Shown: positions 1 to 64,000 of the stretch, in pieces
Position numbering within the stretch: the stretch's first letter is position 1
Layout of the letters: each line of letters opens with the position of its first letter
Assembly: GCA_015493475.1 (NCBI GenBank)
Contig: WGDC01000052.1
Span: 11,375 to 75,374, forward strand
Direction: 5' to 3'
Source of the DNA: Deltaproteobacteria bacterium
Lineage (GTDB): Bacteria > Desulfobacterota > Dissulfuribacteria > Dissulfuribacterales > QOAL01
Length of the DNA stretch: 64,000 nucleotides
Program-made: the position numbers and the translations under genes
Notes under the pieces: generated by a model
Told to the model about the DNA's origin: nothing
Seen by the model: only the letters and a program-made list of their open reading frames with translations
Databases searched by the model: none

Positions 1-198
1 GTGGAAGGATGCCAGCGCAACCACCGCCACAGCGGGATCTGCGGCCAGGCGCCCTCTGATTATCCAAAAATTGCAGAATATCTCGTGAAACTACGCATCG
101 ATTCCATGAGCCTGAACCCGGACAGCGTACTCAAGACCATTCAGCACGTGGTTTCCCTTGAAACCAGAATGGCAGAAAAGGAGGACGGACATGAGTGA
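1..198 (+). CDS. ppsA: 3' end of phosphoenolpyruvate synthase (TIM-barrel PEP-utilizer C-terminal domain); 5' part lies outside the window
   Basis: Frame open from base 1. HSGICGQAPSDYPKIAEYLVKLRIDSMSLNPDSV matches the conserved PpsA C-terminal signature. Confidence 0.8.
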   Translation: MEGCQRNHRHSGICGQAPSDYPKIAEYLVKLRIDSMSLNPDSVLKTIQHVVSLETRMAEKEDGHE

Positions 199-2671
199 TA
201 CCCAAACCCAGGTCCAAGCCCCTGAAGGCCATCCATTACCCGCCGGGCTGAGCTCAGAGGAGGCCAGCCAAAGGCTCAAGGAATATGGTCCAAACGCGCT
301 TGAGGAGAAGAAGGTCTCACCCCTGATCAAGCTTCTCGGCTATTTCTGGGGACCTATCCCCTGGATGATCGAGGTAGCAGCTTTGCTGTCGGCCATGGTC
401 CATCACTGGCCGGACTTCTGTATAATCGTGGCCCTTTTGATCTTCAATGCGGCAGTGGGCTTCTGGCAAGAGTACACTGCCGGCAACGCGGTAGAGGCAC
501 TCAAGAAACAGCTCGCCATGAAGGCAAGGGTCCTGAGGGATGGCAAGTGGCAGGAAATAGACGCAAAGCTCCTTGTACCGGGTGATATAGTACGCATCCG
601 GCTCGGTGACGTGGTTCCCGCCGATGTCAGGATAGTTCAGGGAGACTACCTGAGCGTGGACCAAAGCGCCCTGACAGGCGAATCTCTACCTGTTACAAAA
701 CGCATGGGAGACGCCGCCTTTTCCGGAACCGTGGTCAAGCAGGGAGAGGTGGTTGCCGAGGTAGTGGCCACCGGCAAGAACACCCGCTTCGGCAAGACTG
801 CCGGGCTTGTTGAGCAGGCCAAGACGGTCTCCCACTTCCAAAAGGCCGTCCTCGCAATTGGGGACTATTTAATCTACGTGAGCCTAGCCCTCGTGGCTGT
901 TCTTGTCCTCGTGCAGCTTAACCGGGACGCGCCGTGGCTCGGTCTGGTTCAGTTCGCCCTCATCCTGACCGTGGCTTCCATCCCGGTCGCCATGCCAGCC
1001 GTGCTTTCCATGACCATGGCGGTGGGGGCCGTAGCCCTTTCGAGGATGAAGGCCATAGTAACCCGCCTCGAGTCAATCGAGGAGATGGCTAGCATGGACA
1101 TCCTGTGCTCGGACAAGACCGGAACGCTCACCGAGAACCGCCTCACCCTCGGCGATATAGAGCTCTTTGAGGCCTCTGACAGCCAGGAAGTCCTAATAGC
1201 GGCAGCCCTTGCTTCGAGAGAGGAGGACAGGGACGCCATAGACCAGGCTGTACTCCAGGGCCTCGGAGACAGGGAGGTCCTCAAGGAATACGAGCAGGTA
1301 GCCTTCGTACCCTTCGACCCGGTACACAAACGCACGGAAGCCACCGTAAGGGACCCCTCGGGAAAGACCTTCCGGGTAACAAAGGGCGCCCCGCAGGTAA
1401 TCATGGCCCTGTCGAAACTTGAGGACGACGACAGGAAACGGGCCGAACAAGTAGTGAACGCCTTTGCCGAGCGGGGCTACCGGGCACTTGGGGTCGCACG
1501 GAAGGAGCCGGGAGAGAAAAAATGGACATTTCTCGGCATACTGTCGCTGTTCGATCCGCCGCGGGAGGATTCGGCCGAGACCATAGCAAGGGCCAGGGCC
1601 TACGGGGTGGATGTCAAGATGGTTACGGGCGACAACCTTGCAATTGCAAGGCAGATTGCCTCGAAACTTGGTCTCGGCACGAACATCCTGAGGGCAGACG
1701 CCCTGCCCACCAAGGACAGCGGGGCCATGACGACACTCCACCTTAACGAACAGGTAGAAAAGGCGGACGGTTTCGCAGAGGTCTTTCCTGAACACAAGTT
1801 CGCCATAGTAAAAATCCTGCAGAAGAGGAACCACATAACCGGCATGACAGGTGACGGGGTAAACGACGCCCCGGCCCTCAAACAGGCCGACGTGGGCATA
1901 GCGGTAAGCGGAGCCACCGATGCAGCCCGGGCCGCTGCCGACCTGGTACTGACCGCTCCAGGGCTCTCTGTCATTATCCGCGCCATCGAAGAGGCAAGGC
2001 GTATCTTCGAACGCATGAACAGTTATGCCATTTACCGCATAAGCGAGACCATCCGCATCATGTTTTTCGTCGTTCTCGCCATGATCTTCTTTAACTTCTA
2101 TCCCATCACCGCCATCATGATCATCCTGCTCGCCTTCCTTAACGACGTACCTATCATGACCATCGCCTATGACCATACAGGGCTGGCCAAACAGCCAGTG
2201 CGCTGGGACATGGGCCAGGTGATCACCGTGGCCACTTCCATGGGAATCGTGGGACTCCTTGGCAGCTTTGGTATGCTGTTGCTTGCCATAGACTGGCTGC
2301 ATCTCAGCATTGCACAGGTTCAGACCTACGTGTTTCTCAAGATGGCCGTTGCCGGGCACCTTGTGCTTTTCGTAGCCCGCACGAGGGGACACTTCTGGAA
2401 AAGGCCCTGGCCTGCTCCTATCATGGTTTGGTCGGCCATTATCACCAAGGCGGCCGCGACCGTGCTGGCAGTTTACGGTTTCGGGCTAATCACCCCGATA
2501 AGCTGGCAGGACGTGGGCCTGATTTGGGGTTATTCAATCGGCTCTGCCCTAGTCACGGACATTGTAAAGGTAGAGGTTTTCAAGCACCTTGAGAACCGTG
2601 TTGGGCGGCACCGCACCTTCCTCAAGCAGGTCAAAAGCCAGCTTGTCCATCACCACCAGACAAGAGGATAA
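191..2671 (+). CDS. P-type ATPase, type III (plasma-membrane H+-ATPase-like; Mg2+ type not excluded)
   Basis: CSDKTGTLTENRLT phosphorylation motif, MVTGDNLAIA, GMTGDGVNDAPALKQADVGIAV, and N-terminal LSSEEASQRLKEYGPNALEEKK. AAGGAGG at 178-184 sits 6 nt before ATG 191, so I prefer this start over the track start at 158. Confidence 0.85.
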   Translation: MSDTQTQVQAPEGHPLPAGLSSEEASQRLKEYGPNALEEKKVSPLIKLLGYFWGPIPWMIEVAALLSAMVHHWPDFCIIVALLIFNAAVGFWQEYTAGNAVEALKKQLAMKARVLRDGKWQEIDAKLLVPGDIVRIRLGDVVPADVRIVQGDYLSVDQSALTGESLPVTKRMGDAAFSGTVVKQGEVVAEVVATGKNTRFGKTAGLVEQAKTVSHFQKAVLAIGDYLIYVSLALVAVLVLVQLNRDAPWLGLVQFALILTVASIPVAMPAVLSMTMAVGAVALSRMKAIVTRLESIEEMASMDILCSDKTGTLTENRLTLGDIELFEASDSQEVLIAAALASREEDRDAIDQAVLQGLGDREVLKEYEQVAFVPFDPVHKRTEATVRDPSGKTFRVTKGAPQVIMALSKLEDDDRKRAEQVVNAFAERGYRALGVARKEPGEKKWTFLGILSLFDPPREDSAETIARARAYGVDVKMVTGDNLAIARQIASKLGLGTNILRADALPTKDSGAMTTLHLNEQVEKADGFAEVFPEHKFAIVKILQKRNHITGMTGDGVNDAPALKQADVGIAVSGATDAARAAADLVLTAPGLSVIIRAIEEARRIFERMNSYAIYRISETIRIMFFVVLAMIFFNFYPITAIMIILLAFLNDVPIMTIAYDHTGLAKQPVRWDMGQVITVATSMGIVGLLGSFGMLLLAIDWLHLSIAQVQTYVFLKMAVAGHLVLFVARTRGHFWKRPWPAPIMVWSAIITKAAATVLAVYGFGLITPISWQDVGLIWGYSIGSALVTDIVKVEVFKHLENRVGRHRTFLKQVKSQLVHHHQTRG

Positions 2672-2678
2672 AAGACAG

Positions 2679-2705
2679 GCGCACCCTGGACGAACCTGGG
2701 TGCGC
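2679..2705. terminator. GC-rich hairpin between the convergent ATPase and kup genes
   Basis: GCGCACCC (2679-2686) pairs with GGGTGCGC (2698-2705) around an 11-nt loop. A short T-run follows only in the minus-strand sense. Confidence 0.4.
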
Positions 2706-2711
2706 ACATTC

Positions 2712-4649
2712 CTATATCTCCACCTTGGCCCCTATCTCTATTACCCGGTCAGATGGTATGGCAAAAAAGGAGCTCACGTCCACAGAATTCCTGGAGAGAA
2801 ATACAAATAGGCTAGACCGCCACTTGCTCATTTTTGGCCTGTCGCTTATGCCCACATTTTCCCGCCCGAGGAAAAAGCTTGCCTCCCTCGTTTCCACCTT
2901 CAGTCCCCGCTCCCGAGCAAGGCTGAAAATTGTGTTTACATTTGGTTCTTCGATAAAACCGTAATGTGCTATAATTCTGTAAACACCTGAACCGAGCTTT
3001 TCTGTCTCGATCTTCTCGAAATTCGGCACTCTCGCTATTTCCTCCGTACGGATATTAAGGAAGATTACCTTTGAGTGAAGTATCTTGTTGTGCTGGATGT
3101 TGTGTACAAGGGCCGCAGGGACAATATCATGGCTCCTCGTCAGGAAAACCGCTGTGCCTTTTACACGCCTTGGAGGATTTTCCCGGAGCATTTCCTGAAA
3201 CTTTTCAAGCCTTGGGGTCAGTCTCCTCATCTTGTTCCGCAGGATTTCGCTGCCATCCTGATAGGTCAACATTACGGAAAAAATCGCCGCTCCGACAGCT
3301 AAGGGAAACCAAGCCCCGTGAGAGATCTTGGTGAGGTTGGCAAGGAAAAAGGGTGTCTCGACAATATAGAAAATGCAGGTAAGAAGCATGGCCACCATGA
3401 AATTCCACCCCCACTTTTTCCGCGTCACTACAAAGAAGAGGGTAGTAGTTATCAGCATTGTCACGGTTACAGCCATTCCATAGGCGGCAGCTATCTTGCT
3501 AGAAGTACGAAAGCCCACGACAAGGGAAATGGCACATATCATCAAGAGATAGTTTACCGGTGCAATGTATATCTGGCCCATGTGCCATGCCGACGTATGC
3601 CTTACCCTCAAACGAGGCAGGTAACCAAGCTTAATCGCCTGCTCCGTCAAAGAAAAGGCACCGGTAATCACTGCTTGGGAGGCGATAATCGTGGCAACCG
3701 TTGCAAGTATTACCATTGGAACCATGGCCCCGGCCGGTACAAGGGCATAAAAAGGATGATGTGACATGTCCGGCCTTACAAGCAGAACAGCGCCCTGACC
3801 GAAATAATTCAGGACCAGGGCGGGAAATACCAGTCCAACCCATGCCAAGCGGATGGGCGCCTTCCCGAAGTGGCCTAAATCAGCATAAAGGGCTTCCGCC
3901 CCGGTAACCACAAGGAATACAGCGCCAAGAACCACTAAACCAGCCATCTTGTTGCGAACTAAGAAGCCTATGCCGTACCACGGGAAAACAGCAGCGAGTA
4001 TTTTCGGATCGCGCGCTATTTGCGCAGCCCCAAGGAAAGATAGGGATAAGAACCATATCAGGATAACCGGTCCGAAGAGCTTGCCCACCCTCGCCGTTCC
4101 GCGCCTCTGCAGAACAAACAACCCCCCGAGGATAGCAATGGTCACGGGAATGACGTAGGGTTTTAAAGAGGGAGTTATTATCCGGATACCCTCCACAGCA
4201 CTGAGTACAGATATGGCTGGGGTTATCATGCCGTCCCCGTACAACAAGCATGCTCCGAAGAGGCCTATGGCCACCAACCCAAACCGGCGCCTTTTCCTTT
4301 TTGGCGTGGACTGTTTCAGGAGGCCGGTCAGGGCGATGACCCCACCCTCCCCGCGATTGTCGGCCATAAGGACAAAGGTCAGGTACTTGATTGTGACTAC
4401 CAAAAGAAGAGCCCAAAACATCAGCGAAAGTACGCCAAGAACGTTCCCACGGCTTACCGCGATTGCGTACTTACCGTGAAAGCACTCCCGCAAGGCGTAA
4501 AGAGGGCTCGTTCCTATGTCGCCATAAACTACCCCGAGGGCTGCAAGGGCTAATCCTGGAAGGCTTGATCCGGCTGCCTTTTGCCGGTTCCGGTTTCCGG
4601 CAAGGCGCTCAACAATATTTTTAATAATACCTTCAAAAAAACTTGCCAT
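2712..4649 (-). CDS. kup: KUP/HAK/KT family potassium uptake transporter
   Basis: LAALGVVYGDIGTSPLYALRECF signature, polytopic membrane body and cytoplasmic C-terminal domain. Confidence 0.9.
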   Translation of the reverse strand: MASFFEGIIKNIVERLAGNRNRQKAAGSSLPGLALAALGVVYGDIGTSPLYALRECFHGKYAIAVSRGNVLGVLSLMFWALLLVVTIKYLTFVLMADNRGEGGVIALTGLLKQSTPKRKRRRFGLVAIGLFGACLLYGDGMITPAISVLSAVEGIRIITPSLKPYVIPVTIAILGGLFVLQRRGTARVGKLFGPVILIWFLSLSFLGAAQIARDPKILAAVFPWYGIGFLVRNKMAGLVVLGAVFLVVTGAEALYADLGHFGKAPIRLAWVGLVFPALVLNYFGQGAVLLVRPDMSHHPFYALVPAGAMVPMVILATVATIIASQAVITGAFSLTEQAIKLGYLPRLRVRHTSAWHMGQIYIAPVNYLLMICAISLVVGFRTSSKIAAAYGMAVTVTMLITTTLFFVVTRKKWGWNFMVAMLLTCIFYIVETPFFLANLTKISHGAWFPLAVGAAIFSVMLTYQDGSEILRNKMRRLTPRLEKFQEMLRENPPRRVKGTAVFLTRSHDIVPAALVHNIQHNKILHSKVIFLNIRTEEIARVPNFEKIETEKLGSGVYRIIAHYGFIEEPNVNTIFSLARERGLKVETREASFFLGRENVGISDRPKMSKWRSSLFVFLSRNSVDVSSFFAIPSDRVIEIGAKVEI

Positions 4650-4946
4650 TTGGTTTTCAGCCTGATTTCAAGAATCCGTCCCTGATGCTGCAACAACCTG
4701 ATAAATTCATAAGGGAGGTACCATGGTCATTGAAGCGTGATACCAAATTCCAAAAAACTAATCAAGGAAAGGGCTCTTTGCAGAGAGGAGCAGAATGGTT
4801 AAATTCTCATTCAGGTATTCCGTCCCATGGGGTGTCTATGCACCATCTCTCACGAAGTGGGATAATAGCCCAAGACAGTGTACTTATTTCAAGACCTGCC
4901 AAGGGGGCGGAGCAAAGCCATTCGGCATTTCGCTGGAGACAAAGCC

Positions 4947-7900
4947 ATGCCTGGTGAAAAGAAGGAAAAATTGCTTTTTGGTCTTGACGTCGGATCCACC
5001 ACGGTAAAAATAGCCATCCTTGACCCTGATTACCATTTGCTCTTCCAGGGCAGAACCCGGACAAGTGGGCGGCCCCTTTCCGCCACCCTCGAACTTTTCA
5101 ATTCGCTTGACCCTAATCTTTCTCCACGGAAGGGATCGAGGCTCGCAGTAACCGGCACAGGCGGAAAACTCGTTGGCGGAATCCTCGGAGGCTTCTTCGT
5201 AAACGAAATTATTGCCCATACCACTGCGGCCTTGGCCCAATTTCCGGGCGCACGCACGCTTCTCGACATGGGAGGCCAGGACACCAAGCTGGTGCTTTTA
5301 AGGCCTGACAATAAGGGTAGAATCCGTGTCGAAGATTTCAGCCTGAACACCCTTTGCGCGGCCGGCACCGGGGCATTCCTTGACCAGCAGGCGGCAAGGC
5401 TCGGACTCACCATAGAAGAATTCAGCACCATAGCACAGCGTTCTATATCCCCGGCCACTCTCGCGGGCCGGTGCACCGTGTTCGCAAAGAGCGACATGAT
5501 TCATCTTCAGCAAGCGGCGATTCCGGACTGCGACATTGTGGCCGGACTTTGCCTGGCCCTTGTCCGTAACCTCAAGGCTACCCTTGCACGAGGAAAGGAA
5601 ATAATGGCTCCCATGATCTTCCAGGGCGGCGTGGCGGAAAACTACGGCGTCAGGACGGCCCTGAAAAAGGTATTCAGGCTTGGGGAAAATGAGCTTTTGA
5701 TTCCTGACAATTTCCGGACCATGGGCGCAATAGGAGCGGTTTTGAACGCACGTGACCAAAAGGCGTTAAGACCGTGTTTCAAGGGCCTCGAAGCACTCGA
5801 AAAATTTATTGCAAAAAGGCCCGTAACGGTAAAGAGACTGAAACCGCTCAGCCATTCCAGAGGCAGTGGAAAGATACAAGCTGGTAAATGGAACCACACA
5901 CCCGCCGGTGGCATAAGGGGTAAAATCCTCATTGGCATTGATGTCGGCTCAATAAGTACGAAGATGGTGGCTGCTGACATGGGGGGGAGGATACTTGTCC
6001 ACTATTACGGTAAGACCGCCGGCAAACCACTTGAAGCCTTGAAAACAGGACTTGGAATACTCGAAGCGGCAGTTTCCGGACCCTACGAGGTAATTTCTGT
6101 TGGGACTACAGGCTCCGGAAGGTACCTTGCCGGTGACTTTGTTGGGGCAGACACCTGCGTCAACGAGATTACCGCGCAGGCACGGGCGGCCATGGCCATT
6201 GATCCCGAGGTCGACACCATATTCGAAATCGGCGGGCAGGATTCAAAGTATATACGGATCAAGAACGGGGCCGTGGTGGACTTCATGATGAACCGGGCCT
6301 GCGCAGCAGGAACCGGCTCTTTTCTCGAAGAGCAAGCGGAAAGGCTCGGCCTGAGGATAGGACAATTCGGAAACATTGCGCTCTCTTCAAAAAAGCCGGT
6401 AAAAATGGGGGAAAGGTGCACGGTTTTCATGGAATCCGACCTTGTCCACTACCTCCAGCAGGGAGTGGACATCCCGGACCTGACAGCCGGCCTGTGCTAC
6501 AGTATCGTTCACAATTACCTCAATAAGGTAGTGGAGGGACGGCCGATAGGAGCAAAGGTCTTCTATCAGGGAGCAACTGCCCTGAATCCAGGCATCGTAG
6601 CCGCCTTTGAAACGGTCCTTGGCAGAAAGGTAATCGTGCCTGCCTTCTGCAATCTGACCGGCGCCCTTGGTGCAGCGATAATCGCAGGCGAAAGAAGCAG
6701 CAGCGAAAGCAGATTCAGGGGCTTCGAGGTCTCGAGGGTACCTTACGAGATCAAGTCCTTCGGGTGCAAGGCATGCTCTAACAGGTGCACCATAAGCAGG
6801 TTAAAAATACTGGGCAGAAAACCCGTCTTTTACGGCGGCAGGTGCGAGCGTTTCGAGACCTCGTCAGGGAAAAGGCCTCAAACCAAACTCCCCGACCTTG
6901 TCTCCATGAGACAGGAAAGACTCCTGGCCTATTGCCGGGAAGAGAGGCAGAAGACAGAAAAGGCTCCAAGGGGCACCATAGGCATACCATACTGCCTCGT
7001 ACTCCAGGAATGGCTGCCCCTCCTGTCTGTCTTCCTAAAGGAGCTTGGCTACGCCCCCGTAATATCTCCTCCAACGAGCCGGCGGATAATACGCAAGGGC
7101 ATTGAACAGATGGTTAACGAACCATGTTTCCCTGTAAAAACCGCCCACGGCCATGTACTATCCCTCTTGGAAGCTGGCATCAAGCGTATATTTCTCCCAT
7201 CCCTTATCGATTTTCCAAGCATTCGGGGCATGAAGCCCGGGCAATCGTGCCCCTATGTCCAGAGCTTGCCCTTTACCGTGCAGGCGGCCATTGACCTGAA
7301 ACGTTACGGCGCGGCCCTCCTGAGCGTTCCTCTTAGGCTTGGGCAAGGTAAGGGGGAGGACACGGCAACCGTGCTTAGGCTTTCCAGGGCACTCAAGGCC
7401 CCTCCCTGGCAGGTAAAAGGGGCGTGGAAGACCGCATGGAAGGAGCAGGAGAGGTTCAACGCGGAGTCCGTAAGGATAGGACGGGAGGCGATAAAAAACC
7501 TGCCCGGCGGTTCAAGGGCGGTCCTGCTCGTGGGCAGGCCGTACAACGCTCTTGATCCCGGCGCGAACCTCGAGATACACAAAAAGCTGCTGCGTCTTGG
7601 AGTCCTTCCCGTACCCATGGATCATGTGGACATAGACAGGTACATGCACAAGGTCCCTTCCATGGCATCAATGTACTGGAGATATGGCCAGCGCATCCTG
7701 TCGGCTGCCGCCATGTGTGCTGAAAATCCCGGCCTTAGGGCCATTTACGTTACGAATTTCGGCTGCGGCCCCGATTCTTTCCTGCTTCACAAATTTCAAG
7801 ACATAATTGGGGACAACCCCTTCCTCGAACTCGAAATAGACGAACACTCCGCAGATGCGGGCATACTCACGAGAATAGAGGCCTTCCTTGACACCTCTCC

Positions 7901-9167
7901 GTCATACAGCAGCCCTGCGAAATCGTCGAGGTCTGTGGGAACAAGTATCAATACCCGCCCTGGAAGGGAGAGGACCATTTTCATACCTGCCATGTCAGAC
8001 CATGTCCATGCCGTGGCAGCTGCCATGAGGGCCTGCGGCGTAAAGGCTGAAGTACTGCCACCTACCGACGACAAAAGCCTCTCCGTCGGCCTGGAGCATA
8101 CGAGCGGCAAGGAATGCTATCCTGCAATCCTAACTACCGGCGACCTTGTAAAGATGACCAACCTACCTGGCTTTTCACCAGACCGGGCTGCCTTTTTCAT
8201 GCCATGCGGACAGGGGCCCTGCCGATTCGGACAGTACCCTTCCCTGCACAGGAAGGTGCTTGACAACCTTGGCCTGGAACAGGTGCCCATTGTGAGCTTC
8301 AACCAAGACATCATGCTCTATTCCGAGCTGTCCTCCATTGGAAAGGACTTTTCTCGCCTGGCCTGGCAAGGTGTCGTGGCCATTGACCTCATAGACAGGC
8401 TTGCAAGGCATATCAGGCCATGTGCCCACGAAAGAGACGCGGTCGAAAGACTTTACAGGCATGGAATAGATGAGGTGATAGGGGCGATTTCCCGCAAGAA
8501 AGACCTTGTCCCAGTTCTTCAAAGGCTGCGCCTGCTCTTTGACAAGGTTGACATAAATGCTTTGCGCCAGCTGCCTTCCATAGGAGTAGTGGGCGAAATA
8601 TATACGAGGGCCAACCCCCAGGCCAACGCCAACCTGGTGGAGGAACTTGAACGTATCGGAGCCAGGGTCCTCCTTCCGTCCATGAGCGAGTGGATACTTT
8701 ACAATAACTTCATGGCCACAAGAAGGGCGAGACGCAAGGGCGAGTGGAAGGAGTTTGCAAGGCTGCAAATGGAAAATATGGTGCAAATTCACGATCTCAG
8801 ACGCTTGGAATCCGCAATAGGCCCCATCTCCGGAGACAGGGAATCTCTTACGAAAGACATACTAAAAATGGCCAGGCCCTTTGTTACGGACGAGTTCGAG
8901 GGAGAGACTATCCTCAGCGTCGGCAAGGCAGTGGAATTCATCAGGCACGGTGTATCCGGGATCATAAACGTCATGCCGCTTGCCTGCATGCCGGGAACCA
9001 TTGTGAACGCCCTGCTTAAAAGGGTAAGGGAAGAGATAGGCAACAGGCCGTTTCTTCCCCTTCCGTGCGATGGTCAGCAGGCCACCCTGAGATCTCTCAG
9101 GCTCGAGGCGTTCATACACCAGGCGAAAGAAATGGGGGCACTGCCGAGGGAACAGCCTGAATTTTAG
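4947..9167 (+). CDS. Fused BCR/HAD-family protein: two BcrAD/BadFG (HgdC-like) activase ATPase domains plus a Cys-rich linker and C-terminal DUF2229/HgdB-like domains
   Basis: Two copies of GxDVGS(T/I)..K, (L/M)N..CAAGTG.FL and (R)CTVF(A/M)(K/E)SD. Linker FGCKACSNRCTISR..GGRCERFE. C-terminal NFGCGPDSF and MPLACMPGT. Start placed at ATG 4947 (MPGEKKEKLLFGLDVGSTT). Confidence 0.75.
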   Translation: MPGEKKEKLLFGLDVGSTTVKIAILDPDYHLLFQGRTRTSGRPLSATLELFNSLDPNLSPRKGSRLAVTGTGGKLVGGILGGFFVNEIIAHTTAALAQFPGARTLLDMGGQDTKLVLLRPDNKGRIRVEDFSLNTLCAAGTGAFLDQQAARLGLTIEEFSTIAQRSISPATLAGRCTVFAKSDMIHLQQAAIPDCDIVAGLCLALVRNLKATLARGKEIMAPMIFQGGVAENYGVRTALKKVFRLGENELLIPDNFRTMGAIGAVLNARDQKALRPCFKGLEALEKFIAKRPVTVKRLKPLSHSRGSGKIQAGKWNHTPAGGIRGKILIGIDVGSISTKMVAADMGGRILVHYYGKTAGKPLEALKTGLGILEAAVSGPYEVISVGTTGSGRYLAGDFVGADTCVNEITAQARAAMAIDPEVDTIFEIGGQDSKYIRIKNGAVVDFMMNRACAAGTGSFLEEQAERLGLRIGQFGNIALSSKKPVKMGERCTVFMESDLVHYLQQGVDIPDLTAGLCYSIVHNYLNKVVEGRPIGAKVFYQGATALNPGIVAAFETVLGRKVIVPAFCNLTGALGAAIIAGERSSSESRFRGFEVSRVPYEIKSFGCKACSNRCTISRLKILGRKPVFYGGRCERFETSSGKRPQTKLPDLVSMRQERLLAYCREERQKTEKAPRGTIGIPYCLVLQEWLPLLSVFLKELGYAPVISPPTSRRIIRKGIEQMVNEPCFPVKTAHGHVLSLLEAGIKRIFLPSLIDFPSIRGMKPGQSCPYVQSLPFTVQAAIDLKRYGAALLSVPLRLGQGKGEDTATVLRLSRALKAPPWQVKGAWKTAWKEQERFNAESVRIGREAIKNLPGGSRAVLLVGRPYNALDPGANLEIHKKLLRLGVLPVPMDHVDIDRYMHKVPSMASMYWRYGQRILSAAAMCAENPGLRAIYVTNFGCGPDSFLLHKFQDIIGDNPFLELEIDEHSADAGILTRIEAFLDTSPSYSSPAKSSRSVGTSINTRPGRERTIFIPAMSDHVHAVAAAMRACGVKAEVLPPTDDKSLSVGLEHTSGKECYPAILTTGDLVKMTNLPGFSPDRAAFFMPCGQGPCRFGQYPSLHRKVLDNLGLEQVPIVSFNQDIMLYSELSSIGKDFSRLAWQGVVAIDLIDRLARHIRPCAHERDAVERLYRHGIDEVIGAISRKKDLVPVLQRLRLLFDKVDINALRQLPSIGVVGEIYTRANPQANANLVEELERIGARVLLPSMSEWILYNNFMATRRARRKGEWKEFARLQMENMVQIHDLRRLESAIGPISGDRESLTKDILKMARPFVTDEFEGETILSVGKAVEFIRHGVSGIINVMPLACMPGTIVNALLKRVREEIGNRPFLPLPCDGQQATLRSLRLEAFIHQAKEMGALPREQPEF

Positions 9168-9228
9168 CCGTCAGGCAGTTTATGAAGAACAACACGTAAA
9201 CATCCCTGGTCCGGTTCAGGATTCGTTT

Positions 9229-9633
9229 TTATATCCTCTTGTCGAAAAGGGTACCGAAGCGGCCGTGCGTATCAAATACCGCCCCGGAAAAAATATCCTC
9301 TATCTCGACCCTCGCCACGGTGCCCTTGGTCTTCCTGTCACGCACCATTATTACCGTGCCTAAGTCCGGAGAATGGGATAGAATGGCCTCGAGATCGGGA
9401 TTGTTGTCAAGGAAATTAGACATTACCTCAAGGGCATACGCCGCCTCTTCCTCGCTTACCCCTGATGAGTCCTTCCATGGACCTTTTTCGTCCCTGTTCC
9501 CTTTGCCTGAACGAAGTCTGGCCTTCTCACCCTTTTTAACAGGACGCACTAGAGGCCTTTCCTCCCGTTGTTCACCAATAAGCTGGGGCGGAAGCAGGTT
9601 GAATGCCTTGAAATCAATACCCTTGAAATCCAT
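9229..9633 (-). CDS. Small protein, FlaG-like (tentative)
   Basis: C-terminal half (FLDNN...LGTVIMVRDRKTKGTVARVEIEDIF...GTLFDKRI) resembles the FlaG family layout and its typical ...G(L)L(V/F)DK(K/R)(I/A) ending. Confidence 0.4.
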   Translation of the reverse strand: MDFKGIDFKAFNLLPPQLIGEQREERPLVRPVKKGEKARLRSGKGNRDEKGPWKDSSGVSEEEAAYALEVMSNFLDNNPDLEAILSHSPDLGTVIMVRDRKTKGTVARVEIEDIFSGAVFDTHGRFGTLFDKRI

Positions 9634-9862
9634 AATTTACCAGATGGGACATTACGGACCCTGTGTGACCCTCTGAAAACCGTCGATTCTTGTAAAGACG
9701 GGCCCTAAAAGCATCATACCATTGGGCATGTGAGCGTTTTTTGAAACAGGAAGGCGGCGTCGAGCCAAAAGGAACGGTTCTTTCAGGAGTCTCCCTGTTA
9801 ATTAAATGTCCCTATGTATTATCCATCGACCTAAACGGACCCAAGCTCCAATTTTGTACCGG

Positions 9863-10753
9863 CTATCCATTTTCCCCAAGCAATGCCATGAGGGCCACCG
9901 GATCCACTCTCTTTCCGAGAAGGCTTACTCCCCAGTGCAGGTGAGGCCCGGTCACCCGGCCGGTGGCACCGGACAGCCCAATGATCTGCCCCTTTTTCAC
10001 CATCTGGCCCTTCCTGACCAGTACTCTCGAAAGATGCGCATAAAGGGTGAAAAGCCCGCCCCCGTGGTCAAGCACCACGGTTTTGCCGCTGAGATAGCAG
10101 TCCCTTACGAGTGCCACCCGCGCGGCATTTGGACTTTTTATGGGGGTATTCTCCATGGCCCTGATATCCACTCCCGAGTGGGGACTGCGCGGTTCACCGT
10201 TAAAAAAACGCCTTAGGCCAAAGGGACTCAGTATCTTGGACCTGACCGGCCAGATGAATGCGCCTTTCCAGTAGATTACGGGCCTTATCCTGCTGCACGC
10301 CCGGCGAATCGCCTTCTGGTCATCAAGAACACGTTTCAGAATCCGTGGTGGGAAGGAAACCATCTTTTCCGGCACGCGTAGGTACTCCGTCTTGTACCTT
10401 TTAGCCTTTACCCTTATATGCCATGGAACCACTGAGGAGACACCCTTTTTAACAAAGCAAAAGGCAAGCCTCTCTTCCCTTGGCCTCTCCTTTAGACCTG
10501 CGCCAACAAGAACCATGTAGCACCCGTTACGCAGCCTCTTGTACGGGACCATCACATTGGAAAAACTGACCCTTTTTAACAGGCAGCCAGAGGCTGCCCT
10601 TAACTCCACCTTGGCTACCCCACCCTGGTAAAGTGCTGCCGGTGTAGCGTTTATGCCAAGAAGACAGCCGTGTTCCTGGCAAAATGCGCAGCCTTGTGCG
10701 CAGAACAAAAAAAGGCCCAACAAGATCACAAAAAGGCAACTTTTGCTCTTCAT
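9863..10753 (-). CDS. M23 (LytM-type) metallopeptidase with signal peptide
   Basis: HSGVDI...DHGGGLFTLYAHLS...GATGRVTGPHLHWGV motifs. Confidence 0.85.
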   Translation of the reverse strand: MKSKSCLFVILLGLFLFCAQGCAFCQEHGCLLGINATPAALYQGGVAKVELRAASGCLLKRVSFSNVMVPYKRLRNGCYMVLVGAGLKERPREERLAFCFVKKGVSSVVPWHIRVKAKRYKTEYLRVPEKMVSFPPRILKRVLDDQKAIRRACSRIRPVIYWKGAFIWPVRSKILSPFGLRRFFNGEPRSPHSGVDIRAMENTPIKSPNAARVALVRDCYLSGKTVVLDHGGGLFTLYAHLSRVLVRKGQMVKKGQIIGLSGATGRVTGPHLHWGVSLLGKRVDPVALMALLGENG

Positions 10754-10759
10754 CTCAAA

Positions 10760-12238
10760 TTACCCCCCACCCATCCTTACTTGAGCAACCCTGCACAAGA
10801 CAGATCCCTTCTTCAACCTTACCTCCACTTCCTCTCCCTCTGTCACCGTAGCAGCGTCGGTAACAACCTTCCCAGTGGAAACCTCGAACACCAAGGCAAA
10901 GCCTTTTTTGATGCAATGCCCCGGATCAGCGGCTATGAGCCGGGAGTCCACCTCGAGAAAACGTCCCTTGTGAAAAAGGAGACGGGAGCGCGATAGGTCC
11001 TTCATCCTGCAAGTGACATGTTCAAGGACGGATCTCGACGCATCTATTTTCATGGTGGGGCTGTTGGCTGCTATCATTGAACGGAGGACAGACATGTGCT
11101 GCTCCTTCCGTGAAAGGCTCATGTTCATGGCAGCCGCCATTTTCCTCTGTGTATCGTCAAGCTGTAATTTCTGATCAATTAGTATCCCGGCAGGGTGTTT
11201 AAGCCTTGAAGCCGCCACGGAAAGCCTATGCCTGTTTTCTGCAAGCAAGCGCATGATACTGTTTTTTAGCCTGCTTACCGCTGCCGTGACCCTTTCCGCC
11301 ATCATTGAAGAGGAGGGACATACAAGTTCGGCCGCCGCAGTGGGAGTTGCCGCCCGCCTGTCAGCCACGAAATCGCATATGGTAAAGTCAACTTCGTGCC
11401 CCACGCCCGAGACAACCGGAACCCTGCACTCGTGTATCCTCATGGCAATGACCTCGTCATTAAAGGCCCAAAGGTCTTCCATGCTACCCCCACCCCTTGT
11501 CAGCACTATCACATCGCTATCTCCGGCGGCCTCCTCTGCCATGTCTATGGCTTGTAGTATGGCTCGAGGCGCATCGCTTCCCTGGACACTCGACGGCACG
11601 AGAACAATCCTGGCAGGCGGGAACTTGGACCTTGCCGTCTTGACAAAATCCCTGAACGCCGCGCCGGATGGAGAAGTGATTACAAAAATGGTGCCGGGCC
11701 AGGCAGGTAGATCCTTTTTCTTTTCTCTGTCAAAAAGCCCCGCACTGTTGAGCCGCTCCCTTAGCCTCTCGAACTCTATCTTAAGCCTACCCTCGCCCCA
11801 CGGCTCCACGTGATCAACTATAATCTGGAGATCTCCCCTGGCCTGGTAAACATTTACCCGCGCATGACACAGGATACGGGTTCCCTCCCTAATGTGACCG
11901 GCAGAGCCTGCATGGCTCCCCTTGAAGCATACGGACTTGAGACACCCCTTTTCGTCCTTTAGGGTGAAAAAACAGTGACCGGAAGGGGGCAGGGATACCC
12001 CACCCACCTCGCCCTCGACCCAGATAGAGCCGTATTCAAGGTCAAGAAGGGAATTGATGTGAAAAAGCAGCTCGCTTACACTCCAAACCCGTCTTTCTTT
12101 AAGGGGCGCAACCCCCTCCTCCGTCTCCATTTCCCGAAAGATAACGTCTTTCAGCGCTCCTTTCGGAAAAAGATCATCAAAAGAATCGGGAAAATCCATT
12201 ACTTGAACCTGCTTCCAATGTTTAAGCCTAGCGAACAC
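10760..12238 (-). CDS. xseA: Exodeoxyribonuclease VII large subunit
   Basis: WSVSELLFHINSLLD...IWVEGEV...SGHCFFTLKDE OB-fold N-terminus and catalytic core. The true start may be an internal Met (12199 or 12130). Confidence 0.9.
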   Translation of the reverse strand: MFARLKHWKQVQVMDFPDSFDDLFPKGALKDVIFREMETEEGVAPLKERRVWSVSELLFHINSLLDLEYGSIWVEGEVGGVSLPPSGHCFFTLKDEKGCLKSVCFKGSHAGSAGHIREGTRILCHARVNVYQARGDLQIIVDHVEPWGEGRLKIEFERLRERLNSAGLFDREKKKDLPAWPGTIFVITSPSGAAFRDFVKTARSKFPPARIVLVPSSVQGSDAPRAILQAIDMAEEAAGDSDVIVLTRGGGSMEDLWAFNDEVIAMRIHECRVPVVSGVGHEVDFTICDFVADRRAATPTAAAELVCPSSSMMAERVTAAVSRLKNSIMRLLAENRHRLSVAASRLKHPAGILIDQKLQLDDTQRKMAAAMNMSLSRKEQHMSVLRSMIAANSPTMKIDASRSVLEHVTCRMKDLSRSRLLFHKGRFLEVDSRLIAADPGHCIKKGFALVFEVSTGKVVTDAATVTEGEEVEVRLKKGSVLCRVAQVRMGGG

Positions 12239-12362
12239 CTTGTTAACACGAATTACATTGCCTAATCTATATATTGATATAGTATCATGAAAATCAAAAC
12301 AAGCTGCCCCGTTTCCAAGGGCGCATGATTTAACATTACAACAACTTTACGGAGGTGTCTCC

Positions 12363-12677
12363 ATGGAGGAAAGGGAAAAAATCAGGGTGGAAAACAATAC
12401 CACGGAAAAGGCGGGGCCTTCCGATATTCCTCTTCCTGAGGTTACGTTCGCCACATTCATGCTTTCCCTGAACACGTCTGCTCTGGTTCATCTCGGCGAA
12501 CTTCCTGAGCCCGGTAAAGAAGAACCCAAGGTAGACCTGACCCTAGCAAGGCACGCCATAGACACCATCGCCATGCTAAAGGAAAAGACAAAGGGCAACC
12601 TAACCGAGGAAGAGGAGGCGCTTATTGACAACATGCTCTTTGATCTCAGGATGAAGTTCGTGCAAAAAGCTGGTTGA
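12363..12677 (+). CDS. DUF1844 family protein
   Basis: VTFATFMLSLNTSALVHLGE motif and ~100-aa size. Confidence 0.65.
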   Translation: MEEREKIRVENNTTEKAGPSDIPLPEVTFATFMLSLNTSALVHLGELPEPGKEEPKVDLTLARHAIDTIAMLKEKTKGNLTEEEEALIDNMLFDLRMKFVQKAG

Positions 12678-13516
12678 TGCGTTGGTTCAAATCGCCTGCA
12701 AAGATAAACAGGTTTCTGCATATCAAGGCGAAGCTCGCCAGTGGTTATCACGAGATAGTCACTGTCTTTGAAAAAATCGCCTTTTTCGACCACGTAGGCA
12801 TAGAACTGAGGCGGGACGGCAAGTCTGACACGAAAATTTCCTGCCCGGACTGGCTGACTTCAGGACCTGACAACTTAGTATATCAGGCGGTCCAAAAATT
12901 CCGGGAGGCTGCTATGATGGACTTTAGCGTGCACGTAGAGCTTAAAAAGCACATCCCTGCCGGAGCTGGGCTTGGCGGTGGAAGCTCCAACTGCGGAACC
13001 ACCTTAAGGGCAGTAAATAGCATGCTCGGCGAGCCACTTTCTATTGAAGCATTGATGCTCCTTGCTCGTTCCATAGGGGCAGACTGCCCATTTTTCGTTT
13101 CCGACTGGACCTTCGCACTCGGGACAGGAACGGGGGCTACACTTGAAAAGATATCCCTTGACGCCAACTGGTACATGCTCGTGCTGCCTGATTTTGCCGT
13201 TAACACAGGGTGGGCGTACCAGAATTTCAAGTTGACAATCAAGGGGGATGAAACTATTTTTGAGCCTCGCAAGGTCCAAGCTTGTTACGAATGGAAAAAT
13301 GACCTGGAAGGGCCAGTTTGCGAGAGGTATCCGGTCATTTCCAGGATAAAATCGTGCCTGTTGGACTCAGGAGCTAAAACTGCCTTGATGTCGGGAAGCG
13401 GCTCAACCGTCTTTGGCGTGTTCGAAACCATGCAGCAGGCGCTTGACGCCGTGGAAGGGGTAAGGCGGGATACGGGTTACAGGTGCCTGGTTACCAAAAC
13501 ACTTGACAAAGACTAA
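12674..13516 (+). CDS. ispE: 4-diphosphocytidyl-2-C-methyl-D-erythritol kinase
   Basis: PAKINRFLHI N-terminus and GHMP kinase motif PAGAGLGGGSSN. ATG at 12677 overlaps the upstream stop (TGATG). Confidence 0.9.
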   Translation: MMRWFKSPAKINRFLHIKAKLASGYHEIVTVFEKIAFFDHVGIELRRDGKSDTKISCPDWLTSGPDNLVYQAVQKFREAAMMDFSVHVELKKHIPAGAGLGGGSSNCGTTLRAVNSMLGEPLSIEALMLLARSIGADCPFFVSDWTFALGTGTGATLEKISLDANWYMLVLPDFAVNTGWAYQNFKLTIKGDETIFEPRKVQACYEWKNDLEGPVCERYPVISRIKSCLLDSGAKTALMSGSGSTVFGVFETMQQALDAVEGVRRDTGYRCLVTKTLDKD

Positions 13517-13526
13517 ACCTATGAGT

Positions 13527-13601
13527 TGGGGCGTCGTCAAGCGGTAAGACACGGGTCTTTGGAACCCGCATTCGCAGGTTCGAATCCTGCCGCCCCAGCC
13601 A
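13527..13601 (+). tRNA. tRNA-Gln (anticodon UUG), CCA encoded
   Basis: Acceptor TGGGGCG/CGCCCCA, anticodon stem CGGGT/ACCCG with loop CTTTGGA, T-arm GGTTCGAATCC. Confidence 0.9.
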
Positions 13602-13701
13602 TTTTTTTGTTCTTTTCACGTGGCTCAGGCAACTAAGCAGGTTCTTGCAATCAAGGCTTATTAAGTGCAATCTTTCATGAATCTTGGGGGGCTGAAAGAC
13701 A

Positions 13702-14649
13702 ATGTCCATCAATAAAATCAAGGTGTTCACAGGAAACGCACATCACTCTTTGTCCCAGGAGATATGCGACTACCTAAACATGCCCCTTGGACGCGCCCAG
13801 GTCAAAAAATTCAGCGATGGAGAGACCTTTGTCGAGATAGGGGAAAACGTAAGAGGTGCGGATGTATTCGTTATCCAGCCCACGTGTCCGCCTGTGAATG
13901 ACCATCTGATGGAGCTTCTCATAATGGTTGACGCCCTTAGAAGAGCTTCAGCCAGGCGTATCACCGCTGTAGTCCCCTATTATGGTTACGCGCGCCAGGA
14001 CAGGAAGGCAGCACCGAGGGTGCCCATATCAGCAAAACTTGTCGCGGATATCATAACCACTGCGGGCGCCAGGCGGCTACTCGCCATGGACCTACACGCC
14101 GGCCAGATACAGGGCTTTTTCAGCATCCCGGTTGACCACCTGTTCGCTGCGCCCGTGCTGCTGAAACACCTTCACGAGTTCCCGCGGGACGAGGTAGTAA
14201 TGGTTTCTCCCGATGCTGGAGGCGTAGAAAGAACCCGCGCCTTTGCCAAACGCCTTGGAACGGGGCTTGCCATCATCGACAAGAGGCGTGAGAAGGCCAA
14301 TGAGTCCCAGGTGATGAACATAATTGGGGATGTCAAGAATAAGACAGCCATAGTACTCGACGACATGGTTGACACTGCCGGCACGCTTTGCAATGCCGCC
14401 GAGGCCTTGCAGGAACACGGGGCAAAGGAGGTGCATGCATGCGCCACCCATCCGGTCCTGTCCGGCCCTGCGGTTGAACGGATTAAAAATTCGGTCCTCA
14501 AATCCCTAATGGTTACCAATACCATTCCCCTTGGGGACAAGGCCAAAGAACTTGGGGACAAGGTTAAGGTCTTTACCGTTGCTCCAATTCTCGGAGAGGC
14601 CATATCGAGAATACATGACGACGATTCGGTCAGTTCCCTCTTTGTATAA
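13702..14649 (+). CDS. prs: Ribose-phosphate pyrophosphokinase
   Basis: Full-length PRPP synthetase pattern (FSDGE..., [33 protein letters not shown]). Confidence 0.95.
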
Positions 14650-14688
14650 CCGGCCAAGGAAACAAAATAGCATATTAGGAGTTAGGAA

Positions 14689-15321
14689 ATGATTCAGATA
14701 AATCTGGACGCACAGGTAAGAACGCAAGGCGGAAAAGGCGTTGCCAGGAAGCTAAGGAAGGACGGCAAGATACCTGGTGTTTTGTATGGGCCCAAAATGG
14801 ACCCGGTGAGCCTAAGCGTAAGCGCCCATGAATTCAACAAGGTCCTGATAAGGGCCGAGGGAGAACAGGTCATATTTACCATCAGGCTTGACGGCGACGA
14901 AAAACTCGCCCTTATCAAGGAAATGCAGAGGCATCCTGTAAACGACAGCGTCCGTCACATTGATTTCTATGCAATATCCGTGGAGGACAAGGTTGAGGTG
15001 GAGGTTCCCATCAAGCCTATCGGCAAGGCGAAAGGTGTGGAGCTGAACGCAGGCGTACTCGAAATGATCCAGAGAACCGTCACCATCAAGTGTCTGCCCC
15101 TTGCAATTCCCAAGGAAATAGAAGTTGACATAAGTGACCTCGATGTAGGCGACGCCCTTCACGTCAGCGATCTGTCTGCCATGGAAGGCATTGAATTTAC
15201 TGAGGCCCCTGACACCACCCTGATAACGGTGGTCGGTGGCACTGTACAGGCCGAGGAAGAGGCTGAGGAGGCAGAAATCGAGGAGACTGAAGGCGCCGAG
15301 GAAGCCCCTTCAGAAGAATAA
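14689..15321 (+). CDS. rplY: 50S ribosomal protein L25/general stress protein Ctc
   Basis: RKDGKIPGVLYG motif and acidic C-terminal tail. Confidence 0.9.
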   Translation: MIQINLDAQVRTQGGKGVARKLRKDGKIPGVLYGPKMDPVSLSVSAHEFNKVLIRAEGEQVIFTIRLDGDEKLALIKEMQRHPVNDSVRHIDFYAISVEDKVEVEVPIKPIGKAKGVELNAGVLEMIQRTVTIKCLPLAIPKEIEVDISDLDVGDALHVSDLSAMEGIEFTEAPDTTLITVVGGTVQAEEEAEEAEIEETEGAEEAPSEE

Positions 15322-15336
15322 ATAACACAAACGGGC

Positions 15337-15365
15337 GGGCAGCCTTGTCTGCCTGTTTAATCTTT
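15337..15365 (+). terminator. Possible weak intrinsic terminator after rplY
   Basis: GGGCAG-ccttgt-CTGCCT hairpin followed by T-rich gtttaatctttt. Confidence 0.3.
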
Positions 15366-15380
15366 TCCGCAAATGCTTAG

Positions 15381-15971
15381 TTGAAAAGAATCCTTGTAGC
15401 AGGTTTAGGAAATCCAGGTCGAAGGTATCAAGATACGAGGCACAATGTAGGCTTCTCGGTTATTGACCTCCTTGCCCGGCAGGCTTGCCTGACTTTCAGG
15501 GAGGAACGTGTTCCACCGAGGTATCTCATTGCAGACGCCCACCTGTGGGAAAAGAGGGTGCTTCTTTTAAAACCCATAGAGTACATGAACCGTAGCGGAG
15601 GGCCTATTTCGAGGGTTGCCTCTTACTACCGCATACTGCCTGAAGCCATACTTGTGGTCCACGACGATCTTGACGTGCCTCTCGGACGAATGAAATTTGC
15701 CCGTTCAGGTGGCCACGGCGGTCATAACGGGGTTCGTTCCATCATAGAAAGCATGGGAACGAGATCGTTTCCGAGACTCAAGTTCGGCATTGGGCGCCCA
15801 CCCCGCGGCATGCCGACGGAACGTTATGTACTCAGCGGCTTCTCAAGTGACGAAGGTCCCGTCGCGAAGAAGGTGATGGAACTTGCTGTCAAGGGCATAG
15901 AAGAATTCGTCAGAAAAGGTATAGATTCTGCCATGAACAAATTTAACGGACTTGAGGTGGCCTCTTCATGA
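15381..15971 (+). CDS. pth: Peptidyl-tRNA hydrolase (TTG start)
   Basis: ILVAGLGNPGRRYQDTRHNVGF and GGHGGHNGVRSI motifs. Confidence 0.95.
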   Translation: MKRILVAGLGNPGRRYQDTRHNVGFSVIDLLARQACLTFREERVPPRYLIADAHLWEKRVLLLKPIEYMNRSGGPISRVASYYRILPEAILVVHDDLDVPLGRMKFARSGGHGGHNGVRSIIESMGTRSFPRLKFGIGRPPRGMPTERYVLSGFSSDEGPVAKKVMELAVKGIEEFVRKGIDSAMNKFNGLEVASS

Positions 15972-17314
15972 AAAAACTGCTTTCTTTGACCGTTTTAATC
16001 TTGATAATCTGCGCCATAGCGGCGGGAACCTTTCTTGGATTCAGGCTTTTTGAAGGACAAGCACCCGAAATCACGGTTGTGAAGGCCCCCCAGATTATCG
16101 GCAATGGTGGGGAAATAAGCGTTAGGGTTAGGGACAACCAGGCCGGCATCAGGCTAGTTGAGGCACGGGTCGTCCAGGGAAACCACCGGGTTCCTCTTGG
16201 AGAAAAGGCCGTTTCCATCCCGAGCAGGTGGACGGGCTCTCCAGAAAAGGAGATGGTATTGACCTGGCAGATAAATCCACGTAAGGAAGGGCTTTCCCCG
16301 GGAAAGGCCACCCTTGTAATAAGCGCCTTTGACGCCTCCCTAAGAAACGGTTCCAAGGGAAATCAATCCATCATGGAGATTCCGTTAAACATAGACTACA
16401 TACCACCGGTTATCACGGTCTTGTCTACCATACATAACATACGCGTTGGAGGCTCTGGGGCCCTATCATTCCGCCTGAACGAACCGGTCACAATGGCGGG
16501 CGTAAGGATCGATAACCGTTTCTTCAGGGCATACAAGGGAAATGATGGTATATACCGGGTATTGTTTGCCATGCCATTTAACGTTGATCATCCAAGGGTT
16601 GTTGAAATTGAAGCCAAGGATCTTGCCGGAAACAGATCGGTTGCAGGGTTTGCTTACCGGATTTTCCCAAGACGCAAGAAGGAGGACCGCATTAACATCC
16701 CGGACTCCTTTTTACGTCAGAAGATGCCCGGTTTCGAAAGCAGGTTCCCGGAAGTAGCAGCCCCGAGCCTCATTGCAACCTTCATTAAAGTAAACCATCT
16801 TCTTCGCAAGAAAAACAACGGTTTTCTGCTTTCCCTTTGCGGCAAAAGCATTGGCAAGATATTGTTCTCTGGAAAGTTTATTCGCTTCAAAGGCGCCCAG
16901 AAATCTGGCTTTGCGGACAAGAGGCACTATTTTTACCACGGCAGGGAGGTTGATCAGGCATATCACATGGGCGTTGACATAGCCTCTATTGCACATGCCA
17001 AGGTGCCGGCGGCCAACAACGGCAGGGTGGTATTTTCCGACTACAACGGGATATATGGAAATACCATTGTGATAGATCACGGCATGGGCCTTATGAGCCT
17101 CTATGCGCACCTCAGTGAAATGATGGTCCATGTCGGACAGGATGTGCAAAAAGGCCAGATCATTGGCATAACCGACTCCACTGGCCTGGCCGGCGGTGAC
17201 CACCTCCATTGTGGAATGATGCTCGGGGGCGTATTCGTAAACCCGGTGGAGTGGTGGGACTCTCGATGGATACGGGACCATATAACCTACAACCTTTACA
17301 TAAAGCCGGATTAA
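15968..17314 (+). CDS. M23 family metallopeptidase with N-terminal membrane anchor
   Basis: HMGVDIAS...DHGMGLMSLYAHLS...GGDHLHCGM. ATGA overlap with pth. Confidence 0.85.
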   Translation: MKKLLSLTVLILIICAIAAGTFLGFRLFEGQAPEITVVKAPQIIGNGGEISVRVRDNQAGIRLVEARVVQGNHRVPLGEKAVSIPSRWTGSPEKEMVLTWQINPRKEGLSPGKATLVISAFDASLRNGSKGNQSIMEIPLNIDYIPPVITVLSTIHNIRVGGSGALSFRLNEPVTMAGVRIDNRFFRAYKGNDGIYRVLFAMPFNVDHPRVVEIEAKDLAGNRSVAGFAYRIFPRRKKEDRINIPDSFLRQKMPGFESRFPEVAAPSLIATFIKVNHLLRKKNNGFLLSLCGKSIGKILFSGKFIRFKGAQKSGFADKRHYFYHGREVDQAYHMGVDIASIAHAKVPAANNGRVVFSDYNGIYGNTIVIDHGMGLMSLYAHLSEMMVHVGQDVQKGQIIGITDSTGLAGGDHLHCGMMLGGVFVNPVEWWDSRWIRDHITYNLYIKPD

Positions 17315-17327
17315 GGGCGGAAACCCA

Positions 17328-17999
17328 ATGCGCTACGTAGCACCAGAGCCCAACACGTTTACAAAGGCCGCCTCATTATTCATGATCGCGTTTTTTTTGT
17401 GCGGATTCAACTTTTCCAATCCACGGAAGCTGCGAAAGGAGATACGGAAGGAGATACGGGCGGAGCTTGAAAAAATCATAGAAAAAACCCCGAGCGGAAA
17501 GCTGCGAAACGATTGGTGGGAGAAAAAGCGCATTGCCGAGGAGGGGCTCAACAGGGCGCTAATGCTCGATGCCCCGAGTTACTGCCCGAAAAAGTGGGAC
17601 GAGGCTGTACTCTTGTTTAAAAAGGCAAAAAAATACGCATCAAAAAGGGAGTACAGAAAGGCCATTTACCTTGCTAAAAAGACCAGCGAATTTGCTACTG
17701 GGGCAGAAGCGTGTGCAAGTAGATACATCGAGCAGCAGGATGCGGAGCTTAAGAAGCAGTACGAGGGCCTGAGGAACCACATGGACGAGATAATGGGCCT
17801 TATACCTCCCGATGCTGAAAACCTTATAAAAAAGGCGAGCGAACTATCCCTGAAGATAGAGGATATCGCGTCTGCCACGAGCCTTAGGCAATTTCAGGAT
17901 GCAAAAAGGCTGTGCAAGAAACTGAGGGTTAGGGTTTCAAGGCTGGAAAAGGAGGTAAAAGAGTACAGGCTCGAACATGAACCCAAAGAAGAACTCTAA
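17328..17999 (+). CDS. Hypothetical helical/coiled-coil protein with hydrophobic N-terminus
   Basis: ORF with good context only; K/E-rich helical sequence; no confident family. Confidence 0.4.
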   Translation: MRYVAPEPNTFTKAASLFMIAFFLCGFNFSNPRKLRKEIRKEIRAELEKIIEKTPSGKLRNDWWEKKRIAEEGLNRALMLDAPSYCPKKWDEAVLLFKKAKKYASKREYRKAIYLAKKTSEFATGAEACASRYIEQQDAELKKQYEGLRNHMDEIMGLIPPDAENLIKKASELSLKIEDIASATSLRQFQDAKRLCKKLRVRVSRLEKEVKEYRLEHEPKEEL

Positions 18000-18888
18000 C
18001 CGTTCCATACTCGTCCATTTCGAGGCCCGAAACCACCATCTGACAAGGATAATAAAACTCATACTGGACAGGGGCATTCCCTGCCTTCCTAATGACAGCC
18101 TTGGTTTTCTCACAACCAAAAACGGGGGTTTGTTTCTTAGAATAACGGCGGAAGACCGTGTCATCAACAAAGTCCTGGAAACCCTGCAGTCCCTTGTTGA
18201 AATGGCCGACCGGGCGAGTACCGGCCAGGAAACGTCCCTAACCATAATGGATGAAACGGCGACTGAATATTCACTTGGAGAGGTAGAAACCGTTCTCACG
18301 GAAAACTGGAAAATAGGATTTGTGACACCTATGGCGGTAAGGGAATGGGACCACAGGAAGAATACCATCCTTCTCACACCTCACATACGCGCCTTTGGAA
18401 GCGGGATTCACCCCTCCACGCGGCTTGCAGCCCAGGGCCTGGAATATCTGTCGGAAATGGGGAAAATCGGTTCCGCGTCGGTGCTCGACGTTGGAACAGG
18501 TTCTGGAATCCTTTCCATACTATCGGTATTCCTCGGAGCAAAAAGGGTAGCCGCCATAGACATAGACCAAGAAATCATCGAGGCCGCCCGTGCAAACTTC
18601 ATTCTTAACGGGGTAATAGAAAAAATCACGGTCACCACTGCGACTCTTACGAAATTGCATTGGCAGGATGCAGATGTTATTGTTGCAAATCTTGCCCCTT
18701 CTGTCACTTTTGCCATTCTCGATGCAATGGTTAAAAAACTCGGCAGCGGGGGATGCCTCCTGCTTTCAGGCCACGGCATTGAAACAAGGGAAGAAATATG
18801 TAATCGCTTAAACGGTTACGGAATTGCAATGGAGAAGGGATTTCACAAAAATCACTGGAGTGCGGAACTATTTGTTTTCAGGAGATAA
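17977..18888 (+). CDS. prmA: Ribosomal protein L11 methyltransferase-like SAM-dependent methyltransferase
   Basis: FGSGIHPSTRL...VLDVGTGSGILSI...AIDID motifs. The N-terminal domain is atypical. Confidence 0.7.
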   Translation: MNPKKNSNRSILVHFEARNHHLTRIIKLILDRGIPCLPNDSLGFLTTKNGGLFLRITAEDRVINKVLETLQSLVEMADRASTGQETSLTIMDETATEYSLGEVETVLTENWKIGFVTPMAVREWDHRKNTILLTPHIRAFGSGIHPSTRLAAQGLEYLSEMGKIGSASVLDVGTGSGILSILSVFLGAKRVAAIDIDQEIIEAARANFILNGVIEKITVTTATLTKLHWQDADVIVANLAPSVTFAILDAMVKKLGSGGCLLLSGHGIETREEICNRLNGYGIAMEKGFHKNHWSAELFVFRR

Positions 18889-18892
18889 AGGT

Positions 18893-19363
18893 ATGGAACT
18901 TTCCTTGATACTTATTCCAACAGACTTTTCTGACTGCGCAATGAATTCCCTCGATTATGCGAAACAGATGGCAGAGAAGTTTGGCTCAAAGCTAATACTC
19001 TTGAACGTGATTGATAGCAGGGAGGCGCAACATTTTGCCTCCTATTCCAAGGAAGACCTTGACAAGGTACTCGACAGACTTATGAACCAGGGCAAGCAAG
19101 CGTTCCGAAAACTCCTTGCCGGCTGGGAAGACAGCGATCTTGTACAGGAGACCCTTGTATCCGTAGGCATGCCCTTTCAGGAAATCGCCATGAAGGCGCG
19201 GGACTTCCAGGTGGACCTGATACTGATGGGCGGATACGGCAGCAGGGGCAAGGGGGGAACAATTGAGGAAATATTCTTCGGAAGCACGGTGGAGAAGGTG
19301 GTCCGCCTCCTGCCCTGCCCTGTCCTCTGCGTGCCCATTGGCTGGCCCGAAGAACGTTTATAG
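18893..19363 (+). CDS. Universal stress protein
   Basis: ILIPTDFSDCAMNSL...ILMGGYG...FGSTVEKVVRLLPCPVLCV. Start placed at ATG 18893. Confidence 0.8.
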   Translation: MELSLILIPTDFSDCAMNSLDYAKQMAEKFGSKLILLNVIDSREAQHFASYSKEDLDKVLDRLMNQGKQAFRKLLAGWEDSDLVQETLVSVGMPFQEIAMKARDFQVDLILMGGYGSRGKGGTIEEIFFGSTVEKVVRLLPCPVLCVPIGWPEERL

Positions 19364-19365
19364 GA

Positions 19366-20331
19366 ATGCTCGGACTGGTTTCGGATATTGGCGGAACAAA
19401 CGCACGCATAGCCATTGTGAGGGACCTTGAGGTGGAAATCCTCAAGACCTATCCCACTGGCAACTTCGGCAGCGCCCTTGAACTCTTTAACCGCTTTAAA
19501 AAAGATGCAGGAATACGCCTTCCCTCAAGATGGGCAATTGCGGCGGCCGGTGTCTCCACGGAAGAAAGGATCCGCGGCACGAACATAGGGTGGGACATAG
19601 TGAAGGATGATCTTGTCGCCTCTTACAGGCTGGAAACGTGCCTGCTTCTTAACGACTTCGAAGCAGCCGCATATGGGCTTGCCTTTGCAGGCGGGGAAAG
19701 CCTGCAAAGGCTCGGCGGGGAAGAGCCGAAGGTGCAGGGCACAAAAATTCTATTGGGAGCGGGCACTGGCCTTGGAGAGGCCACATGCGTCTTTTGTGAA
19801 AAGGCGGGCTGGAAGGTCATAAGGAGCGAGGGAGGACACGCAAGCTTTGCGCCAATGGACGAAACGGAAGACAGGCTCCTAGAATTTCTAAGGGAAAAGT
19901 ATGAACATGTAAGCTACGAAAGAATACTGTCAGGGTCGGGCATTCTCGATCTATACAGCTTTTTCTCCCGTCATGGAGGCCTCCACCTGTCACGGAACAT
20001 AACAGAACCATCACAGGTCACCTACGGAGCAAAAACGGGCGACGAGGTGTGCAAAAAGACCATTGACCTCTTTTGCAAAATATATGGGGAGGAAGCCGGC
20101 AACTTTGCCCTTAAGACCTTCCCAGAGGGCGGCGTCTATCTTGCTGGGGGAGTTACACTCCACTTAGTTCAGAGGCTTGAAGACGGTCTTTTCAGGAAGG
20201 GCTTTGAAGCAAAAGGCAGAATGGAGAGACTGTTGAAAGACATACCGGTCTTCATAGTCAAGGAACCTTACATCGGGATACTTGGAAGCGCATACAGGCT
20301 TCTACACACCTGTGTGGCCAAAACCGCCTGA
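19366..20331 (+). CDS. glk: Glucokinase
   Basis: [15 protein letters not shown]-terminus and ROK/Glk-like body. Confidence 0.8.
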
Positions 20332-20781
20332 GCCCCTATCCGTGGTTGAAAGCTTCGCTGCCTCTTTCCACGACACCCTGTAAACCCTTGAAAGGACGGC
20401 TTGGGCAATCCTCATGCCACGAGCAATTTCAAAGGCTTCCCCGCCAAGATTGATGAGAGCCACCTTTATCTCCCCCCTGTAGTCAGAGTCAATGGTGCCA
20501 GGGGCGTTAATCACGGTGATGCCATGCCTTATGGCAAGCCCGCTTCTCGGCCTTACCTGTATCTCAAAACCAGTTGGAATTGCAACCCGAAGCCCCGTTG
20601 GCACCAGGACCGTATCGCCGGGAGGCAGGGATAGCGGACCATCTATGGCTGCCATCAGGTCCATACCGGAGGAACCGGCCGTAGCGTAGAAAGGAAGGGG
20701 GAGGCCCTTGTAATGCCCCAGGGTGGATACAACAACCCCTACCTCGTTAACTGTCAATTCCACGATAGCATCTTCCTGCAT
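20302..20781 (-). CDS. dut: dUTP diphosphatase
   Basis: [21 protein letters not shown] and C-terminal [10 protein letters not shown]. Start placed at internal Met (20781). Confidence 0.9.
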
Positions 20782-22025
20782 CTTTCCATGTCCGTATCTG
20801 ACAACGGGCCAAGAAAGGTGGCCGCCACTCCGTCGGAAAGGTATCTGCCCGCGCACCGCCTTATCTCGCTGCAGTCTACCTCATCAATCTTTGCCACCAC
20901 TTCCTCATAGGAAATGTAATCCCCGAGGTCTATCTCGTTCCTTGCTATTCTCGTCATCCTGGAGTCTGTATTGTCAGCTGACAGCAGGATTCCTCCCTTA
21001 ATGTTGTCCTTGGCCGCTGCAAGCTCCGCATGGCTTACGTCTTCGGAAGCGAGCCTCTCGAGTTCCTCTTTGACAAGGGATACAACCTTGCAGGTATTTT
21101 CAGGGGCAACCCCCGCATATATCCCGAGACACCCGGCGTCCTGCAAGGTGGAGACAAAGGAATAGACGGCATAAGCCAAACCCCTTTTCTCCCGAATTTC
21201 CTGAAACAGACGGGAACTCATGGAACCTCCGAGGATCACGTTCATTAAAAGCGCTGGATAACGCGCCGGGTCAACGGATGACGGACCGTTAAGCCCCACC
21301 ATGATGTGGGTCTGTTCAAGGTCCTTGGGCTGAAAAAAACAGTCAAAGTTTCCCCTCGGAGGCTGCCTGTAGCCTGTGCCAGAACCGTTTGAAAGGCCGG
21401 AAAATAGCGATTCGATCTTCCTTGAAAATTCATCGTGGCGGATATTGCCGGCAGCAGAAACAAGTACACGGGAGGCCGTTGCGAACCGGCCCATATGGGC
21501 CTTTAGATGGGAAGAGCCTATTTTCTCCACTGTCTCACGTGTTCCAAGTATTGAGCGTTCCAGAGGATTTCCCTTCCAGAATTTTCTGTTGAAAAGCTCA
21601 TGGACCAGATCGTCCGGGGAATCCTCCACCATGCTTATCTCTTGGAGTATAACCTGCCGTTCCCTTTCTACCTCAAGGGGATCAAATGTGGAATTCAGGA
21701 ATATATCCGCCAGGAGATCAAGAACTATTTCGAGATGCTCGTCAAGCACCTTTGCGTGAAAACAGGTAGTCTCCTTGGACGTAAAGGCGTTGGAAAAACC
21801 GCCAAGACGGTCAAAGGTCTTAGCTATGTCAAGGGCGCTCCTATTTTCCGTACCCTTGAATATCATGTGCTCTATAAAATGGGATATGCCTGAAAATTCG
21901 CCGGGCTCGTCCCGGCTGCCTGTAGCAACCCAGATACCAACAGAAACGGCGCGACTTCCAGGAAGCCGTTCGGTCAGCACCCTTACCCCGTTGGGGAGAG
22001 TGGACTTTCTAAAATCGTGATTCAT
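20754..22025 (-). CDS. M16 family zinc peptidase (insulinase-like)
   Basis: [11 protein letters not shown] (HxxEH) motif and ~420-aa two-lobe size. Confidence 0.85.
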
Positions 22026-22046
22026 TGTCCAAGGCCTCCTTCAGGA

Positions 22047-24131
22047 CTACAAGAGTACTTTCCGGCTAAGTTTCACCCTGTGCTGATCATCAATATCTAT
22101 TACCTTGACCTTAATCCTGTCACCTTCCTTCAATACATCGCGAACGCTGTTTATTCGCCTGTTTTCAATCTGGGAGATGTGAAGGAGCCCGTCTGTTCCT
22201 GGCAGTATTTCCACAAAGGCCCCAAAATCAACAATGCGTTTTACAACGCCTTCGTACACCTCGCCCACTTCGGGAACCCTTGTTATGCGCTCAATCTCCT
22301 TGACGGCCATTTCTGCCGCATCGGAGGACACACTAAACACGTGAACCTCTCCCGTGTCCTCTATGTCTATCTTTGCCCCCGTCTCGGCAACAATTGCCTT
22401 GATGGTCTTGCCTCCCGGCCCTATCAGGTCCTTTATCTTCTCAGGACTGATGGTGAGATTTGTAACCCTCGGAGCATACTTTGACAATTCCTGTCTCGGG
22501 CTCGAAATGACCTTTTGCATCTTGGACAAGATGAATCCCCTGCCCTCCATAGCCTGGACCAGGGCCTGATGAAGGATGTCCCTTGAAATCCCCTTGACCT
22601 TGATGTCCATCTGAAGCGCCGTTATGCCCTCCTGGGTCCCTGCAACCTTGAAATCCATATCTCCAAGATGATCCTCGTCTCCAAGGATGTCTGAAAGTAT
22701 CACGGATCTGCCTGACTCCTGATCCATTATTAGCCCCATTGCAATACCCGCCACCATGTCACGTATGGGCACACCAGCATCCATCATTGCAAGGCATCCA
22801 CCGCAAACAGTAGCCATGGAAGAAGAACCGTTGGACTCAAGTACCTCCGACACCACCCTTATGGTATAAAGGAAATCATCCGGCAGCGGTATAACTGCCG
22901 CAAGGGCCCTTTCCGCCAAGGCTCCGTGCCCTATGTCCCTCCTGGCAGGCCCCCTCATGGGACGCACCTCCCCTACACTAAAAGGCGTAAAATTATAGTG
23001 CAAAATAAAATGTTTGAACTGCTGTCCTGCCGGAGATTCTATCCTCTGCTCGTCTTCCGAGGAACCGAGGGTGGTGACCGCGAGCACCTGGGTCTCCCCC
23101 CTTGTGAAGATGGCCGACCCATGGGTACGGGGTAGTACCCCGACTTCGCAAGTAATGGGCCTTATCTCATTAAATTTCCTCCCATCAATCCTGGTCCCTC
23201 CGTCGAGGATCATGGAACGCATGATCTCCTTCTCAATATCTTTCAGCACGGAAGATATCTCAGGCCCACCGTCGGGATATGCTACTGAAAGCTCCTCGAT
23301 AATCTTTTCCTTGAGTATCTTCTTGGCATGATTCCTCTCCACCTTGGACGGGATGGATAGGGCTGCTTCAAGGTCCTTGTACGCAAGCTCCCTTACCTTC
23401 TTCTCAAGCTCCTCATCCCTTTCAGGCGGAACCACAACAAATTTCTCCTTGCCAGCCTCAGAGCGCAGTTTCTCCTGAAGCTCTATGAGAGGCCGGATGG
23501 CCTCCTGGGCAAACAGGATGGCGTCGAGGACCACCTCCTCTGTAACAACGGAGGCACATCCCTCCACCATGACCACAGCGTCCATGGAACCGGCCACTAT
23601 GAGATTCAGATCCGATTCCAGGAGCTGAGATCTGGTAGGATTTACTATATAGCGGCCATCGACATGACCTATGCGGATACCGGCTATGGGTCCGTTGAAG
23701 GGGATATCCGATATTGTCAAGGCGGCAGAAGCTGCGGTTATGGCAAGTACGTCCGCATCCACGTCAGGGTCAACGGAAAGGGCCGACACGATAATCTGGG
23801 TATCGTAATTATAACCCTCGGGGAAGAGGGGCCTAAGTGGCCTGTCAATGAATCGGGAAGTGAGAGTCTCCTTTTCGCTTGGCCTCCCTATTTCCCTTCT
23901 AAAATAGTTGCCCGGAATCCTGCCGGAACTGTAATACATCTCCTGGTAATCGACCATAAGGGGTAAAAAATCGACCCCTTCCCTCGGCTTACCCGAACTG
24001 ACGGCTGTCGCAAGAACAACCGTCTCGCCGTGACTTGCCAATACGGCCCCGTTGGCCTGCTTGGCTAACCTTCCTGTTTCAAGAACGTAGGGAAGCCCGT
24101 TTATCTCTATCTCTGCTTTTATCATTGGCAT
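22047..24131 (-). CDS. pnp: Polyribonucleotide nucleotidyltransferase
   Basis: Two RNase PH domains followed by KH and S1 domains; full length. Confidence 0.97.
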   Translation of the reverse strand: MPMIKAEIEINGLPYVLETGRLAKQANGAVLASHGETVVLATAVSSGKPREGVDFLPLMVDYQEMYYSSGRIPGNYFRREIGRPSEKETLTSRFIDRPLRPLFPEGYNYDTQIIVSALSVDPDVDADVLAITAASAALTISDIPFNGPIAGIRIGHVDGRYIVNPTRSQLLESDLNLIVAGSMDAVVMVEGCASVVTEEVVLDAILFAQEAIRPLIELQEKLRSEAGKEKFVVVPPERDEELEKKVRELAYKDLEAALSIPSKVERNHAKKILKEKIIEELSVAYPDGGPEISSVLKDIEKEIMRSMILDGGTRIDGRKFNEIRPITCEVGVLPRTHGSAIFTRGETQVLAVTTLGSSEDEQRIESPAGQQFKHFILHYNFTPFSVGEVRPMRGPARRDIGHGALAERALAAVIPLPDDFLYTIRVVSEVLESNGSSSMATVCGGCLAMMDAGVPIRDMVAGIAMGLIMDQESGRSVILSDILGDEDHLGDMDFKVAGTQEGITALQMDIKVKGISRDILHQALVQAMEGRGFILSKMQKVISSPRQELSKYAPRVTNLTISPEKIKDLIGPGGKTIKAIVAETGAKIDIEDTGEVHVFSVSSDAAEMAVKEIERITRVPEVGEVYEGVVKRIVDFGAFVEILPGTDGLLHISQIENRRINSVRDVLKEGDRIKVKVIDIDDQHRVKLSRKVLL

Positions 24132-24163
24132 CTAACTACCTGTACCTTTACTTTTTTGTTCTC

Positions 24164-24433
24164 TTAACGCCTTAGTCCAAGTTCCTGGATAATCTTCCTG
24201 TAGCGACCCACGTCCTTCCTCTTGAGATAATCAAGCAGCCTGCGCCTCTGCCCCACAAGTTTAAGAAGGCCCCTCCTTGAAGAATGGTCCTTTTTATGCA
24301 CCTTGAAATGTTCCGTAAGATACTGAATCCTTGTTGTCAAAAGGGCAATCTGCACCTCTGGAGAACCGGTATCGCCATCATGGGTCTTGAATCTTTCGAT
24401 TATCTCCTTTTTACGTACTGGATCTAGTGCCAC
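24164..24433 (-). CDS. rpsO: 30S ribosomal protein S15
   Basis: 89 aa, [14 protein letters not shown]...[16 protein letters not shown]. Confidence 0.97.
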
Positions 24434-24479
24434 AACTGTATTCCTCCTTGTAACATTTTGTTTTTGTCATTAATCTCAC

Positions 24480-25427
24480 TTAGTTAGGATTCCAAACCCT
24501 TAAAATCTCGAGGCCTTTCTTGTTGTTGCCAAAGTCGGGCCACCTTGCCATGCACACCAGCCTATGACCTCCTGCCTCATCCCTTGCCATGATCCTTAGG
24601 TAATCTGCCCTTATGCCACTTGACCCTTCCAACTGCTCCCGCATGTAATCCATTACTCTGGCAAGGCCTATTCCTCGGCCCTGCTCAATCAAAAGGGCCT
24701 CCTCACTGTTCACCTCTATGGCTGGAATGTGGGAAAGCACGAGCTCCACCGGAATAATCCTCTGCCTGATTTCGCCCGGTTCATGTTCCAGGACATGCCT
24801 CACAGGTACGGCTTCGTCAACTGACAGGAACCCGCTCCTAAGCCGCCTTAGCCCGGAAAGGGTCGCTCCGCAGCCCAGTACCCTGCCCATCTCGTGGGCC
24901 AAGGTCCTGATATAGGTCCCCTTGGAACAGTGAACAAGAAAATCGAAATGCGGGGGGCTGAAACCGGTAACCCGGAAATCGTATATAGAGACCTGTTTAG
25001 GCTCTTTTTTTATGGTTATTCCATTCCTGGCGAGTCTGTATAGAGGCACTCCCTTGTACTTGGCCGCCGAATAAGCAGGTGGAACCTGGGAAATAATGCC
25101 CTTGAAGCTGCTTGCTGCGCGCTGGACGTCTTCCATAGTGAGCCTGGGTGGAACTAATGCACGGGAAACCACCGCGCCTTCCATATCATAGGTTTCGGTT
25201 TCTACTCCAAGGGTCATACGGCCCTGATAAAGCTTGTCGGCATCGGTAAGAAAGCGGGCCATCTTGGTGGCTCTGCCGATACAGACCACCAACAGGCCGG
25301 TCGCCATTGGGTCAAGTGTTCCGGTATGACCTGCCTTTTTCACCCCGAGACGGCGCTTCACGCATTCCACCACTTTGCAAGACGTCATCCCCTCCGGTTT
25401 ATCGAGTATGAGAACACCGTTTTTCAT
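24480..25427 (-). CDS. truB: tRNA pseudouridine(55) synthase
   Basis: GVLILDKPEGMTS...KAGHTGTLDPMATGLL. Confidence 0.95.
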   Translation of the reverse strand: MKNGVLILDKPEGMTSCKVVECVKRRLGVKKAGHTGTLDPMATGLLVVCIGRATKMARFLTDADKLYQGRMTLGVETETYDMEGAVVSRALVPPRLTMEDVQRAASSFKGIISQVPPAYSAAKYKGVPLYRLARNGITIKKEPKQVSIYDFRVTGFSPPHFDFLVHCSKGTYIRTLAHEMGRVLGCGATLSGLRRLRSGFLSVDEAVPVRHVLEHEPGEIRQRIIPVELVLSHIPAIEVNSEEALLIEQGRGIGLARVMDYMREQLEGSSGIRADYLRIMARDEAGGHRLVCMARWPDFGNNKKGLEILRVWNPN

Positions 25428-26410
25428 GAGCCCTTCCTGCCGAGATATGAACCAGCAATCTCTATGAGTTTTTCCTTGATTTCCCGGGGGTTGCCTGCCA
25501 GGCGGAAGCCTGCCGCATTGAAGTGGCCCCCACCCCCAAACTCGCCTGCAAGCTCGGCAACGTTAACGAACCTCTTTGAGCGAAGGCTTACCGAGACAAT
25601 ACCGGGCTTTGCCTCCTTAATGAGGGCCGCCACTTCCACCGTATCGAGTGAACGGGCATAAGAAACAAAATCGTCGGTCTCCGCCTCTCTTGCGCCGCAA
25701 ACCTCAAACATTTCCGGGTTGATGGCCATGATGGACAGGAGGCCGTTATAATGCACCTCGAGTGTCTCAAGGGCAAGGCCGAGGAGTTTGAGCTTGGAAA
25801 GAGGCCTTGACTCGAAACACCTGAGGGATATTTCGTATGGATCAGCGCCTGAAAGGACCAACTCCCTTGCAAGCTCAAAGGCCCTAACGCTGGTATTGCT
25901 GTAACGAAATCCACCGGTATCAGTCAGCATTGCCGTATAAATGCAGGTCGCAACATCTTTTGTAATTTCCCAGCCAAGTTCCCTGAAAAGATCGAAACAA
26001 AGCGAGGCCGTTGCACACGCCCGGGTGTTGATAATGCTGACGCATGGCACTGAAATATCGCCACAAAACCCGTCACCGAGATGGTGATCAAGAATCATGG
26101 CGCTGTCACAAAACTCAAGGGCCTTTCTACCGTCCTTTCCAACCCTCTCAATTTCGTTGCAGTCAAGCACCACGAGACAGTAGGAACCAGGGACCCATTC
26201 CGGAAGCTCATGTGCTATTTCCGTGACACCTGGCAAAAAGTCCAGGGATGGCGGCACCTCGTCCTGCGTAAAAAGGAAGCATTCCTTTCCGCAGGCCCTA
26301 AGCATGTGCCCCATTGACAGCACCGAACCGGCTGCGTCTCCGTCAGGCCTCTCGTGGGCAGTTACTAGAAAGCGGTCCTTGGATGTCACAAGCTGCGCCG
26401 CCTCTTTCAT
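25424..26410 (-). CDS. DHH/DHHA1 phosphoesterase (NrnA-like)
   Basis: HERPDGDAAGS, ILDHH, and GGGGH near the C-terminus. Start placed at Met 26410, just after the rbfA stop. Confidence 0.8.
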   Translation of the reverse strand: MKEAAQLVTSKDRFLVTAHERPDGDAAGSVLSMGHMLRACGKECFLFTQDEVPPSLDFLPGVTEIAHELPEWVPGSYCLVVLDCNEIERVGKDGRKALEFCDSAMILDHHLGDGFCGDISVPCVSIINTRACATASLCFDLFRELGWEITKDVATCIYTAMLTDTGGFRYSNTSVRAFELARELVLSGADPYEISLRCFESRPLSKLKLLGLALETLEVHYNGLLSIMAINPEMFEVCGAREAETDDFVSYARSLDTVEVAALIKEAKPGIVSVSLRSKRFVNVAELAGEFGGGGHFNAAGFRLAGNPREIKEKLIEIAGSYLGRKGS

Positions 26411-26417
26411 GCTGCTC

Positions 26418-26810
26418 CTATTCTTCTTCATGGATCTTCCTGAAGAGGTGCTCAAGGCGTTCCTGCTCTTTGAGGGTCTCGTCTATCTTGAAATGCAATT
26501 CTGGTATCCGTCTCATCCTTATCCGCCTACCGAGGCTCTTCCGTATGAAACCAGCAGCCTTGGAAAGTCCCTTTAAGGCATCTTGCTCCCTTTTTGCACC
26601 GCCAAGAACGGATACGTAAAAATCAGCATGCCTTATATCCTTTGTCACCTTGACAGACACCACGGTTACCAATCCCTGAACTCTTGGGTCTTTGAGCTCG
26701 AAAAGGAGCATATTTGCCACCTCTTTCTTGAGCAGGTCCGCAACCCGGTCCGCCCTTGTAAAGGAGGGACGCGCCGAAAAACCCGTATCAAAAATTTCAA
26801 AGTCCATCAC
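26418..26810 (-). CDS. rbfA: Ribosome-binding factor A
   Basis: RADRVADLLKKEVANML...DPRV...VTVVSVKVTKD pattern and position after infB. Confidence 0.9.
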   Translation of the reverse strand: MMDFEIFDTGFSARPSFTRADRVADLLKKEVANMLLFELKDPRVQGLVTVVSVKVTKDIRHADFYVSVLGGAKREQDALKGLSKAAGFIRKSLGRRIRMRRIPELHFKIDETLKEQERLEHLFRKIHEEE

Positions 26811-27100
26811 TTACCCATATGAATGATCTCGAGCATAGAATCAACTACGTCAACCTGGCTTGACGACTCCACGAAGCCGAGTATCCTCTCCATTACAGAT
26901 GAAAGCATGGGCTCACTGTTACCCACAGTGCAGACACCTATCTCCGCTGTCTGCCAGACGTCATGAAAACTCACCTCTGCACAGGCAACGTTGTACCGGT
27001 TCCTCACCTGGCTCACCATGCTCTTTACCACCTTCCTTTTGCCCTTGAGGGAATGGGTATCGGGGAGGTGAAGCTTGATTCTTGCTACCGCGACTACCAT
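26807..27100 (-). CDS. DUF503 (YlxP-like) protein
   Basis: ARIKLHLPDTHSLKGKRKVVKS motif and conserved infB-rbfA position. Confidence 0.8.
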   Translation of the reverse strand: MVVAVARIKLHLPDTHSLKGKRKVVKSMVSQVRNRYNVACAEVSFHDVWQTAEIGVCTVGNSEPMLSSVMERILGFVESSSQVDVVDSMLEIIHMGK

Positions 27101-29977
27101 CTATTCCTGCTCGGATTTTTTTCCTTCCTCTCCGGCATCCACGGAAGTTCCAATGTCGGGGGTCACCTCTTTCATTTCGAAGGCCTCTATGACATCCCCC
27201 ACCTTGATATCGTTGTACTTCTCAAGGCCGATACCGCACTCGTACCCTGCCTGGACCTCCTTTACATCATCCTTAAAACGCCTGATCGACTCGATCCTTC
27301 CGGTATATACCACCACGTTCTCCCTGAGCAATCTTGCCTCGGCGTTTCTCCTCATCACGCCATCGAGCACGTAGCAGCCCGCAACGGTTCCCACCTTTGC
27401 TATGTGGAAGGTCTGCCGCACCTCCGCCCTGCCCAGAGTGGTTTCCTTGTAAACCGGTTCGAGAAGACCTGTCATTGCGCCCTTGATCTCTTCGAGGGCG
27501 TGGTAGATGACATTGTAAAACCTTATGTCAACGTGTTCCTTGACCGCAAGCTGCTTTGCCTGGGGACTTGGCTTCACGTTGAAACCTATAATTATTGCAT
27601 CCGAAGCAGAGGCAAGCAGTACGTCGGACTCGGTAATCGCGCCAATACCACCACGGACGATATCTATCTTGATCTTGTCGGTACTGAGTTTTCTGAAGGC
27701 GTCGCTGAGGGCCTCGAGCGAGCCCTGAACATCCGCTTTAACGATGATATTCAAGACCTTGAGATCCTGCTCTTTCATCTTTTCAAAGACTGTTTCGAGG
27801 CTTATTCGGCTACTCTTCGCAAGTTCCGCCTCCCTGGCCTTTCTCTGGCGGTACTCGGCCACCTCTCTCGCCTTCTTCTCCGTCGGCAGGACAACGAACT
27901 GGCTGCCTGCGTCAGGCACCCCGGAAAGTCCCTGGACCTCCACGGGCTTTGAAGGGCCTGCCTCTTCCACCTTCCGGCCCTTGTCGTCCAGCATAGCCCT
28001 GACCTTGCCGTAGTTGAGACCGCAAACCATGGCATCTCCCACCTTAAGGGTGCCCTCTTTTACAAGCAGGGTCGCTACGGGACCGCGTCCCTTGTCAAGC
28101 CTAGATTCGATTACATAGCCCGATGCTGGACGGTCCTTATCCGCCTTCAGCTCCAGGACCTCTGACTGAAGAACCATCATCTCGAGAAGCTCGTCTATGC
28201 CGTTGCCCATCTTGGCAGAGACATTCACAAATATGGTGTCGCCACCCCAGTCCTCCGGCATGAGTCCAAGCTCGGACAACTCGGTCTTCACCCTGTCCGG
28301 ATTGGCCCCTGGCTTGTCTATCTTGTTTACCGCAACGATTATTGGGACACCTGCCGCCCTGGCATGATCTATGGCCTCCCTGGTCTGGGCCATTACGCCA
28401 TCGTCTGCCGCCACAACGAGGATGACTAAGTCTGTGACGCTGGCTCCCCTGGCACGCATGGAGGTAAAGGCCTCATGACCTGGGGTATCAAGGAAAACAA
28501 CCTGTTCACCAGATGGCAGATGAACCTCATAAGCGCCTATGTGTTGGGTTATGCCACCTGCCTCTTTAGCAGCAATATCACTCTTCCTTATGGCATCAAG
28601 AAGCGTGGTCTTACCATGGTCAACGTGGCCCATTATGGTAACCACAGGCGGCCTCGGGACGTGTTCCCCGCCTTCCACCTTTTTCTGAACCTGCTCTATT
28701 ATGTCTTCAGCCACGCTCTTCTTTTCCACCTCGTATCCAAATTCGGAGGCAAGAAGCGCAGCCGTGTCGTAATCTATTGTCTGGTTAGCGGTGGCCATTA
28801 TGCCAAGGGACATAAGCTTCATTATCACCTCTGCCACCTTTACTCCCATCTTCTGGGCAAGCTCACTGACCTGTATGGTTTCAACCATCGAGATCTTGCG
28901 CTTTCCCGCCTTGGTTGGTGCGGTGCCAGCCGCCTTTTGCGCCTTCTGCGCCTTGACGCTCTTGGGTCCCTTCTTCCCCACCTTTGAAATGCCAGCTTCT
29001 TCCTTGAGTATCTCTCTTATAGCCTCCTTCCTGCCCCTCTTCTTAATGGGCCTTCTCTTCTTGGAAGGACCTCCAAGGTCCATGGCCTTAACAACCCTTT
29101 TGCCCTTCTTCTTGCCCTTTCCAGGCTTGGGGACAGGCCTTTCTCCAACTGACGCCCCTGGCCGCACGACCTTTTCTTTCCTCTTGGGTGGCTCCTTCTT
29201 TTCCGGTTTCTTGAGCTCTATCCTCGGCCTTTGGAGTATTTTTACATACTGTTTCGGCTCCCTATGCCTCGTCTCCTTGGCCTTCGGGGCCTCGGCCTCC
29301 TTTGCGGATTCCTCCTTCCCGGCCCCCTCCGTGCCGGGCTGCACAGATGTCTCCTTCTGCCCTTCAGCTTTCTTGGCTGCATCCTCTGCCACCACTTCTT
29401 CCTGAATAGCCTCATGGGGCCTGACTTCCCCGGCGGTTTCCTCCAAAACCCCGGTTTCTACGGCCTCAGCCTCCTTTTCCGCCTCTTGGGGTGAAACCGT
29501 CTCTTCAGGCGCCGGAGCCTCTTCCTTTTCCTCCTTTGGGGGAGCAGGACGAACAATCTTAACCCTTTCTGTGGTTACACTCTGCCTGACCCTTGCCTTT
29601 TCAACAGCCTTCTCTACCTGTTCTTTTTGAGGCGCGGTTTCAGGCGACCTTGCCTCCTTTATCTCCTCGGGGGTGACTTCCTGTTTCTCTTCCTTGTCCT
29701 CGGTCTTTCGAGGCACTGTCTTCCTGATTATTCTCTTTATATGAAGGACCTTGTGCTTTCTACGAATGACCTTTTTCTTGGATGCCGCTTCACCCTTGCC
29801 ATCATCCTTTTCAGTTTTTTGATCCTGAAGCCTTTTTCTGATCTCGCTTACCTCGTAATCCTCCAAGGTACTCATGTAGTTCTTTATTGGAAAACCAAGA
29901 TCCTTTATTTTGGCCTCCATCTCCTTGCTTGATACACCAAATTCCTTGGCAAGTTCATGAACTCGTATTTTTGACAT
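27101..29977 (-). CDS. infB: Translation initiation factor IF-2
   Basis: [14 protein letters not shown] GTPase, K/E/P-rich N-terminal region, full length. Confidence 0.97.
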
Positions 29978-29986
29978 TTTAAAAAA

Positions 29987-30310
29987 TCACCCCCGAATTA
30001 CATTGCTACCATCTTTAAGGCATAAAGGCTGCGTGTAAGAATCCCCTGTTACTGAAATCTTGAGCGCTCTTCTGAGGACGCCCTTTCTGTCAAGCCCTGA
30101 CATATTGAGACACTTCTCATTCCTACAACAATAAGCTCCCCGGCCCGGAAGGTTCATCTTTTCATCCACCCTGACGCCGTCCCCTTCTGCAACAAATCTA
30201 ACGAGTCCGCCCTTTGGATAACGTCTTCTGCAAAAAACGCACATCCGGACAGGCCCAAGTTCCGCCCCTTTCTTGGCATAGCCCGACCCTTTTCTGTCTG
30301 GTCCGCGCAT
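29987..30310 (-). CDS. YlxR/DUF448 RNA-binding protein
   Basis: RMCVFCRRRYPKGGLVRF motif between nusA and infB. Confidence 0.8.
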   Translation of the reverse strand: MRGPDRKGSGYAKKGAELGPVRMCVFCRRRYPKGGLVRFVAEGDGVRVDEKMNLPGRGAYCCRNEKCLNMSGLDRKGVLRRALKISVTGDSYTQPLCLKDGSNVIRG

Positions 30311-30319
30311 GCCTATCCA

Positions 30320-31807
30320 TCAGCCCTCTGAACCCTCACCTGTGCCGGCTTCTTGCTCATAGACTTCGGATGCCGACCCATGCGGGCTATCTTCTTCCTG
30401 ATTCAGGGCTTCCTCGGCATCAGCAACCGCCCACTCTTTCTGACTTGGCTTTTCCTGTCCTGAGTCGCCTTCTATGGCACCACCTTTGACAGACTCCGCA
30501 CCTGCTGCTGCCGGTTCCGTCTCCGGCTCCTCACCTTCTTCTACAGAGGATTCAATGAAGGCGTACTCCTGGCCCTGCTCTTCGAGAAACTTCTGCGCCG
30601 CCTCCACAAAAGGTATGGCATCCTTCCTAAGCTCGTCCGGATCCGCCTGTGCAAGTGCGCCAATTGAGCGAATACCCTTTTTAAAGAGGTGGTCAGCAAT
30701 GCTCTCGCTCATGCCAAGATACTCTATCATGGCCTGATAATTGGGATCCTGGCTATTCTCGAAGCGGGTTTCGCTCTTAACGTCTATCTTCCAGCCCATC
30801 AGTTTTGCGGCAAGACGCACGTTCTGCCCCTGGCGGCCAATGGCAAGGGATAACTGGTCATCTGGAACAATAACCTCAAGGGCCTCGCTGGCCTCATCCA
30901 CGGTAACCTGGGTAACCTCCGCAGGCGCCAGGGCATTGTACACATACTTCGCTGGATCAGGGCTCCAGGGCACTATGTCTATCTTCTCGCCCCTCAGTTC
31001 CTGCACTATGGTCTGTACACGGGAACCCCTCATTCCAACGCATGCGCCAACCGGGTCTACGTCTATGTCACTAGAGCTTACGGCAATCTTTGTACGGCTG
31101 CCCGGCTCCCTAGCAACTCCCATGATCCGCACTATGCCGTCTGCTATCTCGGGAACCTCTATTTCAAAAAGCTTCCTGATAAATTCAGGATGGGTGCGGG
31201 AAAGTATTATCTGTGTTTCCCTCTGGGTCTTCTTCACCTCCACAATGTATGCCCTGAGCCTGTCGCCCCTCCTGTAGCTCTCCGTTGGGATTTGCTCTGA
31301 AGGGGGCAAGAGGGCCTCTGTGCCCCCGAGGTTTATTATGACGTTTCCCCTCTCAAACCTCTGGACTATGCCATTGACTACCTCGGCTTCCCTGTCCTTG
31401 AACTCTTCGTATATAACGTCCATCTCGGCACTCTTCATCTTCTGTATGATGATCTGCCTCGCAGACTGCGCCTCTATTCTGCCGAGCTTTTCCATATCGA
31501 GAACCGTGCCAATGCTGTCTCCAATCTCACTTTCAGGATCGAGCTTCTTTGCCTCCTCAAGGGATATATCCGTCACCGGATCCTTCACTTCTGGCACCAC
31601 TGTCCTGAACTGGTAGACCTCAAGTTCCCCAGTATTATCGTTATAGCTAACCTCTATATCCATCTTGGCCCCAAAACGCTTCTTGACCGCCGTGGTAATA
31701 GCCTCCTCGAGTGCGGATATCAAGACGCTGCGCTCAAGCCCCTTTTCTCTACTTACCTGATCTATAATTCTCTTCAGTCCTAAATCCATATTCTCCATCC
31801 TTTTCAT
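30320..31807 (-). CDS. nusA: Transcription termination/antitermination factor NusA
   Basis: N-terminal, S1 and two KH domains plus acidic C-terminal extension. Confidence 0.97.
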   Translation of the reverse strand: MKRMENMDLGLKRIIDQVSREKGLERSVLISALEEAITTAVKKRFGAKMDIEVSYNDNTGELEVYQFRTVVPEVKDPVTDISLEEAKKLDPESEIGDSIGTVLDMEKLGRIEAQSARQIIIQKMKSAEMDVIYEEFKDREAEVVNGIVQRFERGNVIINLGGTEALLPPSEQIPTESYRRGDRLRAYIVEVKKTQRETQIILSRTHPEFIRKLFEIEVPEIADGIVRIMGVAREPGSRTKIAVSSSDIDVDPVGACVGMRGSRVQTIVQELRGEKIDIVPWSPDPAKYVYNALAPAEVTQVTVDEASEALEVIVPDDQLSLAIGRQGQNVRLAAKLMGWKIDVKSETRFENSQDPNYQAMIEYLGMSESIADHLFKKGIRSIGALAQADPDELRKDAIPFVEAAQKFLEEQGQEYAFIESSVEEGEEPETEPAAAGAESVKGGAIEGDSGQEKPSQKEWAVADAEEALNQEEDSPHGSASEVYEQEAGTGEGSEG

Positions 31808-32280
31808 TAAAGAATGTCCAGTCTCGCCTTTTTAATAAGCCCGATAGGCAGATAAAACTCACGGCCGGAGGCATCAATGACGATCTGGTCCCCATCGGAC
31901 ACGCCCCTTAGCACCCCCTTGAACTTTCTACGCCCCTCAACGGGCTCCTTGGTCCTGACAAACACCTTCTTGCCGGAAAATCTTTCGTAATCCTCTATTT
32001 TAATCAAGGGCCTGTTTATGCCAGGAGAAGACACCTCAAGATTATAACTGCCGGGAACAGGGTCATGCACGTCAAGCAGGTCGCTCACTACCCTGCTGAG
32101 CCTGCTGCAGTCGTCAAGACTCACCCCACCCTCCTTGTCTATAACAAGACGCAAGACTTTTCCCCTGGGCCCCTTGACAAATTCCACAAGCAATAATTCC
32201 AGTCCGCTGTAATCCGTCAGCGGTTTTACCAGCTCTCCAACCTTCCGTTCTATATCCTTTTTAAGCTCTTCAAATCTCAT
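31807..32280 (-). CDS. rimP: Ribosome maturation factor RimP
   Basis: LVEFVKGPRGKVLRLVIDKEGGVSLDDCSRLSR. Start placed at Met 32280; the track start would run into the tRNA. Confidence 0.85.
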   Translation of the reverse strand: MRFEELKKDIERKVGELVKPLTDYSGLELLLVEFVKGPRGKVLRLVIDKEGGVSLDDCSRLSRVVSDLLDVHDPVPGSYNLEVSSPGINRPLIKIEDYERFSGKKVFVRTKEPVEGRRKFKGVLRGVSDGDQIVIDASGREFYLPIGLIKKARLDIL

Positions 32281-32426
32281 GATTAGACCCTGTCTCATAC
32301 AAAAAAAGTGGGCAGAGCCCACTTCTTCACGAGACAAAGATATAAATGATTTTATACCTCCACTCATCGAAGTAAGCACTGCCATGCTGCACAAGCAGCA
32401 CGTGGCAGCCAAACCTCAAAAAGGGA

Positions 32427-32502
32427 TGGAGCGGGCGACGGGCCTCGAACCCGCGACCCCAAGCTTGGGAAGCTTGTACTCTACCAACTGAGCTACGCCC
32501 GC
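32427..32502 (-). tRNA. tRNA-Gly (anticodon CCC), CCA encoded
   Basis: Reverse complement reads GCGGGCGTAGCTCAGTTGGTAGAGTACAAGCTTCCCAAGCTTGGGGTCGCGGGTTCGAGGCCCGTCGCCCGCTCCA. Confidence 0.9.
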
Positions 32503-32552
32503 TTCAACTCTGCCAGTAATACACCGGGAAAACCGAGTATCAGACGCAAAAT

Positions 32553-32580
32553 AGTATAGGACTTGTGCATGAAATGTCAA
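32553..32580 (-). promoter_or_regulatory. Sigma70-type promoter for tRNA-Gly/rimP-nusA-infB
   Basis: Minus strand reads TTGACA-N16-TATACT; the -10 element lies ~50 nt upstream of the tRNA 5' end. Confidence 0.55.
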
Positions 32581-32628
32581 GAATTGGCGTAAAAAGATGG
32601 GACACCACAAACAGGACCGGGAAACAGG

Positions 32629-33213
32629 CTACTGGTCCTCGTTCTTTCCGTAAAGGCGAGCACTTATCCGCGCGGCCTTTTCAGGTGACATATTGGCCAG
32701 AATCTTTGCCACCTTCTTGCTTTTCATTATGGCAAAAAGTCTGGTTACAGTGTCTTCGTCAAGCTTTTCAAGCAGTACCGCCGCCCTTACCGGGTCCATG
32801 GAGCTGTATACTCCCGCAAGGTGCTGGAGCCTTGCCCCTTCCTTGAGACGCTGCTTCTTAACCGGACCTTCAAGCTTACGCTGAAGGTCCTTCAACTGTT
32901 TTACCTTCTCCTCTATATCCTTTTTGAGAAGTTGGAGATCCTGTTCCCTCTGATCAAGCCTTGCCTCCCTCTGATCCAACCTTGCCATCTTGAGACGGAG
33001 CAATCTCAAGAGCTCCGGGTGGCACTCTTTATCATCTCCGCTGTCCTGGCCACTGAAAGGCGTAGTGGAATTTGCCGGGGCGGCGGTGGCAAGCCCCTCA
33101 ATAAGGCCTGTAGGACGTAAATTTAGTACAACGGCCACAGACACAGCGAACTTGACAACAAGCACCGCTGCCAGGACCCTCATCCATATCCTGCCATAGT
33201 TCCTATCCATCAC
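32629..33213 (-). CDS. MgtE_N-domain flagellar operon protein (YlxF/MotE-like)
   Basis: N-terminal TM, coiled coil, then AAVLLEKLDEDTVTRLFAIMKSKKVAKILANMSPEKAARI. Sits after fliJ, as ylxF does in Bacillus-type operons. Confidence 0.55.
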   Translation of the reverse strand: MMDRNYGRIWMRVLAAVLVVKFAVSVAVVLNLRPTGLIEGLATAAPANSTTPFSGQDSGDDKECHPELLRLLRLKMARLDQREARLDQREQDLQLLKKDIEEKVKQLKDLQRKLEGPVKKQRLKEGARLQHLAGVYSSMDPVRAAVLLEKLDEDTVTRLFAIMKSKKVAKILANMSPEKAARISARLYGKNEDQ

Positions 33214-33665
33214 CGATTTCTTATCCTGAGCCGCTTTGCACGTCCGAGTGAAACCAGGTCATCAAGTTCTTTCTGAAGCCTTGCATCCACTTCCTTCAGG
33301 TAGTGCTTCAGATCCCGCTCCCTCAAGCTTGACACCAGCTCCTTGTCTACATGCCTTTGACGAAGCTGGCCCCTTGCCTCGGCAACATCGACCTTTGCCT
33401 GTTTCAACCTCCTGTCGAGCTCTTTGCACTTTTGCTCCATCTGGGATATGAGCTGACACCTCAAGTTGAATTCGGTTGACATTATCCCCTCCTCCATTTT
33501 TCCCCTGAGCATCATTTCTTCCCCTTTAAGGATATTCTTGTTTTTCTCAAGCTCTTTCTCTATGGCCCTTTGCATAGATAGAGCTGCAGAAAACTCCATC
33601 TCTGCAACCTCTTCCAAGCGTTTCCTTACCCTCAAGAGGGTATCCAGCCTGAACCTGAATTTCAT
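33210..33665 (-). CDS. fliJ: Flagellar export chaperone FliJ
   Basis: ~150-aa coiled coil, MKFRFRLDTLLRVRKRLEE start, position after fliI. Confidence 0.7.
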   Translation of the reverse strand: MKFRFRLDTLLRVRKRLEEVAEMEFSAALSMQRAIEKELEKNKNILKGEEMMLRGKMEEGIMSTEFNLRCQLISQMEQKCKELDRRLKQAKVDVAEARGQLRQRHVDKELVSSLRERDLKHYLKEVDARLQKELDDLVSLGRAKRLRIRNR

Positions 33666-33673
33666 CCGTCATC

Positions 33674-35011
33674 CTATTGAAATAGCCCGATAAGCCTTGA
33701 AATAGAATCTTCGAGGCTCGAACGCTCATCAACGGCCTGGCGCAAAAAGGCCCTTACCTCTTCTATCTTCCCCAGAGCGAAATCTATATCCGGATTGGTT
33801 CCACGGGTATAGGCCCCTAGATTCACAAGGTCCTCCGCCCTGCTGTAAATGGAAAGGACTCTCACGAGCTGCTGGTATGAAGCCACCTGTCCAGGGACGG
33901 CTATATCCCTCATAATCCTGCTTATGCTCTGGAGTATGTCTATTGCCGGATAATGACCCTGGTGGGCTAGGTCCCTGCTCAATACCACGTGTCCGTCCAC
34001 TATGGACCTGACAGAGTCGGCAATGGGCTCGTTCATGTCGTCTCCTTCCACGAGCACCGTGTAGATGCCCGTTATGGATCCCCTGTTGCCCTTTCTGCCT
34101 GCACGCTCGAGAAGCTTGGGCAGCTCTGCAAACACAGATGGCGTGTAGCCCCTCGAAGTGGGGGGCTCGCCAATGGAAAGGCCAACCTCCCTGTGCGCCA
34201 TTGCGAACCTTGTTACAGAATCCATCATCAGGATCACATCCTTGCCCTGGTCCCTGAAATATTCAGACAGGGCAGTCGCAAGGTAGGCCCCCCTGAGCCG
34301 TATCAGGGGAGGCTGATCGGAAGTCGCTACCACGACCACGGACCTCTCGAGCCCCTCGGGCCCGAGGTCCCTCTCGATAAAATCCCTTAGCTCCCTTCCC
34401 CTTTCTCCAATGAGCCCGATGACGCTTACGTCCGCCGCAGTGTGCCTTGCTATCATTCCGAGAAGGGTACTTTTGCCCACACCGGAACCCGCCATTATGG
34501 CGATTCTCTGGCCCTTTCCTAGAGTCAGGCAGGCGTTGATGGCCCTGACCCCCACATCCACCGGCGTGTCTATGCGGGGCCTGTCCATGGGATTTAGCGG
34601 GTCCGCATAGAGGGGATAATGGTCATCAAAGGAAAGAGGCCCTTTTTCATCTATGGACCTTCCCTTAGCGTCGAGCACCCTACCCAGCAAGGCCTGGCCG
34701 ACCCCTGCACTCGCCTGGTCCTGGCTGACCCATATCTTGCTTCCAGGCTCTATGCCCCTCATATCACCAAGGGGCATAAGGAGTACCCTGTTGTTCCTGA
34801 AACCCACCACCTCAGCAGAAATGGTGCTGCCCGACTTTACCTCAACGGAACATATACCTCCGATGGGTACACCTGGGCCCTGGCCCTCTATAACCATGCC
34901 CACAACCTCTTTCACTATTCCGCATGCCCTGATGGGCCGCGAATCCTTAATGGTGTCAGAATATACGCCGAGATCTATACCCATTGAATCCGGCAGATTC
35001 CATCCATCCAT
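33674..35011 (-). CDS. fliI: Flagellum-specific ATPase
   Basis: Walker A MAGSGVGKSTLLGM and F1-beta-like core. Confidence 0.95.
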   Translation of the reverse strand: MDGWNLPDSMGIDLGVYSDTIKDSRPIRACGIVKEVVGMVIEGQGPGVPIGGICSVEVKSGSTISAEVVGFRNNRVLLMPLGDMRGIEPGSKIWVSQDQASAGVGQALLGRVLDAKGRSIDEKGPLSFDDHYPLYADPLNPMDRPRIDTPVDVGVRAINACLTLGKGQRIAIMAGSGVGKSTLLGMIARHTAADVSVIGLIGERGRELRDFIERDLGPEGLERSVVVVATSDQPPLIRLRGAYLATALSEYFRDQGKDVILMMDSVTRFAMAHREVGLSIGEPPTSRGYTPSVFAELPKLLERAGRKGNRGSITGIYTVLVEGDDMNEPIADSVRSIVDGHVVLSRDLAHQGHYPAIDILQSISRIMRDIAVPGQVASYQQLVRVLSIYSRAEDLVNLGAYTRGTNPDIDFALGKIEEVRAFLRQAVDERSSLEDSISRLIGLFQ

Positions 35012-35889
35012 CAGGCCTTACCTTCCTTCTCCATGCCGGTCCCGTTGATTTTTCTCAACTCTCTTTGCAGTTCCACTCCCGTCCTTTCGAAAAGCTGCCC
35101 TTCTATTTCATCGAGGAGACACTGCCAACGGGACTCTATGGATGCATCCACAAGACCGAAATCCGTCTCTATCATGCAGCCCCCTCTATTCACCTTGGCA
35201 TCCGGCTTCAGCTCGACCTTGTTACCACCCGGAGTAGAAAGCCTTGACAGAAAATCCTCGCAGAGATTCTCGAAGTCCCTCGGATTCATGTGCACGGTTA
35301 TGGAACTGCCCTCAATGGTCCGGTCCATGGCCCTGACAAGGACCCGCGCAATCAGATCCTGATCCTCCGTGATCTCTTTCTCGATTATCTTCCTTGCAAC
35401 GATAAGGCAAACCTGGAGCATCTGGGCCTCGTAGGAGGATGAAAGCCCGGCTGTCTGCTCCTTGAAATTTTCAAGAAACTTTTCGAGGTGCTGAAGCCCC
35501 ACCTCGAACTGCCTTCTGCCAAGTTCCTCCCCATCCTTGGTTCCCTGTTCGTAACCGAGATTGTAGGCCTGGCTCTCTATCTGTTCCGCATTTTTCCTCG
35601 CTGCTGCAATTAATTTCTCTGCTTCTTGCCTGATCTCTGCAGCCCTCTTTTCGGCGCCTGAAACGATCCGTTCCGCATTTTCCATAGCATCCCCGAGGAC
35701 ACCGGCGGCCTGCTCCGCAGCCCCATCCTCCTGACCCTGGCACCCGCCATGGACTCCCTTCCCCTCGGGCACAAGCCCTGCCAGACTATTGAAATTCTCT
35801 CCCGTGGCGGCTCCATCCTTTTCCGAATGTCCGCTGTGAGGAGAAAACACCGCAAAGGAACACCTTCCTTGCTTTATCACCCTTGCCAT
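35011..35889 (-). CDS. fliH: Flagellar assembly protein FliH
   Basis: AxxxA-rich helical centre, C-terminal GGCMIETDFGLVDASIESR, position between fliG and fliI. Confidence 0.7.
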   Translation of the reverse strand: MARVIKQGRCSFAVFSPHSGHSEKDGAATGENFNSLAGLVPEGKGVHGGCQGQEDGAAEQAAGVLGDAMENAERIVSGAEKRAAEIRQEAEKLIAAARKNAEQIESQAYNLGYEQGTKDGEELGRRQFEVGLQHLEKFLENFKEQTAGLSSSYEAQMLQVCLIVARKIIEKEITEDQDLIARVLVRAMDRTIEGSSITVHMNPRDFENLCEDFLSRLSTPGGNKVELKPDAKVNRGGCMIETDFGLVDASIESRWQCLLDEIEGQLFERTGVELQRELRKINGTGMEKEGKA

Positions 35890-35892
35890 AGG

Positions 35893-36933
35893 CTAAACCA
35901 GAACCTCATCGCCGCCCTTTCCGCCAAGCACTATCTTGCCCTCACTCTCAAGGCGCTTGGCCACGCGGATAATTGCCTGCTGCGCCTGCTCCACGTCCTT
36001 CAATCGCACCGGCCCCATGACCTCAAGATCTTCCTTGAGCATCTGACCCGCCCGCTCGGACATATTGTTGAAAAACTTCGCCCTCAGGTCCTCGGATGCC
36101 GCCTTCAGGGCAAGCTTCAGCTCATCCGTGCTAATCTCCTTGAGTATTGCAACAATGGCGCTGTCATCCACCTGCAAGAGATCCTCGAACTTGAACATGA
36201 GTTTCTTTATCTCTTCCGCAAGATCCTGGGAGGTATCCTCTATCTGCTCAAGCAGGGAATCTTCCAGAGTTCTTTCAAGATTGTTCAGTATCTCTGCGAC
36301 CTTTTCCGCGCCGCCTACCTTAGTGGCATCACTCATCTCCACGGAGAAGAGCTCCTCTTCAAGCACCCTGTCTATCTCCGCCACGATCTCCGGGCTTATC
36401 TTCTCAAGATTTGCTATTCTCAACATAACGTCTGACTGGAGCTTGTCGTTGAGTTCCGAGAGTATTTCAGCGGCAAGGTCCGGTTCAAGATGCGCAAGTA
36501 TCACTGCAATGGTCTGGGGATGCTCGTTGGACAGGAAATTCACTATCACCTTGGGCTCGAGGCTCGAAAGCTTCTGAAAGGTAGATGGATGAAGCTGGCG
36601 CATTATATCTTCATAGATCTGCCTTGCCTGCTCCTCGGGCATGGAGGAAAAGAGCACCTTTTTCAAGAAATCCTCCACCGGTACGGACACCTCTCCCTGC
36701 ACCATTGACATCTTAGTCTTGACCTCATCAAGCACAAGCTGTATGGCCTCGCCAGGTATGTTTTGTATCTGGGCCATCAGGGACGAGACCTTGCGCACCT
36801 CGTTCTCCTTGAGATACTTGAACACCTCGGCGGTGAAGGCCTCACCCATCGCAAGCAAAAAGATGGCCGCCTTCAGGGGACCGTCCGGGTTAGACAAATC
36901 CATCCCTCCGGGCAGTGCAACCTCCTTACTCAC
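35893..36933 (-). CDS. fliG: Flagellar motor switch protein FliG
   Basis: Full-length FliG pattern (AAIFLLAMGEAFTAEVFKYL, MFKFEDL, torque helix region). Confidence 0.95.
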   Translation of the reverse strand: MSKEVALPGGMDLSNPDGPLKAAIFLLAMGEAFTAEVFKYLKENEVRKVSSLMAQIQNIPGEAIQLVLDEVKTKMSMVQGEVSVPVEDFLKKVLFSSMPEEQARQIYEDIMRQLHPSTFQKLSSLEPKVIVNFLSNEHPQTIAVILAHLEPDLAAEILSELNDKLQSDVMLRIANLEKISPEIVAEIDRVLEEELFSVEMSDATKVGGAEKVAEILNNLERTLEDSLLEQIEDTSQDLAEEIKKLMFKFEDLLQVDDSAIVAILKEISTDELKLALKAASEDLRAKFFNNMSERAGQMLKEDLEVMGPVRLKDVEQAQQAIIRVAKRLESEGKIVLGGKGGDEVLV

Positions 36934-38521
36934 CTTCCTTCTCCTTCCTCTTTTCTCTCAGCCATATCTTGATAAGGGCAGCAGCACGCTCCGGATATTC
37001 GTTAGCGAGATCTCTCAGTTCCCCCTTTACGTCCGGAATGGGTTCAAAGGGAGGAACCATTGCCGCCTCGCCTCCTGCCACCTCGCCCTCGAGGGCCGCT
37101 GCCTCCTCTGCCGGAGGCGCTTCAGGAGGCTGCAGGACGAAACGGTTAAGGAGCGGCCTCAAAATTGCGAAGATGAAAATGAGCGCAAGAACCAGGTTTG
37201 CAAGGGGCCTTATGAGTTTTGTGAAAATGTCTACCGCCTTTGCTACAAGGCCCTTTTTGGTGGTTTCCGGGGAAAAAGCAACGTTGACAACGCTCACGTC
37301 GTCTCCCCTATCCTCGCTGTAACCCATGGCGGCCATGACTATCTGCTTGAGGTTTGCAAGCTCCTCTGGGCTTCTTGGCTTATACACCGTCTTGCCCTTT
37401 TCCTGGATATATTTGCCGTCAACCATAACTGCCACGGAAAGACGCTTCAGGCTCCCTATGGAGCCGAGTATCTCTCTCTGTATCCTTGTAATCTCGTAAT
37501 TGGATATATCCTTCTTCTTCCTTTTCAGGAAATTCTCCCCCTGATTGTTGATGTTACCTTGGAGCTTGCTTGCGAGGCCTCCCTTTACCCCGGGAATACC
37601 GCCCTGCTGTGAAGGTTTTTCTATCTCCTCGAGCTTTTCCTCACTCCTAACGGCAACAGAGTCAGGATCGTACTTGTCCTCGCTGGTCTTGACCTGATTA
37701 AAATCCACGTCCGCACTCACCCTTACTACCGCCTTCTTCGGACCAAGAGCAGCCTCGAGCATGGTCTGTATCTTGTGTTTGAAGTATTCCTCAAGACGCC
37801 TTCTGTAGGTGAACTGCAAATTGGCCTTGGCCTTTAGAGGGTCCTTGGTTTGCATCTTGGCGTCGTAAAACACGTTTCCGCTGGTATCCACCACGGTGAC
37901 ATTGTCCTTTGTGAGCCTCGGAACAGCACTCGCCACAAGATGCACTATGCCGAGAACCTGTCTGTGGGACAACTCCTGGCCCCTCTTTAGCTCCAAGACC
38001 ACCGAGGCGCTCGGCTCCTGTCTCTGGCCCACGAAAAGGCTTTCCTTGGGCTCGGCAATATGAACGCGTACTGTCTTTACCTCGGGAAATCTTGAGATTG
38101 TCTTTTCGAGCTCGCCCTGTAGCGCCCTCTGATAGTTGACCTGCTGTACGAAATCGGTAGTGCCGAGACTTGACTTGTCGAAAATCTCGAACCCTACACC
38201 GCTTCCCCTCGGAAGACCCTGGCTCGCAAGTGCAAGCCGTACGTCGTACACCTTGTCTTCGGGCACCTTTATGGCACTGCCCCCCTGGACCACCTTATAA
38301 GAAATGCCCTTCTTTTTGAGCCACTGGACTATCTCACCGGCATCCTTCTGGTCCAGATCCGTATAGAGGACCTTGTAACTAGGGGTGTTAATCAACAGGA
38401 AAAGGGCGGCAAAACCTGCAAGCGCAGCCACGACAACCACGGCCGTAATCGCCTTCTGCCTTACGCTAAGGTCTTGATATAGTCTTTTAAGCTGTGAAAC
38501 ATAGTCCGAAGGGCCGGCCAT
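36926..38521 (-). CDS. fliF: Flagellar M-ring protein FliF
   Basis: N- and C-terminal TM segments and YscJ/FliF core. Confidence 0.95.
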   Translation of the reverse strand: MAGPSDYVSQLKRLYQDLSVRQKAITAVVVVAALAGFAALFLLINTPSYKVLYTDLDQKDAGEIVQWLKKKGISYKVVQGGSAIKVPEDKVYDVRLALASQGLPRGSGVGFEIFDKSSLGTTDFVQQVNYQRALQGELEKTISRFPEVKTVRVHIAEPKESLFVGQRQEPSASVVLELKRGQELSHRQVLGIVHLVASAVPRLTKDNVTVVDTSGNVFYDAKMQTKDPLKAKANLQFTYRRRLEEYFKHKIQTMLEAALGPKKAVVRVSADVDFNQVKTSEDKYDPDSVAVRSEEKLEEIEKPSQQGGIPGVKGGLASKLQGNINNQGENFLKRKKKDISNYEITRIQREILGSIGSLKRLSVAVMVDGKYIQEKGKTVYKPRSPEELANLKQIVMAAMGYSEDRGDDVSVVNVAFSPETTKKGLVAKAVDIFTKLIRPLANLVLALIFIFAILRPLLNRFVLQPPEAPPAEEAAALEGEVAGGEAAMVPPFEPIPDVKGELRDLANEYPERAAALIKIWLREKRKEKEGE

Positions 38522-38558
38522 ACTTGTTTATCTCCTTGAATTCAGCTTAATTCCCTTA

Positions 38559-38873
38559 TCAGAACTGAAGCCTCATTATCTCCTCGTAGGCGCTCAGGGC
38601 CTTGTTCCTCATTTGCACGAACATCCTGAAGGATATATCCGCCTTTGTTATGGAAAGCATCACCTCCGGAATATCAAGCTCCTTGCCTGCCGCAAGACGT
38701 GCCGACAGGCTATCCGCCCTGATCATCTCACCATTGAGCTTCTCCATCCCCTCTTCCACCATCCGGGAAAAACTCTTACTGCCGGAAACGCTTTCCTGGC
38801 GGTTCTTGGTTGCCTTGTTAACGACTACCTGCCCAAGGTCACTCCCTATGCCATCTACCTGAGACACTTGCAC
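38559..38873 (-). CDS. fliE: Flagellar hook-basal body complex protein FliE
   Basis: C-terminal VQMRNKALSAYEEIMRLQF. The real start may be GTG at 38867, 5 nt after GGGAGG. Confidence 0.85.
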   Translation of the reverse strand: MQVSQVDGIGSDLGQVVVNKATKNRQESVSGSKSFSRMVEEGMEKLNGEMIRADSLSARLAAGKELDIPEVMLSITKADISFRMFVQMRNKALSAYEEIMRLQF

Positions 38874-39024
38874 CTCCCAACTTGCAAAACCATGAAAAGA
38901 CTACCTCTTTCATAAAACAGATGCGCTCCCGTTACGACAAAACAATCATATCTATAAGGAATACTTCGAGTGTTTCTGCATTTTTGGCATTGTTCCTGAA
39001 AAAGACAGTTGATTTTCAAAGGGA

Positions 39025-39480
39025 TCACCTGATGATGTCTATAGCCTTTATTGCCATGTTCTTGGCGGAATCCATGGCAGATATGTTGGCCTCGTAGGCC
39101 CTCTCGGCACTCATGATATCCACCATCTCTTCCATGACATTCACGTTGGGCATTTTTACCATGCCATTCTTGTCTGCATCCGGGTGACCCGGGTCATACA
39201 CCTCCATGAAGGGAGTCTTGTCATCCACAATCTTGGCCACCTCCACGGTATCAAGGGCCTTGTCAAGGCGCTCATCAAACCCACCGGTATCCGCATCACC
39301 CTTTACCCCTCCCTCTTTCAAGGGAACGGAGTGGAAAACCACCGACTTGGCCCTGTAAGGGCCTCCGTCAATTGTCCTTGTCACATGGGCGTTTGCAAGA
39401 TTCATGGAGGCGACATTGAGCCTCGTGCGCTCCGCCCTCAGACCTGTCGCACTAATGGAAAAGGAACTAAAAAGATTCAT
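39025..39480 (-). CDS. flgC: Flagellar basal-body rod protein FlgC
   Basis: SISATGLRAERTRLNVASMNLANA and C-terminal YEANISAM. Confidence 0.93.
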   Translation of the reverse strand: MNLFSSFSISATGLRAERTRLNVASMNLANAHVTRTIDGGPYRAKSVVFHSVPLKEGGVKGDADTGGFDERLDKALDTVEVAKIVDDKTPFMEVYDPGHPDADKNGMVKMPNVNVMEEMVDIMSAERAYEANISAMDSAKNMAIKAIDIIR

Positions 39481-39914
39481 GGCTTGCCTCCTTCTGTTAT
39501 GGCGGTCCTGAGCCTCTCGAGTTTCTTGATGAGCATCTGGGTTGTCAGCTGGTACTCTATGTTATTCTTTGAGAGCATTGCCATCTCTTCATCGATGTCC
39601 TCGTTGTTGGGGACACCCCTTTCAGAAGACACTTCTACAACAGGCTCCACAGACCCTGGAGCACCTGTCATGTGGCGGCTATCCGTGACCCGGAGGCCGA
39701 TGTCCCCTTCGGTAAACTCCCGGGCCCTTGAAGCCTCCGGTATCTTTTCCTTTTTCAGGTAAGAATCCATGACCTGTGCAAAGTTGATGTCCTTTGCCTT
39801 GTAACCAGGCGTATCGATGTTCGCAATATTTGAGGATATGACCGCATTTCTCTTTGCCCTGAGGCTCAGGGCCTTTCCCATGATATCTATTGCAGGTCCA
39901 AATATGCCTTTCAT
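39477..39914 (-). CDS. flgB: Flagellar basal-body rod protein FlgB
   Basis: LSLRAKRNAVISSNIANIDTPGYK. Start placed at Met 39914. Confidence 0.9.
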   Translation of the reverse strand: MKGIFGPAIDIMGKALSLRAKRNAVISSNIANIDTPGYKAKDINFAQVMDSYLKKEKIPEASRAREFTEGDIGLRVTDSRHMTGAPGSVEPVVEVSSERGVPNNEDIDEEMAMLSKNNIEYQLTTQMLIKKLERLRTAITEGGKP

Positions 39915-39921
39915 CGCATCC

Positions 39922-41358
39922 TCACAGTACAAGCCCTATATTCCGGTACTCGGATAGCTTGTTCCTCAGGGTCCTTACGCTGATTCCAAGAAGCTTTGCG
40001 GCATGCGTCCTGTTGCCTTTGGTCTTGGAAAGCGCCCTTTTTATCATCTCCTTTTCAATCTCCCCGAGGTTAAATGTATCCTCCCCCAAGGACTTTTGGC
40101 CCGATGCCGATGCAGAAATTTCCCCCTCTATAAGTTCTTCTCCAAGCAAATCCTGCAGGGTGATTTCCCCCGATTGGGCCAGCAGCACACCTCTTTCCAC
40201 TATATTCTTGAGTTCGCGCACGTTTCCGTTCCACTTTCTCTGCTCTAGCGCATCAAGTACCCCTTTTGCAAATTTGAGCCCATTTTTCTGATATTCCCGT
40301 GAGAATTGTTCCCGAAAATGCTCAGCGAGAAAGGCTATATCCTCTCTTCTCTGCCTGAGAGAGGGCACCTTCAGAGGAATGACATTCAGCCTGAAATAGA
40401 GGTCCTCCCTGAATTTACCCGCACGCACCGCTGCGAGCACATCCCGGTTCGTCGTAGCCACGACCCGCACGTCCACTGGAACCGGTTTGTAACCGCCGAG
40501 CCTGTCTACCTCACCTTCCTGAAGTACTCTCAGAAGCTTGGCCTGTAGGGGCATAGCCATCTCGGTCACCTCATCAAGTAGAATGGTTCCTGTGTCCGCG
40601 AGCTCGAACTTGCCGAGCTTCTTCATGACAGCGCCTGAAAATGCACCCTTCTCATGGCCAAAAAGCTCGCTTTCAAGGAGGGTCTCGGGCAATGCTGCAC
40701 AGTTAAGGGCTACAAATGGACCCCCTGCCCTGTCGCTTTCAGCATGGATAAACCTTGCAAGCAGTTCCTTGCCAGTCCCGCTTTCACCCTGGATCAGAAC
40801 TGTTGCCTTGCTCTTGGCAACGCTTCTTGTCTGTGCAAGCACCTTCTCCATGGCCGGGCTCTTTGTCAGTATTTTGTACTTGTCAAAATCCCGACGCTTC
40901 TTGGCACCTTCCTTCTTGTCCTGTTCAGGCGGTTCAGCCTTACCACTCCTCTTGGTCTTGGAGGCATGAGTTGCCAGGGCCCGCTTTATCACAAAGCCGA
41001 GAATATCACCCGACCAAGGCGGCAGCCTGAAATCCATGGCGCCAAGCTCCATTACGAGTTCAGCGTCCTCAACGGTCGCCTCCCTGGCAAGGACAATCAC
41101 CTTGGGCCTGACCCCTTGATCATGGAGCATTTTCAAAAATTCCACCGCATCAAAGGCCTCTTGATTATGAAACACCACGCAAAACAGAAAATCGTTTTTT
41201 TCAACGAGCCCCAAGGCGATCTCGATATCCGGTGCCATGGTGATCTCAAAACCCATGTCTTCAAGGCTGGCTTGGAGATCCATCCGTTCCTTGATATCAC
41301 CGCCTGCCAACAGGACCCTCTGCCGCCTCTTTTGAAACATATCTTGATATTCCGTCAT
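39922..41358 (-). CDS. Sigma54-dependent transcriptional activator with a degenerate (FleQ/FlrA-like) receiver domain
   Basis: AAA+ GESGTGKE, GAFSGA loop, ILLDEV, C-terminal HTH HAAKLLGISVRTLRNKL. The N-terminal receiver fold lacks the acceptor Asp. Confidence 0.85.
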   Translation of the reverse strand: MTEYQDMFQKRRQRVLLAGGDIKERMDLQASLEDMGFEITMAPDIEIALGLVEKNDFLFCVVFHNQEAFDAVEFLKMLHDQGVRPKVIVLAREATVEDAELVMELGAMDFRLPPWSGDILGFVIKRALATHASKTKRSGKAEPPEQDKKEGAKKRRDFDKYKILTKSPAMEKVLAQTRSVAKSKATVLIQGESGTGKELLARFIHAESDRAGGPFVALNCAALPETLLESELFGHEKGAFSGAVMKKLGKFELADTGTILLDEVTEMAMPLQAKLLRVLQEGEVDRLGGYKPVPVDVRVVATTNRDVLAAVRAGKFREDLYFRLNVIPLKVPSLRQRREDIAFLAEHFREQFSREYQKNGLKFAKGVLDALEQRKWNGNVRELKNIVERGVLLAQSGEITLQDLLGEELIEGEISASASGQKSLGEDTFNLGEIEKEMIKRALSKTKGNRTHAAKLLGISVRTLRNKLSEYRNIGLVL

Positions 41359-43547
41359 GGCGCGCTATCGGCCTTTTCCTGGAATTTGCTGTAAGAGGCC
41401 TCCGCCTTGAAAACCCTTTCCCAGAAGCCCTTTTGCTTCTTTGCCGCCTCGATCCATCTTGTCCTCGCCCTTTCCGGGTCCTTGCCTATAGAAGCTGCGA
41501 GATCGAGCCTGAAAAGGCTGGCAGGGTCCTGACTGTCGAGTTTGAACAGCAGCCTGTAAACCCGTAAGGCCTCATCTGTCTGTCCAAGGTTCAACGCCTC
41601 GTCGCCCCATTTTTTTACCAGTATTATTTTCTTATCCATAGGCATGACACTCCCGTGGCTCTTTATGACCTTCCAGGCACTGTTCCAGTCCGCCAGGTAA
41701 ATTGCACCAAGTACTGCCTGAGTGACGTTTTCCGCGGTTGGACGGATATGGACGCTGTCGAGGGCCATGTTCAGGGCGGCCTTGTAGTCCTTTTGCCATA
41801 GCGCCATCTTGGACTTGTAGAGGAGGGCCATTGCGCCCATGGACTCCTCCGGACAAAAGAAGTTCATCAGGGTTATTGCATCCTGGGCCGCCTTCAGCCT
41901 GTGCCCTCTTATTATCTGGCCCGTCCAGTCAATAAGTATCCTGCATCTCACCGGGCCATCAGAAGCCACGTCCCAGGCACGCTGATAAGCACGGAGGCTC
42001 GCTTCATCAAGGCCCATGGCAGACTCAGCCCTCGCGAGGCAAAGGTAGTGACCTGCCACTTTAAGCCTGTCGATCCTTGCCCTGTTTTTAAAATAAAAAT
42101 TTAAGAGCTCGACTGCCTTCTTTTCCTTTAAAAAGGTTTCATCAGCCTGAAGAAGTGACTTCACTGCCTGTTTTTCAGCCTCCCTTACCGCGTCGCTGTT
42201 TCCCTGGAAAAAGGCGGTGAATCGCCAGTACTGCTTGAGAGCAGCCACGGGCCTTCCCACATAGGAAAGCCTTTTCTGAAGCTCTACCCACTTTCTTTGG
42301 GCAACGGTCCTGATGTAGTCGTAAACTTGGGACCTTCCTCCTGTATGCAAGAAAGGCACTGCGAAGTCCACGATCTTCTCAACCTCTGGAATCTTGTAAC
42401 TCGTGGTCAAAAGCCCGTTTTTTGCCTCGTCCGCCATCAACAGTATGTCTTTTGAATAGGGGCTTTGGGGATCGTTCCTGAGATACCTTTCGGCAAGCAT
42501 CAGGGCACGCAGGTAGTCTTTCTTCCTAAGCTCTGTCGCAACGTATTCCTTCTTCACCTCCCGGGTAAGCGGATGGCGAGGAAAACGCTTCAGTATCTCC
42601 TTGAAAACCTGTTCTGACTCGTAGTAATCAGGCGGTGCAACACGGCCCTTGGTATATCTCGAAAGACGCTCCCTCGCCTGTTCCTTCAACTCGAGCATCC
42701 GGAAACGGGCAAAGAGGTACTCAGGCTGGCCTTTGAAATCACGCCTTATGAGGGCGTAATATTTCCGGGCCTTTAGCACGTCTCCCATGCGTCTGTAGGT
42801 TTCGCCAATTCGGAAAAGCGTACTTGCCCTGAAACCTGGATTCCTTATCAGGTTCAAGTACCGTACCCATAGATCTATGGCCTTTTTGGGCTTCTTGTCG
42901 CGAAGGGCAAGCCTTGCCTTCAGGTCGAGCAGTTCCGGCACATCCACCTCTGCCATGGGAGAGGTGCGGGAAACCCTCTTGGCCACATCTTTCGCCATCT
43001 TCACGTCGCCTGCGGAAAGGGCCTGTCTTGCCATCAGGACCTCAGCGGTCCTTGCTGCGATACTGTCAGGAAACCGACGCATAATCTCCCTGTAAAAACG
43101 TCTCAGCTTTTCCTGGTTCCCCGTCTTTTCATAGTAAAGAATCAGGGAATTGAGTGCCTGGTTGGTCCATTTGCTGTTGGGGAAATAGCGGGTGACAATC
43201 TTCCAGTGGGCCTCTGCCTCTGGCCAGAAAGCGACAGAGGCGTAAGCCTCGCCAAGGATATAGTAGGCCTCGGGAAGCATCTTTGAATCGGGGTACGCCT
43301 TTATATAGTTCTTCAACATGGATATCAAGGGCCATGCGTCCTCCTTTAGCTTCTCAGGGCTTGTCTGGTATTCCTGCCAAAAGACCTCTATGGCCGGAAC
43401 TATGTACTTCCAGGCAATCTTCGCCTCCTGCTCCTGGTCCACCCCATAGGCCTCAGACAGGGGAAAAAAAAGCAGAAAAAGAGACAGGCTGAGTGCCCCA
43501 AGAAGCACTGCAAGACCAGTTTGCTTTATTACCGAAGAAAATTCCAT
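41355..43547 (-). CDS. TPR-repeat protein with signal-peptide-like N-terminus
   Basis: Repeated A..Y..G.AY...W.EA-type TPR units. ATGA overlap with the activator gene. Start placed at ATG 43547 (see finding). Confidence 0.7.
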   Translation of the reverse strand: MEFSSVIKQTGLAVLLGALSLSLFLLFFPLSEAYGVDQEQEAKIAWKYIVPAIEVFWQEYQTSPEKLKEDAWPLISMLKNYIKAYPDSKMLPEAYYILGEAYASVAFWPEAEAHWKIVTRYFPNSKWTNQALNSLILYYEKTGNQEKLRRFYREIMRRFPDSIAARTAEVLMARQALSAGDVKMAKDVAKRVSRTSPMAEVDVPELLDLKARLALRDKKPKKAIDLWVRYLNLIRNPGFRASTLFRIGETYRRMGDVLKARKYYALIRRDFKGQPEYLFARFRMLELKEQARERLSRYTKGRVAPPDYYESEQVFKEILKRFPRHPLTREVKKEYVATELRKKDYLRALMLAERYLRNDPQSPYSKDILLMADEAKNGLLTTSYKIPEVEKIVDFAVPFLHTGGRSQVYDYIRTVAQRKWVELQKRLSYVGRPVAALKQYWRFTAFFQGNSDAVREAEKQAVKSLLQADETFLKEKKAVELLNFYFKNRARIDRLKVAGHYLCLARAESAMGLDEASLRAYQRAWDVASDGPVRCRILIDWTGQIIRGHRLKAAQDAITLMNFFCPEESMGAMALLYKSKMALWQKDYKAALNMALDSVHIRPTAENVTQAVLGAIYLADWNSAWKVIKSHGSVMPMDKKIILVKKWGDEALNLGQTDEALRVYRLLFKLDSQDPASLFRLDLAASIGKDPERARTRWIEAAKKQKGFWERVFKAEASYSKFQEKADSAP

Positions 43548-43562
43548 GACGAAAAATGCAAA

Positions 43563-43578
43563 AGCAAAGGAGATGCCA
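43563..43578 (-). promoter_or_regulatory. Sigma54 (-24/-12) promoter for the TPR-activator-flgBC operon
   Basis: Minus strand reads TGGCAT-CTCCT-TTGCT versus consensus TGGCAC-N5-TTGCW. Confidence 0.55.
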
Positions 43579-43803
43579 CTAGCATCAGGTAGCGGCCTAA
43601 AGGGCAAGACAGCCCCTTTTATGAAGCATTAATAGATGGAACTATTTTTGAGCCGGAAACCATGCACCGGGAAAAGATGTCACGCACCAGGAACGTGGAC
43701 ACTTTTAACTCCGGGAACACATTTACCAAACAACATGGCGGGCCGTAACAGGTCAGGGTTCTACCTGCAACCGCATAGAAAAATTCCTCCCAACCAGGAG
43801 ACC

Positions 43804-46800
43804 TTATCTCGGCACGAAGACGTCAGGGTCAATCTCAGGGAAAATCGGGTTTGTCCTCTCGATATTTCCAAGCCTGCAAAGATTCGTTTCAGAATCCCTG
43901 TGTTCATCCCAAAAAATTGAGGCGAGAATCCAGAACCGCTCAAGGTCTTCAAAAAAGTATTCCTTCATCCTGTCAACAAAATGACCATTTGATATAACAA
44001 ATGGGATATCACTGTTCATGCTCTGAAGGACCTCCCTGCCAGCCTGGGCCACTATCCGCCTCGCAGTGGCGTCATCGTGGGCACGTTCTTTCCAGTGAGC
44101 CGCCATGGCGGCCAGTTCCCGTATCGCCTCGTGGCTGTGCCTGTACATCCAGGACACGGAGCCGTACATCCACTTGTCGAAGGTCCCCTTGTCACCCCAG
44201 GAAGAAGGATTGAGAAATACCTCCTGGTTTCTCGGATAACGGAAGAGGTAACTGCTCGGGGTTATAAGCTCCGTTTCGTTTTGGTTGTAATAGAACTTTT
44301 TCATCAGGAAGTAGAGAAAATCTATACCCTCGAACCAGTGATGCCCAAAAAGCTCAGCGTCGTACATGGCGACCACTACGGGTTTTTTCCAGAACCAGTC
44401 CTTGATGTACCGAAACCTGAAATTTCTCGATTCCATGAAGTGCTGGGCGTGACGCGCCGCCTTTTCCAGGGCCCACTTACGAACATAGGGCTCCTTGTAA
44501 TCGTTACTCCTTGTTGTTATCCGGTTATAACGAAGCGGGCCTCCCTTGAAATGAAAATCAAGGTAATCCGGATCGCCTGGGTACCCCTCCTCTCCGCTCC
44601 AGACCTGTTTACCTGTTTCTGGATCCCGGGCAAAGGCGGCAACATCACTACCCTTTAAAAACACGGGCGCATGGGTCCCAAATACCACAGGACAGTCAGC
44701 AAGGGTTACCGCATGGGTCTCCGTAAAAAAATAGCGCAAACCCGCCTCTTCCACGAACCTCTCTATTCCGGGAACGTAGGCGCATTCAGGCAGCCAGATA
44801 CCCCTTGGAGCCATGCCAAAGGTAGATTCGTAATCCGACACAGCCGTTTCAATCTGTCCACGTACCGCCCCGGGGCACGGCGTGAAAAAGGGCAGGAAGG
44901 CATGGGTCGCGCCGCATGTAGATATCTCCATGTAACCCTGCTCCTGAAATTTACTAAAGGCCCCTGTAAGGTCGCAGTCATACTTAAGAAAGCAGTCCTT
45001 AATCTCGAGGAACCTGTTCAGGTGCATCCAGGCGGTGTCATGGTAATGCAAGGCCTGCCGCCGGGTCCTGTCCACCTCGGCCCTTGCCAGGTTTATGTGC
45101 GCATCTATATACTTGAGGAACTCTTCCTGAAGAAACGCGCAGCGCATCATATTTGAAAGAGTCGGAGAAATATCCATGGAAACACGGAAATCAACCCCTT
45201 CTGCTGCAAGTTTTTCAAAGGTGAGTATCAATGGGATGTACGTATCCTTTACGGCCTCGTGAAACCATTCCGGCGGATAGCCCATGGGCTGCCAGAAACC
45301 GGATTCACCGTAGGAAACCCTTTTCCTGATGTAGGGGAGATGGGCGTGCAAGTGAAAAATCAGAAGGCCTATGGAATTTTCCGCCGTTCCCATTACGGAT
45401 TCTATCTTCCTGTTGGTTGGATGTCCCCCACTCAGTTTTACCTCCCTGAACTGCAAGGGGTTATTACCGGGCACCACACGGGCGGTCTGGATGGAGTTAG
45501 ACACATCCGTCAAAGACAGGACTTCGCCGCCGGCAACCGCTACGAGCTCTGCCCGATAGACCTTGTCCGGCTCCAGGTTAAGGTACCAGTTATCAGCCAG
45601 ATCGAGGTTCACCTCAACGTCTTCGTGAATCTGGTGGTAAAGCCCGCCTGCCCATTCATGGTATAACTTGATATAGGTCCGCACAGACTGGCCCGTCTTT
45701 TCGCCAAGCCTCCGTAACCTCCCTGGCAGGGAATCCCGGTCGATATGCCAGTAGGCAAAGCCGCGCCTTTCATCCACGGGCAAAAGCACTATGTGATCAG
45801 GCCTTGAGGGCACCGGGCAAAAGGTGGAAGAGATGACCTTCTGGTTTAGACCAGTACCGGCATGACGGACAACGATCGCGGCCTCGTATGCAGCCCCGTC
45901 TTTCACGTTGTGAAAAAGCCAGTCCTTAGCGCCGGGCAAGACCTTGCCGCCATGCTTGGGTAGCCTCCTTGCGCCCTTAGTGGTGAGTTCATGGAGCTCT
46001 ATCTCCACCGCAACATCCTGCCAGTCAAGCCCCTTGGGTATTAGAATCTCTTCGTAAACCCGCCGCCAGTCCCTTTCGGAAATCTCCCACCATGCCCGCA
46101 ACTGCACAGTATCCTCTTCCCACACCTCCCTTTTCAACTCAAAATATCTTGTACCCGCTGGCACACGTACTGTCCCGGAAAAGAGCTCTCCAACCACGTC
46201 GGGTTCCTGGAAATCAAGGCTGAATACGATTTTAAGCACTGTGGGCTCTTCAAGGTCTGCATGAAGCACGCCCGCTTCATCCTTCACGTCCTTTCTCACA
46301 ACCGTAAGGTTTATCTTCCTAAGCTCGCCCATTATTACCGCATAGTCACCTGTACCTGTCCATATCCATTCCTCTATCGGCAGATCCCCACCACCAAAGG
46401 GCCGCCTTATACAATGAACGAATAGGTCCACCTCGTTTTCCCAGTCCAACCTGAATGAACGTTCCACCTCGTTTTTCACTCTCTCCCAGTCTACGTCAGA
46501 CCAGGTTATATGATGCCGCTGGGGATTTTCTGAAACGAAGCTCACCTTGGGCGTGTAATGAAAATCCGTGGACATATACAGCTTGCAGTGTTCCTTTAAC
46601 ACAAGCCTTATTTCAAAATCACCGCTCTCTCCAATATAGAATTCAGTAGAATGGAGATTGGTGCATTTTTTTTCAAGAAGGGGCTGGTCTTCGCCCGGTC
46701 TGAAGACCTGCACCCACAAATCCTCCATGGCCGTATTGACCCTGTCATTCACCTCTCCATCCCACCTGAGATACACGAGGTTCCGAGTAACCTCTATAAA

Positions 46801-46863
46801 GACATGGTCAAAGTGGTAACTATTGCAACGGACCGTGGGCTCAAAAGGTAAAACTGATGACAT
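43804..46863 (-). CDS. GH57 family alpha-glucan branching-enzyme homologue with ~500-aa N-terminal extension
   Basis: LIFHLHAHLPYIR, GIWLPECAY and YDAELFGHHWFEG in the C-terminal half (43804-45375). The N-terminal half holds repeated DUF4912-like modules. Confidence 0.85.
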   Translation of the reverse strand: MSSVLPFEPTVRCNSYHFDHVFIEVTRNLVYLRWDGEVNDRVNTAMEDLWVQVFRPGEDQPLLEKKCTNLHSTEFYIGESGDFEIRLVLKEHCKLYMSTDFHYTPKVSFVSENPQRHHITWSDVDWERVKNEVERSFRLDWENEVDLFVHCIRRPFGGGDLPIEEWIWTGTGDYAVIMGELRKINLTVVRKDVKDEAGVLHADLEEPTVLKIVFSLDFQEPDVVGELFSGTVRVPAGTRYFELKREVWEEDTVQLRAWWEISERDWRRVYEEILIPKGLDWQDVAVEIELHELTTKGARRLPKHGGKVLPGAKDWLFHNVKDGAAYEAAIVVRHAGTGLNQKVISSTFCPVPSRPDHIVLLPVDERRGFAYWHIDRDSLPGRLRRLGEKTGQSVRTYIKLYHEWAGGLYHQIHEDVEVNLDLADNWYLNLEPDKVYRAELVAVAGGEVLSLTDVSNSIQTARVVPGNNPLQFREVKLSGGHPTNRKIESVMGTAENSIGLLIFHLHAHLPYIRKRVSYGESGFWQPMGYPPEWFHEAVKDTYIPLILTFEKLAAEGVDFRVSMDISPTLSNMMRCAFLQEEFLKYIDAHINLARAEVDRTRRQALHYHDTAWMHLNRFLEIKDCFLKYDCDLTGAFSKFQEQGYMEISTCGATHAFLPFFTPCPGAVRGQIETAVSDYESTFGMAPRGIWLPECAYVPGIERFVEEAGLRYFFTETHAVTLADCPVVFGTHAPVFLKGSDVAAFARDPETGKQVWSGEEGYPGDPDYLDFHFKGGPLRYNRITTRSNDYKEPYVRKWALEKAARHAQHFMESRNFRFRYIKDWFWKKPVVVAMYDAELFGHHWFEGIDFLYFLMKKFYYNQNETELITPSSYLFRYPRNQEVFLNPSSWGDKGTFDKWMYGSVSWMYRHSHEAIRELAAMAAHWKERAHDDATARRIVAQAGREVLQSMNSDIPFVISNGHFVDRMKEYFFEDLERFWILASIFWDEHRDSETNLCRLGNIERTNPIFPEIDPDVFVPR

Positions 46864-46986
46864 GGCTGTGCTGTTTCCTCAAATAATGAAATTTGTAACG
46901 GGTTTGAATCGAAATCAGTATGCTGTTGAATCTGTCCGAGGTCAATACAAATCTGCCTGTTTAAATAAGCGCAGGCGGGTTTTACA

Positions 46987-47715
46987 TTACAGGCTCACTA
47001 TTTCCTTAAACAGGGAAAAGGGTGTAAGCTCTGGCAGTTCATCAGAAAACTCCATCCTGCACCCCCTTGTGGGATGGTCAATTTCAAGCCGCCAGGAATG
47101 AAGGGCAAGCCCTTTCCCTCCAAGTATTCCTTGGTCTGCTCCATATTTTACATCCCCGATGATGGGGCAACACAGAACCCTTGACAGGTGAACCCGCAAC
47201 TGGTGTGCACGGCCCGTAATAGGCTGAAGATGCAGGAGAAAAACCCCGTCCCTTTCACCTATGAGCCTCCACATAGTCACGGCCTCCCTGGCCTCCGGAC
47301 TCCCGGACCGGACCACATACACCACGTTCCTTTTCCTGTTCTTCTTCAGGAACGTCTTAACTGTGCCCGAAACTCCACGGGGCCTATCGCCAACGCACGC
47401 CAAGTAGTGTTTCTTTACAGACATCATACGTATCTGGCGCGAAAGGCGCGATGCGGCCTTTGAAGTCCTTGCAAAACAGACGAGTCCGGAAACCGGTCTG
47501 TCTATCCTGTGGATGACCGCAAGAAAGACGTTGCCGGGCTTGTTCCGCGTGTTTTTAATGTATGCCTTTCCATAATCAAGAAGTGAAAAGTCCGATGACG
47601 AATCCGGGACCGATGGCATTCCCGGCGGCTTGGACAGGACCAACAAGTGGTTGTCCTCGTATATTACCCGGGGCGTGCCCTGGAAAATCCGTACGTGGCT
47701 GTAGTTGGCGTTCAC
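46987..47715 (-). CDS. RluA-family pseudouridine synthase (GTG start)
   Basis: LLVLSKPPGMPSVP...HRIDRPVSGL...HQLRVHL motifs. Confidence 0.85.
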   Translation of the reverse strand: MNANYSHVRIFQGTPRVIYEDNHLLVLSKPPGMPSVPDSSSDFSLLDYGKAYIKNTRNKPGNVFLAVIHRIDRPVSGLVCFARTSKAASRLSRQIRMMSVKKHYLACVGDRPRGVSGTVKTFLKKNRKRNVVYVVRSGSPEAREAVTMWRLIGERDGVFLLHLQPITGRAHQLRVHLSRVLCCPIIGDVKYGADQGILGGKGLALHSWRLEIDHPTRGCRMEFSDELPELTPFSLFKEIVSL

Positions 47716-48043
47716 AATAAAATGTACTAATATCCCGTCACTCAGAAGGCAATACTTGAGTGGCTTTTTTATAGTTAATAGATTGTTGCAAAGATGGGAT
47801 CAGATTCATATTAGCCGTTGCAACCGGATGGTTTTCTGCGGTTTCTTTCCCTTTGTCCCCCCTCGTCAATCCGGAAGCCAGTTTTCCCGGGCATGGCTCT
47901 CCAACAGGCTTCCCGATGTATTCGCCAATAACAAAATCTATGATACACCAAACTGGCAAAGGCCAGACCGAACAGATTCCGGCCATAGGCGGCGTCATCC
48001 GCCGTCCAAATGGCCTTGCAAAATCCGTGTGCATATAAGTATT

Positions 48044-48073
48044 TTGCATGTTATTAAAAAGGGGTGCTACAAT
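48044..48073 (+). promoter_or_regulatory. Candidate sigma70 promoter
   Basis: TTGCAT-N18-TACAAT. The spacer is one nt longer than optimal. Confidence 0.35.
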
Positions 48074-48225
48074 AAACATGCAGGTATTAACCCTCGTAAT
48101 TTACAGCCTTAGACGGTCATGGTGACAGGGGCTGTTTTTATAGAATTTTTGGCGATGTTGCACAACAGGACCTAACGACCTTTGGATGATCTCCCTTGAG
48201 ACCACGGCGGGAATGTGATAACACG

Positions 48226-48265
48226 GAACGCACCCGCAAGGGTGGATAGGTTCGTCTTTTTTATT
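48226..48265 (+). terminator. Intrinsic terminator/attenuator 85 nt upstream of the 48351 gene
   Basis: GAAC-g-CACCC-GCAA-GGGTG-gatag-GTTC hairpin (GNRA loop) followed by TCTTTTTTATTT. Confidence 0.55.
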
Positions 48266-48350
48266 TGGTGGCGGGAAAGTCAGGCAATTGGGCTGGGCTT
48301 TCGCGCCGGACCACAAGACAGGGCAAAATCAAGAAAGGTAAGATCGTATA

Positions 48351-49403
48351 ATGGAAAGCATTGAAACCGGAAGTAACGAGGTTAAAGAGGAAAGAGAGGC
48401 GGTTTTCCAGCCGGTTGAACTCGCCATTAAATACCGCCGGCTTGCAGGTAAACGCACCGATTTCATAGAAAAGACCTTCCCCGCCCGTAAGGCCTATTCC
48501 GAGGAACTCAAGCGCGACCTCGACGAGATCATGCAGGCCATCATGGAGGAGGAATCCATGAGCAAGGTCCTCTCCCTACTTGGCACGAAATACGCCATCG
48601 AACGCACCCTGTTGGCAGAAGAACGAAATATCATGGCTGAGGAGAGGAACCTCCTTGGCGAAAAACGAACGCGCCGCTCCAAGATGAGGACAGAGCTTGC
48701 TGAACAGCGCAGCGGGCTTGCCCGTATCAGGACAATGCTGGCCAAGAGCCGGTCCTATCTTGCGGAAAAACGCACCATCATGGCGCAACAGCGGACCGTT
48801 CTGGCCAAGGCCCGCACGGAGCTGGCCTTTATTCGGACAGGCGTTGCCCTGGTAGCCCTCGGCAGCGCATTGATCCGTTACTTTGGGATAGACTGGTGGA
48901 CCATCACGGACGGCACGATACTACTCCTCGGTGTAGTAATGATTGGCCTCGGTATCTACTTTTACCTGAGCCACAGAAAGGAAGAGGCTAACCTGCTCGA
49001 TATCATAAGGCAGAAAGAAGAAGAACTGATGCAGCGCAAACCCCGCATCCTGGTCCTCGATGACGATATGGCCGTCTGCAAGATGCTCAAGATATACTTG
49101 GAAAAGTCAGGATACGACGTAGAGGCCTTCACTAACCCGCATATCGCCAAGCAGCGGCTCGAAGCCGGGCAATTCGACGTGGTAATTACAGACTTGATGA
49201 TGGAGGGGATGACCGGCATTGAAATACTTAAATTGGTAAAACGGCTTTCGCCACAGACCCAGGTTATAATGATTACCAGAATGGATGAACAGTATATCGA
49301 AGAGGTCAAGGACGAACTCTTCGACTATTTTTCAAAACCGGTGGACGTGAAAAAACTGCTATCGAGTGTAAAACGAGCGGTTCAGGAAAGAATATTGGTA
49401 TAG
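48351..49403 (+). CDS. Membrane protein: DUF202 (YidH)-like repeat region plus 2 TM segments plus C-terminal receiver domain
   Basis: ERTxLA-type DUF202 motif repeated. TM segments GVALVALGSALIRYF and LLLGVVMIGLGIYFY. Receiver residues are all present: LVLDDD, VVITDLMMEGMTG, VIMITR, FSKP. Confidence 0.7.
   Translation: MESIETGSNEVKEEREAVFQPVELAIKYRRLAGKRTDFIEKTFPARKAYSEELKRDLDEIMQAIMEEESMSKVLSLLGTKYAIERTLLAEERNIMAEERNLLGEKRTRRSKMRTELAEQRSGLARIRTMLAKSRSYLAEKRTIMAQQRTVLAKARTELAFIRTGVALVALGSALIRYFGIDWWTITDGTILLLGVVMIGLGIYFYLSHRKEEANLLDIIRQKEEELMQRKPRILVLDDDMAVCKMLKIYLEKSGYDVEAFTNPHIAKQRLEAGQFDVVITDLMMEGMTGIEILKLVKRLSPQTQVIMITRMDEQYIEEVKDELFDYFSKPVDVKKLLSSVKRAVQERILV
48600..48851 (+). repeat. 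12 tandem in-frame 21-bp (heptad) repeats encoding x-R-(T/N/S)-x-(L/M)-(A/G/S)-x
   Basis: ERTLLAE ERNIMAE ERNLLGE KRTRRSK MRTELAE QRSGLAR IRTMLAK SRSYLAE KRTIMAQ QRTVLAK ARTELAF IRTGVAL. Confidence 0.85.
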
Positions 49404-49413
49404 GAGATTCAAC

Positions 49414-51978
49414 ATGATCAGATTATGGAAGTCCCTCCACGGGGCAAAAAAGGTAAAAGAAACGGATGCGGAGCAGCGCATCCGGGAAAAATACGAGGCA
49501 TTCATAACCATCCTGTCAGAAAATTCCCATGCCCTCGAGCTTATGACAGACTTGGAAAAGAAATACCTCGACAAGCAGCTAATCAGCATCCCGTACCTGA
49601 AAAACATGGTGCGCAACCTTTCAAAGAGCGTCTGCAACGTCGTTTATAACCTGGAACAGCTGTCTGGCCATAAATACGAGGTATTAAGCGACATATACGA
49701 CAACATAGAAAGGGAAATCCGGCAAATACTTACTGGAAGAAAGGTCCCGGTCTTTACGCCAACGGTTATCCCCATGGACGATATCCGCCGTGAACACATT
49801 GACAAGGTAGGCAGCAAGATGGCCAACCTTGGGGAGCTACGCAACCGCCTCCATATCAATGTCCCTGACGGTTTTGCAATAACAACCTGCGCATACACCC
49901 ATTTCGCCGAGTATAATGACCTGCCTCGCAAGATTTCACGGATTCTGACCGACCTAGACTTTACAAACAGCCAGGACCTACTGCAGGCGGAAAAGGACCT
50001 CAAACAACTCATAATGGAAGCGGAAATGCCTCCTGAACTCGAGGATGCGGTACAGAGCATCAGTTCGAAACTCGAAGAAAAACATGGCCGGGAAATGTTA
50101 TGGGCCGTGCGAAGCAGCGCCATAGGGGAAGACCTTGAAAATTCGTTCGCCGGCCAGTTCTCAAGCATTCTGAACGTGCCAACCGACGAGTTGCTGGAAA
50201 AATACAAGGAAGTAGTCGCCAGCAAGTACAACGCCCGTAACATGCTCTACCAGCGGATGAAGGATATCCGGCCAGAGGACGTCAACATGAGCGTGGGAAT
50301 CATCGAAATGGTCCGTCCGGTATCTTCAGGTGTCCTATATACGGTAGAGCCAATGCGGCCTGCATCCGGGGAGCTAATCATTTCTGCGGTCTGGGGCCTA
50401 GGGCAGCTGCTAGTAGAAGGCGTGATTTCTGCCGACGTGTTTCTAGTCAAGAGGAATAGAGACTTTCCGGTCTCCAAGGAAGAGATCGCCCAAAAGGAAA
50501 TGTACCTTAAATGCGAGGAAAAGGGCGGAGTAAGGCACGTGGAACTATCCGAGGAAGAAGGGAAAAAACCGTGCCTTACCAAGGAACAGATAAAGGTTCT
50601 GGCAAAGACGGGCCTTGAGATAGAGAAATATTTCAAGGCGCCACAGGATATAGAATGGTGTTTTGACCAACAGGGCAACCTGGTCATACTCCAGACCAGG
50701 CCCCTGCATATTATTGACCACAGGCGGCAGAGAAAATACAAGGGTTCTATCAAAGCGCCTGTAATAGTCAACAACGCCAGAATCGTGGCAAGCGGTGTAG
50801 GTGCAGGCCCGGCATGCAAGGTCATGGACATCCACGAGGTGTTCTCGTTTCCTGAAGGGGGAGTGCTGGTGCTGCGAAATTCCTCTCCGCGTTTCATAGG
50901 CGCCCTTACGAAGGCCTCAGCAGTAGTCATTGAGAAGGGAAACCGCACGGACCACATGGCCTCTGTAATCAGGGAGATGAAGGTGCCATGCCTCATAAAG
51001 ATCCCCTCGATCTTTTCGACCCTGCAAAACGGCCAGGAGATAACTGTCGATGCCACCGAAGGGGTAATCTACGAAGGCAGGGTAAACGAACTGCTCGAAA
51101 CAGAGGATATCGAGGTATCCGCCCCTCCCGTAGACGTAACAAAGACGGAATCGTACCGGCTTCTCTCAGGGATTGCGCCTTACATCTTCCCACTCAACCT
51201 TACGGATCCGAGGACCAGCGAGTTTAGGGAAGATGCCTGCAAAACCTGGCACGACATACTGCGTTTCAGTCATGAAACGGCCCTTAACGAGATGTTTCTC
51301 CTAAACCAGAAGGGCAAGATTGACATGGTGAAAAACGTGTACCAGGTCGTATCAAACCTGCCATTCAAGCTCTATGTTTTCGATCTCTTTGGAAATGTGG
51401 TCAAGGGAGAAAAGGGTAGAAAAATTAGACCTGAGAGAATAAAGTCTAAGCCATTCCAGGAACTTTGGCGCGGTATGACCGCCCTTGACGTTTCCTGGAG
51501 TGGGCCCACGAGACAGATGAACGCCAAGGAACTGCTGTCCGCCATGACGCGAACAACAGCCCTTGAGACAAAGGCGGAATATGGCAAGAGTTACGCCATC
51601 GTAACCCCCGAGTTCCTGAATATGAGTCTAAGCATGGGTTACCATTACGTGACCCTGGACTGTTACATATCAAAGGATCCTTACAACAACTACATTTCAT
51701 TATCGTTCAAAGGAGGCGCCGCAGGAGCAAAAAAAAGGCACCTGCGCGTCCTCCTGATAGCTGAAATCCTGAGGCCTCTCGGCTTTGGAGTAACTGTCAA
51801 AAACGACTTCTTAAAGGCCAGGATCAAGGCCGAAACGAGCAAGGAACTCATGAAGATCCTTTACGTGATTGGACGCATGCTAGCCGTAACAAGGTTACTT
51901 GACGTAGCCCTTGAAGATGAAAAAATGGTCGAGGAATGTGCGCATAGATTTTACGAGCATAAGCCCCTTGTAGAATAA
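49414..51978 (+). CDS. PpsA/PPDK-like ATP-grasp + swivel-His phosphotransferase with a non-PpsA C-terminal domain (paralogue A)
   Basis: AVRSSAIGEDLENSFAGQFSSILNV, DIEWCF..LVILQTRP, and swivel GNRTDHMASVIREMKVPCL. The C-terminal ~280 aa lack TIM-barrel motifs. AGGAG lies 8 nt before the ATG. Confidence 0.8.
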   Translation: MIRLWKSLHGAKKVKETDAEQRIREKYEAFITILSENSHALELMTDLEKKYLDKQLISIPYLKNMVRNLSKSVCNVVYNLEQLSGHKYEVLSDIYDNIEREIRQILTGRKVPVFTPTVIPMDDIRREHIDKVGSKMANLGELRNRLHINVPDGFAITTCAYTHFAEYNDLPRKISRILTDLDFTNSQDLLQAEKDLKQLIMEAEMPPELEDAVQSISSKLEEKHGREMLWAVRSSAIGEDLENSFAGQFSSILNVPTDELLEKYKEVVASKYNARNMLYQRMKDIRPEDVNMSVGIIEMVRPVSSGVLYTVEPMRPASGELIISAVWGLGQLLVEGVISADVFLVKRNRDFPVSKEEIAQKEMYLKCEEKGGVRHVELSEEEGKKPCLTKEQIKVLAKTGLEIEKYFKAPQDIEWCFDQQGNLVILQTRPLHIIDHRRQRKYKGSIKAPVIVNNARIVASGVGAGPACKVMDIHEVFSFPEGGVLVLRNSSPRFIGALTKASAVVIEKGNRTDHMASVIREMKVPCLIKIPSIFSTLQNGQEITVDATEGVIYEGRVNELLETEDIEVSAPPVDVTKTESYRLLSGIAPYIFPLNLTDPRTSEFREDACKTWHDILRFSHETALNEMFLLNQKGKIDMVKNVYQVVSNLPFKLYVFDLFGNVVKGEKGRKIRPERIKSKPFQELWRGMTALDVSWSGPTRQMNAKELLSAMTRTTALETKAEYGKSYAIVTPEFLNMSLSMGYHYVTLDCYISKDPYNNYISLSFKGGAAGAKKRHLRVLLIAEILRPLGFGVTVKNDFLKARIKAETSKELMKILYVIGRMLAVTRLLDVALEDEKMVEECAHRFYEHKPLVE

Positions 51979-52170
51979 GGAAAAGCGGCTCCACCGCAAC
52001 ATTACGCAGAAGATAGCGGAAGCAGACAGAAGCTTCAGGCAAGAGGCTTCAATGCTTAACTCCTTGCCACTGCCAATTTTTTTGAAGCGGTTTCCCCTGA
52101 TGGTATTACTACGCCGGCTGCCGGGAATTAAAACCCAGCACAACAGCGCCTATAGAGACATTACAGGAAA

Positions 52171-53652
52171 ATGTTTGAACTGATTCCCATGCACATAAAA
52201 AATCATCTCGGCAGAAAGTGTTACATGAAATCCCTGAAGTTCAAGCTGATCTCCAGCTTTACGGTGGTATTTCTGATTACGGCCCTGTCGTCCATCGCCT
52301 CCATTTTTGCCATCTCGAGGGTGGAACATAAGATGCAGGTTATGGAGCATATGCAGCTCATCACTCTCCAAACCTTGCTCGTCCGCCAAAAGGAAAAAAA
52401 TTTTCTGCTCTATGGCAACCTCCGGGAACTTGCAGAAGCCAGGAAACTGCTCGCTACCATAAAGGGACGGATATCAAGGCTTGCCCCGGTGTACATGGAG
52501 GATTTCAAGAATGTGAATGTACTCATGGATTCCTACGAAGGGATAATTGACGAATTTCTTTCTCGAAAGCCAGGCAAATTATCGAAAGACGCCCTCAAGG
52601 CATCCCTTAGACGTCAAGGCCACAAGCTTATGAGCCTGATTCTCAACCGTGCCAATAATCTAAAGGACAGGCTCGAAACACAGATCCTCAGATATAAGGA
52701 GATGTCTTTTCTCCTGCTCTCGGTGGCCATACCAGTCGGTCTCCTCCTGTGCCTTTTTCTATCAGAATGGATCTTGCAGCCAATAGAGTATGTGCGTAAC
52801 CAGGCCATCAACGTGATGAGCGGAAAGATAAAGTCCATTCCCGTTGAACCAATAGCTAACAAGTGCATTGAATGCGACGGCCTAGTGCGTTCCATCAACA
52901 AGATGCTCGATACCATCGAGTCAAAACAACAGCAGCTCATCCAGTCCGAGAAACTTGCCGCCATCGGTAAGGTAATGGCGGGCATAGCTCACGAGATAAA
53001 CAACCCCCTTAACAATATCAGCCTAACCGCAGAGGTCATGCTTGAGGACATGGAAAACATGAGCGAGGAAGAAAGGAGACAGATGATAAACGACATACTG
53101 GTCCAGTCTGAACGCGCAAGGGACATCGTTCATCATCTCCTCCAGTTCTCCAGGATGAAAAAATCAGCCATCCGTGAAAAGGTTGACCTTGCAGAGCTCG
53201 TTGAGAACACCCTGGCGCTCCTGAAAAACGAGCTAAGAATAACCCATACCAAGATCAAGACGACAATAGAAAAGGGGGCGGGAATCATTTACGGCAATAC
53301 CAACCAGTTGCAGCAAGTGCTTGTTAATATTATCCTTAACGCAATCCAGGCTACTGGGGAAGGGGGCAACATAGAAATATGGCTCAAGGTGGATAGGGAC
53401 AAAAATAAGGCCTGCCTGTCCGTGAGGGATAACGGGCCGGGAATACAGCGGGAAGTTCTTAAACACATACTCGAGCCGTTCTATACCACCAAGAAGGACG
53501 GCACCGGGCTGGGGCTATCAGTGAGCTACGGGATAATTAAGGAACACAAGGGCGATATCCATATAGATAGCAAGATGGGTAAAGGCACCACTGTCACCAT
53601 CGAGCTCCCCCTGACAGGAAACAATGAGGACAGCCGCATTGAGAAACAATAA
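52171..53652 (+). CDS. Sensor histidine kinase (2 TM segments, periplasmic loop, HisKA + HATPase_c)
   Basis: H-box AGIAHEINNPLN, N-box NAIQAT, DNGPGI, GTGLGLS. The start may instead be Met 52225. Confidence 0.85.
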   Translation: MFELIPMHIKNHLGRKCYMKSLKFKLISSFTVVFLITALSSIASIFAISRVEHKMQVMEHMQLITLQTLLVRQKEKNFLLYGNLRELAEARKLLATIKGRISRLAPVYMEDFKNVNVLMDSYEGIIDEFLSRKPGKLSKDALKASLRRQGHKLMSLILNRANNLKDRLETQILRYKEMSFLLLSVAIPVGLLLCLFLSEWILQPIEYVRNQAINVMSGKIKSIPVEPIANKCIECDGLVRSINKMLDTIESKQQQLIQSEKLAAIGKVMAGIAHEINNPLNNISLTAEVMLEDMENMSEEERRQMINDILVQSERARDIVHHLLQFSRMKKSAIREKVDLAELVENTLALLKNELRITHTKIKTTIEKGAGIIYGNTNQLQQVLVNIILNAIQATGEGGNIEIWLKVDRDKNKACLSVRDNGPGIQREVLKHILEPFYTTKKDGTGLGLSVSYGIIKEHKGDIHIDSKMGKGTTVTIELPLTGNNEDSRIEKQ

Positions 53653-55030
53653 TTCTAAAAAGATAGACACCTACAGGGTGATGATCCTCGATGACGAGGA
53701 AATAACGGTAAAACGGCTATTGAAAGGGCTTGGTGCGGCCAAGGAGCTAAGGGTGGAAGGCTTTATCCTCGCAAAGGACGCCTTGGAAGAGATGAGAAAG
53801 TCGCCCCCGGACATCATTATCTCGGACATAAAACTGAAGGACGCACATGGCCTCGATCTGATCGATAAAATCAAGGTAAATTCCCGTAACACCCTTATCA
53901 TACTCATGACCGGCTACGCGTCCATAGATCAGGCGGTAAAGGCCACCAAAAAAGGCGCATTTTACTACATAGCCAAGCCTTTTTCCATTAAGGAACTACG
54001 GCAGACCGTTTCAGAGGCTATAGAACTCATCAGATCACGCCGGCAGAGGAACATGATAATCGACCAGTTAGGCCGGGAAGGAAGGCTTGGGGAAATTATA
54101 GGTTCCACCCCGGAGATGCTGCAAATATTCAAGACCATAAAACAGATCGCCCCAATAGACTGCAACGTGCTGATAAAGGGCGAGACTGGAACGGGCAAGG
54201 AACTTGTGGCCAAGGCCCTGCACCTGCACAGCAAGAGAAACAGGCATCCCTTTGTTTCCTTTAACTGTGGGGCCTTTACAGAAGAACTTATCGCAAACGA
54301 GCTGTTCGGACACGAAAAAGGGGCCTTTACCGGAGCCAACTCAACAAAGCTCGGGCTACTTGAAACCGCATCAGGGGGAACCGTATTTCTTGACGAAATA
54401 GGAGAAATGCCCCTGTCCATGCAGGTGAAACTCCTGAGGGTCCTGCAGGAAAACACCATATTCAGGCTCGGAGGAACCACGCCCGTAGGAATAGATTGCC
54501 GCTTCGTGGCCGCTACCAATAGGAATCTCGATAAGATGGTAAGCAAAGGGGCCTTCAGGCAGGATCTCTTTTACAGGCTAAAAGTTGTGACCATCGCCCT
54601 GCCACCCCTGCGAAAGAGGAGAGAAGACATACCTGCCCTAGCTGTCTACTTTGCCAAGAAAGCCGCCAAAAAATTTGGTAAGCCAACCCCAAGAATCGGC
54701 AACGATTTTCTTGACGCCATAGTGGAATATCGGTTTCCAGGCAACTGCAGGGAGTTAGAGCACATGGTGGAAAGGGCCGTGGCACTTAGCCGTGGAAGCC
54801 GGCTGACAACGGAAGACCTGCCGCCTGACCTGTGGCTCCTGCAAGAACCCCAAAAACAGATAAAGGAAACAGCGTCTCTCAGAAAGCTCGAAATCGACTA
54901 TATAATGGATGTTTATAAAAAGACCGGCTTTAACCAGAGTGAGACCGCGCGGATTCTCGGAATATCAAGGACCACGCTTTGGAGAAAACTGCGACGGTTC
55001 AATATAACCTCAAGAAAACAGCTACCCTGA
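53624..55030 (+). CDS. NtrC-family sigma54-dependent response regulator
   Basis: Intact receiver (ILDDEE, IIISDIKL, LMTGY, AKPF), AAA+ GETGTGKE, GAFTGA, FLDEIGEM, and HTH ETARILGISRTTLWRKL. The start may be 53681. Confidence 0.9.
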   Translation: MRTAALRNNNSKKIDTYRVMILDDEEITVKRLLKGLGAAKELRVEGFILAKDALEEMRKSPPDIIISDIKLKDAHGLDLIDKIKVNSRNTLIILMTGYASIDQAVKATKKGAFYYIAKPFSIKELRQTVSEAIELIRSRRQRNMIIDQLGREGRLGEIIGSTPEMLQIFKTIKQIAPIDCNVLIKGETGTGKELVAKALHLHSKRNRHPFVSFNCGAFTEELIANELFGHEKGAFTGANSTKLGLLETASGGTVFLDEIGEMPLSMQVKLLRVLQENTIFRLGGTTPVGIDCRFVAATNRNLDKMVSKGAFRQDLFYRLKVVTIALPPLRKRREDIPALAVYFAKKAAKKFGKPTPRIGNDFLDAIVEYRFPGNCRELEHMVERAVALSRGSRLTTEDLPPDLWLLQEPQKQIKETASLRKLEIDYIMDVYKKTGFNQSETARILGISRTTLWRKLRRFNITSRKQLP

Positions 55031-55055
55031 AGGCATGGCGAGGCTGTATACCTTG

Positions 55056-55448
55056 TTAACCTGATGCCCCATTTTTCGCAGCCCGCAGCACTGACTCCTT
55101 CAACTCGCTCAACCTGAAAGGCTTTACCATGAAATCAAAAACACCGTTTTTGAACGCCTCCTTGGCGGTTTCAGGTTTTGCGTAGCCTGTTATAATGATG
55201 ACCTTGGAGTCAGGATTCATCTGTTTCGCCCTGCGTAGGACCTCCATTCCATCCATTTCTTCCATCTTGAAATCTGTAATCACGATATCAAAGGGATTTT
55301 CCTTCATGAACTCAAGAGCAGAAAGGGGATCGGTAAATACCTCCACGTGAAATCCCATCTTGCCAAGGACCTGCTTCAGCCTCCTACCCACAATTGGCTC
55401 GTCATCGATTATTACAGCACGCTGCAGCGCGTCTGACTCATCCGCCAT
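55056..55448 (-). CDS. Single-domain (CheY-like) response regulator
   Basis: VIIDDEPIV, IVITDFKMEEMDG, VIIITGY and MVKPF: all receiver signature residues are present. Confidence 0.9.
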   Translation of the reverse strand: MADESDALQRAVIIDDEPIVGRRLKQVLGKMGFHVEVFTDPLSALEFMKENPFDIVITDFKMEEMDGMEVLRRAKQMNPDSKVIIITGYAKPETAKEAFKNGVFDFMVKPFRLSELKESVLRAAKNGASG

Positions 55449-55560
55449 TTGAAACTCCAGAAACGAGATTTTCCGGCATCTTGCTACTACTTCCCACTCT
55501 TTCCTCTTTCATGCTTCAAACATTAACACATTTTTGAAAAAACCGAAACGCAGGAAGGCG

Positions 55561-58194
55561 TCACCTGCGTGCAACCTCGTAGTCCCCCCTCAGGAAGGCA
55601 TAAAGATAGTGTTGGATTGCGTCGTCGCTTTCCATGTGGACATCGAGCTGGCGCGTAAAACCGATAAGCCTGCCAAGGATTTCAAGGACCCATTCCAGGT
55701 CTTTCCTATGTATGTTGGTTATTCTTGCCGTAACCACGTCGCCTTTCATCTTCACATTAAGGTCATAGGTCCTGAGTATCTCCCCAATAAGCCTCGCACG
55801 CCTGGATCTCTTTATTATGTCAGTGGCACCGCCGAGGAACCGGAAGTAGACATGGTTGTCCCTTGGAACATCACTGCAGTATGCATCCACAATATTGAAG
55901 TGATAACCGAAACGCAGACTGAGGTTCACGTATTCCTTAGTTATTATAGCAATGTTATGGCCCGAGTACTGGCCATCGAGGGCATCGGTAGGCGCATTTA
56001 TCATGCTGGTAACCACGTCCCTGAAACCTACTTCCATAATATCGGTGTGCCAGACCCCTGGGGTCATCATGCCGTGGAGCAGGGCCTTGAATGGAATGGA
56101 TTCGATGTGCTTGAACTCGCAGTGATCCTCCGGGGCGTCCATGGATATCCCTCCCCCGAGATCAACGCAAAGAATGCCAGCCGGGATCGGCAGGTCGAGC
56201 CTCTTGGTGATAAGCCCTTTCAAGAGCCTGTTTTGATCCTTGCCAAGGTCGATGAGCTCCTTGACTGCCTTCTCATGAATAAACCGCAATATGTCATGAT
56301 AGGTCTCGCACTTGTCTATGCTGAAATCTTCTATCAGAGGATCAACAAGGTTAAGACGGGAAACCTCCCTCAGAAGCCTTCTAAGGAGCCGGAAGTCACC
56401 TGATTCAAAAACATTCATCTGCTGGCAGCTTCGGTATACAAGGAGCTCCCTTACCTTGCCCTTGTATATCTTCCTTTCCTCAGCGTCCACCGTGACTTCC
56501 ATTCCGTCATGCACTTTGGACAGTATACCCTTGACATTCACAAGACAAGGAACGCACAGCTCTCGGCAGATAGTCGACATGTGGCTGACCGGCGTGCCCA
56601 CCTCGGTAACTATAGCAGATACCTTCTTCATAATCTGCACAAACAGGGACATGTCCCTGGGGCTCACAAGCACCGCCCCCTCGGGGACATCCCTGAAATC
56701 CTGTATATTCCTTACTATTTTGACCGGTCCGTACCCGATGCCCTGCTGCGCTGTCCGCCCCTCTCCACTCGAAATGACCTCGTACTTATCATCAAGATTC
56801 AGGAGTGAGCGTTCGATTACCTGGGTCTCCGTCACAAGCAGCGCCCTGGATTGGAGAACCAGGACCCTGTTCCTGACACCTACCGCCCATTCCACATCCT
56901 GTGGATGCTTGAAATAGTTTTCCAGCTTTATTCCCATCCTGCCAAGCTCAAGCAGTTGCTCACCACTGAGACAGGGTTTGTCCTGGAGATCTTCCGGTAT
57001 AGGCCTCTTTTCCAGGCCTCCCTTTGAACTTAGGTACAGGCCCTCCCTTTTCCTGACTATCTTTTCCTCTATCACTTTGACGCCATCCTTCTTGGAAATT
57101 CTGAAGGAATCCGTGGGCATCTTTCCATCAACAACTGCCTCACCCTGTCCCCAGTTCGCAACCACCACCATGTCATCAGAAGCCGGATCTAACGGATCCG
57201 TGGTATAAAGCACGCCGCTGCTCCTTGCGTCAACCATTATCTGGCAAAGGGCCGCTATGGACATCTGTCCCTCTCCTTCAAGCACCGTGCGCCTGTATTC
57301 GATTACGTGCTTACTGAAAAGACTGGCGATTACCGTCTTATAGGCTGAAAAAATATCTTCTGGACCAGGCTCAACATTGAGTACCGAGTCAAACTGCCCG
57401 GCAAAGGAAAAATCCATGTCCTCTTCCTGGGCGCTGCTTCTGACCGCAAATCTCGTCCTCTTACCAACTTGATCCTCGATCCTGTTCACGGCCTCTCCGA
57501 TGTCCTCAAGAAGCTGCGGGGGTGGTTTTATGGAAGAAATGGCCTGTTGGAGTTCCCGCCTCACCTTCTCTATCTCCACGGCGTCTGCATGGGGACAGGC
57601 CAGAAAGCCCTCGAGCCTGTCCACCTTGGAGACAAGCCTGTTGTAAGCAATAACATCGTGGTATGCCCTGGTGGTGACTACGAATCCATCGGGAACCGAA
57701 AGTTCAAGATCGTTTATTATCTTCGCGAGGTGCAAGGCCTTACCTCCGATCACAGGGTATTCGGCCTTTGTTATCTCGTTAAGGAGTATGACAGGGGGAC
57801 CCTGACGGTCTTGCCTACCTTTAAGAATCTGGAAGAGCCTGTCGTGAATGTTGTCATATACCTCGTACAACTCTGTATACCTATTATCGCACAGGGCATT
57901 TAGGTTATGCACGCACTTGAGGACGGTCTCGGACAGTTCGTCCAAGGTGGTCTCTATGTAGTGCCTGTCAAACAAGTAGTCCCCGCTCAGCTTCTCTCCC
58001 ATATCAGCAATAATCTCGAGGGCAGACTGGTTGCAATGCAACACCTTTTTGAAACGTTCGAATTTCTGCCTAATGGCGGAAGCGGTTACAGGCGGCGCCC
58101 CAGTAAAGGTCTTTTTTATCCTGTCAACAAGCCCTTGAAAAAAGTCCACGTTTGAAGGTCCTCCACTCCCCAAAAACCCCTGCTTGATTTTCAC
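55561..58194 (-). CDS. PpsA/PPDK-like ATP-grasp + swivel-His phosphotransferase with a non-PpsA C-terminal domain (paralogue B)
   Basis: AVRSSAQEEDMDFSFAGQFDSVLNV, DVEWAV..LVLQSR, and swivel GTPVSHMSTICRELCVPCL. The C-terminal domain is collinear with paralogue A. GTG start; the true start is uncertain. Confidence 0.8.
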   Translation of the reverse strand: MKIKQGFLGSGGPSNVDFFQGLVDRIKKTFTGAPPVTASAIRQKFERFKKVLHCNQSALEIIADMGEKLSGDYLFDRHYIETTLDELSETVLKCVHNLNALCDNRYTELYEVYDNIHDRLFQILKGRQDRQGPPVILLNEITKAEYPVIGGKALHLAKIINDLELSVPDGFVVTTRAYHDVIAYNRLVSKVDRLEGFLACPHADAVEIEKVRRELQQAISSIKPPPQLLEDIGEAVNRIEDQVGKRTRFAVRSSAQEEDMDFSFAGQFDSVLNVEPGPEDIFSAYKTVIASLFSKHVIEYRRTVLEGEGQMSIAALCQIMVDARSSGVLYTTDPLDPASDDMVVVANWGQGEAVVDGKMPTDSFRISKKDGVKVIEEKIVRKREGLYLSSKGGLEKRPIPEDLQDKPCLSGEQLLELGRMGIKLENYFKHPQDVEWAVGVRNRVLVLQSRALLVTETQVIERSLLNLDDKYEVISSGEGRTAQQGIGYGPVKIVRNIQDFRDVPEGAVLVSPRDMSLFVQIMKKVSAIVTEVGTPVSHMSTICRELCVPCLVNVKGILSKVHDGMEVTVDAEERKIYKGKVRELLVYRSCQQMNVFESGDFRLLRRLLREVSRLNLVDPLIEDFSIDKCETYHDILRFIHEKAVKELIDLGKDQNRLLKGLITKRLDLPIPAGILCVDLGGGISMDAPEDHCEFKHIESIPFKALLHGMMTPGVWHTDIMEVGFRDVVTSMINAPTDALDGQYSGHNIAIITKEYVNLSLRFGYHFNIVDAYCSDVPRDNHVYFRFLGGATDIIKRSRRARLIGEILRTYDLNVKMKGDVVTARITNIHRKDLEWVLEILGRLIGFTRQLDVHMESDDAIQHYLYAFLRGDYEVARR

Positions 58195-58253
58195 ACAGAT
58201 ACAGGGGCCTCAAAAGAATAGACGGGTACACTTGTTTCTTCTGTCAACCGTCC

Positions 58254-59012
58254 TTAATGACTTCCCCCGCCCTTAAAGACCATCCCGACTCCGAAACCTG
58301 CAACTATAGCAACAACGAGGGCTATAATACCGTAAAGGGCCGGTTTCTCGAACGCCATGTGGGTAAGCTGCCTTATGAGCCCTACCCTTTCCACCTTGAT
58401 ACTCGTTTGGGCCTTGTCGATCACCTGTCCGTTTTCCACTGCAAAGGCCTGAACCTGGTAATCCCCTGGCGGGGCCTCAAATGGCCAGTTAACCTCAATG
58501 GAAAACGTGTGGTTCTCCTTGTCTATATGGACAACCCCGTCTTCCTCGTCATAAAGCTGATCTTCCTCCATGAATTTAAGGAATTCCAGTATCCACTTGT
58601 CCCTGTCAAGGTCCTTCATCTTGGTCTTGATCCGCACCTTGTCGCGCAAGGCATCATACCCTATGGACAATTGCCTGCATGCCTCTTGAGGAAGTATATT
58701 GTGCATGTCCCTTGTTGAATATACGAGATACACCTTGGGCACGTCCTCGAAGACGATATTGCCAAGCTTCATCCAGAATATGCCTCCAGCCTTGCCCTTG
58801 TACTTGAGGTGTTCTTCACCGAGCTTGGAGTGTATCTGGATTATTATGTCAGGGGCGTTAAGCCCCTTACCCCGGATGGTTATAGTAGTGCCATGATAAC
58901 CGATGGTTATTGGAATCTTTTCCGGGTTAGCCTCCACCGTCAGTGCCCATGCCCTGCCAAACGAACAAACAACAAGAAGGGCAATCAAAACCATGGCCGC
59001 CTTTATCATCAT
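58254..59012 (-). CDS. Secreted protein with C-terminal TM anchor, TIGR02186/'Alph_Pro_TM'-like (tentative)
   Basis: Signal peptide MMIKAAMVLIALLVVCSFGRAWA and C-terminal TM LYGIIALVVAIVAGFGVGMVF. Encoded directly after a TauE/SafE gene, the usual partner of this family as I recall it. AGGAGG precedes Met 59012. Confidence 0.5.
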   Translation of the reverse strand: MMIKAAMVLIALLVVCSFGRAWALTVEANPEKIPITIGYHGTTITIRGKGLNAPDIIIQIHSKLGEEHLKYKGKAGGIFWMKLGNIVFEDVPKVYLVYSTRDMHNILPQEACRQLSIGYDALRDKVRIKTKMKDLDRDKWILEFLKFMEEDQLYDEEDGVVHIDKENHTFSIEVNWPFEAPPGDYQVQAFAVENGQVIDKAQTSIKVERVGLIRQLTHMAFEKPALYGIIALVVAIVAGFGVGMVFKGGGSH

Positions 59013-59029
59013 ATCGATCCTCCTCATGA

Positions 59030-59992
59030 TTAATGCCCTCCCCCATGTGCAAGCAGCAAGGATGGCTCAAGCACGAGTCCGAGGATCATCTTCAGGGTCA
59101 CCCCGAGAACGATCATTGCGAGCAAGATTTTAAGCTGGTCACCGTGAAGCTTCTTGCCGAGCTTTGTCCCCACCTGGGCCCCAATGGTCGAGCCGAGAAG
59201 TAAAAGTATGGCGAGGATAATATCAACGGTATGGTTCTGGTAAGCCTGGAGAAACGTCACCTCCACGCACGTGAACATAATTTGGAAAAGGCTCGTTCCG
59301 ACAACGACGTGCATGGGCATTCGAAGCAGATAAATCATCACCGGAACCATGAGAAATCCACCACCCACTCCCATGATTGCAGCGAGCACGCCAACGAAGA
59401 TACCAAGGCCCACGGGCAGGATGGCAGAGTGACTTACCCCAGACTTTTCAAAGTAAATCTGAAAGGGAAGCGAAGCGATGATCCCCTTTTTCTTCACCTT
59501 GGCCCTTGCCTTCTTCCTTGCCTTCCTTTCGGCCTCCATGCGCTCTTCCTCACTCAGAAGCGCAACGGCCCTCTGTTTCTTTATGGCATGGAGGCTTTCA
59601 AAGAACATGAAGGCCCCCACGACGCCGAGCATAATCACGTAGGTTATCTTTATTAGAAAGTCAGCCCCTCCTGTTGCCCGTAGCACCTTTATCACGTGGA
59701 CTCCAAGTGCACCGCCGACAAACCCTCCCACGAGAAGCAGCAGGCCCATTTTGAAATCCACATTCCCAAGCCTCCAGTGGGCAAGAGTCCCCGAGGCAGA
59801 AGCAGCCACGATTTGGTTTGCATCAGTGGCCGCAGCCACGGTTGGAGGAATCCCTATCATCATTAGCAGGGGCGTCATAAGAAACCCTCCCCCAACGCCA
59901 AACAGGCCGGAAAGCAGGCCCACCAACAGGCCAAGGCCTACCACCAGCAGCAAATTTACGCTTGTCAGCGCAATCGGTAAGTAGATATACAT
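59030..59992 (-). CDS. TauE/SafE (DUF81) family anion exporter
   Basis: Two-fold repeated polytopic protein with GVGGGFLM(T/V)P in both halves and a charged central loop. Start at ATG 59992, 6 nt after GGAGGG. Confidence 0.8.
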   Translation of the reverse strand: MYIYLPIALTSVNLLLVVGLGLLVGLLSGLFGVGGGFLMTPLLMMIGIPPTVAAATDANQIVAASASGTLAHWRLGNVDFKMGLLLLVGGFVGGALGVHVIKVLRATGGADFLIKITYVIMLGVVGAFMFFESLHAIKKQRAVALLSEEERMEAERKARKKARAKVKKKGIIASLPFQIYFEKSGVSHSAILPVGLGIFVGVLAAIMGVGGGFLMVPVMIYLLRMPMHVVVGTSLFQIMFTCVEVTFLQAYQNHTVDIILAILLLLGSTIGAQVGTKLGKKLHGDQLKILLAMIVLGVTLKMILGLVLEPSLLLAHGGGH

Positions 59993-60039
59993 ATTCAACC
60001 CTCCTGTAAAAAATAACTTCTAAGGCCCGTTACCCTTGT

Positions 60040-60558
60040 CTATGAAGAGGCCATCTCTACTGGATAAAGTGTGCAGTCCCTATTGATCTGCCTCAAGACC
60101 TTCTGGAAACGCTCGTCACTCCATGGCCTTGCAAAAAACACCGTCAATTCACCGAAATACCACTTTGAATGGCTGCACACCCTGTTTACTATTCCTGACA
60201 GCCAATCCCTCTTCCTGTCATGGTCCTCGTCGTTAACCGTCCCGACTATTAAACAGGATATTTTTTGGGCGACAATGAATTCGACAAGGTTTTCCTCAGG
60301 ACTCCTCTCAATCAGGTGGTAAGAGCCGTTTACCTTTTCAAGCTCACAGAGGCCGCCCACAAGCTGCAGGAATGCAGAAGGGGAAAACTCGTTCCACCTC
60401 TCTCCCATGGCAACACCCTCCCGGGGGCCGGTATGCTCTGGCATTATCAGCAGCGAATAAAGCCTTGCTTCTGTCCTCCTGGCAAGCTTGACAGCACAAA
60501 AACCTGCGTAGAGATCGGAGTTGCGCCCCTCCGATAGTAATGCCACCCTTTTACCCAT
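60040..60558 (-). CDS. Hypothetical protein, weakly USP/adenine-nucleotide-alpha-hydrolase-like
   Basis: KRVALLSEGRN...RLYSLLIM...LVEFIVAQKISCLIVGT resembles a degenerate USP fold. First gene after the sigma54 promoter. Confidence 0.4.
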   Translation of the reverse strand: MGKRVALLSEGRNSDLYAGFCAVKLARRTEARLYSLLIMPEHTGPREGVAMGERWNEFSPSAFLQLVGGLCELEKVNGSYHLIERSPEENLVEFIVAQKISCLIVGTVNDEDHDRKRDWLSGIVNRVCSHSKWYFGELTVFFARPWSDERFQKVLRQINRDCTLYPVEMASS

Positions 60559-60650
60559 ACAGCATGAACCGCCTATTGTGAACAATTATACCAAAAATTT
60601 GTCCGATTAACAGAAAAAATTAACAAATTGATTCGCGGTGGAGATTCATC

Positions 60651-60666
60651 AGCATTTGCGGTGCCA
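60651..60666 (-). promoter_or_regulatory. Sigma54 (-24/-12) promoter
   Basis: Minus strand reads TGGCAC-CGCAA-ATGCT; located ~93 nt upstream of ATG 60558 in an AT-rich intergenic region. Confidence 0.6.
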
Positions 60667-60762
60667 TAACCGTTAACCGGCCGTGTTAGTTAAAGTTTTT
60701 GGCTTATTATGTTGAAAAAACGCATGGGGGCTTGTGTAAAAAATAACGAATATTTGTTCCGT

Positions 60763-60826
60763 TATGAAACATTCATATAGCAATTTATTGAAAATACAGT
60801 CCTTTTGTCAATGAAACAGATGTTTC
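60763..60826. promoter_or_regulatory. Two palindromes sharing ATGAAACA; candidate activator (UAS) sites
   Basis: TATGAA-ACA-TTCATA (60763-60777) and GAAACA-GA-TGTTTC (60813-60826), ~100-160 bp upstream of the sigma54 promoter. Confidence 0.35.
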
Positions 60827-61075
60827 TATTTTGAACAAGTAAGGATGCCCGCTTTCAAAAAGCATCCTTAACATAAGGGAAAACAGGGAGAAAACTAGAA
60901 AACATGTGATTTAAAGGGCGGCGTCTCAGGATTAGAGCACCGGCACCACACCCCTACCACTCGTTTAAGTGCGTGTCGGAAAGGCCACCGCCCGTTTGGC
61001 TTCACAAGGGCCCACACTCCATCATGAAAGGGCCCTACCTTGTCCATCAAGGCTCCTCTTTCGCCTTGGACCTTG

Positions 61076-62041
61076 CTATTCCTCTTCTTCCGGCGAAACA
61101 ACAGCGATTGTCTTCTTGGCGCATCTTCCAAGCACTGCGCGCCCTACGCTTCCAACGAGAATATCCGTAATGGCGCTCCTTATGGTCCTGCCGAGAAAGA
61201 TGATGTCTGCATCTGATTCCTCCGAATAGGACGCTATCAGCTCTGGCGGCTCCCCGGCAACAGCCTTCTCATCAATCCTTTCAGAGGCGATGCCCATCTG
61301 CTCGAGCTCCAGGCGGGCATTTTTCAGAACGCCGTCGGCAGCCTCGGCAGGGGTAGGCCAGGAATCGCCTTCGGCAGCCTCGGCGATATCGGCAACGTCC
61401 ATTACCGTGAGCAGACGCGCCATAGCGTTTTTCGCAAAGGTCATGAAGACACCCGCCTCCCTTACAGCAGCCATAGAACCAGCGGAACCGTCTACAGGAA
61501 TGAGTATGTTTTCAATCCTTACGGCACCTTCCACTGGAAACTCCGTTCCGGGGATGTAAACCGAGCAGGAACTGTGGCCGTAGAGTATGCCCGATGTCAC
61601 GCTGCCTATGAATGAGCCCTTTACCGGGTCCATGCACCTGCGCTGCATCACCACTGTAGAATAGCCGTATTCCCTTACGAACTCGAGAATCTTGTCCGCA
61701 GGCTTCCCATCAACAATCTCCATGTCAATGGGGGCCTTTGGCTTGAATCTCGCCACGACCTCCTTGGCCTCGTTCATAACGGGGGTTATCTCGCGGTTTA
61801 TGAAATCCTCGCGAAGACGCCTGAATGTCTCACTTTCAAGAAGGAAACCCGCCCTTACGTCTATGTTCGTCATGTGGGAGCTGAGGTACCTCCCTGCCAT
61901 CACATGTAATAGGGTGATTTCGCTAACCCTGTTGCCGAGTATGGAGGCAAGCGCGCCTGCGAGTCGGCAAGCCTCCTTAAAAGTACCTTTTCCGTCTATA
62001 GGAAGCAAAAACCTGGTAAGAGGTTCCGGTTTCTTTGTCAT
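61076..62041 (-). CDS. Tandem-domain universal stress protein
   Basis: Two USP folds (LLPIDGKG..., ILIPVDGSAGS...) with C-terminal GRTIRSAITDILVGSVGRAVL. Confidence 0.8.
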   Translation of the reverse strand: MTKKPEPLTRFLLPIDGKGTFKEACRLAGALASILGNRVSEITLLHVMAGRYLSSHMTNIDVRAGFLLESETFRRLREDFINREITPVMNEAKEVVARFKPKAPIDMEIVDGKPADKILEFVREYGYSTVVMQRRCMDPVKGSFIGSVTSGILYGHSSCSVYIPGTEFPVEGAVRIENILIPVDGSAGSMAAVREAGVFMTFAKNAMARLLTVMDVADIAEAAEGDSWPTPAEAADGVLKNARLELEQMGIASERIDEKAVAGEPPELIASYSEESDADIIFLGRTIRSAITDILVGSVGRAVLGRCAKKTIAVVSPEEEE

Positions 62042-62060
62042 TTTCCCCTCTCTTCTTATC

Positions 62061-63902
62061 TTAGTAAAGTAACAACAACCAGACGTTGGCGATTGCCACG
62101 CTCAAGATCATATACGGAAATGCCAGTTTCATGAACCCGAAAAACTTCATTGGATGACCGGCCGATTCGGCAATCCCAAGGGTAACCACGTTGGCGCTTG
62201 CACCGATCATTGTGCCATTACCGCCAAAACATGCTCCAAAGGCAAGGGCCCACCACAGAACCCCTGAATCCGCCCCCGGAATGACCTGGGTAAGGTAGCC
62301 GACTATGGGCAGCATGGTGGCCGTAAATGGTATGTTGTCCACAAAGGCACTCATTATGGCCGATACCCATAGTATCAGGCAGATTGACGTCACGAGACTT
62401 CCGTGCGAAAGATGCAGGACCCAGTCGGCGATCATGTCGAGGAGCCCGGTCTCCTCCACTGCTCCTACGAGTATGAACAGGAACATGAAAAAAAGGAGCG
62501 TGGTCCATTCTATATCCTTTTCTATGAGCTCGATCAGGTCTATCTTATTGGTCAACAATCCGTAGGTAAAGAGGAGGGCCGCACCAAAAAGCGCCGCTAT
62601 GCACACCTCCATGTGCCAGTAACCGTGGGTCAGGAACATACCGATTACCATTGACATTATGATACCTCCAACCGTGAGTAGCTGAGAGTCCGTAATCTGG
62701 TACTCCTGCCTCAGCTTCTCTATGAAGGCATCTATGTCCGTTATCTTGGCTTTACCGTACTCTTTGGCATACGCAAATTTGGAATAGACAAAGAGCACCA
62801 CCATGGAGGCCGCGCAAACTGGGGCAAGGTTCAGCACAAAATCCACGAACGTAAGGCCCGCGTAGGAGCCGATCATTATGTTCGGCGGGTCTCCGATAAG
62901 GGTAGCTGTTCCTCCGATGTTAGAGGCGAGGACCTCGGGGATCAACAGGGCAAGCGGATTGATGCCAAGCGACAATGCGATCTCAATACTTACAGGGGTG
63001 AGCAGCAGCATGGTGGTGACGTTGTCGAGAAAGGCGGAGGCCACCGCCGTGAAACTCATGAGTATTATGGACAGGGCTATAACATTGCCCCTTGCAAGCC
63101 TGTAGCACTGGTAAGCCGCCCACTGGAATACTCCCGTATGTTTCAGAATGCCTACAATGATCATCATGCCCATGAGCAGGAATATCACGTTCATGTCTAT
63201 GGCATGTATGGCGCTTTCGTAGGATATGATGTGATAATCTGGGTTGATTGTGCCGATAGTATAGCTAATGACCAGCATGGTGGCCGCACCAAGCATTGCA
63301 GCAAGTGTCCTGTGCAGCAGTTCAAAGGAGATTAGTATGTAAGCAAGGACAAAGATCACTGTGGCGATCCAGAAGGCTGGGCCGAGGGTTCGTTTTATGG
63401 TGAACTGAACATGGGCCAGGTATTGCTTTCCGTTAAAGGCGACTTTGGTCCGGTCGAGGACTACCCTGCCTTTCTCGTAGCTCGGTTTATAAGCCTCTAT
63501 CTCTATCTTCGCCCCCTTTATGCTACCCTTTGGAAGCTCAAGGACAGCCTGAAAGGTGCCGTCAGCCTCTGTTTTAAGCCCTTCTTCCCCGTGGGCATGC
63601 TGGCCCTTTTCCGGTTTTGGCTCAAGCTCCTTGCCGTTTAGGTAGACTTTTAACGCGACATCATCCACTCCTGTGCTATGAGGATTTACAATCTTTCCAG
63701 AGATGGCAAGGGTCTCTCCCTGAAATTCCGCCTTAAGCGCCTTTTGAGCCGATAGGCCAGATTCATGCTCCGTCGCCCATGATGAAGCAGGCACGCCAAC
63801 AAATAAGACAGCAAAAAACAACAGCGCCGCCATAGTAACAAAAATTCTGCCAGGCCCCCTACGGAAGGGAAGCGGGCAGGGAAAAGACCGTTTTCTGTTC
63901 AT
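62061..63902 (-). CDS. ArsB/NhaD-superfamily (SLC13/CitMHS-like) ion transporter with N-terminal extracytoplasmic beta-rich domain
   Basis: Signal/anchor, ~150-aa soluble domain, then a polytopic body with NIGGTATLIGDPPN and GGNGTMIGASANV hairpin motifs. Confidence 0.75.
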   Translation of the reverse strand: MNRKRSFPCPLPFRRGPGRIFVTMAALLFFAVLFVGVPASSWATEHESGLSAQKALKAEFQGETLAISGKIVNPHSTGVDDVALKVYLNGKELEPKPEKGQHAHGEEGLKTEADGTFQAVLELPKGSIKGAKIEIEAYKPSYEKGRVVLDRTKVAFNGKQYLAHVQFTIKRTLGPAFWIATVIFVLAYILISFELLHRTLAAMLGAATMLVISYTIGTINPDYHIISYESAIHAIDMNVIFLLMGMMIIVGILKHTGVFQWAAYQCYRLARGNVIALSIILMSFTAVASAFLDNVTTMLLLTPVSIEIALSLGINPLALLIPEVLASNIGGTATLIGDPPNIMIGSYAGLTFVDFVLNLAPVCAASMVVLFVYSKFAYAKEYGKAKITDIDAFIEKLRQEYQITDSQLLTVGGIIMSMVIGMFLTHGYWHMEVCIAALFGAALLFTYGLLTNKIDLIELIEKDIEWTTLLFFMFLFILVGAVEETGLLDMIADWVLHLSHGSLVTSICLILWVSAIMSAFVDNIPFTATMLPIVGYLTQVIPGADSGVLWWALAFGACFGGNGTMIGASANVVTLGIAESAGHPMKFFGFMKLAFPYMILSVAIANVWLLLLY

Positions 63903-63912
63903 TTTGACCCCC

Positions 63913-63978
63913 TTAACGAGAAATTACGTAGTAGAAATATAGCGTGGCCATCATGACCACAAGATAGATCAAAGTCAT
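63913..63978 (-). CDS. Candidate 21-codon hydrophobic mini-ORF (MTLIYLVVMMATLYFYYVISR)
   Basis: ATG overlaps the upstream gene's TGA (ATGA). GGAG lies 6 nt upstream. Its stop is 10 nt before the transporter ATG. Below the ORF-track size cutoff. Confidence 0.3.
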   Translation of the reverse strand: MTLIYLVVMMATLYFYYVISR

Positions 63979-64000
63979 TTCCCGCTCCGCCGGAACATGA
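63975..64000 (-). CDS. 3' end of an unidentified minus-strand gene (...MFRRSGK*)
   Basis: Open frame running into the window edge and ending at TGA 63977-63975. Too short to identify. Confidence 0.3.

Follow-up and report, generated by a model that had tools for sequence, protein, structure and literature searches.

The 1,406-aa fusion protein encoded on this stretch of DNA (the window, 64,000 nt in length) is supported, at the level of the family, as an ordinary and intact member of the known PlsA/Ger enzymes. We read it as a glycerolipid ester reductase that is complete in itself, sensitive to oxygen and driven by ATP, with a Ger-type reaction favoured, to which we assign a probability of roughly 0.6; its products would probably be saturated alkyl ethers. 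The first-pass annotation had preferred a PlsA/PlsR- or Ger-type lipid ester reductase to an enzyme of aromatic or amino-acid fermentation, and that preference holds at family level.

An uninterrupted ORF spans 4878-9167 (+). From the ATG at 4947 it encodes a protein of 153.9 kDa (pI 9.4), and gene prediction made independently on the metagenome scaffold it comes from (ENA) arrives at the same 1,406 aa. The fusion of ~1,400 aa described at first pass is this ORF, which comprises two HgdC-type ATPase modules, a four-cysteine linker and two reductase halves:

4935..4938 (+), GGAG, a Shine-Dalgarno-like sequence 8 nt 5′ of the ATG, by sequence inspection
4947..9167 (+), complete fusion-protein gene including the stop codon, by ORF, translation, independent scaffold gene call and mass
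4974..5759 (+), activase module 1, an ASKHA ATPase, residues ~10-271, by PF01869, TIGR00241 and alignment to 1HUX, 4EHT and 9GAI_D
5931..6686 (+), activase module 2, residues 329-580, by the best PF01869 stretch, PDB matches 4EHT, 9GAI and 1HUX, and cysteine conservation
6765..6845 (+), putative linker metal-binding motif C607-x2-C610-x3-C614-x18-C633, by family-wide cysteine invariance
6975..7910 (+), reductase half 1 (Red1), DUF2229 region, residues ~677-988, by PF09989, BCR/HAD fold, cysteines and homology to Red2
8013..9137 (+), reductase half 2 (Red2), PlsR-equivalent, residues ~1023-1397, by hhalign to Red1, sub-threshold DUF2229 and fold matches
9205..9220 (+), weak terminator-like hairpin and T-run 38 nt 3′ of the stop codon, by consensus scan only

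In that consensus scan, the count of terminator-like sites in the region was not above the shuffled expectation.

The domain matches have E-values that exclude chance for the domain observation. PF01869 (BcrAD_BadFG) covers two stretches (Pfam, E 5.5e-68), NCBIfam TIGR00241 'acyl-CoA dehydratase activase' also matches twice (E 7.4e-89), and PF09989 (DUF2229) follows at residues 677-894 (Pfam, E 4.6e-55). The PF01869 and DUF2229 searches had been proposed in the first-pass annotation, and both came out as it expected. PF01869 twice, then PF09989, constitutes the 'BBD' core that is kept in all alkyl-ether producers (PMC13159169). The motifs quoted at first pass can all be read in the translation: LLFGLDVGSTTVK, LNTLCAAGTGAFLDQQ and GRCTVFAKSD in the first activase, ILIGIDVGSISTK, MNRACAAGTGSFLEEQ and ERCTVFMESD in the second, the Cys-rich linker FGCKACSNRCTISR...GGRCERFE, and NFGCGPDSF and MPLACMPGT.

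Module 1 carries DVGS at 14, GGQD at 109 and the cluster cysteines C137 (CAAGTG) and C176 (CTVF), which are 98% conserved in the ingroup and also present in Listeria, Collinsella and Haliovirga. The corresponding motifs of module 2 are DVGS at 332, GGQD at 429 and the cysteines C452 and C491. Each module aligns along its whole length to the solved activators HgdC (1HUX), HadI (4EHT) and MbdQ (9GAI), and the cysteines of CAAGTG and CTVF fall at matching positions. With an ASKHA fold and two cluster cysteines 39 residues apart in each (C137/C176 and C452/C491), both modules are HgdC-type activators ('archerases'). We infer that a single [4Fe-4S] cluster bridges modules 1 and 2. The linker cysteines that follow form invariant alignment columns (100% conserved, Listeria, Collinsella and Haliovirga included) and lie in a small beta-strand region of the structure model, predicted with moderate confidence; they may hold an extra [4Fe-4S] or a Zn site.

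The remainder of the chain is internally duplicated. Red1 and Red2 are homologous (hhalign E 1.2e-4), and their invariant cysteine triads, C727, C768 and C940 in the first and C1057, C1092 and C1347 in the second, align pairwise. Red2, the second reduction/dehydration region, has the BCR/HAD fold and aligns with the C-terminal part of the Listeria PlsA-type protein; Pfam places two sub-threshold DUF2229 stretches in the C-terminal half, and PF06050 has no match in the fusion protein, even below threshold. An AF2 model of residues 595-1406 (pLDDT 88.6, pTM 0.89) returned 14 fold matches at E<=0.001, and every one is a BCR/HAD-superfamily catalytic subunit: DCCP 7YYL/6ENO, HadBC 3O3M/3O3O, BzdNO 8S02/8S2R and MbdON 9GAI/9G87, with 7YYL_A on top (E 2.9e-5). 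A PDB search of the reductase half by sequence and profile found no HAD or BCR catalytic subunit, and the likeness to these subunits is at the level of the fold only, at 9-13% identity. Across the family 14 cysteines are invariant (two in each ATPase module, four in the linker and three in each reductase half), and all are common to the Listeria, Collinsella and Haliovirga proteins. This putatively [4Fe-4S]-type set would be consistent with as many as four metal sites, of the HAD rather than the double-cubane type.

A double-cubane cluster protein (DCCP/YjiM) was considered and rejected. The motif of that group, CX19CX18-19CX29CX166-170CX32-34CX32C, has seven cysteines and provides six [8Fe-9S] ligands per subunit (PMC7317905), whereas each reductase half here has only three invariant cysteines, with spacings of 41/172 and 35/255. 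What the fusion protein shares with DCCP and DCCP-R of C. hydrogenoformans (6ENO, 7YYL) and with E. coli YjiM/YjiL is the logic of an ATP-dependent reductase partner. The comparison with YjiM proposed at first pass gave a marginal similarity, a BLASTP alignment that covers only the C-terminal 60 residues (E 0.002).

The genomic surroundings are sparse. Upstream lies Kup (2712-4649, -), as the first-pass annotation had it; the 134-aa ORF on the other side (9229-9633, -), which it had called FlaG-like, matched nothing in Pfam at a cutoff as loose as E<=0.1, and that label was not confirmed. Its statement that dehydratase or reductase subunit genes are absent nearby was borne out by a Pfam scan of the neighbours and of the window's larger ORFs, which found no separate dehydratase, reductase or lipid gene adjoining the fusion gene or elsewhere among those ORFs. 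Genes for a CoA-transferase, a CoA-ligase, a dehydrogenase or partner subunits are likewise missing near the gene, and no conserved neighbour was found across its relatives. The solitary position of the fusion gene, without partners from a CoA pathway, counts for the ether-lipid reading. No hydrophobic membrane segment was found in the protein, so contact with a lipid substrate must be peripheral.

Placement within the family rests on end-to-end alignments and a tree. The single-gene PlsA-type protein of Listeria is colinear over its whole length (28% identity, E 8e-152, 100% coverage), and a homologue labelled Thermodesulfobacterium geofontis aligns end to end at 47% identity with 1% gaps. 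The first-pass annotation had suggested a phylogeny against PlsA/PlsR and Ger; the neighbour-joining trees, built with surrogate anchors in place of the tested Ger and PlsA sequences, group the fusion protein with Desulfolithobacter and Thermodesulfobacteria proteins in 60/60 bootstraps, apart from a Listeria, Collinsella and Haliovirga clade that is also recovered in 60/60. The Thermodesulfobacteriota part of the tree roughly follows taxonomy, as expected of one orthologous lineage. For orientation, published screens for homologues have required T. maritima Ger to be covered over at least 30% at E<=1e-50 (PMC13159169), or >30% identity at E<=1e-30 (PMC13274423).

The characterised relatives fall on either side of the product question. 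Like Ger, also termed 'modified PlsA' (T. maritima Tmari_0479, AGL49404; D. alkenivorans SHJ90043), the fusion protein is one chain of ~1,400 aa with a BBD core and a C-terminal half showing only short, weak DUF2229 or HGD-D matches, and its host, an uncultured organism, belongs like D. alkenivorans to the Thermodesulfobacteriota. The likeness to the 'modified PlsA' set is measured by the 47% identity to the T. geofontis-labelled member, and that to the tested Gers is by description. Unlike Ger (159 kDa), it has a mass nearer to that of Ger2, the inactive close paralogue in D. alkenivorans (153 kDa; PMC11150832), and no PF06050 fragment was detected in it. With C. perfringens PlsA/PlsR (CPE1194/1195) and the single-gene PlsA proteins (E. 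faecalis EF1327, L. cremoris, B. longum subsp. suis and Listeria) it shares the order Act1-Act2-Red1-Red2 and all 14 invariant cysteines. Its length and domain order match those of the tested single-gene PlsA proteins, whose genes are 4,248-4,920 bp (PMC12838417). It differs from the C. perfringens pair in being a single fused chain, and from E. faecalis (PMC9702350) and Collinsella in having no upstream TetR regulator gene.

By analogy with these systems, the fusion protein would be the equivalent of C. perfringens PlsA and PlsR joined in one chain. The two ATPase modules are predicted to pair within the chain and to hold one [4Fe-4S] cluster between them, with C137/C176 and C452/C491 as ligands. 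Powered by ATP hydrolysis, this cluster would pass a low-potential electron on to the reductase part, perhaps by way of the four-cysteine linker site. There the two homologous BCR/HAD-fold halves would form a pseudo-heterodimer, and each would carry a [4Fe-4S] cluster held by three cysteines, with one iron left free as 2-hydroxyisocaproyl-CoA dehydratase has it. The sn-1 acyl ester carbonyl of a finished phospholipid could bind the free iron and be converted to a hemiacetal by ketyl-radical chemistry, and dehydration would then yield a vinyl ether. In the favoured Ger-type reaction a second reduction would turn the vinyl ether into a saturated 1-O-alkyl ether, and the sn-2 ester might be reduced too.

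Ger of T. maritima and D. alkenivorans produces 1-O-alkylglycerols in anaerobic E. coli (PMC13159169), and the D. alkenivorans enzyme also makes diethers (PMC11150832). Four 'modified PlsA' proteins are described from hosts that have ether lipids without plasmalogens, the T. geofontis homologue among them (PMC8788747); Thermodesulfobacterium forms alkyl ether lipids, and T. commune membranes consist mostly of ether lipids (PMC5552659). The Listeria pls orthologues are reported to be active under anaerobiosis (PMC9702350). Several small (~50 aa) PF09989/PF06050 hits in the C-terminal half, in place of one long PF06050, have been proposed as a mark of Ger (PMC8788747, PMC13159169). This Pfam architecture does not discriminate here: Listeria also shows only the BBD core, and the PF06050 hits in six relatives all fall below the gathering score.

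The alternative that survives best, though we consider it improbable, is a PlsA-type plasmalogen synthase, in which the same machinery would halt at the 1-O-alk-1′-enyl (vinyl ether) product. Domain order, length and the full cysteine set are as in the Listeria and Collinsella proteins, single-gene PlsA of ~1,415-1,640 aa yields plasmalogens in E. coli (PMC12838417), and the Ger reaction has been proposed to pass through a plasmalogen (PMC8788747). Specialists moreover find Ger and PlsA indistinguishable from primary structure (PMC13274423), so we can only infer an alkyl- rather than a vinyl-ether product. Arguing for the Ger-type reaction are the low identity to the plasmalogen-type anchors (28%, versus 47-60% to the Thermodesulfobacteria and Desulfolithobacter proteins), the fully supported split between the two groups, and the clade's named relatives, whose lineage, as far as it has been cultured, makes saturated ethers without plasmalogens (PMC8788747, PMC5552659).

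Less probable again is a Ger2-like paralogue, that is, a member of the family by descent that reduces no lipid ester or needs another partner, substrate or condition. In E. coli, D. alkenivorans Ger2 (SHK01260) gave no ether lipids by itself and had no added effect beside Ger, but the authors suggest that the negative result may reflect inclusion bodies (PMC11150832), and the similar masses are a weak criterion by themselves. With 861 representatives at E<=1e-30 this is a very large and very diverse family, deltaproteobacteria are reported to carry multiple homologues (PMC13159169), and paralogues also occur within a single MAG here (L016 and L033). Against this stand the intact set of 14 ligand cysteines and both sets of ATPase motifs, and a Thermodesulfobacteriota tree that tracks taxonomy.

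Very unlikely is a fermentative or aromatic-degrading enzyme of the classical 2-hydroxyacyl-CoA dehydratase or benzoyl-CoA-reductase-like kind, fused to its activator and using a CoA thioester as substrate. Homologues do bear database names such as '2-hydroxyglutaryl-CoA dehydratase activator', HadBC and BCR have the same fold and three-cysteine clusters, and the reviewed FldB/C cluster I contains long reductase/dehydratase-archerase ATPase fusions (PMC7317905), yet the PDB sequence search and the gene's neighbourhood speak against it, and the sole fused BBD-type members with demonstrated activity use glycerolipids (PMC13159169, PMC12838417). The dehydratases and reductases proper were also rejected, as the protein has no PF06050, no recognisable subunits and no nearby pathway genes. 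Compared with HadBC/HadI, HgdAB/HgdC, BzdNOPQ and MbdONPQ, its ATPase modules are homologous in sequence (E 1e-25 to 1e-35) and keep the same cluster-ligand cysteines, and its reductase halves resemble 2-hydroxyacyl-CoA dehydratases and class I benzoyl-CoA reductases in fold and three-cysteine pattern; unlike those systems, it carries all parts in one chain with an extra invariant four-cysteine linker, and no sequence similarity to their subunits could be detected in its reductase halves.

PlsA/Ger enzymes convert ester bonds of membrane lipids to ether bonds in anaerobic bacteria. The family has already been reported as widespread in deltaproteobacteria, and the 1,406-aa protein adds one member to it.

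The 1,406-aa fusion protein is a complete member of the PlsA/Ger family of lipid ester reductases and appears to be functional. The gene boundaries of the first-pass annotation are exact, and every motif that it quoted is present in the translation. Gene calling on an ENA metagenome scaffold of 169.6 kb (REYS20-1_SAMN12239313 scaffold_7) gives the identical protein. Of the neighbours named earlier, kup holds its place as the upstream, divergent gene, while the 'FlaG-like' label of the small downstream ORF is unconfirmed because nothing in Pfam matches that ORF, even with the cut-off relaxed to E<=0.1. No gene neighbours or operon structure common to the window and the related loci were found, and a scan for promoters and terminators gave a count not above shuffled expectation. 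Syntrophus and Syntrophorhabdus loci do have housekeeping genes in common around the homologue (hemC, acylphosphatase and accA, recognised by the N-terminal sequences of their ORFs), which reflects synteny among close relatives. The target gene appears monocistronic. Its signals and surroundings in the window are as follows.

4878-9167, + strand: uninterrupted ORF
4947-9167, + strand: target gene, translated from the ATG at 4947 into 1,406 residues (153.9 kDa)
8 nt upstream of ATG 4947, + strand: GGAG, read from the sequence
9229-9633, - strand: 134-aa downstream ORF, convergent with the target and also among the gene calls of the source scaffold
9863-10753, - strand, and 15968-17314, + strand: two M23-family peptidase genes, <7 kb apart, bracketing a housekeeping block (Exonuc_VII_L, GHMP-family kinase, ribose-phosphate pyrophosphokinase domains, Ribosomal_L25p, Pept_tRNA_hydro)
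33674-38521 and 39922-41358, - strand: flagellar export/basal-body cluster fliF-fliG-fliH-fliI (YscJ_FliF, FliG_N/M/C, FliH, T3SS-type ATPase); a sigma-54 activator lies immediately upstream
43804-46863, - strand: 1,019-aa protein with DUF4912, a GH57 domain and a 1,4-alpha-glucan branching enzyme C-terminal domain
49414-51978, + strand, and 55561-58194, - strand: two ~860-aa PPDK_N/PEP-utilizer paralogues, around a histidine kinase and sigma-54 response-regulator pair (52171-55030, + strand)

The predicted domains were recovered by HMM. In Pfam, BcrAD_BadFG (PF01869) is found twice (E 5.5e-68) and DUF2229 once, at residues 677-894 (E 4.6e-55); there are also two matches to NCBIfam TIGR00241 ('acyl-CoA dehydratase activase'). 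Each ATPase module can be aligned along its entire length with activators of solved structure, namely HgdC (1HUX), HadI (4EHT) and MbdQ/MbdP (9GAI), with the CAAGTG and CTVF cysteines in register; the paired cysteines of each module are 39 residues apart (C137/C176 and C452/C491). Cysteine conservation was read from a 163-sequence alignment in which the window protein was joined by 119 database homologues, by homologues at related metagenome-assembled genome (MAG) loci, and by three full-length anchors from Listeria monocytogenes, Collinsella aerofaciens and Haliovirga abyssi. The window protein has 27 cysteines, and fourteen of them are essentially invariant.

C137, C176, C452, C491: ATPase modules
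C607-x2-C610-x3-C614-x18-C633: linker
C727, C768, C940: first reductase half (Red1), which carries DUF2229
C1057, C1092, C1347: second, C-terminal reductase half (Red2)

The two reductase halves are homologous in profile-profile comparison (E 1.2e-4 over 279 columns), and their cysteine triads align three to three. An AlphaFold2 model of residues 595-1406, built from 70 sequences, reached a pLDDT of 88.6 and a pTM of 0.89. A fold search of the PDB with this model gave 14 matches at E<=0.001, every one of them a catalytic subunit from the BCR/HAD superfamily (DCCP, HadBC, BzdNO and MbdON). Sequence and profile searches of the PDB with the reductase half did not detect these subunits; the fold search alone succeeded. 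A hydropathy scan of the protein found no transmembrane segment. A double-cubane reading was considered and rejected, as DCCP/YjiM has a seven-cysteine motif (PMC7317905), in contrast to three invariant cysteines per half here, and the BLASTP match to E. coli YjiM is marginal. Three per half is the pattern seen in 2-hydroxyacyl-CoA dehydratase.

The family is very large, with at least 8,000 homologues at E<=1e-10, a threshold that all scored candidates pass. The reductase half alone retrieved 861 representatives at E<=1e-30 from a library clustered at 50% identity. Among the matches listed, almost all homologues are ~1,400 aa long; of the relatives that carry a name, those of Desulfolithobacter come nearest (59-60% identity), ahead of those of Thermosulfurimonas, Thermodesulfatator, Caldimicrobium and Thermodesulfobacterium (47-51%). 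The search of genome contigs returned 44 MAG loci, the closest deltaproteobacterial (76%) and none from Thermotoga, Desulfatibacillum, Clostridium or Enterococcus. Desulfatibacillum was likewise absent among the matches listed when P0087, a homologue from Desulfobacterales, served as the protein query, and cluster look-ups, including representatives whose high Glu+Lys suggests thermophiles, gave only Desulfobacca, Aerophobetes and other MAGs. The phylogeny, by neighbour joining, thus relied on surrogate anchors rather than experimentally tested Ger or PlsA sequences. The surrogates obtained were three PLSDB proteins (Listeria, Collinsella and Haliovirga) and a T. geofontis-labelled MAG protein (UniRef A0A7V4JQG8; 47% identity and 1% gaps to the window protein). 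In these surrogate-anchored trees, the window protein and the Desulfolithobacter group form a clade (60/60 bootstraps) that joins the Thermodesulfobacteria proteins (60/60), and Listeria, Collinsella and Haliovirga form a separate clade (60/60) on a long branch. The Listeria protein is only 28% identical to the window protein, but the two are colinear over residues 12 to 1405 (E 8e-152). The proposal of a PlsA/PlsR- or Ger-type enzyme is supported at the family level; the analysis shows the domains, the fold, the ligand conservation, the internal duplication and the clade placement, the last in trees with surrogate anchors.

Several relatives are of interest in their own right. One MAG contig (CAVVCD010000042.1) carries two full-length paralogues that are 75% identical (L016 8001-12104 and L033 8001-12152). 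Recent duplication thus occurs in the family and complicates the transfer of function, as with Ger and its paralogue Ger2 in D. alkenivorans. Plasmid pHD0315_2-2 of Paraclostridium bifermentans encodes a 1,282-aa homologue (L048 3992-7840) in which the ATPase and Red1 cysteines are kept, those of the linker are missing, and the Red2 triad is replaced by Y, E and E. It adjoins ABC-transporter genes, is preceded by a Crp/Fnr regulator, and is a divergent member that may play a different role. A TetR-like regulator directly precedes the Collinsella aerofaciens homologue (L049 2048-2758), as in E. faecalis EF1326/EF1327, whereas the window gene has none. PLSDB files some chromosome-size records as plasmids (NZ_CP030101.1, 2.9 Mb; NZ_CP084075.1, 2.1 Mb; NZ_CP154629.1, 2.6 Mb), which is why a chromosomal pls-type gene of Listeria could be retrieved from a plasmid collection.

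[quoted passage not shown] Ger, the renamed 'modified PlsA', is represented by T. maritima Tmari_0479 and D. alkenivorans SHJ90043, both of which produce 1-O-alkylglycerols in anaerobic E. coli; the two-ATPase and DUF2229 core is kept in all alkyl-ether producers (PMC13159169, PMC8788747). The D. alkenivorans Ger also makes diethers (PMC11150832). In the literature, the feature that marks Ger off from PlsA is a C-terminal half with small fragments of PF06050 and PF09989. The C-terminal half of the window protein has two sub-threshold DUF2229 stretches and no PF06050 match, sub-threshold matches included. PF06050 matches fall below the Pfam gathering score in every case among six scanned relatives (including loci L046, L047 and L049 and search homologues P0053 and P0008), and the plasmalogen-type Listeria protein has none at all. 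The rule therefore does not discriminate here and was rejected as uninformative; it depends on PF06050 'H' matches and looks like threshold noise.

For the window protein, the metals, the route of the electrons, the substrate and the product are inferred, and the most likely mechanism is the following. One [4Fe-4S] cluster would be bridged between the two ATPase modules, and ATP hydrolysis would supply the Red1/Red2 pseudo-heterodimer with a low-potential electron, possibly by way of the four-cysteine linker site. An ester carbonyl would bind to a three-cysteine cluster through its free iron and be reduced and dehydrated, and in the Ger case the product would be reduced a second time to give a saturated ether. 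We favour this saturated-ether outcome, at a probability of roughly 0.6, because the protein groups firmly with those of Thermodesulfobacteria, whose cultured members have mostly ether lipid and no plasmalogens in their membranes (PMC5552659, PMC8788747), and because it lies far from the plasmalogen-type anchors. A plasmalogen synthase is unlikely. Less probable again is a paralogue that either does not act on lipids or has some other activity, like Ger2, a close D. alkenivorans relative of Ger that gave no product (153 kDa versus 159 kDa for Ger; PMC11150832). It would be a long shot for the window/Desulfolithobacter/Thermodesulfobacteria lineage to be functionally distinct from tested Ger and PlsA (a Ger2-like enzyme acting on a substrate other than diacyl phospholipid, such as another lipid ester or a non-lipid carbonyl), or for the linker to be a dedicated electron-entry cluster fed directly by a physiological donor, even taking the two jointly. 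The invariant CxxCxxxC...C linker has no counterpart in HAD, BCR and DCCP, the systems with separate subunits that were compared. A CoA-ester dehydratase or reductase of the classical kind, with its activator fused on, is very improbable.

The gene is a further member of a known, widespread family and not a new system. Ger homologues were earlier reported in many phyla, including Thermodesulfobacteria, with multiple copies in deltaproteobacteria (PMC13159169, PMC8788747), so a single added sequence alters little. Annotators of the family may gain from the finding that the architecture rule rests on sub-threshold matches and does not separate the types here, and the invariant 2+2+4+3+3 cysteine set offers a concrete, testable cofactor model. 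Sample and isolate names attached to the source scaffold and to its nearest MAG relatives give an unproven hint of hydrothermal-vent surveys. If active, the gene would make its uncultured, Desulfobacterota-like host a likely source of non-isoprenoid glycerol ether lipids, compounds that are used as biomarkers of environments and are relevant to the bacterial-archaeal 'lipid divide'.

Follow-up and report, generated by a model that had tools for sequence, protein, structure and literature searches.

What is the role of a sequence motif that is iterated twelve times in a row, directly in front of the first transmembrane helix of a bacterial response regulator? The question is raised by a gene located at positions 48351 to 49403 (plus strand) of the window, i.e., the whole stretch of 64,000 nucleotides analysed in this work. 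Translation of this gene yields a membrane-anchored response regulator of 350 amino acids in which the Pfam domains DUF202 and Response_reg are combined, and the reading frame is supported by approximately 90 orthologue clusters. The host has been called a sulfate reducer. DUF202/YidH proteins are very widespread; to our knowledge, the polyphosphate channel VTC of eukaryotes is the only member that is understood, and we know of no function of a bacterial one. A literature search on DUF202 retrieved no work that dealt with the repeat or with the role of the family in bacteria. We conclude that the array is an N-terminal, in-register, cytoplasmic extension of TM1, the pore-lining helix of DUF202/VTC-type proteins, and that it probably forms a positively charged stalk or tunnel of 12 nm.

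Domain organization and predicted structure

From the N to the C terminus, the protein consists of a helical head, the array of 12 heptads, a DUF202 hairpin with two transmembrane (TM) helices and a receiver; all are encoded on the plus strand. The head (amino acids 1–83; positions 48351 to 48599) is predicted by AlphaFold2 to form two helices (residues 7–27 and 35–66). It had no Pfam match at E<0.05 and could be assigned to no known family. A phmmer search of PDB with amino acids 1–232 returned only spurious matches to ribosomal protein uL6 (E ~0.03).

The array (amino acids 84–167; positions 48600 to 48851) parses without gaps into 12 heptads of the type x-R-[T/N/S]-x-[L/M/V]-[A/G/S]-x, exactly as listed in the initial annotation: ERTLLAE, ERNIMAE, ERNLLGE, KRTRRSK, MRTELAE, QRSGLAR, IRTMLAK, SRSYLAE, KRTIMAQ, QRTVLAK, ARTELAF and IRTGVAL. 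Arginine at position 2, T/N/S at position 3 and A/G/S at position 6 are present in all twelve units, a hydrophobic residue at position 5 in eleven. The net charge of the array is +10, with approximately +2 for each membrane-proximal heptad; in heptad 5 and in the three units farthest from the membrane, acidic residues prevail, glutamate occupying positions 1 and 7.

The Pfam DUF202 match (PF02656; amino acids 148–207; positions 48792 to 48971) extends from the last three heptads through TM1 and a short loop to TM2. Its score of 28.1 bits exceeds the cutoff of 23.4 (E 2.7e-6; model positions 1–64 of 68). As is typical of the (E)RTxLAWxRT-type signature, the units QRTVLAK, ARTELAF and IRTGVAL enter TM1, which is followed by the loop and TM2. 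TM1 (approximately amino acids 159–178; positions 48825 to 48884) has its hydropathy peak at residues 159–175 and TM2 (approximately amino acids 184–207; positions 48900 to 48971) at residues 190–206. A third TM helix as in YidH and Vtc1 is absent: there are only two hydrophobic segments, and the receiver starts 25 residues past TM2. The Pfam DUF202 model itself spans TM1 and TM2 only.

In the AlphaFold2 model, computed from a 53-sequence alignment, array and TM1 form one predicted helix of 109 residues (amino acids 70–178) with block-mean pLDDT values of 80–93 over the array. No kink is predicted between array and TM1, which bears out the earlier claim that the last heptad runs directly into TM1. 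Three residues separate this helix from helix 35–66 (block-mean pLDDT ~81–91). A further predicted helix (residues 184–227) comprises TM2 and most of the cytoplasmic linker to the receiver (amino acids 208–231; positions 48972 to 49043), in which the segment KEEG.LL..IRQKEEELM is conserved. Because the model and the hydropathy profile place two TM helices between them, array and receiver share one side of the membrane. A Foldseek search with the full-length model returned receiver-domain hits only and nothing on the array.

The receiver (amino acids 232–349; positions 49044 to 49397), identified by Pfam, Foldseek and its catalytic residues, matched Response_reg (PF00072) at amino acids 233–340 (E 1.9e-23; model positions 1–110 of 111). 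It is intact, as previously noted, with D237, D238, the acceptor D281, T309 and K329 all present. Among 53 orthologues, K329 and S/T309 are invariant, and D281 is found in 48. As the remaining five carry glycine at the acceptor position, phosphorylation is not a universal switch in this family. Identity of the fused receiver amounts to 42–47% with stand-alone receivers of DUF202(3+2)-HK-REC operons (see below), and to 26% with the NtrC receiver encoded at the same locus. No Rfam match was obtained in the intergenic region upstream of the gene. A sigma-70 promoter scan detected no site.

Conservation and age of the array

Exactly 12 units are present in all of 53 aligned orthologues from Desulfobacterota (49–86% identity), with no insertion column over amino acids 70–232. 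Desulfopila sp. IMCC35006 is among the strains with an orthologue. Arginine occupies position 2 in 613 of the 636 cells and is the best-conserved residue of the array, the mean column entropy being 0.20 bits at this position and 0.62–0.67 bits at positions 6, 3 and 5. Each heptad retains its own identity across the orthologues. Tandem Repeats Finder (minimum score 30) did not detect a repeat at the DNA level and the Arg codons differ among the units; the copies are therefore old, as had been claimed, and not the product of recent slippage. When a duplication of six plus six heptads was considered, similarity was 8.15 at an offset of six units versus 8.46 at an offset of one.

That the region is not translated in the frame of the array, or that its periodicity reflects composition and chance, has practically no probability. 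Short open reading frames do exist on the opposite strand (positions 48494 to 48745 and 48576 to 48788), but both flanking Pfam domains share the frame of the array, and frame, length and motif are conserved in the orthologues. When the protein sequence was shuffled 20,000 times, in-register R[TSN] runs reached 3 at most (in eight cases), compared to the 12 observed. An artefact is thus already refuted by orthologues and shuffles.

Beyond this family, arrays of 3–20 heptads, their lengths peaking at 6 and 12, are usual in a large DUF202 clade that extends over several phyla; clustered at 90% identity, its members form at least 843 groups. The architecture, which the initial annotation had regarded as unusual, is hence not a one-off: it defines a Desulfobacterota family with 12 fixed units, and multi-heptad arrays are the norm in the wider clade. 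The clade is nevertheless uncharacterised, so that the array does not reduce to a feature of a known, characterised subfamily, the outcome that had been named as a refutation. Stand-alone DUF202 proteins with long arrays and no fused receiver also exist. One of them, from a member of the Desulfomonilaceae, has neither a receiver nor a PPDK-like neighbour. Another, with more than 16 heptads, is encoded within a TauE-Alph_Pro_TM(-PPDK-like-REC) gene set. Of two stand-alone long-array proteins whose gene context was uninformative or of another kind, P0109 (on a short contig) adjoins an integrase and P0295 a CLC channel.

Relation to the mouth of the VTC channel

In the canonical DUF202 mouth motif, a heptad with its basic residue at position 2 occurs three times; here, this unit is iterated to 12. 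The former statement that DUF202/YidH proteins normally carry one or two motif copies has to be corrected, since canonical YidH and Vtc1 both have three heptad positions, with the Pfam model starting at the first. In YidH of E. coli, a DUF202 protein according to Pfam, the sequence YRFSLAN ERTFLAW IRTALGF leads into TM1. At the start of the Pfam domain, R148 of the array protein corresponds to Vtc1 K24 and YidH R13. A profile of 36 array-bearing modules gave Vtc1 as its four best PDB hits, which were marginal (E 0.015–0.034); Vtc1 R31 was aligned to R155.

In VTC, the channel is lined by five TM1 helices and TM3 contributes to the subunit interface (10.1101/2023.01.27.525886). K24 and R31 of Vtc1 form two positive rings at the cytoplasmic mouth, spaced by seven residues, where phosphate ions were seen (10.1101/2023.01.27.525886; PMC9911596). 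The K24A/R31A exchange in Vtc1 raised VTC activity in vitro (PMC9911596), and the rings are thus not simply required for passage.

Helical geometry

At 3.5 residues per turn, Leu5 and Ala6 are located at −51 and +51 degrees relative to the arginine, and neighbouring helices in a ring of five would be found at ±54 degrees. Arginine forms the centre of the conserved face, flanked by bulky residues on one side (Leu5 and position 4) and small ones on the other (Ala6 and Thr3). Such unequal flanks fit cyclic head-to-tail packing and not a two-fold dimer. A strict seven-residue period over 84 residues, which would drift by approximately 220 degrees on a straight helix, implies supercoiling.

The array does not conform to standard classes of long helices. 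Opposite-charge pairs number zero at i+3 and three at i+4 in 84 residues; this is far from the dense i to i+4 (and i+3) Glu-Lys/Arg pairing of single alpha-helices (ER/K), and an isolated helix would not be self-stabilised given so few pairs. Hydrophobic a and d positions of a canonical left-handed coiled coil are likewise not found: only position 5 is regularly hydrophobic, position 4 being so in seven of the 12 units, and the residues three and four away from position 5 are arginine and Glu/Lys/Gln, which results in a polar seam.

As one of its options, the initial annotation had proposed a lipid-contact rod. This would be an amphipathic helix on the inner leaflet with its Arg/Thr stripe on anionic lipid head groups. 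The basic character of the array, most pronounced next to the membrane, and its direct continuity with TM1 agree with this proposal, which we nevertheless consider very unlikely. It fits poorly with the location of arginine, which occupies the centre of the conserved face, flanked by leucine and alanine, rather than the polar/apolar boundary. Further, there is only one reliably hydrophobic position per heptad, the distal heptads are acidic, and the straight passage from array to TM1 in the model shows no kink. Finally, a surface helix has no need of the strict heptad period that implies supercoiling.

The main rival to a conduit is a structural stalk or molecular ruler, that is, a closed polar-zipper coiled coil without ligand in which arginine is paired to Glu/Gln of a neighbouring helix. 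Its sole task would be to oligomerise and to hold the head at a fixed distance of ~12 nm from the membrane, for instance for docking of the PEP-synthase-like partner described below. The invariant number of units without indels in the 53 orthologues is what one expects of a spacer, the glutamates at positions 1 and 7 of the distal heptads could neutralise arginine between helices, and no gene of polyanion metabolism is adjacent. The short distance between predicted helices 35–66 and 70–178 is compatible with, without showing, a head-proximal bundle that includes the distal heptads. A spacer, however, does not need near-invariant arginine and threonine at every turn, and the best-conserved residues are exactly those that line the VTC channel. 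The proximal heptads offer few acidic partners for their net charge of +2, and in related families arrays vary widely in length (5 to 20 units) on the same membrane module. On balance, a mere stalk appears rather unlikely to us.

Partner enzyme and gene neighbourhood

Ten nucleotides downstream of the array gene, a PEP-synthase-like protein of 854 amino acids is encoded (positions 49414 to 51978, plus strand). Such a PPDK-like gene directly follows the array gene in approximately 31 of 34 loci. This obligate partner gene, together with the homology to the pore-lining Arg/Lys rings of yeast VTC, goes beyond what had been recognised in the initial annotation. According to Pfam, the partner consists of an ATP-grasp domain (PPDK_N), a phospho-histidine swivel domain and a C-terminal domain of 295 amino acids without known relative; the PEP/pyruvate-binding TIM barrel (PEP-utilizers_C) was not found. 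With the NCBIfam PEP-synthase model, the protein scored 351 bits (cutoff 598), restricted to model positions 6–475. The C-terminal domain gave no Pfam, PDB-sequence or Foldseek match; its AlphaFold2 model (pLDDT 76) is predicted to be mixed alpha/beta, with the best Foldseek hit at E 0.01 and TM-scores of 0.21 (query) and 0.34 (target). Assignment as a bona fide PEP synthase was rejected on the grounds of the score below cutoff and the unmatched C-terminal domain. Literature searches on PPDK_N with response regulators and on Alph_Pro_TM returned nothing relevant.

Further downstream, Pfam identified a histidine kinase (HisKA and HATPase_c; positions 52171 to 53652, plus strand) and, overlapping with it, a sigma-54-dependent response regulator of the NtrC type (positions 53624 to 55030, plus strand). 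The kinase gene, which begins ~2.8 kb downstream of the array gene, is not conserved in this place among the orthologue loci; its product is a candidate phosphodonor in this genome only. On the minus strand follow genes for a stand-alone receiver of 130 amino acids (positions 55056 to 55448), a paralogue of the fused receiver with 38% identity, and for a second PEP-synthase-like protein of 862 amino acids (positions 55561 to 58149) that shares 33% identity with the partner along its entire length. Upstream of this second enzyme/receiver pair are genes for Alph_Pro_TM and TauE membrane proteins (positions 58254 to 59998, minus strand). The TauE-Alph_Pro_TM(-PPDK-like-REC) set recurs near array-bearing DUF202 genes. 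Neither a polyphosphate kinase gene nor another gene for polyanion synthesis was found beside the array gene.

The strict pairing with the PPDK-like gene might also be explained by a regulatory docking surface: the receiver of the protein itself or the partner enzyme would bind the array and be released or captured upon phosphorylation, leading to autoinhibition or scaffolding and not to conduction. In agreement with this, array and receiver are placed on one side of the membrane, and they are fused here and separate genes in related operons, which points to a physical or functional link. Yet stand-alone DUF202 proteins keep long arrays without a fused receiver, the Desulfomonilaceae protein lacks both putative binding partners in its neighbourhood, and a strict seven-residue repeat of a single motif is not expected of a docking site. 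We therefore regard this explanation as unlikely.

Operons with five array-bearing modules

At five loci (four in Desulfobacterota, one in Thermoleophilia), overlapping genes encode three plus two array-plus-DUF202 modules, five in total, a count that matches the VTC pentamer of three Vtc1, Vtc3 and Vtc4. The gene for three modules is followed by a gene for two modules with an MshEN-like domain, a HAMP histidine kinase gene, a receiver gene and sometimes a gene for the PEP-synthase-like enzyme; the latter is part of the operon itself in L037 and L044 and located nearby in L035 and L036. A pattern search did not find the canonical c-di-GMP motif in the MshEN-like domain, and for this reason c-di-GMP input is not claimed for these relatives. 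The 3+2 gene pairs and the helical-wheel geometry lend indirect support to a putative pentamer with pore-lining TM1.

Proposed function of the array

Given its likeness to VTC, the array may assemble into a supercoiled, ring-shaped bundle, probably a pentamer, in which arginine rings are stacked and a polyanion is guided or gated under control of the receiver, a tentative reading that we hold to be quite possible without calling it probable. VTC and the helical-wheel geometry are the basis from which we infer the ring, the number of subunits and the inward orientation of arginine. Head-to-tail packing of several chains (most likely five) into a supercoiled ring would give a stalk of ~12 nm whose axis is lined by 12 stacked arginine rings. 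The stalk would run on into the membrane pore and thereby provide a built-in counterpart of the "positively charged belt" by which polyphosphate enters the VTC channel of yeast. The ligand that the stalk might bind, guide or gate would be a polyanion, either phosphate or a polymer resembling polyphosphate; alternatively, the stalk might merely fix the register, open or closed, of the pore helices. Since the receiver is joined by a helix to TM2, phosphorylation of D281 could alter the packing of the ring. The PEP-synthase-like phospho-histidine enzyme may be a further part of this machine, being either the activity under control or the source of phosphorylated cargo. The earlier idea of an oligomerisation rod whose state is set by the receiver remains reasonable, and the earlier statements on the residue rules and age of the array, on its continuity with TM1 and on an intact receiver hold.

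Several observations weigh against the pentameric conduit. The protein has two TM helices and not three as in Vtc1 and YidH. A lumen of 12 nm with 60 arginines is unprecedented and would need counter-ions, and the Glu-rich acidic heptads fit an Arg-Glu zipper between helices in a closed bundle as well as they fit an open tunnel. Outside Pfam, the sequence link to Vtc1 is marginal, and exchange of the ring residues in Vtc1 increases activity. Finally, there is no adjacent gene for polyanion synthesis, and five of the 53 orthologues have glycine in place of the acceptor.

In a more far-reaching version, which we judge distinctly unlikely, array protein and partner would be a bacterial counterpart of VTC assembled from different parts: the enzyme would supply a phosphate polymer or phosphorylated polyanion, a pentameric DUF202 channel with an arginine tunnel of 12 nm would thread it through the cytoplasmic membrane, and the receiver would replace SPX. 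If true, a first function would be assigned to bacterial DUF202/YidH proteins, namely that of anion or polyanion channels, and the 3+2 gene pairs would encode covalently linked pseudo-pentamers.

Irrespective of this, a channel-mouth motif of DUF202 is multiplied 12-fold here, and up to ~20-fold elsewhere in bacteria, wired to two-component signalling and genetically tied to an unusual phospho-histidine enzyme. This provides a testable idea for DUF202/YidH proteins and could reveal a type of regulated conduit for anions or polyanions along with a new output class of response regulators. Even a mere stalk would still be an unusual coiled coil with an arginine core, of interest for protein design.

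Comparison with known systems

An analogy, without homology, exists to trimeric autotransporter coiled coils, in whose N(d)T heptads a polar residue and threonine face the axis and chloride is coordinated in each layer (PMC13580157). They share with the array a heptad in which a polar residue is followed by threonine; they differ in that the residue is asparagine and not arginine, and in that they are extracellular trimers that do not span the membrane.

YidH and ordinary bacterial DUF202 proteins belong to the same family and carry the same heptad motif entering TM1. In contrast to the array protein, they have only three heptad units, three TM helices and no signalling domain. YidH emerged as a candidate from a screen for D-alanine export, which was not confirmed (PMC10299036).

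More closely related are the 3+2 operons, where heptad arrays directly precede each 2-TM DUF202 hairpin, the receivers belong to the same clade (42–47% identity) and the enzymes to the same family (31–33% identity over the full length). Their modules, however, have 5–6 heptads instead of 12 and follow one another within a single polypeptide, the receiver is encoded as a protein of its own, and an MshEN/T2SSE_N-like domain is present.

As regards VTC, neither an SPX nor a VTC/TTM domain was found in the array protein or its neighbours. In the absence of the SPX and TTM polymerase domains, the array protein is not a VTC member, although its membrane module is homologous. A third TM helix is lacking, the basic rings would number twelve as against two in VTC, the regulator is a two-component receiver, the associated enzyme is PEP-synthase-like, and the location is the bacterial cytoplasmic membrane. 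In common with the VTC TM domain (Vtc1, Vtc3 and Vtc4; PDB 7YTJ and 8I6V) it has the Pfam DUF202 assignment, a motif of the (E)RTxLAW type where TM1 begins on the cytoplasmic side, basic residues seven positions apart (R148/R155, corresponding to the K24/R31 pair that lines the mouth of the pentameric channel) and a cytoplasmic signalling domain borne by the membrane module, and the 3+2 gene pairs of bacteria recall the five-module stoichiometry of VTC.

Architecture of the array protein

The open reading frame at 48351-49403 (+) encodes 350 residues, of which residues 84-167 (nt 48600-48851, + strand) parse without gaps into 12 heptads. Translation reproduced the parse of the initial annotation and the residue preferences listed there: in all 12 units, Arg stands at position 2, one of T, N or S at position 3 and one of A, G or S at position 6. 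A hydrophobic residue occupies position 5 in 11 units. Shuffling the protein 20,000 times gave in-register R[TSN] runs of at most 3, compared to 12 observed. Tandem Repeats Finder detected no DNA-level tandem repeat at the array, and Arg codons differ from unit to unit. The array is therefore ancient at the nucleotide level, as had been proposed from the divergence of its DNA copies. It is real, ancient and conserved, and an artefactual origin is exceedingly improbable.

Pfam assigned residues 148-207 to DUF202 (28.1 bits; cutoff 23.4) and residues 233-340 to a receiver domain (E = 1.9e-23), and hydropathy indicated two transmembrane (TM) segments at about residues 159-175 and 190-206. The AlphaFold2 model, computed from the alignment of 53 orthologues (A1), had a mean pLDDT of 83. 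It predicted N-terminal helices at residues 7-27 and 35-66, an unbroken helix at residues 70-178 (block-mean pLDDT 80-93 over the array), a five-residue loop, a helix at residues 184-227 and a standard receiver fold. The initial annotation's view that the last repeat runs directly into TM1 agrees with this model and, given the single predicted helix, the array would be a continuation of TM1. The presence of two TM helices and of the receiver in the cytoplasm places the array on the cytoplasmic side. The receiver had been described as fully intact, and D237, D238, D281, T309 and K329 are all present. In A1, Gly replaces the phospho-acceptor Asp (D281 column) in 5 of 53 orthologues, with K329 and S/T309 still conserved; in some lineages the array/DUF202 scaffold is thus joined to a pseudo-receiver.

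Conservation of the 12-heptad family

A search of 5.8 billion proteins identified the same architecture in about 90 clusters (344-404 aa), all with the 12-heptad span in the same register. Across residues 70-232, A1 (49-86% identity to the query) contains no insertion columns. A structural stalk of fixed length is a somewhat unlikely explanation of the array. Mean column entropies in A1 were 0.20 bits for heptad position 2 (R in 613 of 636 cells), 0.62 for position 6 (A/S/G), 0.63 for position 3 (T/S/N), 0.67 for position 5 (L/M/V), 0.79 for position 7 (E/K/Q), 0.91 for position 1 (E/K/I/Q) and 1.15 for the variable position 4. Individual heptads such as xRSGLAR, KRTxMAQ, QRTFLAK and ARTELAF are recognizable across orthologues; as each retains its own identity, the units are not interchangeable. 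The array also shows a charge gradient, with about -1 in heptads 1-3 and 5 and about +2 in heptads 4, 6, 7, 9 and 10. That the array serves as a docking or autoinhibition surface is unlikely.

Position 4 is an invariant Gly in heptads 6 (G122, xRSGLAR) and 12 (G164, IRTGVAL). G164 marks the entry into TM1; G122 may be a mid-array hinge or what is left of an earlier TM1 start.

When one genome per species was scanned, the family was present in 29 genomes, all of Desulfobacterota (Desulfobulbaceae, Desulfobulbales, Desulfobacterales), the only isolate being Desulfopila sp. IMCC35006 (NZ_SWCM01000002.1; locus L029, match 4001-5026). A PEP-synthase-like gene follows the array gene in nearly all metagenome-assembled relatives and is absent from the 4 kb downstream of the IMCC35006 orthologue, whose enzyme may be encoded elsewhere in the genome.

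Heptad arrays in other DUF202 proteins

An exhaustive HMMER search with residues 1-232 against 1.84 billion representatives yielded 424 proteins at E ≤ 1e-3; among the matches listed, the arrays ahead of the 2-TM DUF202 hairpins comprise 3 to 20 heptads. When a stand-alone long-array protein served as the query of a second search, at least 843 clusters were recovered at E ≤ 1e-5. Their members come from Desulfobacterota, Acidobacteriota, Nitrospirae, Thermoleophilia/Actinobacteria and Proteobacteria, and their only annotation is DUF202 or YidH. The initial annotation described the array accurately; it had called the architecture unusual, and among relatives the array is less exceptional than that implied. 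The longest array per protein peaks at 6 and 12 heptads and does not exceed about 20 (P0293-P0391, P0121-P0266), which hints at a 6-heptad (42-residue) quantum of array length. When the window protein was tested for a 6+6 duplication, similarity among its heptads was 8.15 at offset 6 versus 8.46 at offset 1.

In a distinct sub-family, several array-DUF202 modules are strung together in one chain. Five loci contain overlapping gene pairs encoding three modules (6+5+5 heptads) plus two (about 5+6 heptads; 5+8 in L039 and 4+6 in L044), making five per pair. Four of these 3+2 pairs are from Desulfobacterota (L035, 7001-9989; L036, 7001-9968; L037, 3386-6227; L039, 6001-8896) and one is from Thermoleophilia (L044, 6001-8293). 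The second gene of the pairs also encodes an MshEN-like domain. A pattern search of the MshEN/T2SSE_N-like domains of the MshEN-DUF202 proteins P0094-P0112, P0121, P0147 and P0150 did not retrieve the canonical 24-residue c-di-GMP-binding motif, and c-di-GMP input should not be assumed for these proteins.

Partner enzyme and genomic context

The gene for an 854-aa PEP-synthase-like enzyme (49414-51978, +) starts 10 nt past the array gene. About 31 of 34 loci retain this pair, even at identities as low as 49%, whereas other neighbors vary. Pfam recognized an ATP-grasp PPDK_N domain and a phospho-His swivel domain; about 115 N-terminal residues are without domain assignment. A true PEP synthase was ruled out (351 bits versus a cutoff of 598, the match being limited to the N-terminal two-thirds of the model). 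The C-terminal 295 aa (51091-51975) are conserved and had no Pfam or PDB-sequence match. Their AlphaFold2 model (pLDDT 76) is mixed alpha/beta, and Foldseek found no significant structural neighbor for it. The domain is not a PEP/pyruvate TIM barrel.

A paralogous pair lies on the minus strand: a single-domain receiver (55056-55448; 38% identical to the fused receiver) and a second PEP-synthase-like enzyme (55561-58149; 33% identical to the partner over its full length). Upstream of this pair, Alph_Pro_TM and TauE genes complete a set spanning 55056-59998 (-). This set recurs beside array-bearing DUF202 genes in L035 and on the contig of P0125. It stands just upstream of the 3+2 pairs in L035, where the receiver is visible, and in L036, where the locus breaks off within the enzyme gene. 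A stand-alone protein with over 16 heptads also occurs amid the same gene set. All five 3+2 operons continue with a HAMP-type histidine kinase and a receiver, directly followed in L037 and L044 by a member of the PEP-synthase-like family. The fused receiver is 42-47% identical to these stand-alone receivers but shares only 26% identity with the NtrC receiver of its own locus. The window protein is thus most readily understood as one DUF202 module, its array doubled in length, fused to the receiver of the system. By the Rosetta-stone argument, fusion here and separate genes elsewhere suggest that the membrane module is the target of the receiver.

About 1.5 kb upstream of the array gene, the divergently oriented gene at 43804-46863 (-) encodes an unusually long GH57 branching-enzyme-like fusion of 1019 aa (DUF4912, GH57 glycoside hydrolase and C-terminal domain of 1,4-alpha-glucan branching enzyme). 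A hairpin (CACCC-GCAA-GGGTG; 48225-48262, +) with a T-run some 14 nt further on lies about 100 nt before the start codon; it had no Rfam match and was not called by the terminator scan. It may terminate an unannotated transcript from upstream or have no significance.

Helix geometry

On a helical wheel at 3.5 residues per turn, with Arg2 set to 0 degrees, the order is position 4 (-154), position 1 (-103), Leu5 (-51), Arg2 (0), Ala6 (+51), Thr3 (+103) and position 7 (+154). Arg is thus central on the conserved face, flanked by bulky residues to one side and small ones to the other. In a ring of n helices the neighbors lie at ±(90-180/n) degrees, i.e. 45, 54 and 60 degrees for n = 4, 5 and 6. 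Cyclic head-to-tail packing suits the unlike flanks; a two-fold dimer does not. On a straight alpha-helix a 7-residue stripe would drift by 20 degrees per repeat and 220 degrees over the array; set against this drift, the strict heptad period without stutter argues for left-handed supercoiling about a common axis.

A canonical coiled coil was rejected, as the array has no hydrophobic a/d seam. So was an ER/K single helix, with no opposite-charge pairs at i+3 and three at i+4; with so few stabilizing pairs the array would need partner helices. The initial interpretation, a membrane-proximal oligomerization or lipid-contact rod set by receiver phosphorylation, is partly right overall, and a lipid-contact amphipathic rod is highly improbable. 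Trimeric autotransporter coiled coils contain polar-core heptads in which a polar residue and Thr face the axis and bind an anion (PMC13580157); the likeness to the array is one of analogy only.

Comparison with the VTC complex

The Pfam DUF202 model starts at R148 in the window protein. On yeast Vtc1 it begins at K24 (E = 1.9e-17), and on E. coli YidH at R13 (E = 2.8e-19); the scan confirmed both as DUF202. These start points give canonical DUF202 three heptad positions, the third inside TM1, rather than the one or two motif copies previously stated; the window protein has nine more upstream. With a profile of 36 diverse array-bearing modules, the top PDB-sequence matches were four Vtc1 entries (E = 0.015-0.034; 60-residue alignments with Vtc1 R31 opposite window R155), a result that is marginal on its own and agrees with the Pfam register. 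The window protein can be classed as a receiver-fused DUF202/VTC-type module whose pore-helix motif is hugely extended. Neither the repeat, nor a function for DUF202 in bacteria, nor the PEP-synthase-like/receiver/array gene set was treated in the searchable literature.

In two cryo-EM studies of VTC, the DUF202 domains of three Vtc1, Vtc3 and Vtc4 form a pentamer whose pore is lined by five TM1 helices; Vtc1 K24 and R31 and their equivalents encircle the cytoplasmic mouth as two stacked positive rings, where phosphate ions are bound, and a "positively charged belt" conducts polyphosphate from the polymerase (10.1101/2023.01.27.525886; PMC9911596). Taken with the Pfam and profile register, these structures make the heptad Arg the homologue of a pore-lining residue. 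As the best explanation of the array we tentatively favor a cyclic, Arg-lined, polyanion-handling stalk over a pore, controlled by the receiver. The protein would assemble into a cyclic, probably pentameric supercoil, forming a stalk of about 12 nm whose axis is lined by 12 layers of Arg and which opens into the membrane pore. The stalk would bind, guide or gate a polyanion, receiver phosphorylation would exert control via the TM2-linker helix, and the phospho-histidine enzyme would be part of the same machine.

Several points count against the polyanion stalk. The window protein has two TM helices instead of the three of Vtc1 and YidH; its acidic distal heptads suit an Arg-Glu zipper, and hence a closed bundle, equally well; Vtc1 K24A/R31A raised VTC activity in vitro (PMC9911596); no polyanion-synthesis gene adjoins the array gene; and the acceptor Asp is replaced in the five orthologues with Gly. 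That the system is a differently built bacterial analogue of the VTC synthase-translocase is quite improbable. The five modules of each 3+2 pair equal the module count of the VTC pentamer. This arithmetic is the best available, albeit indirect, sign of subunit number, and the pairs look like a covalently linked pseudo-pentamer of an uncharacterized system.
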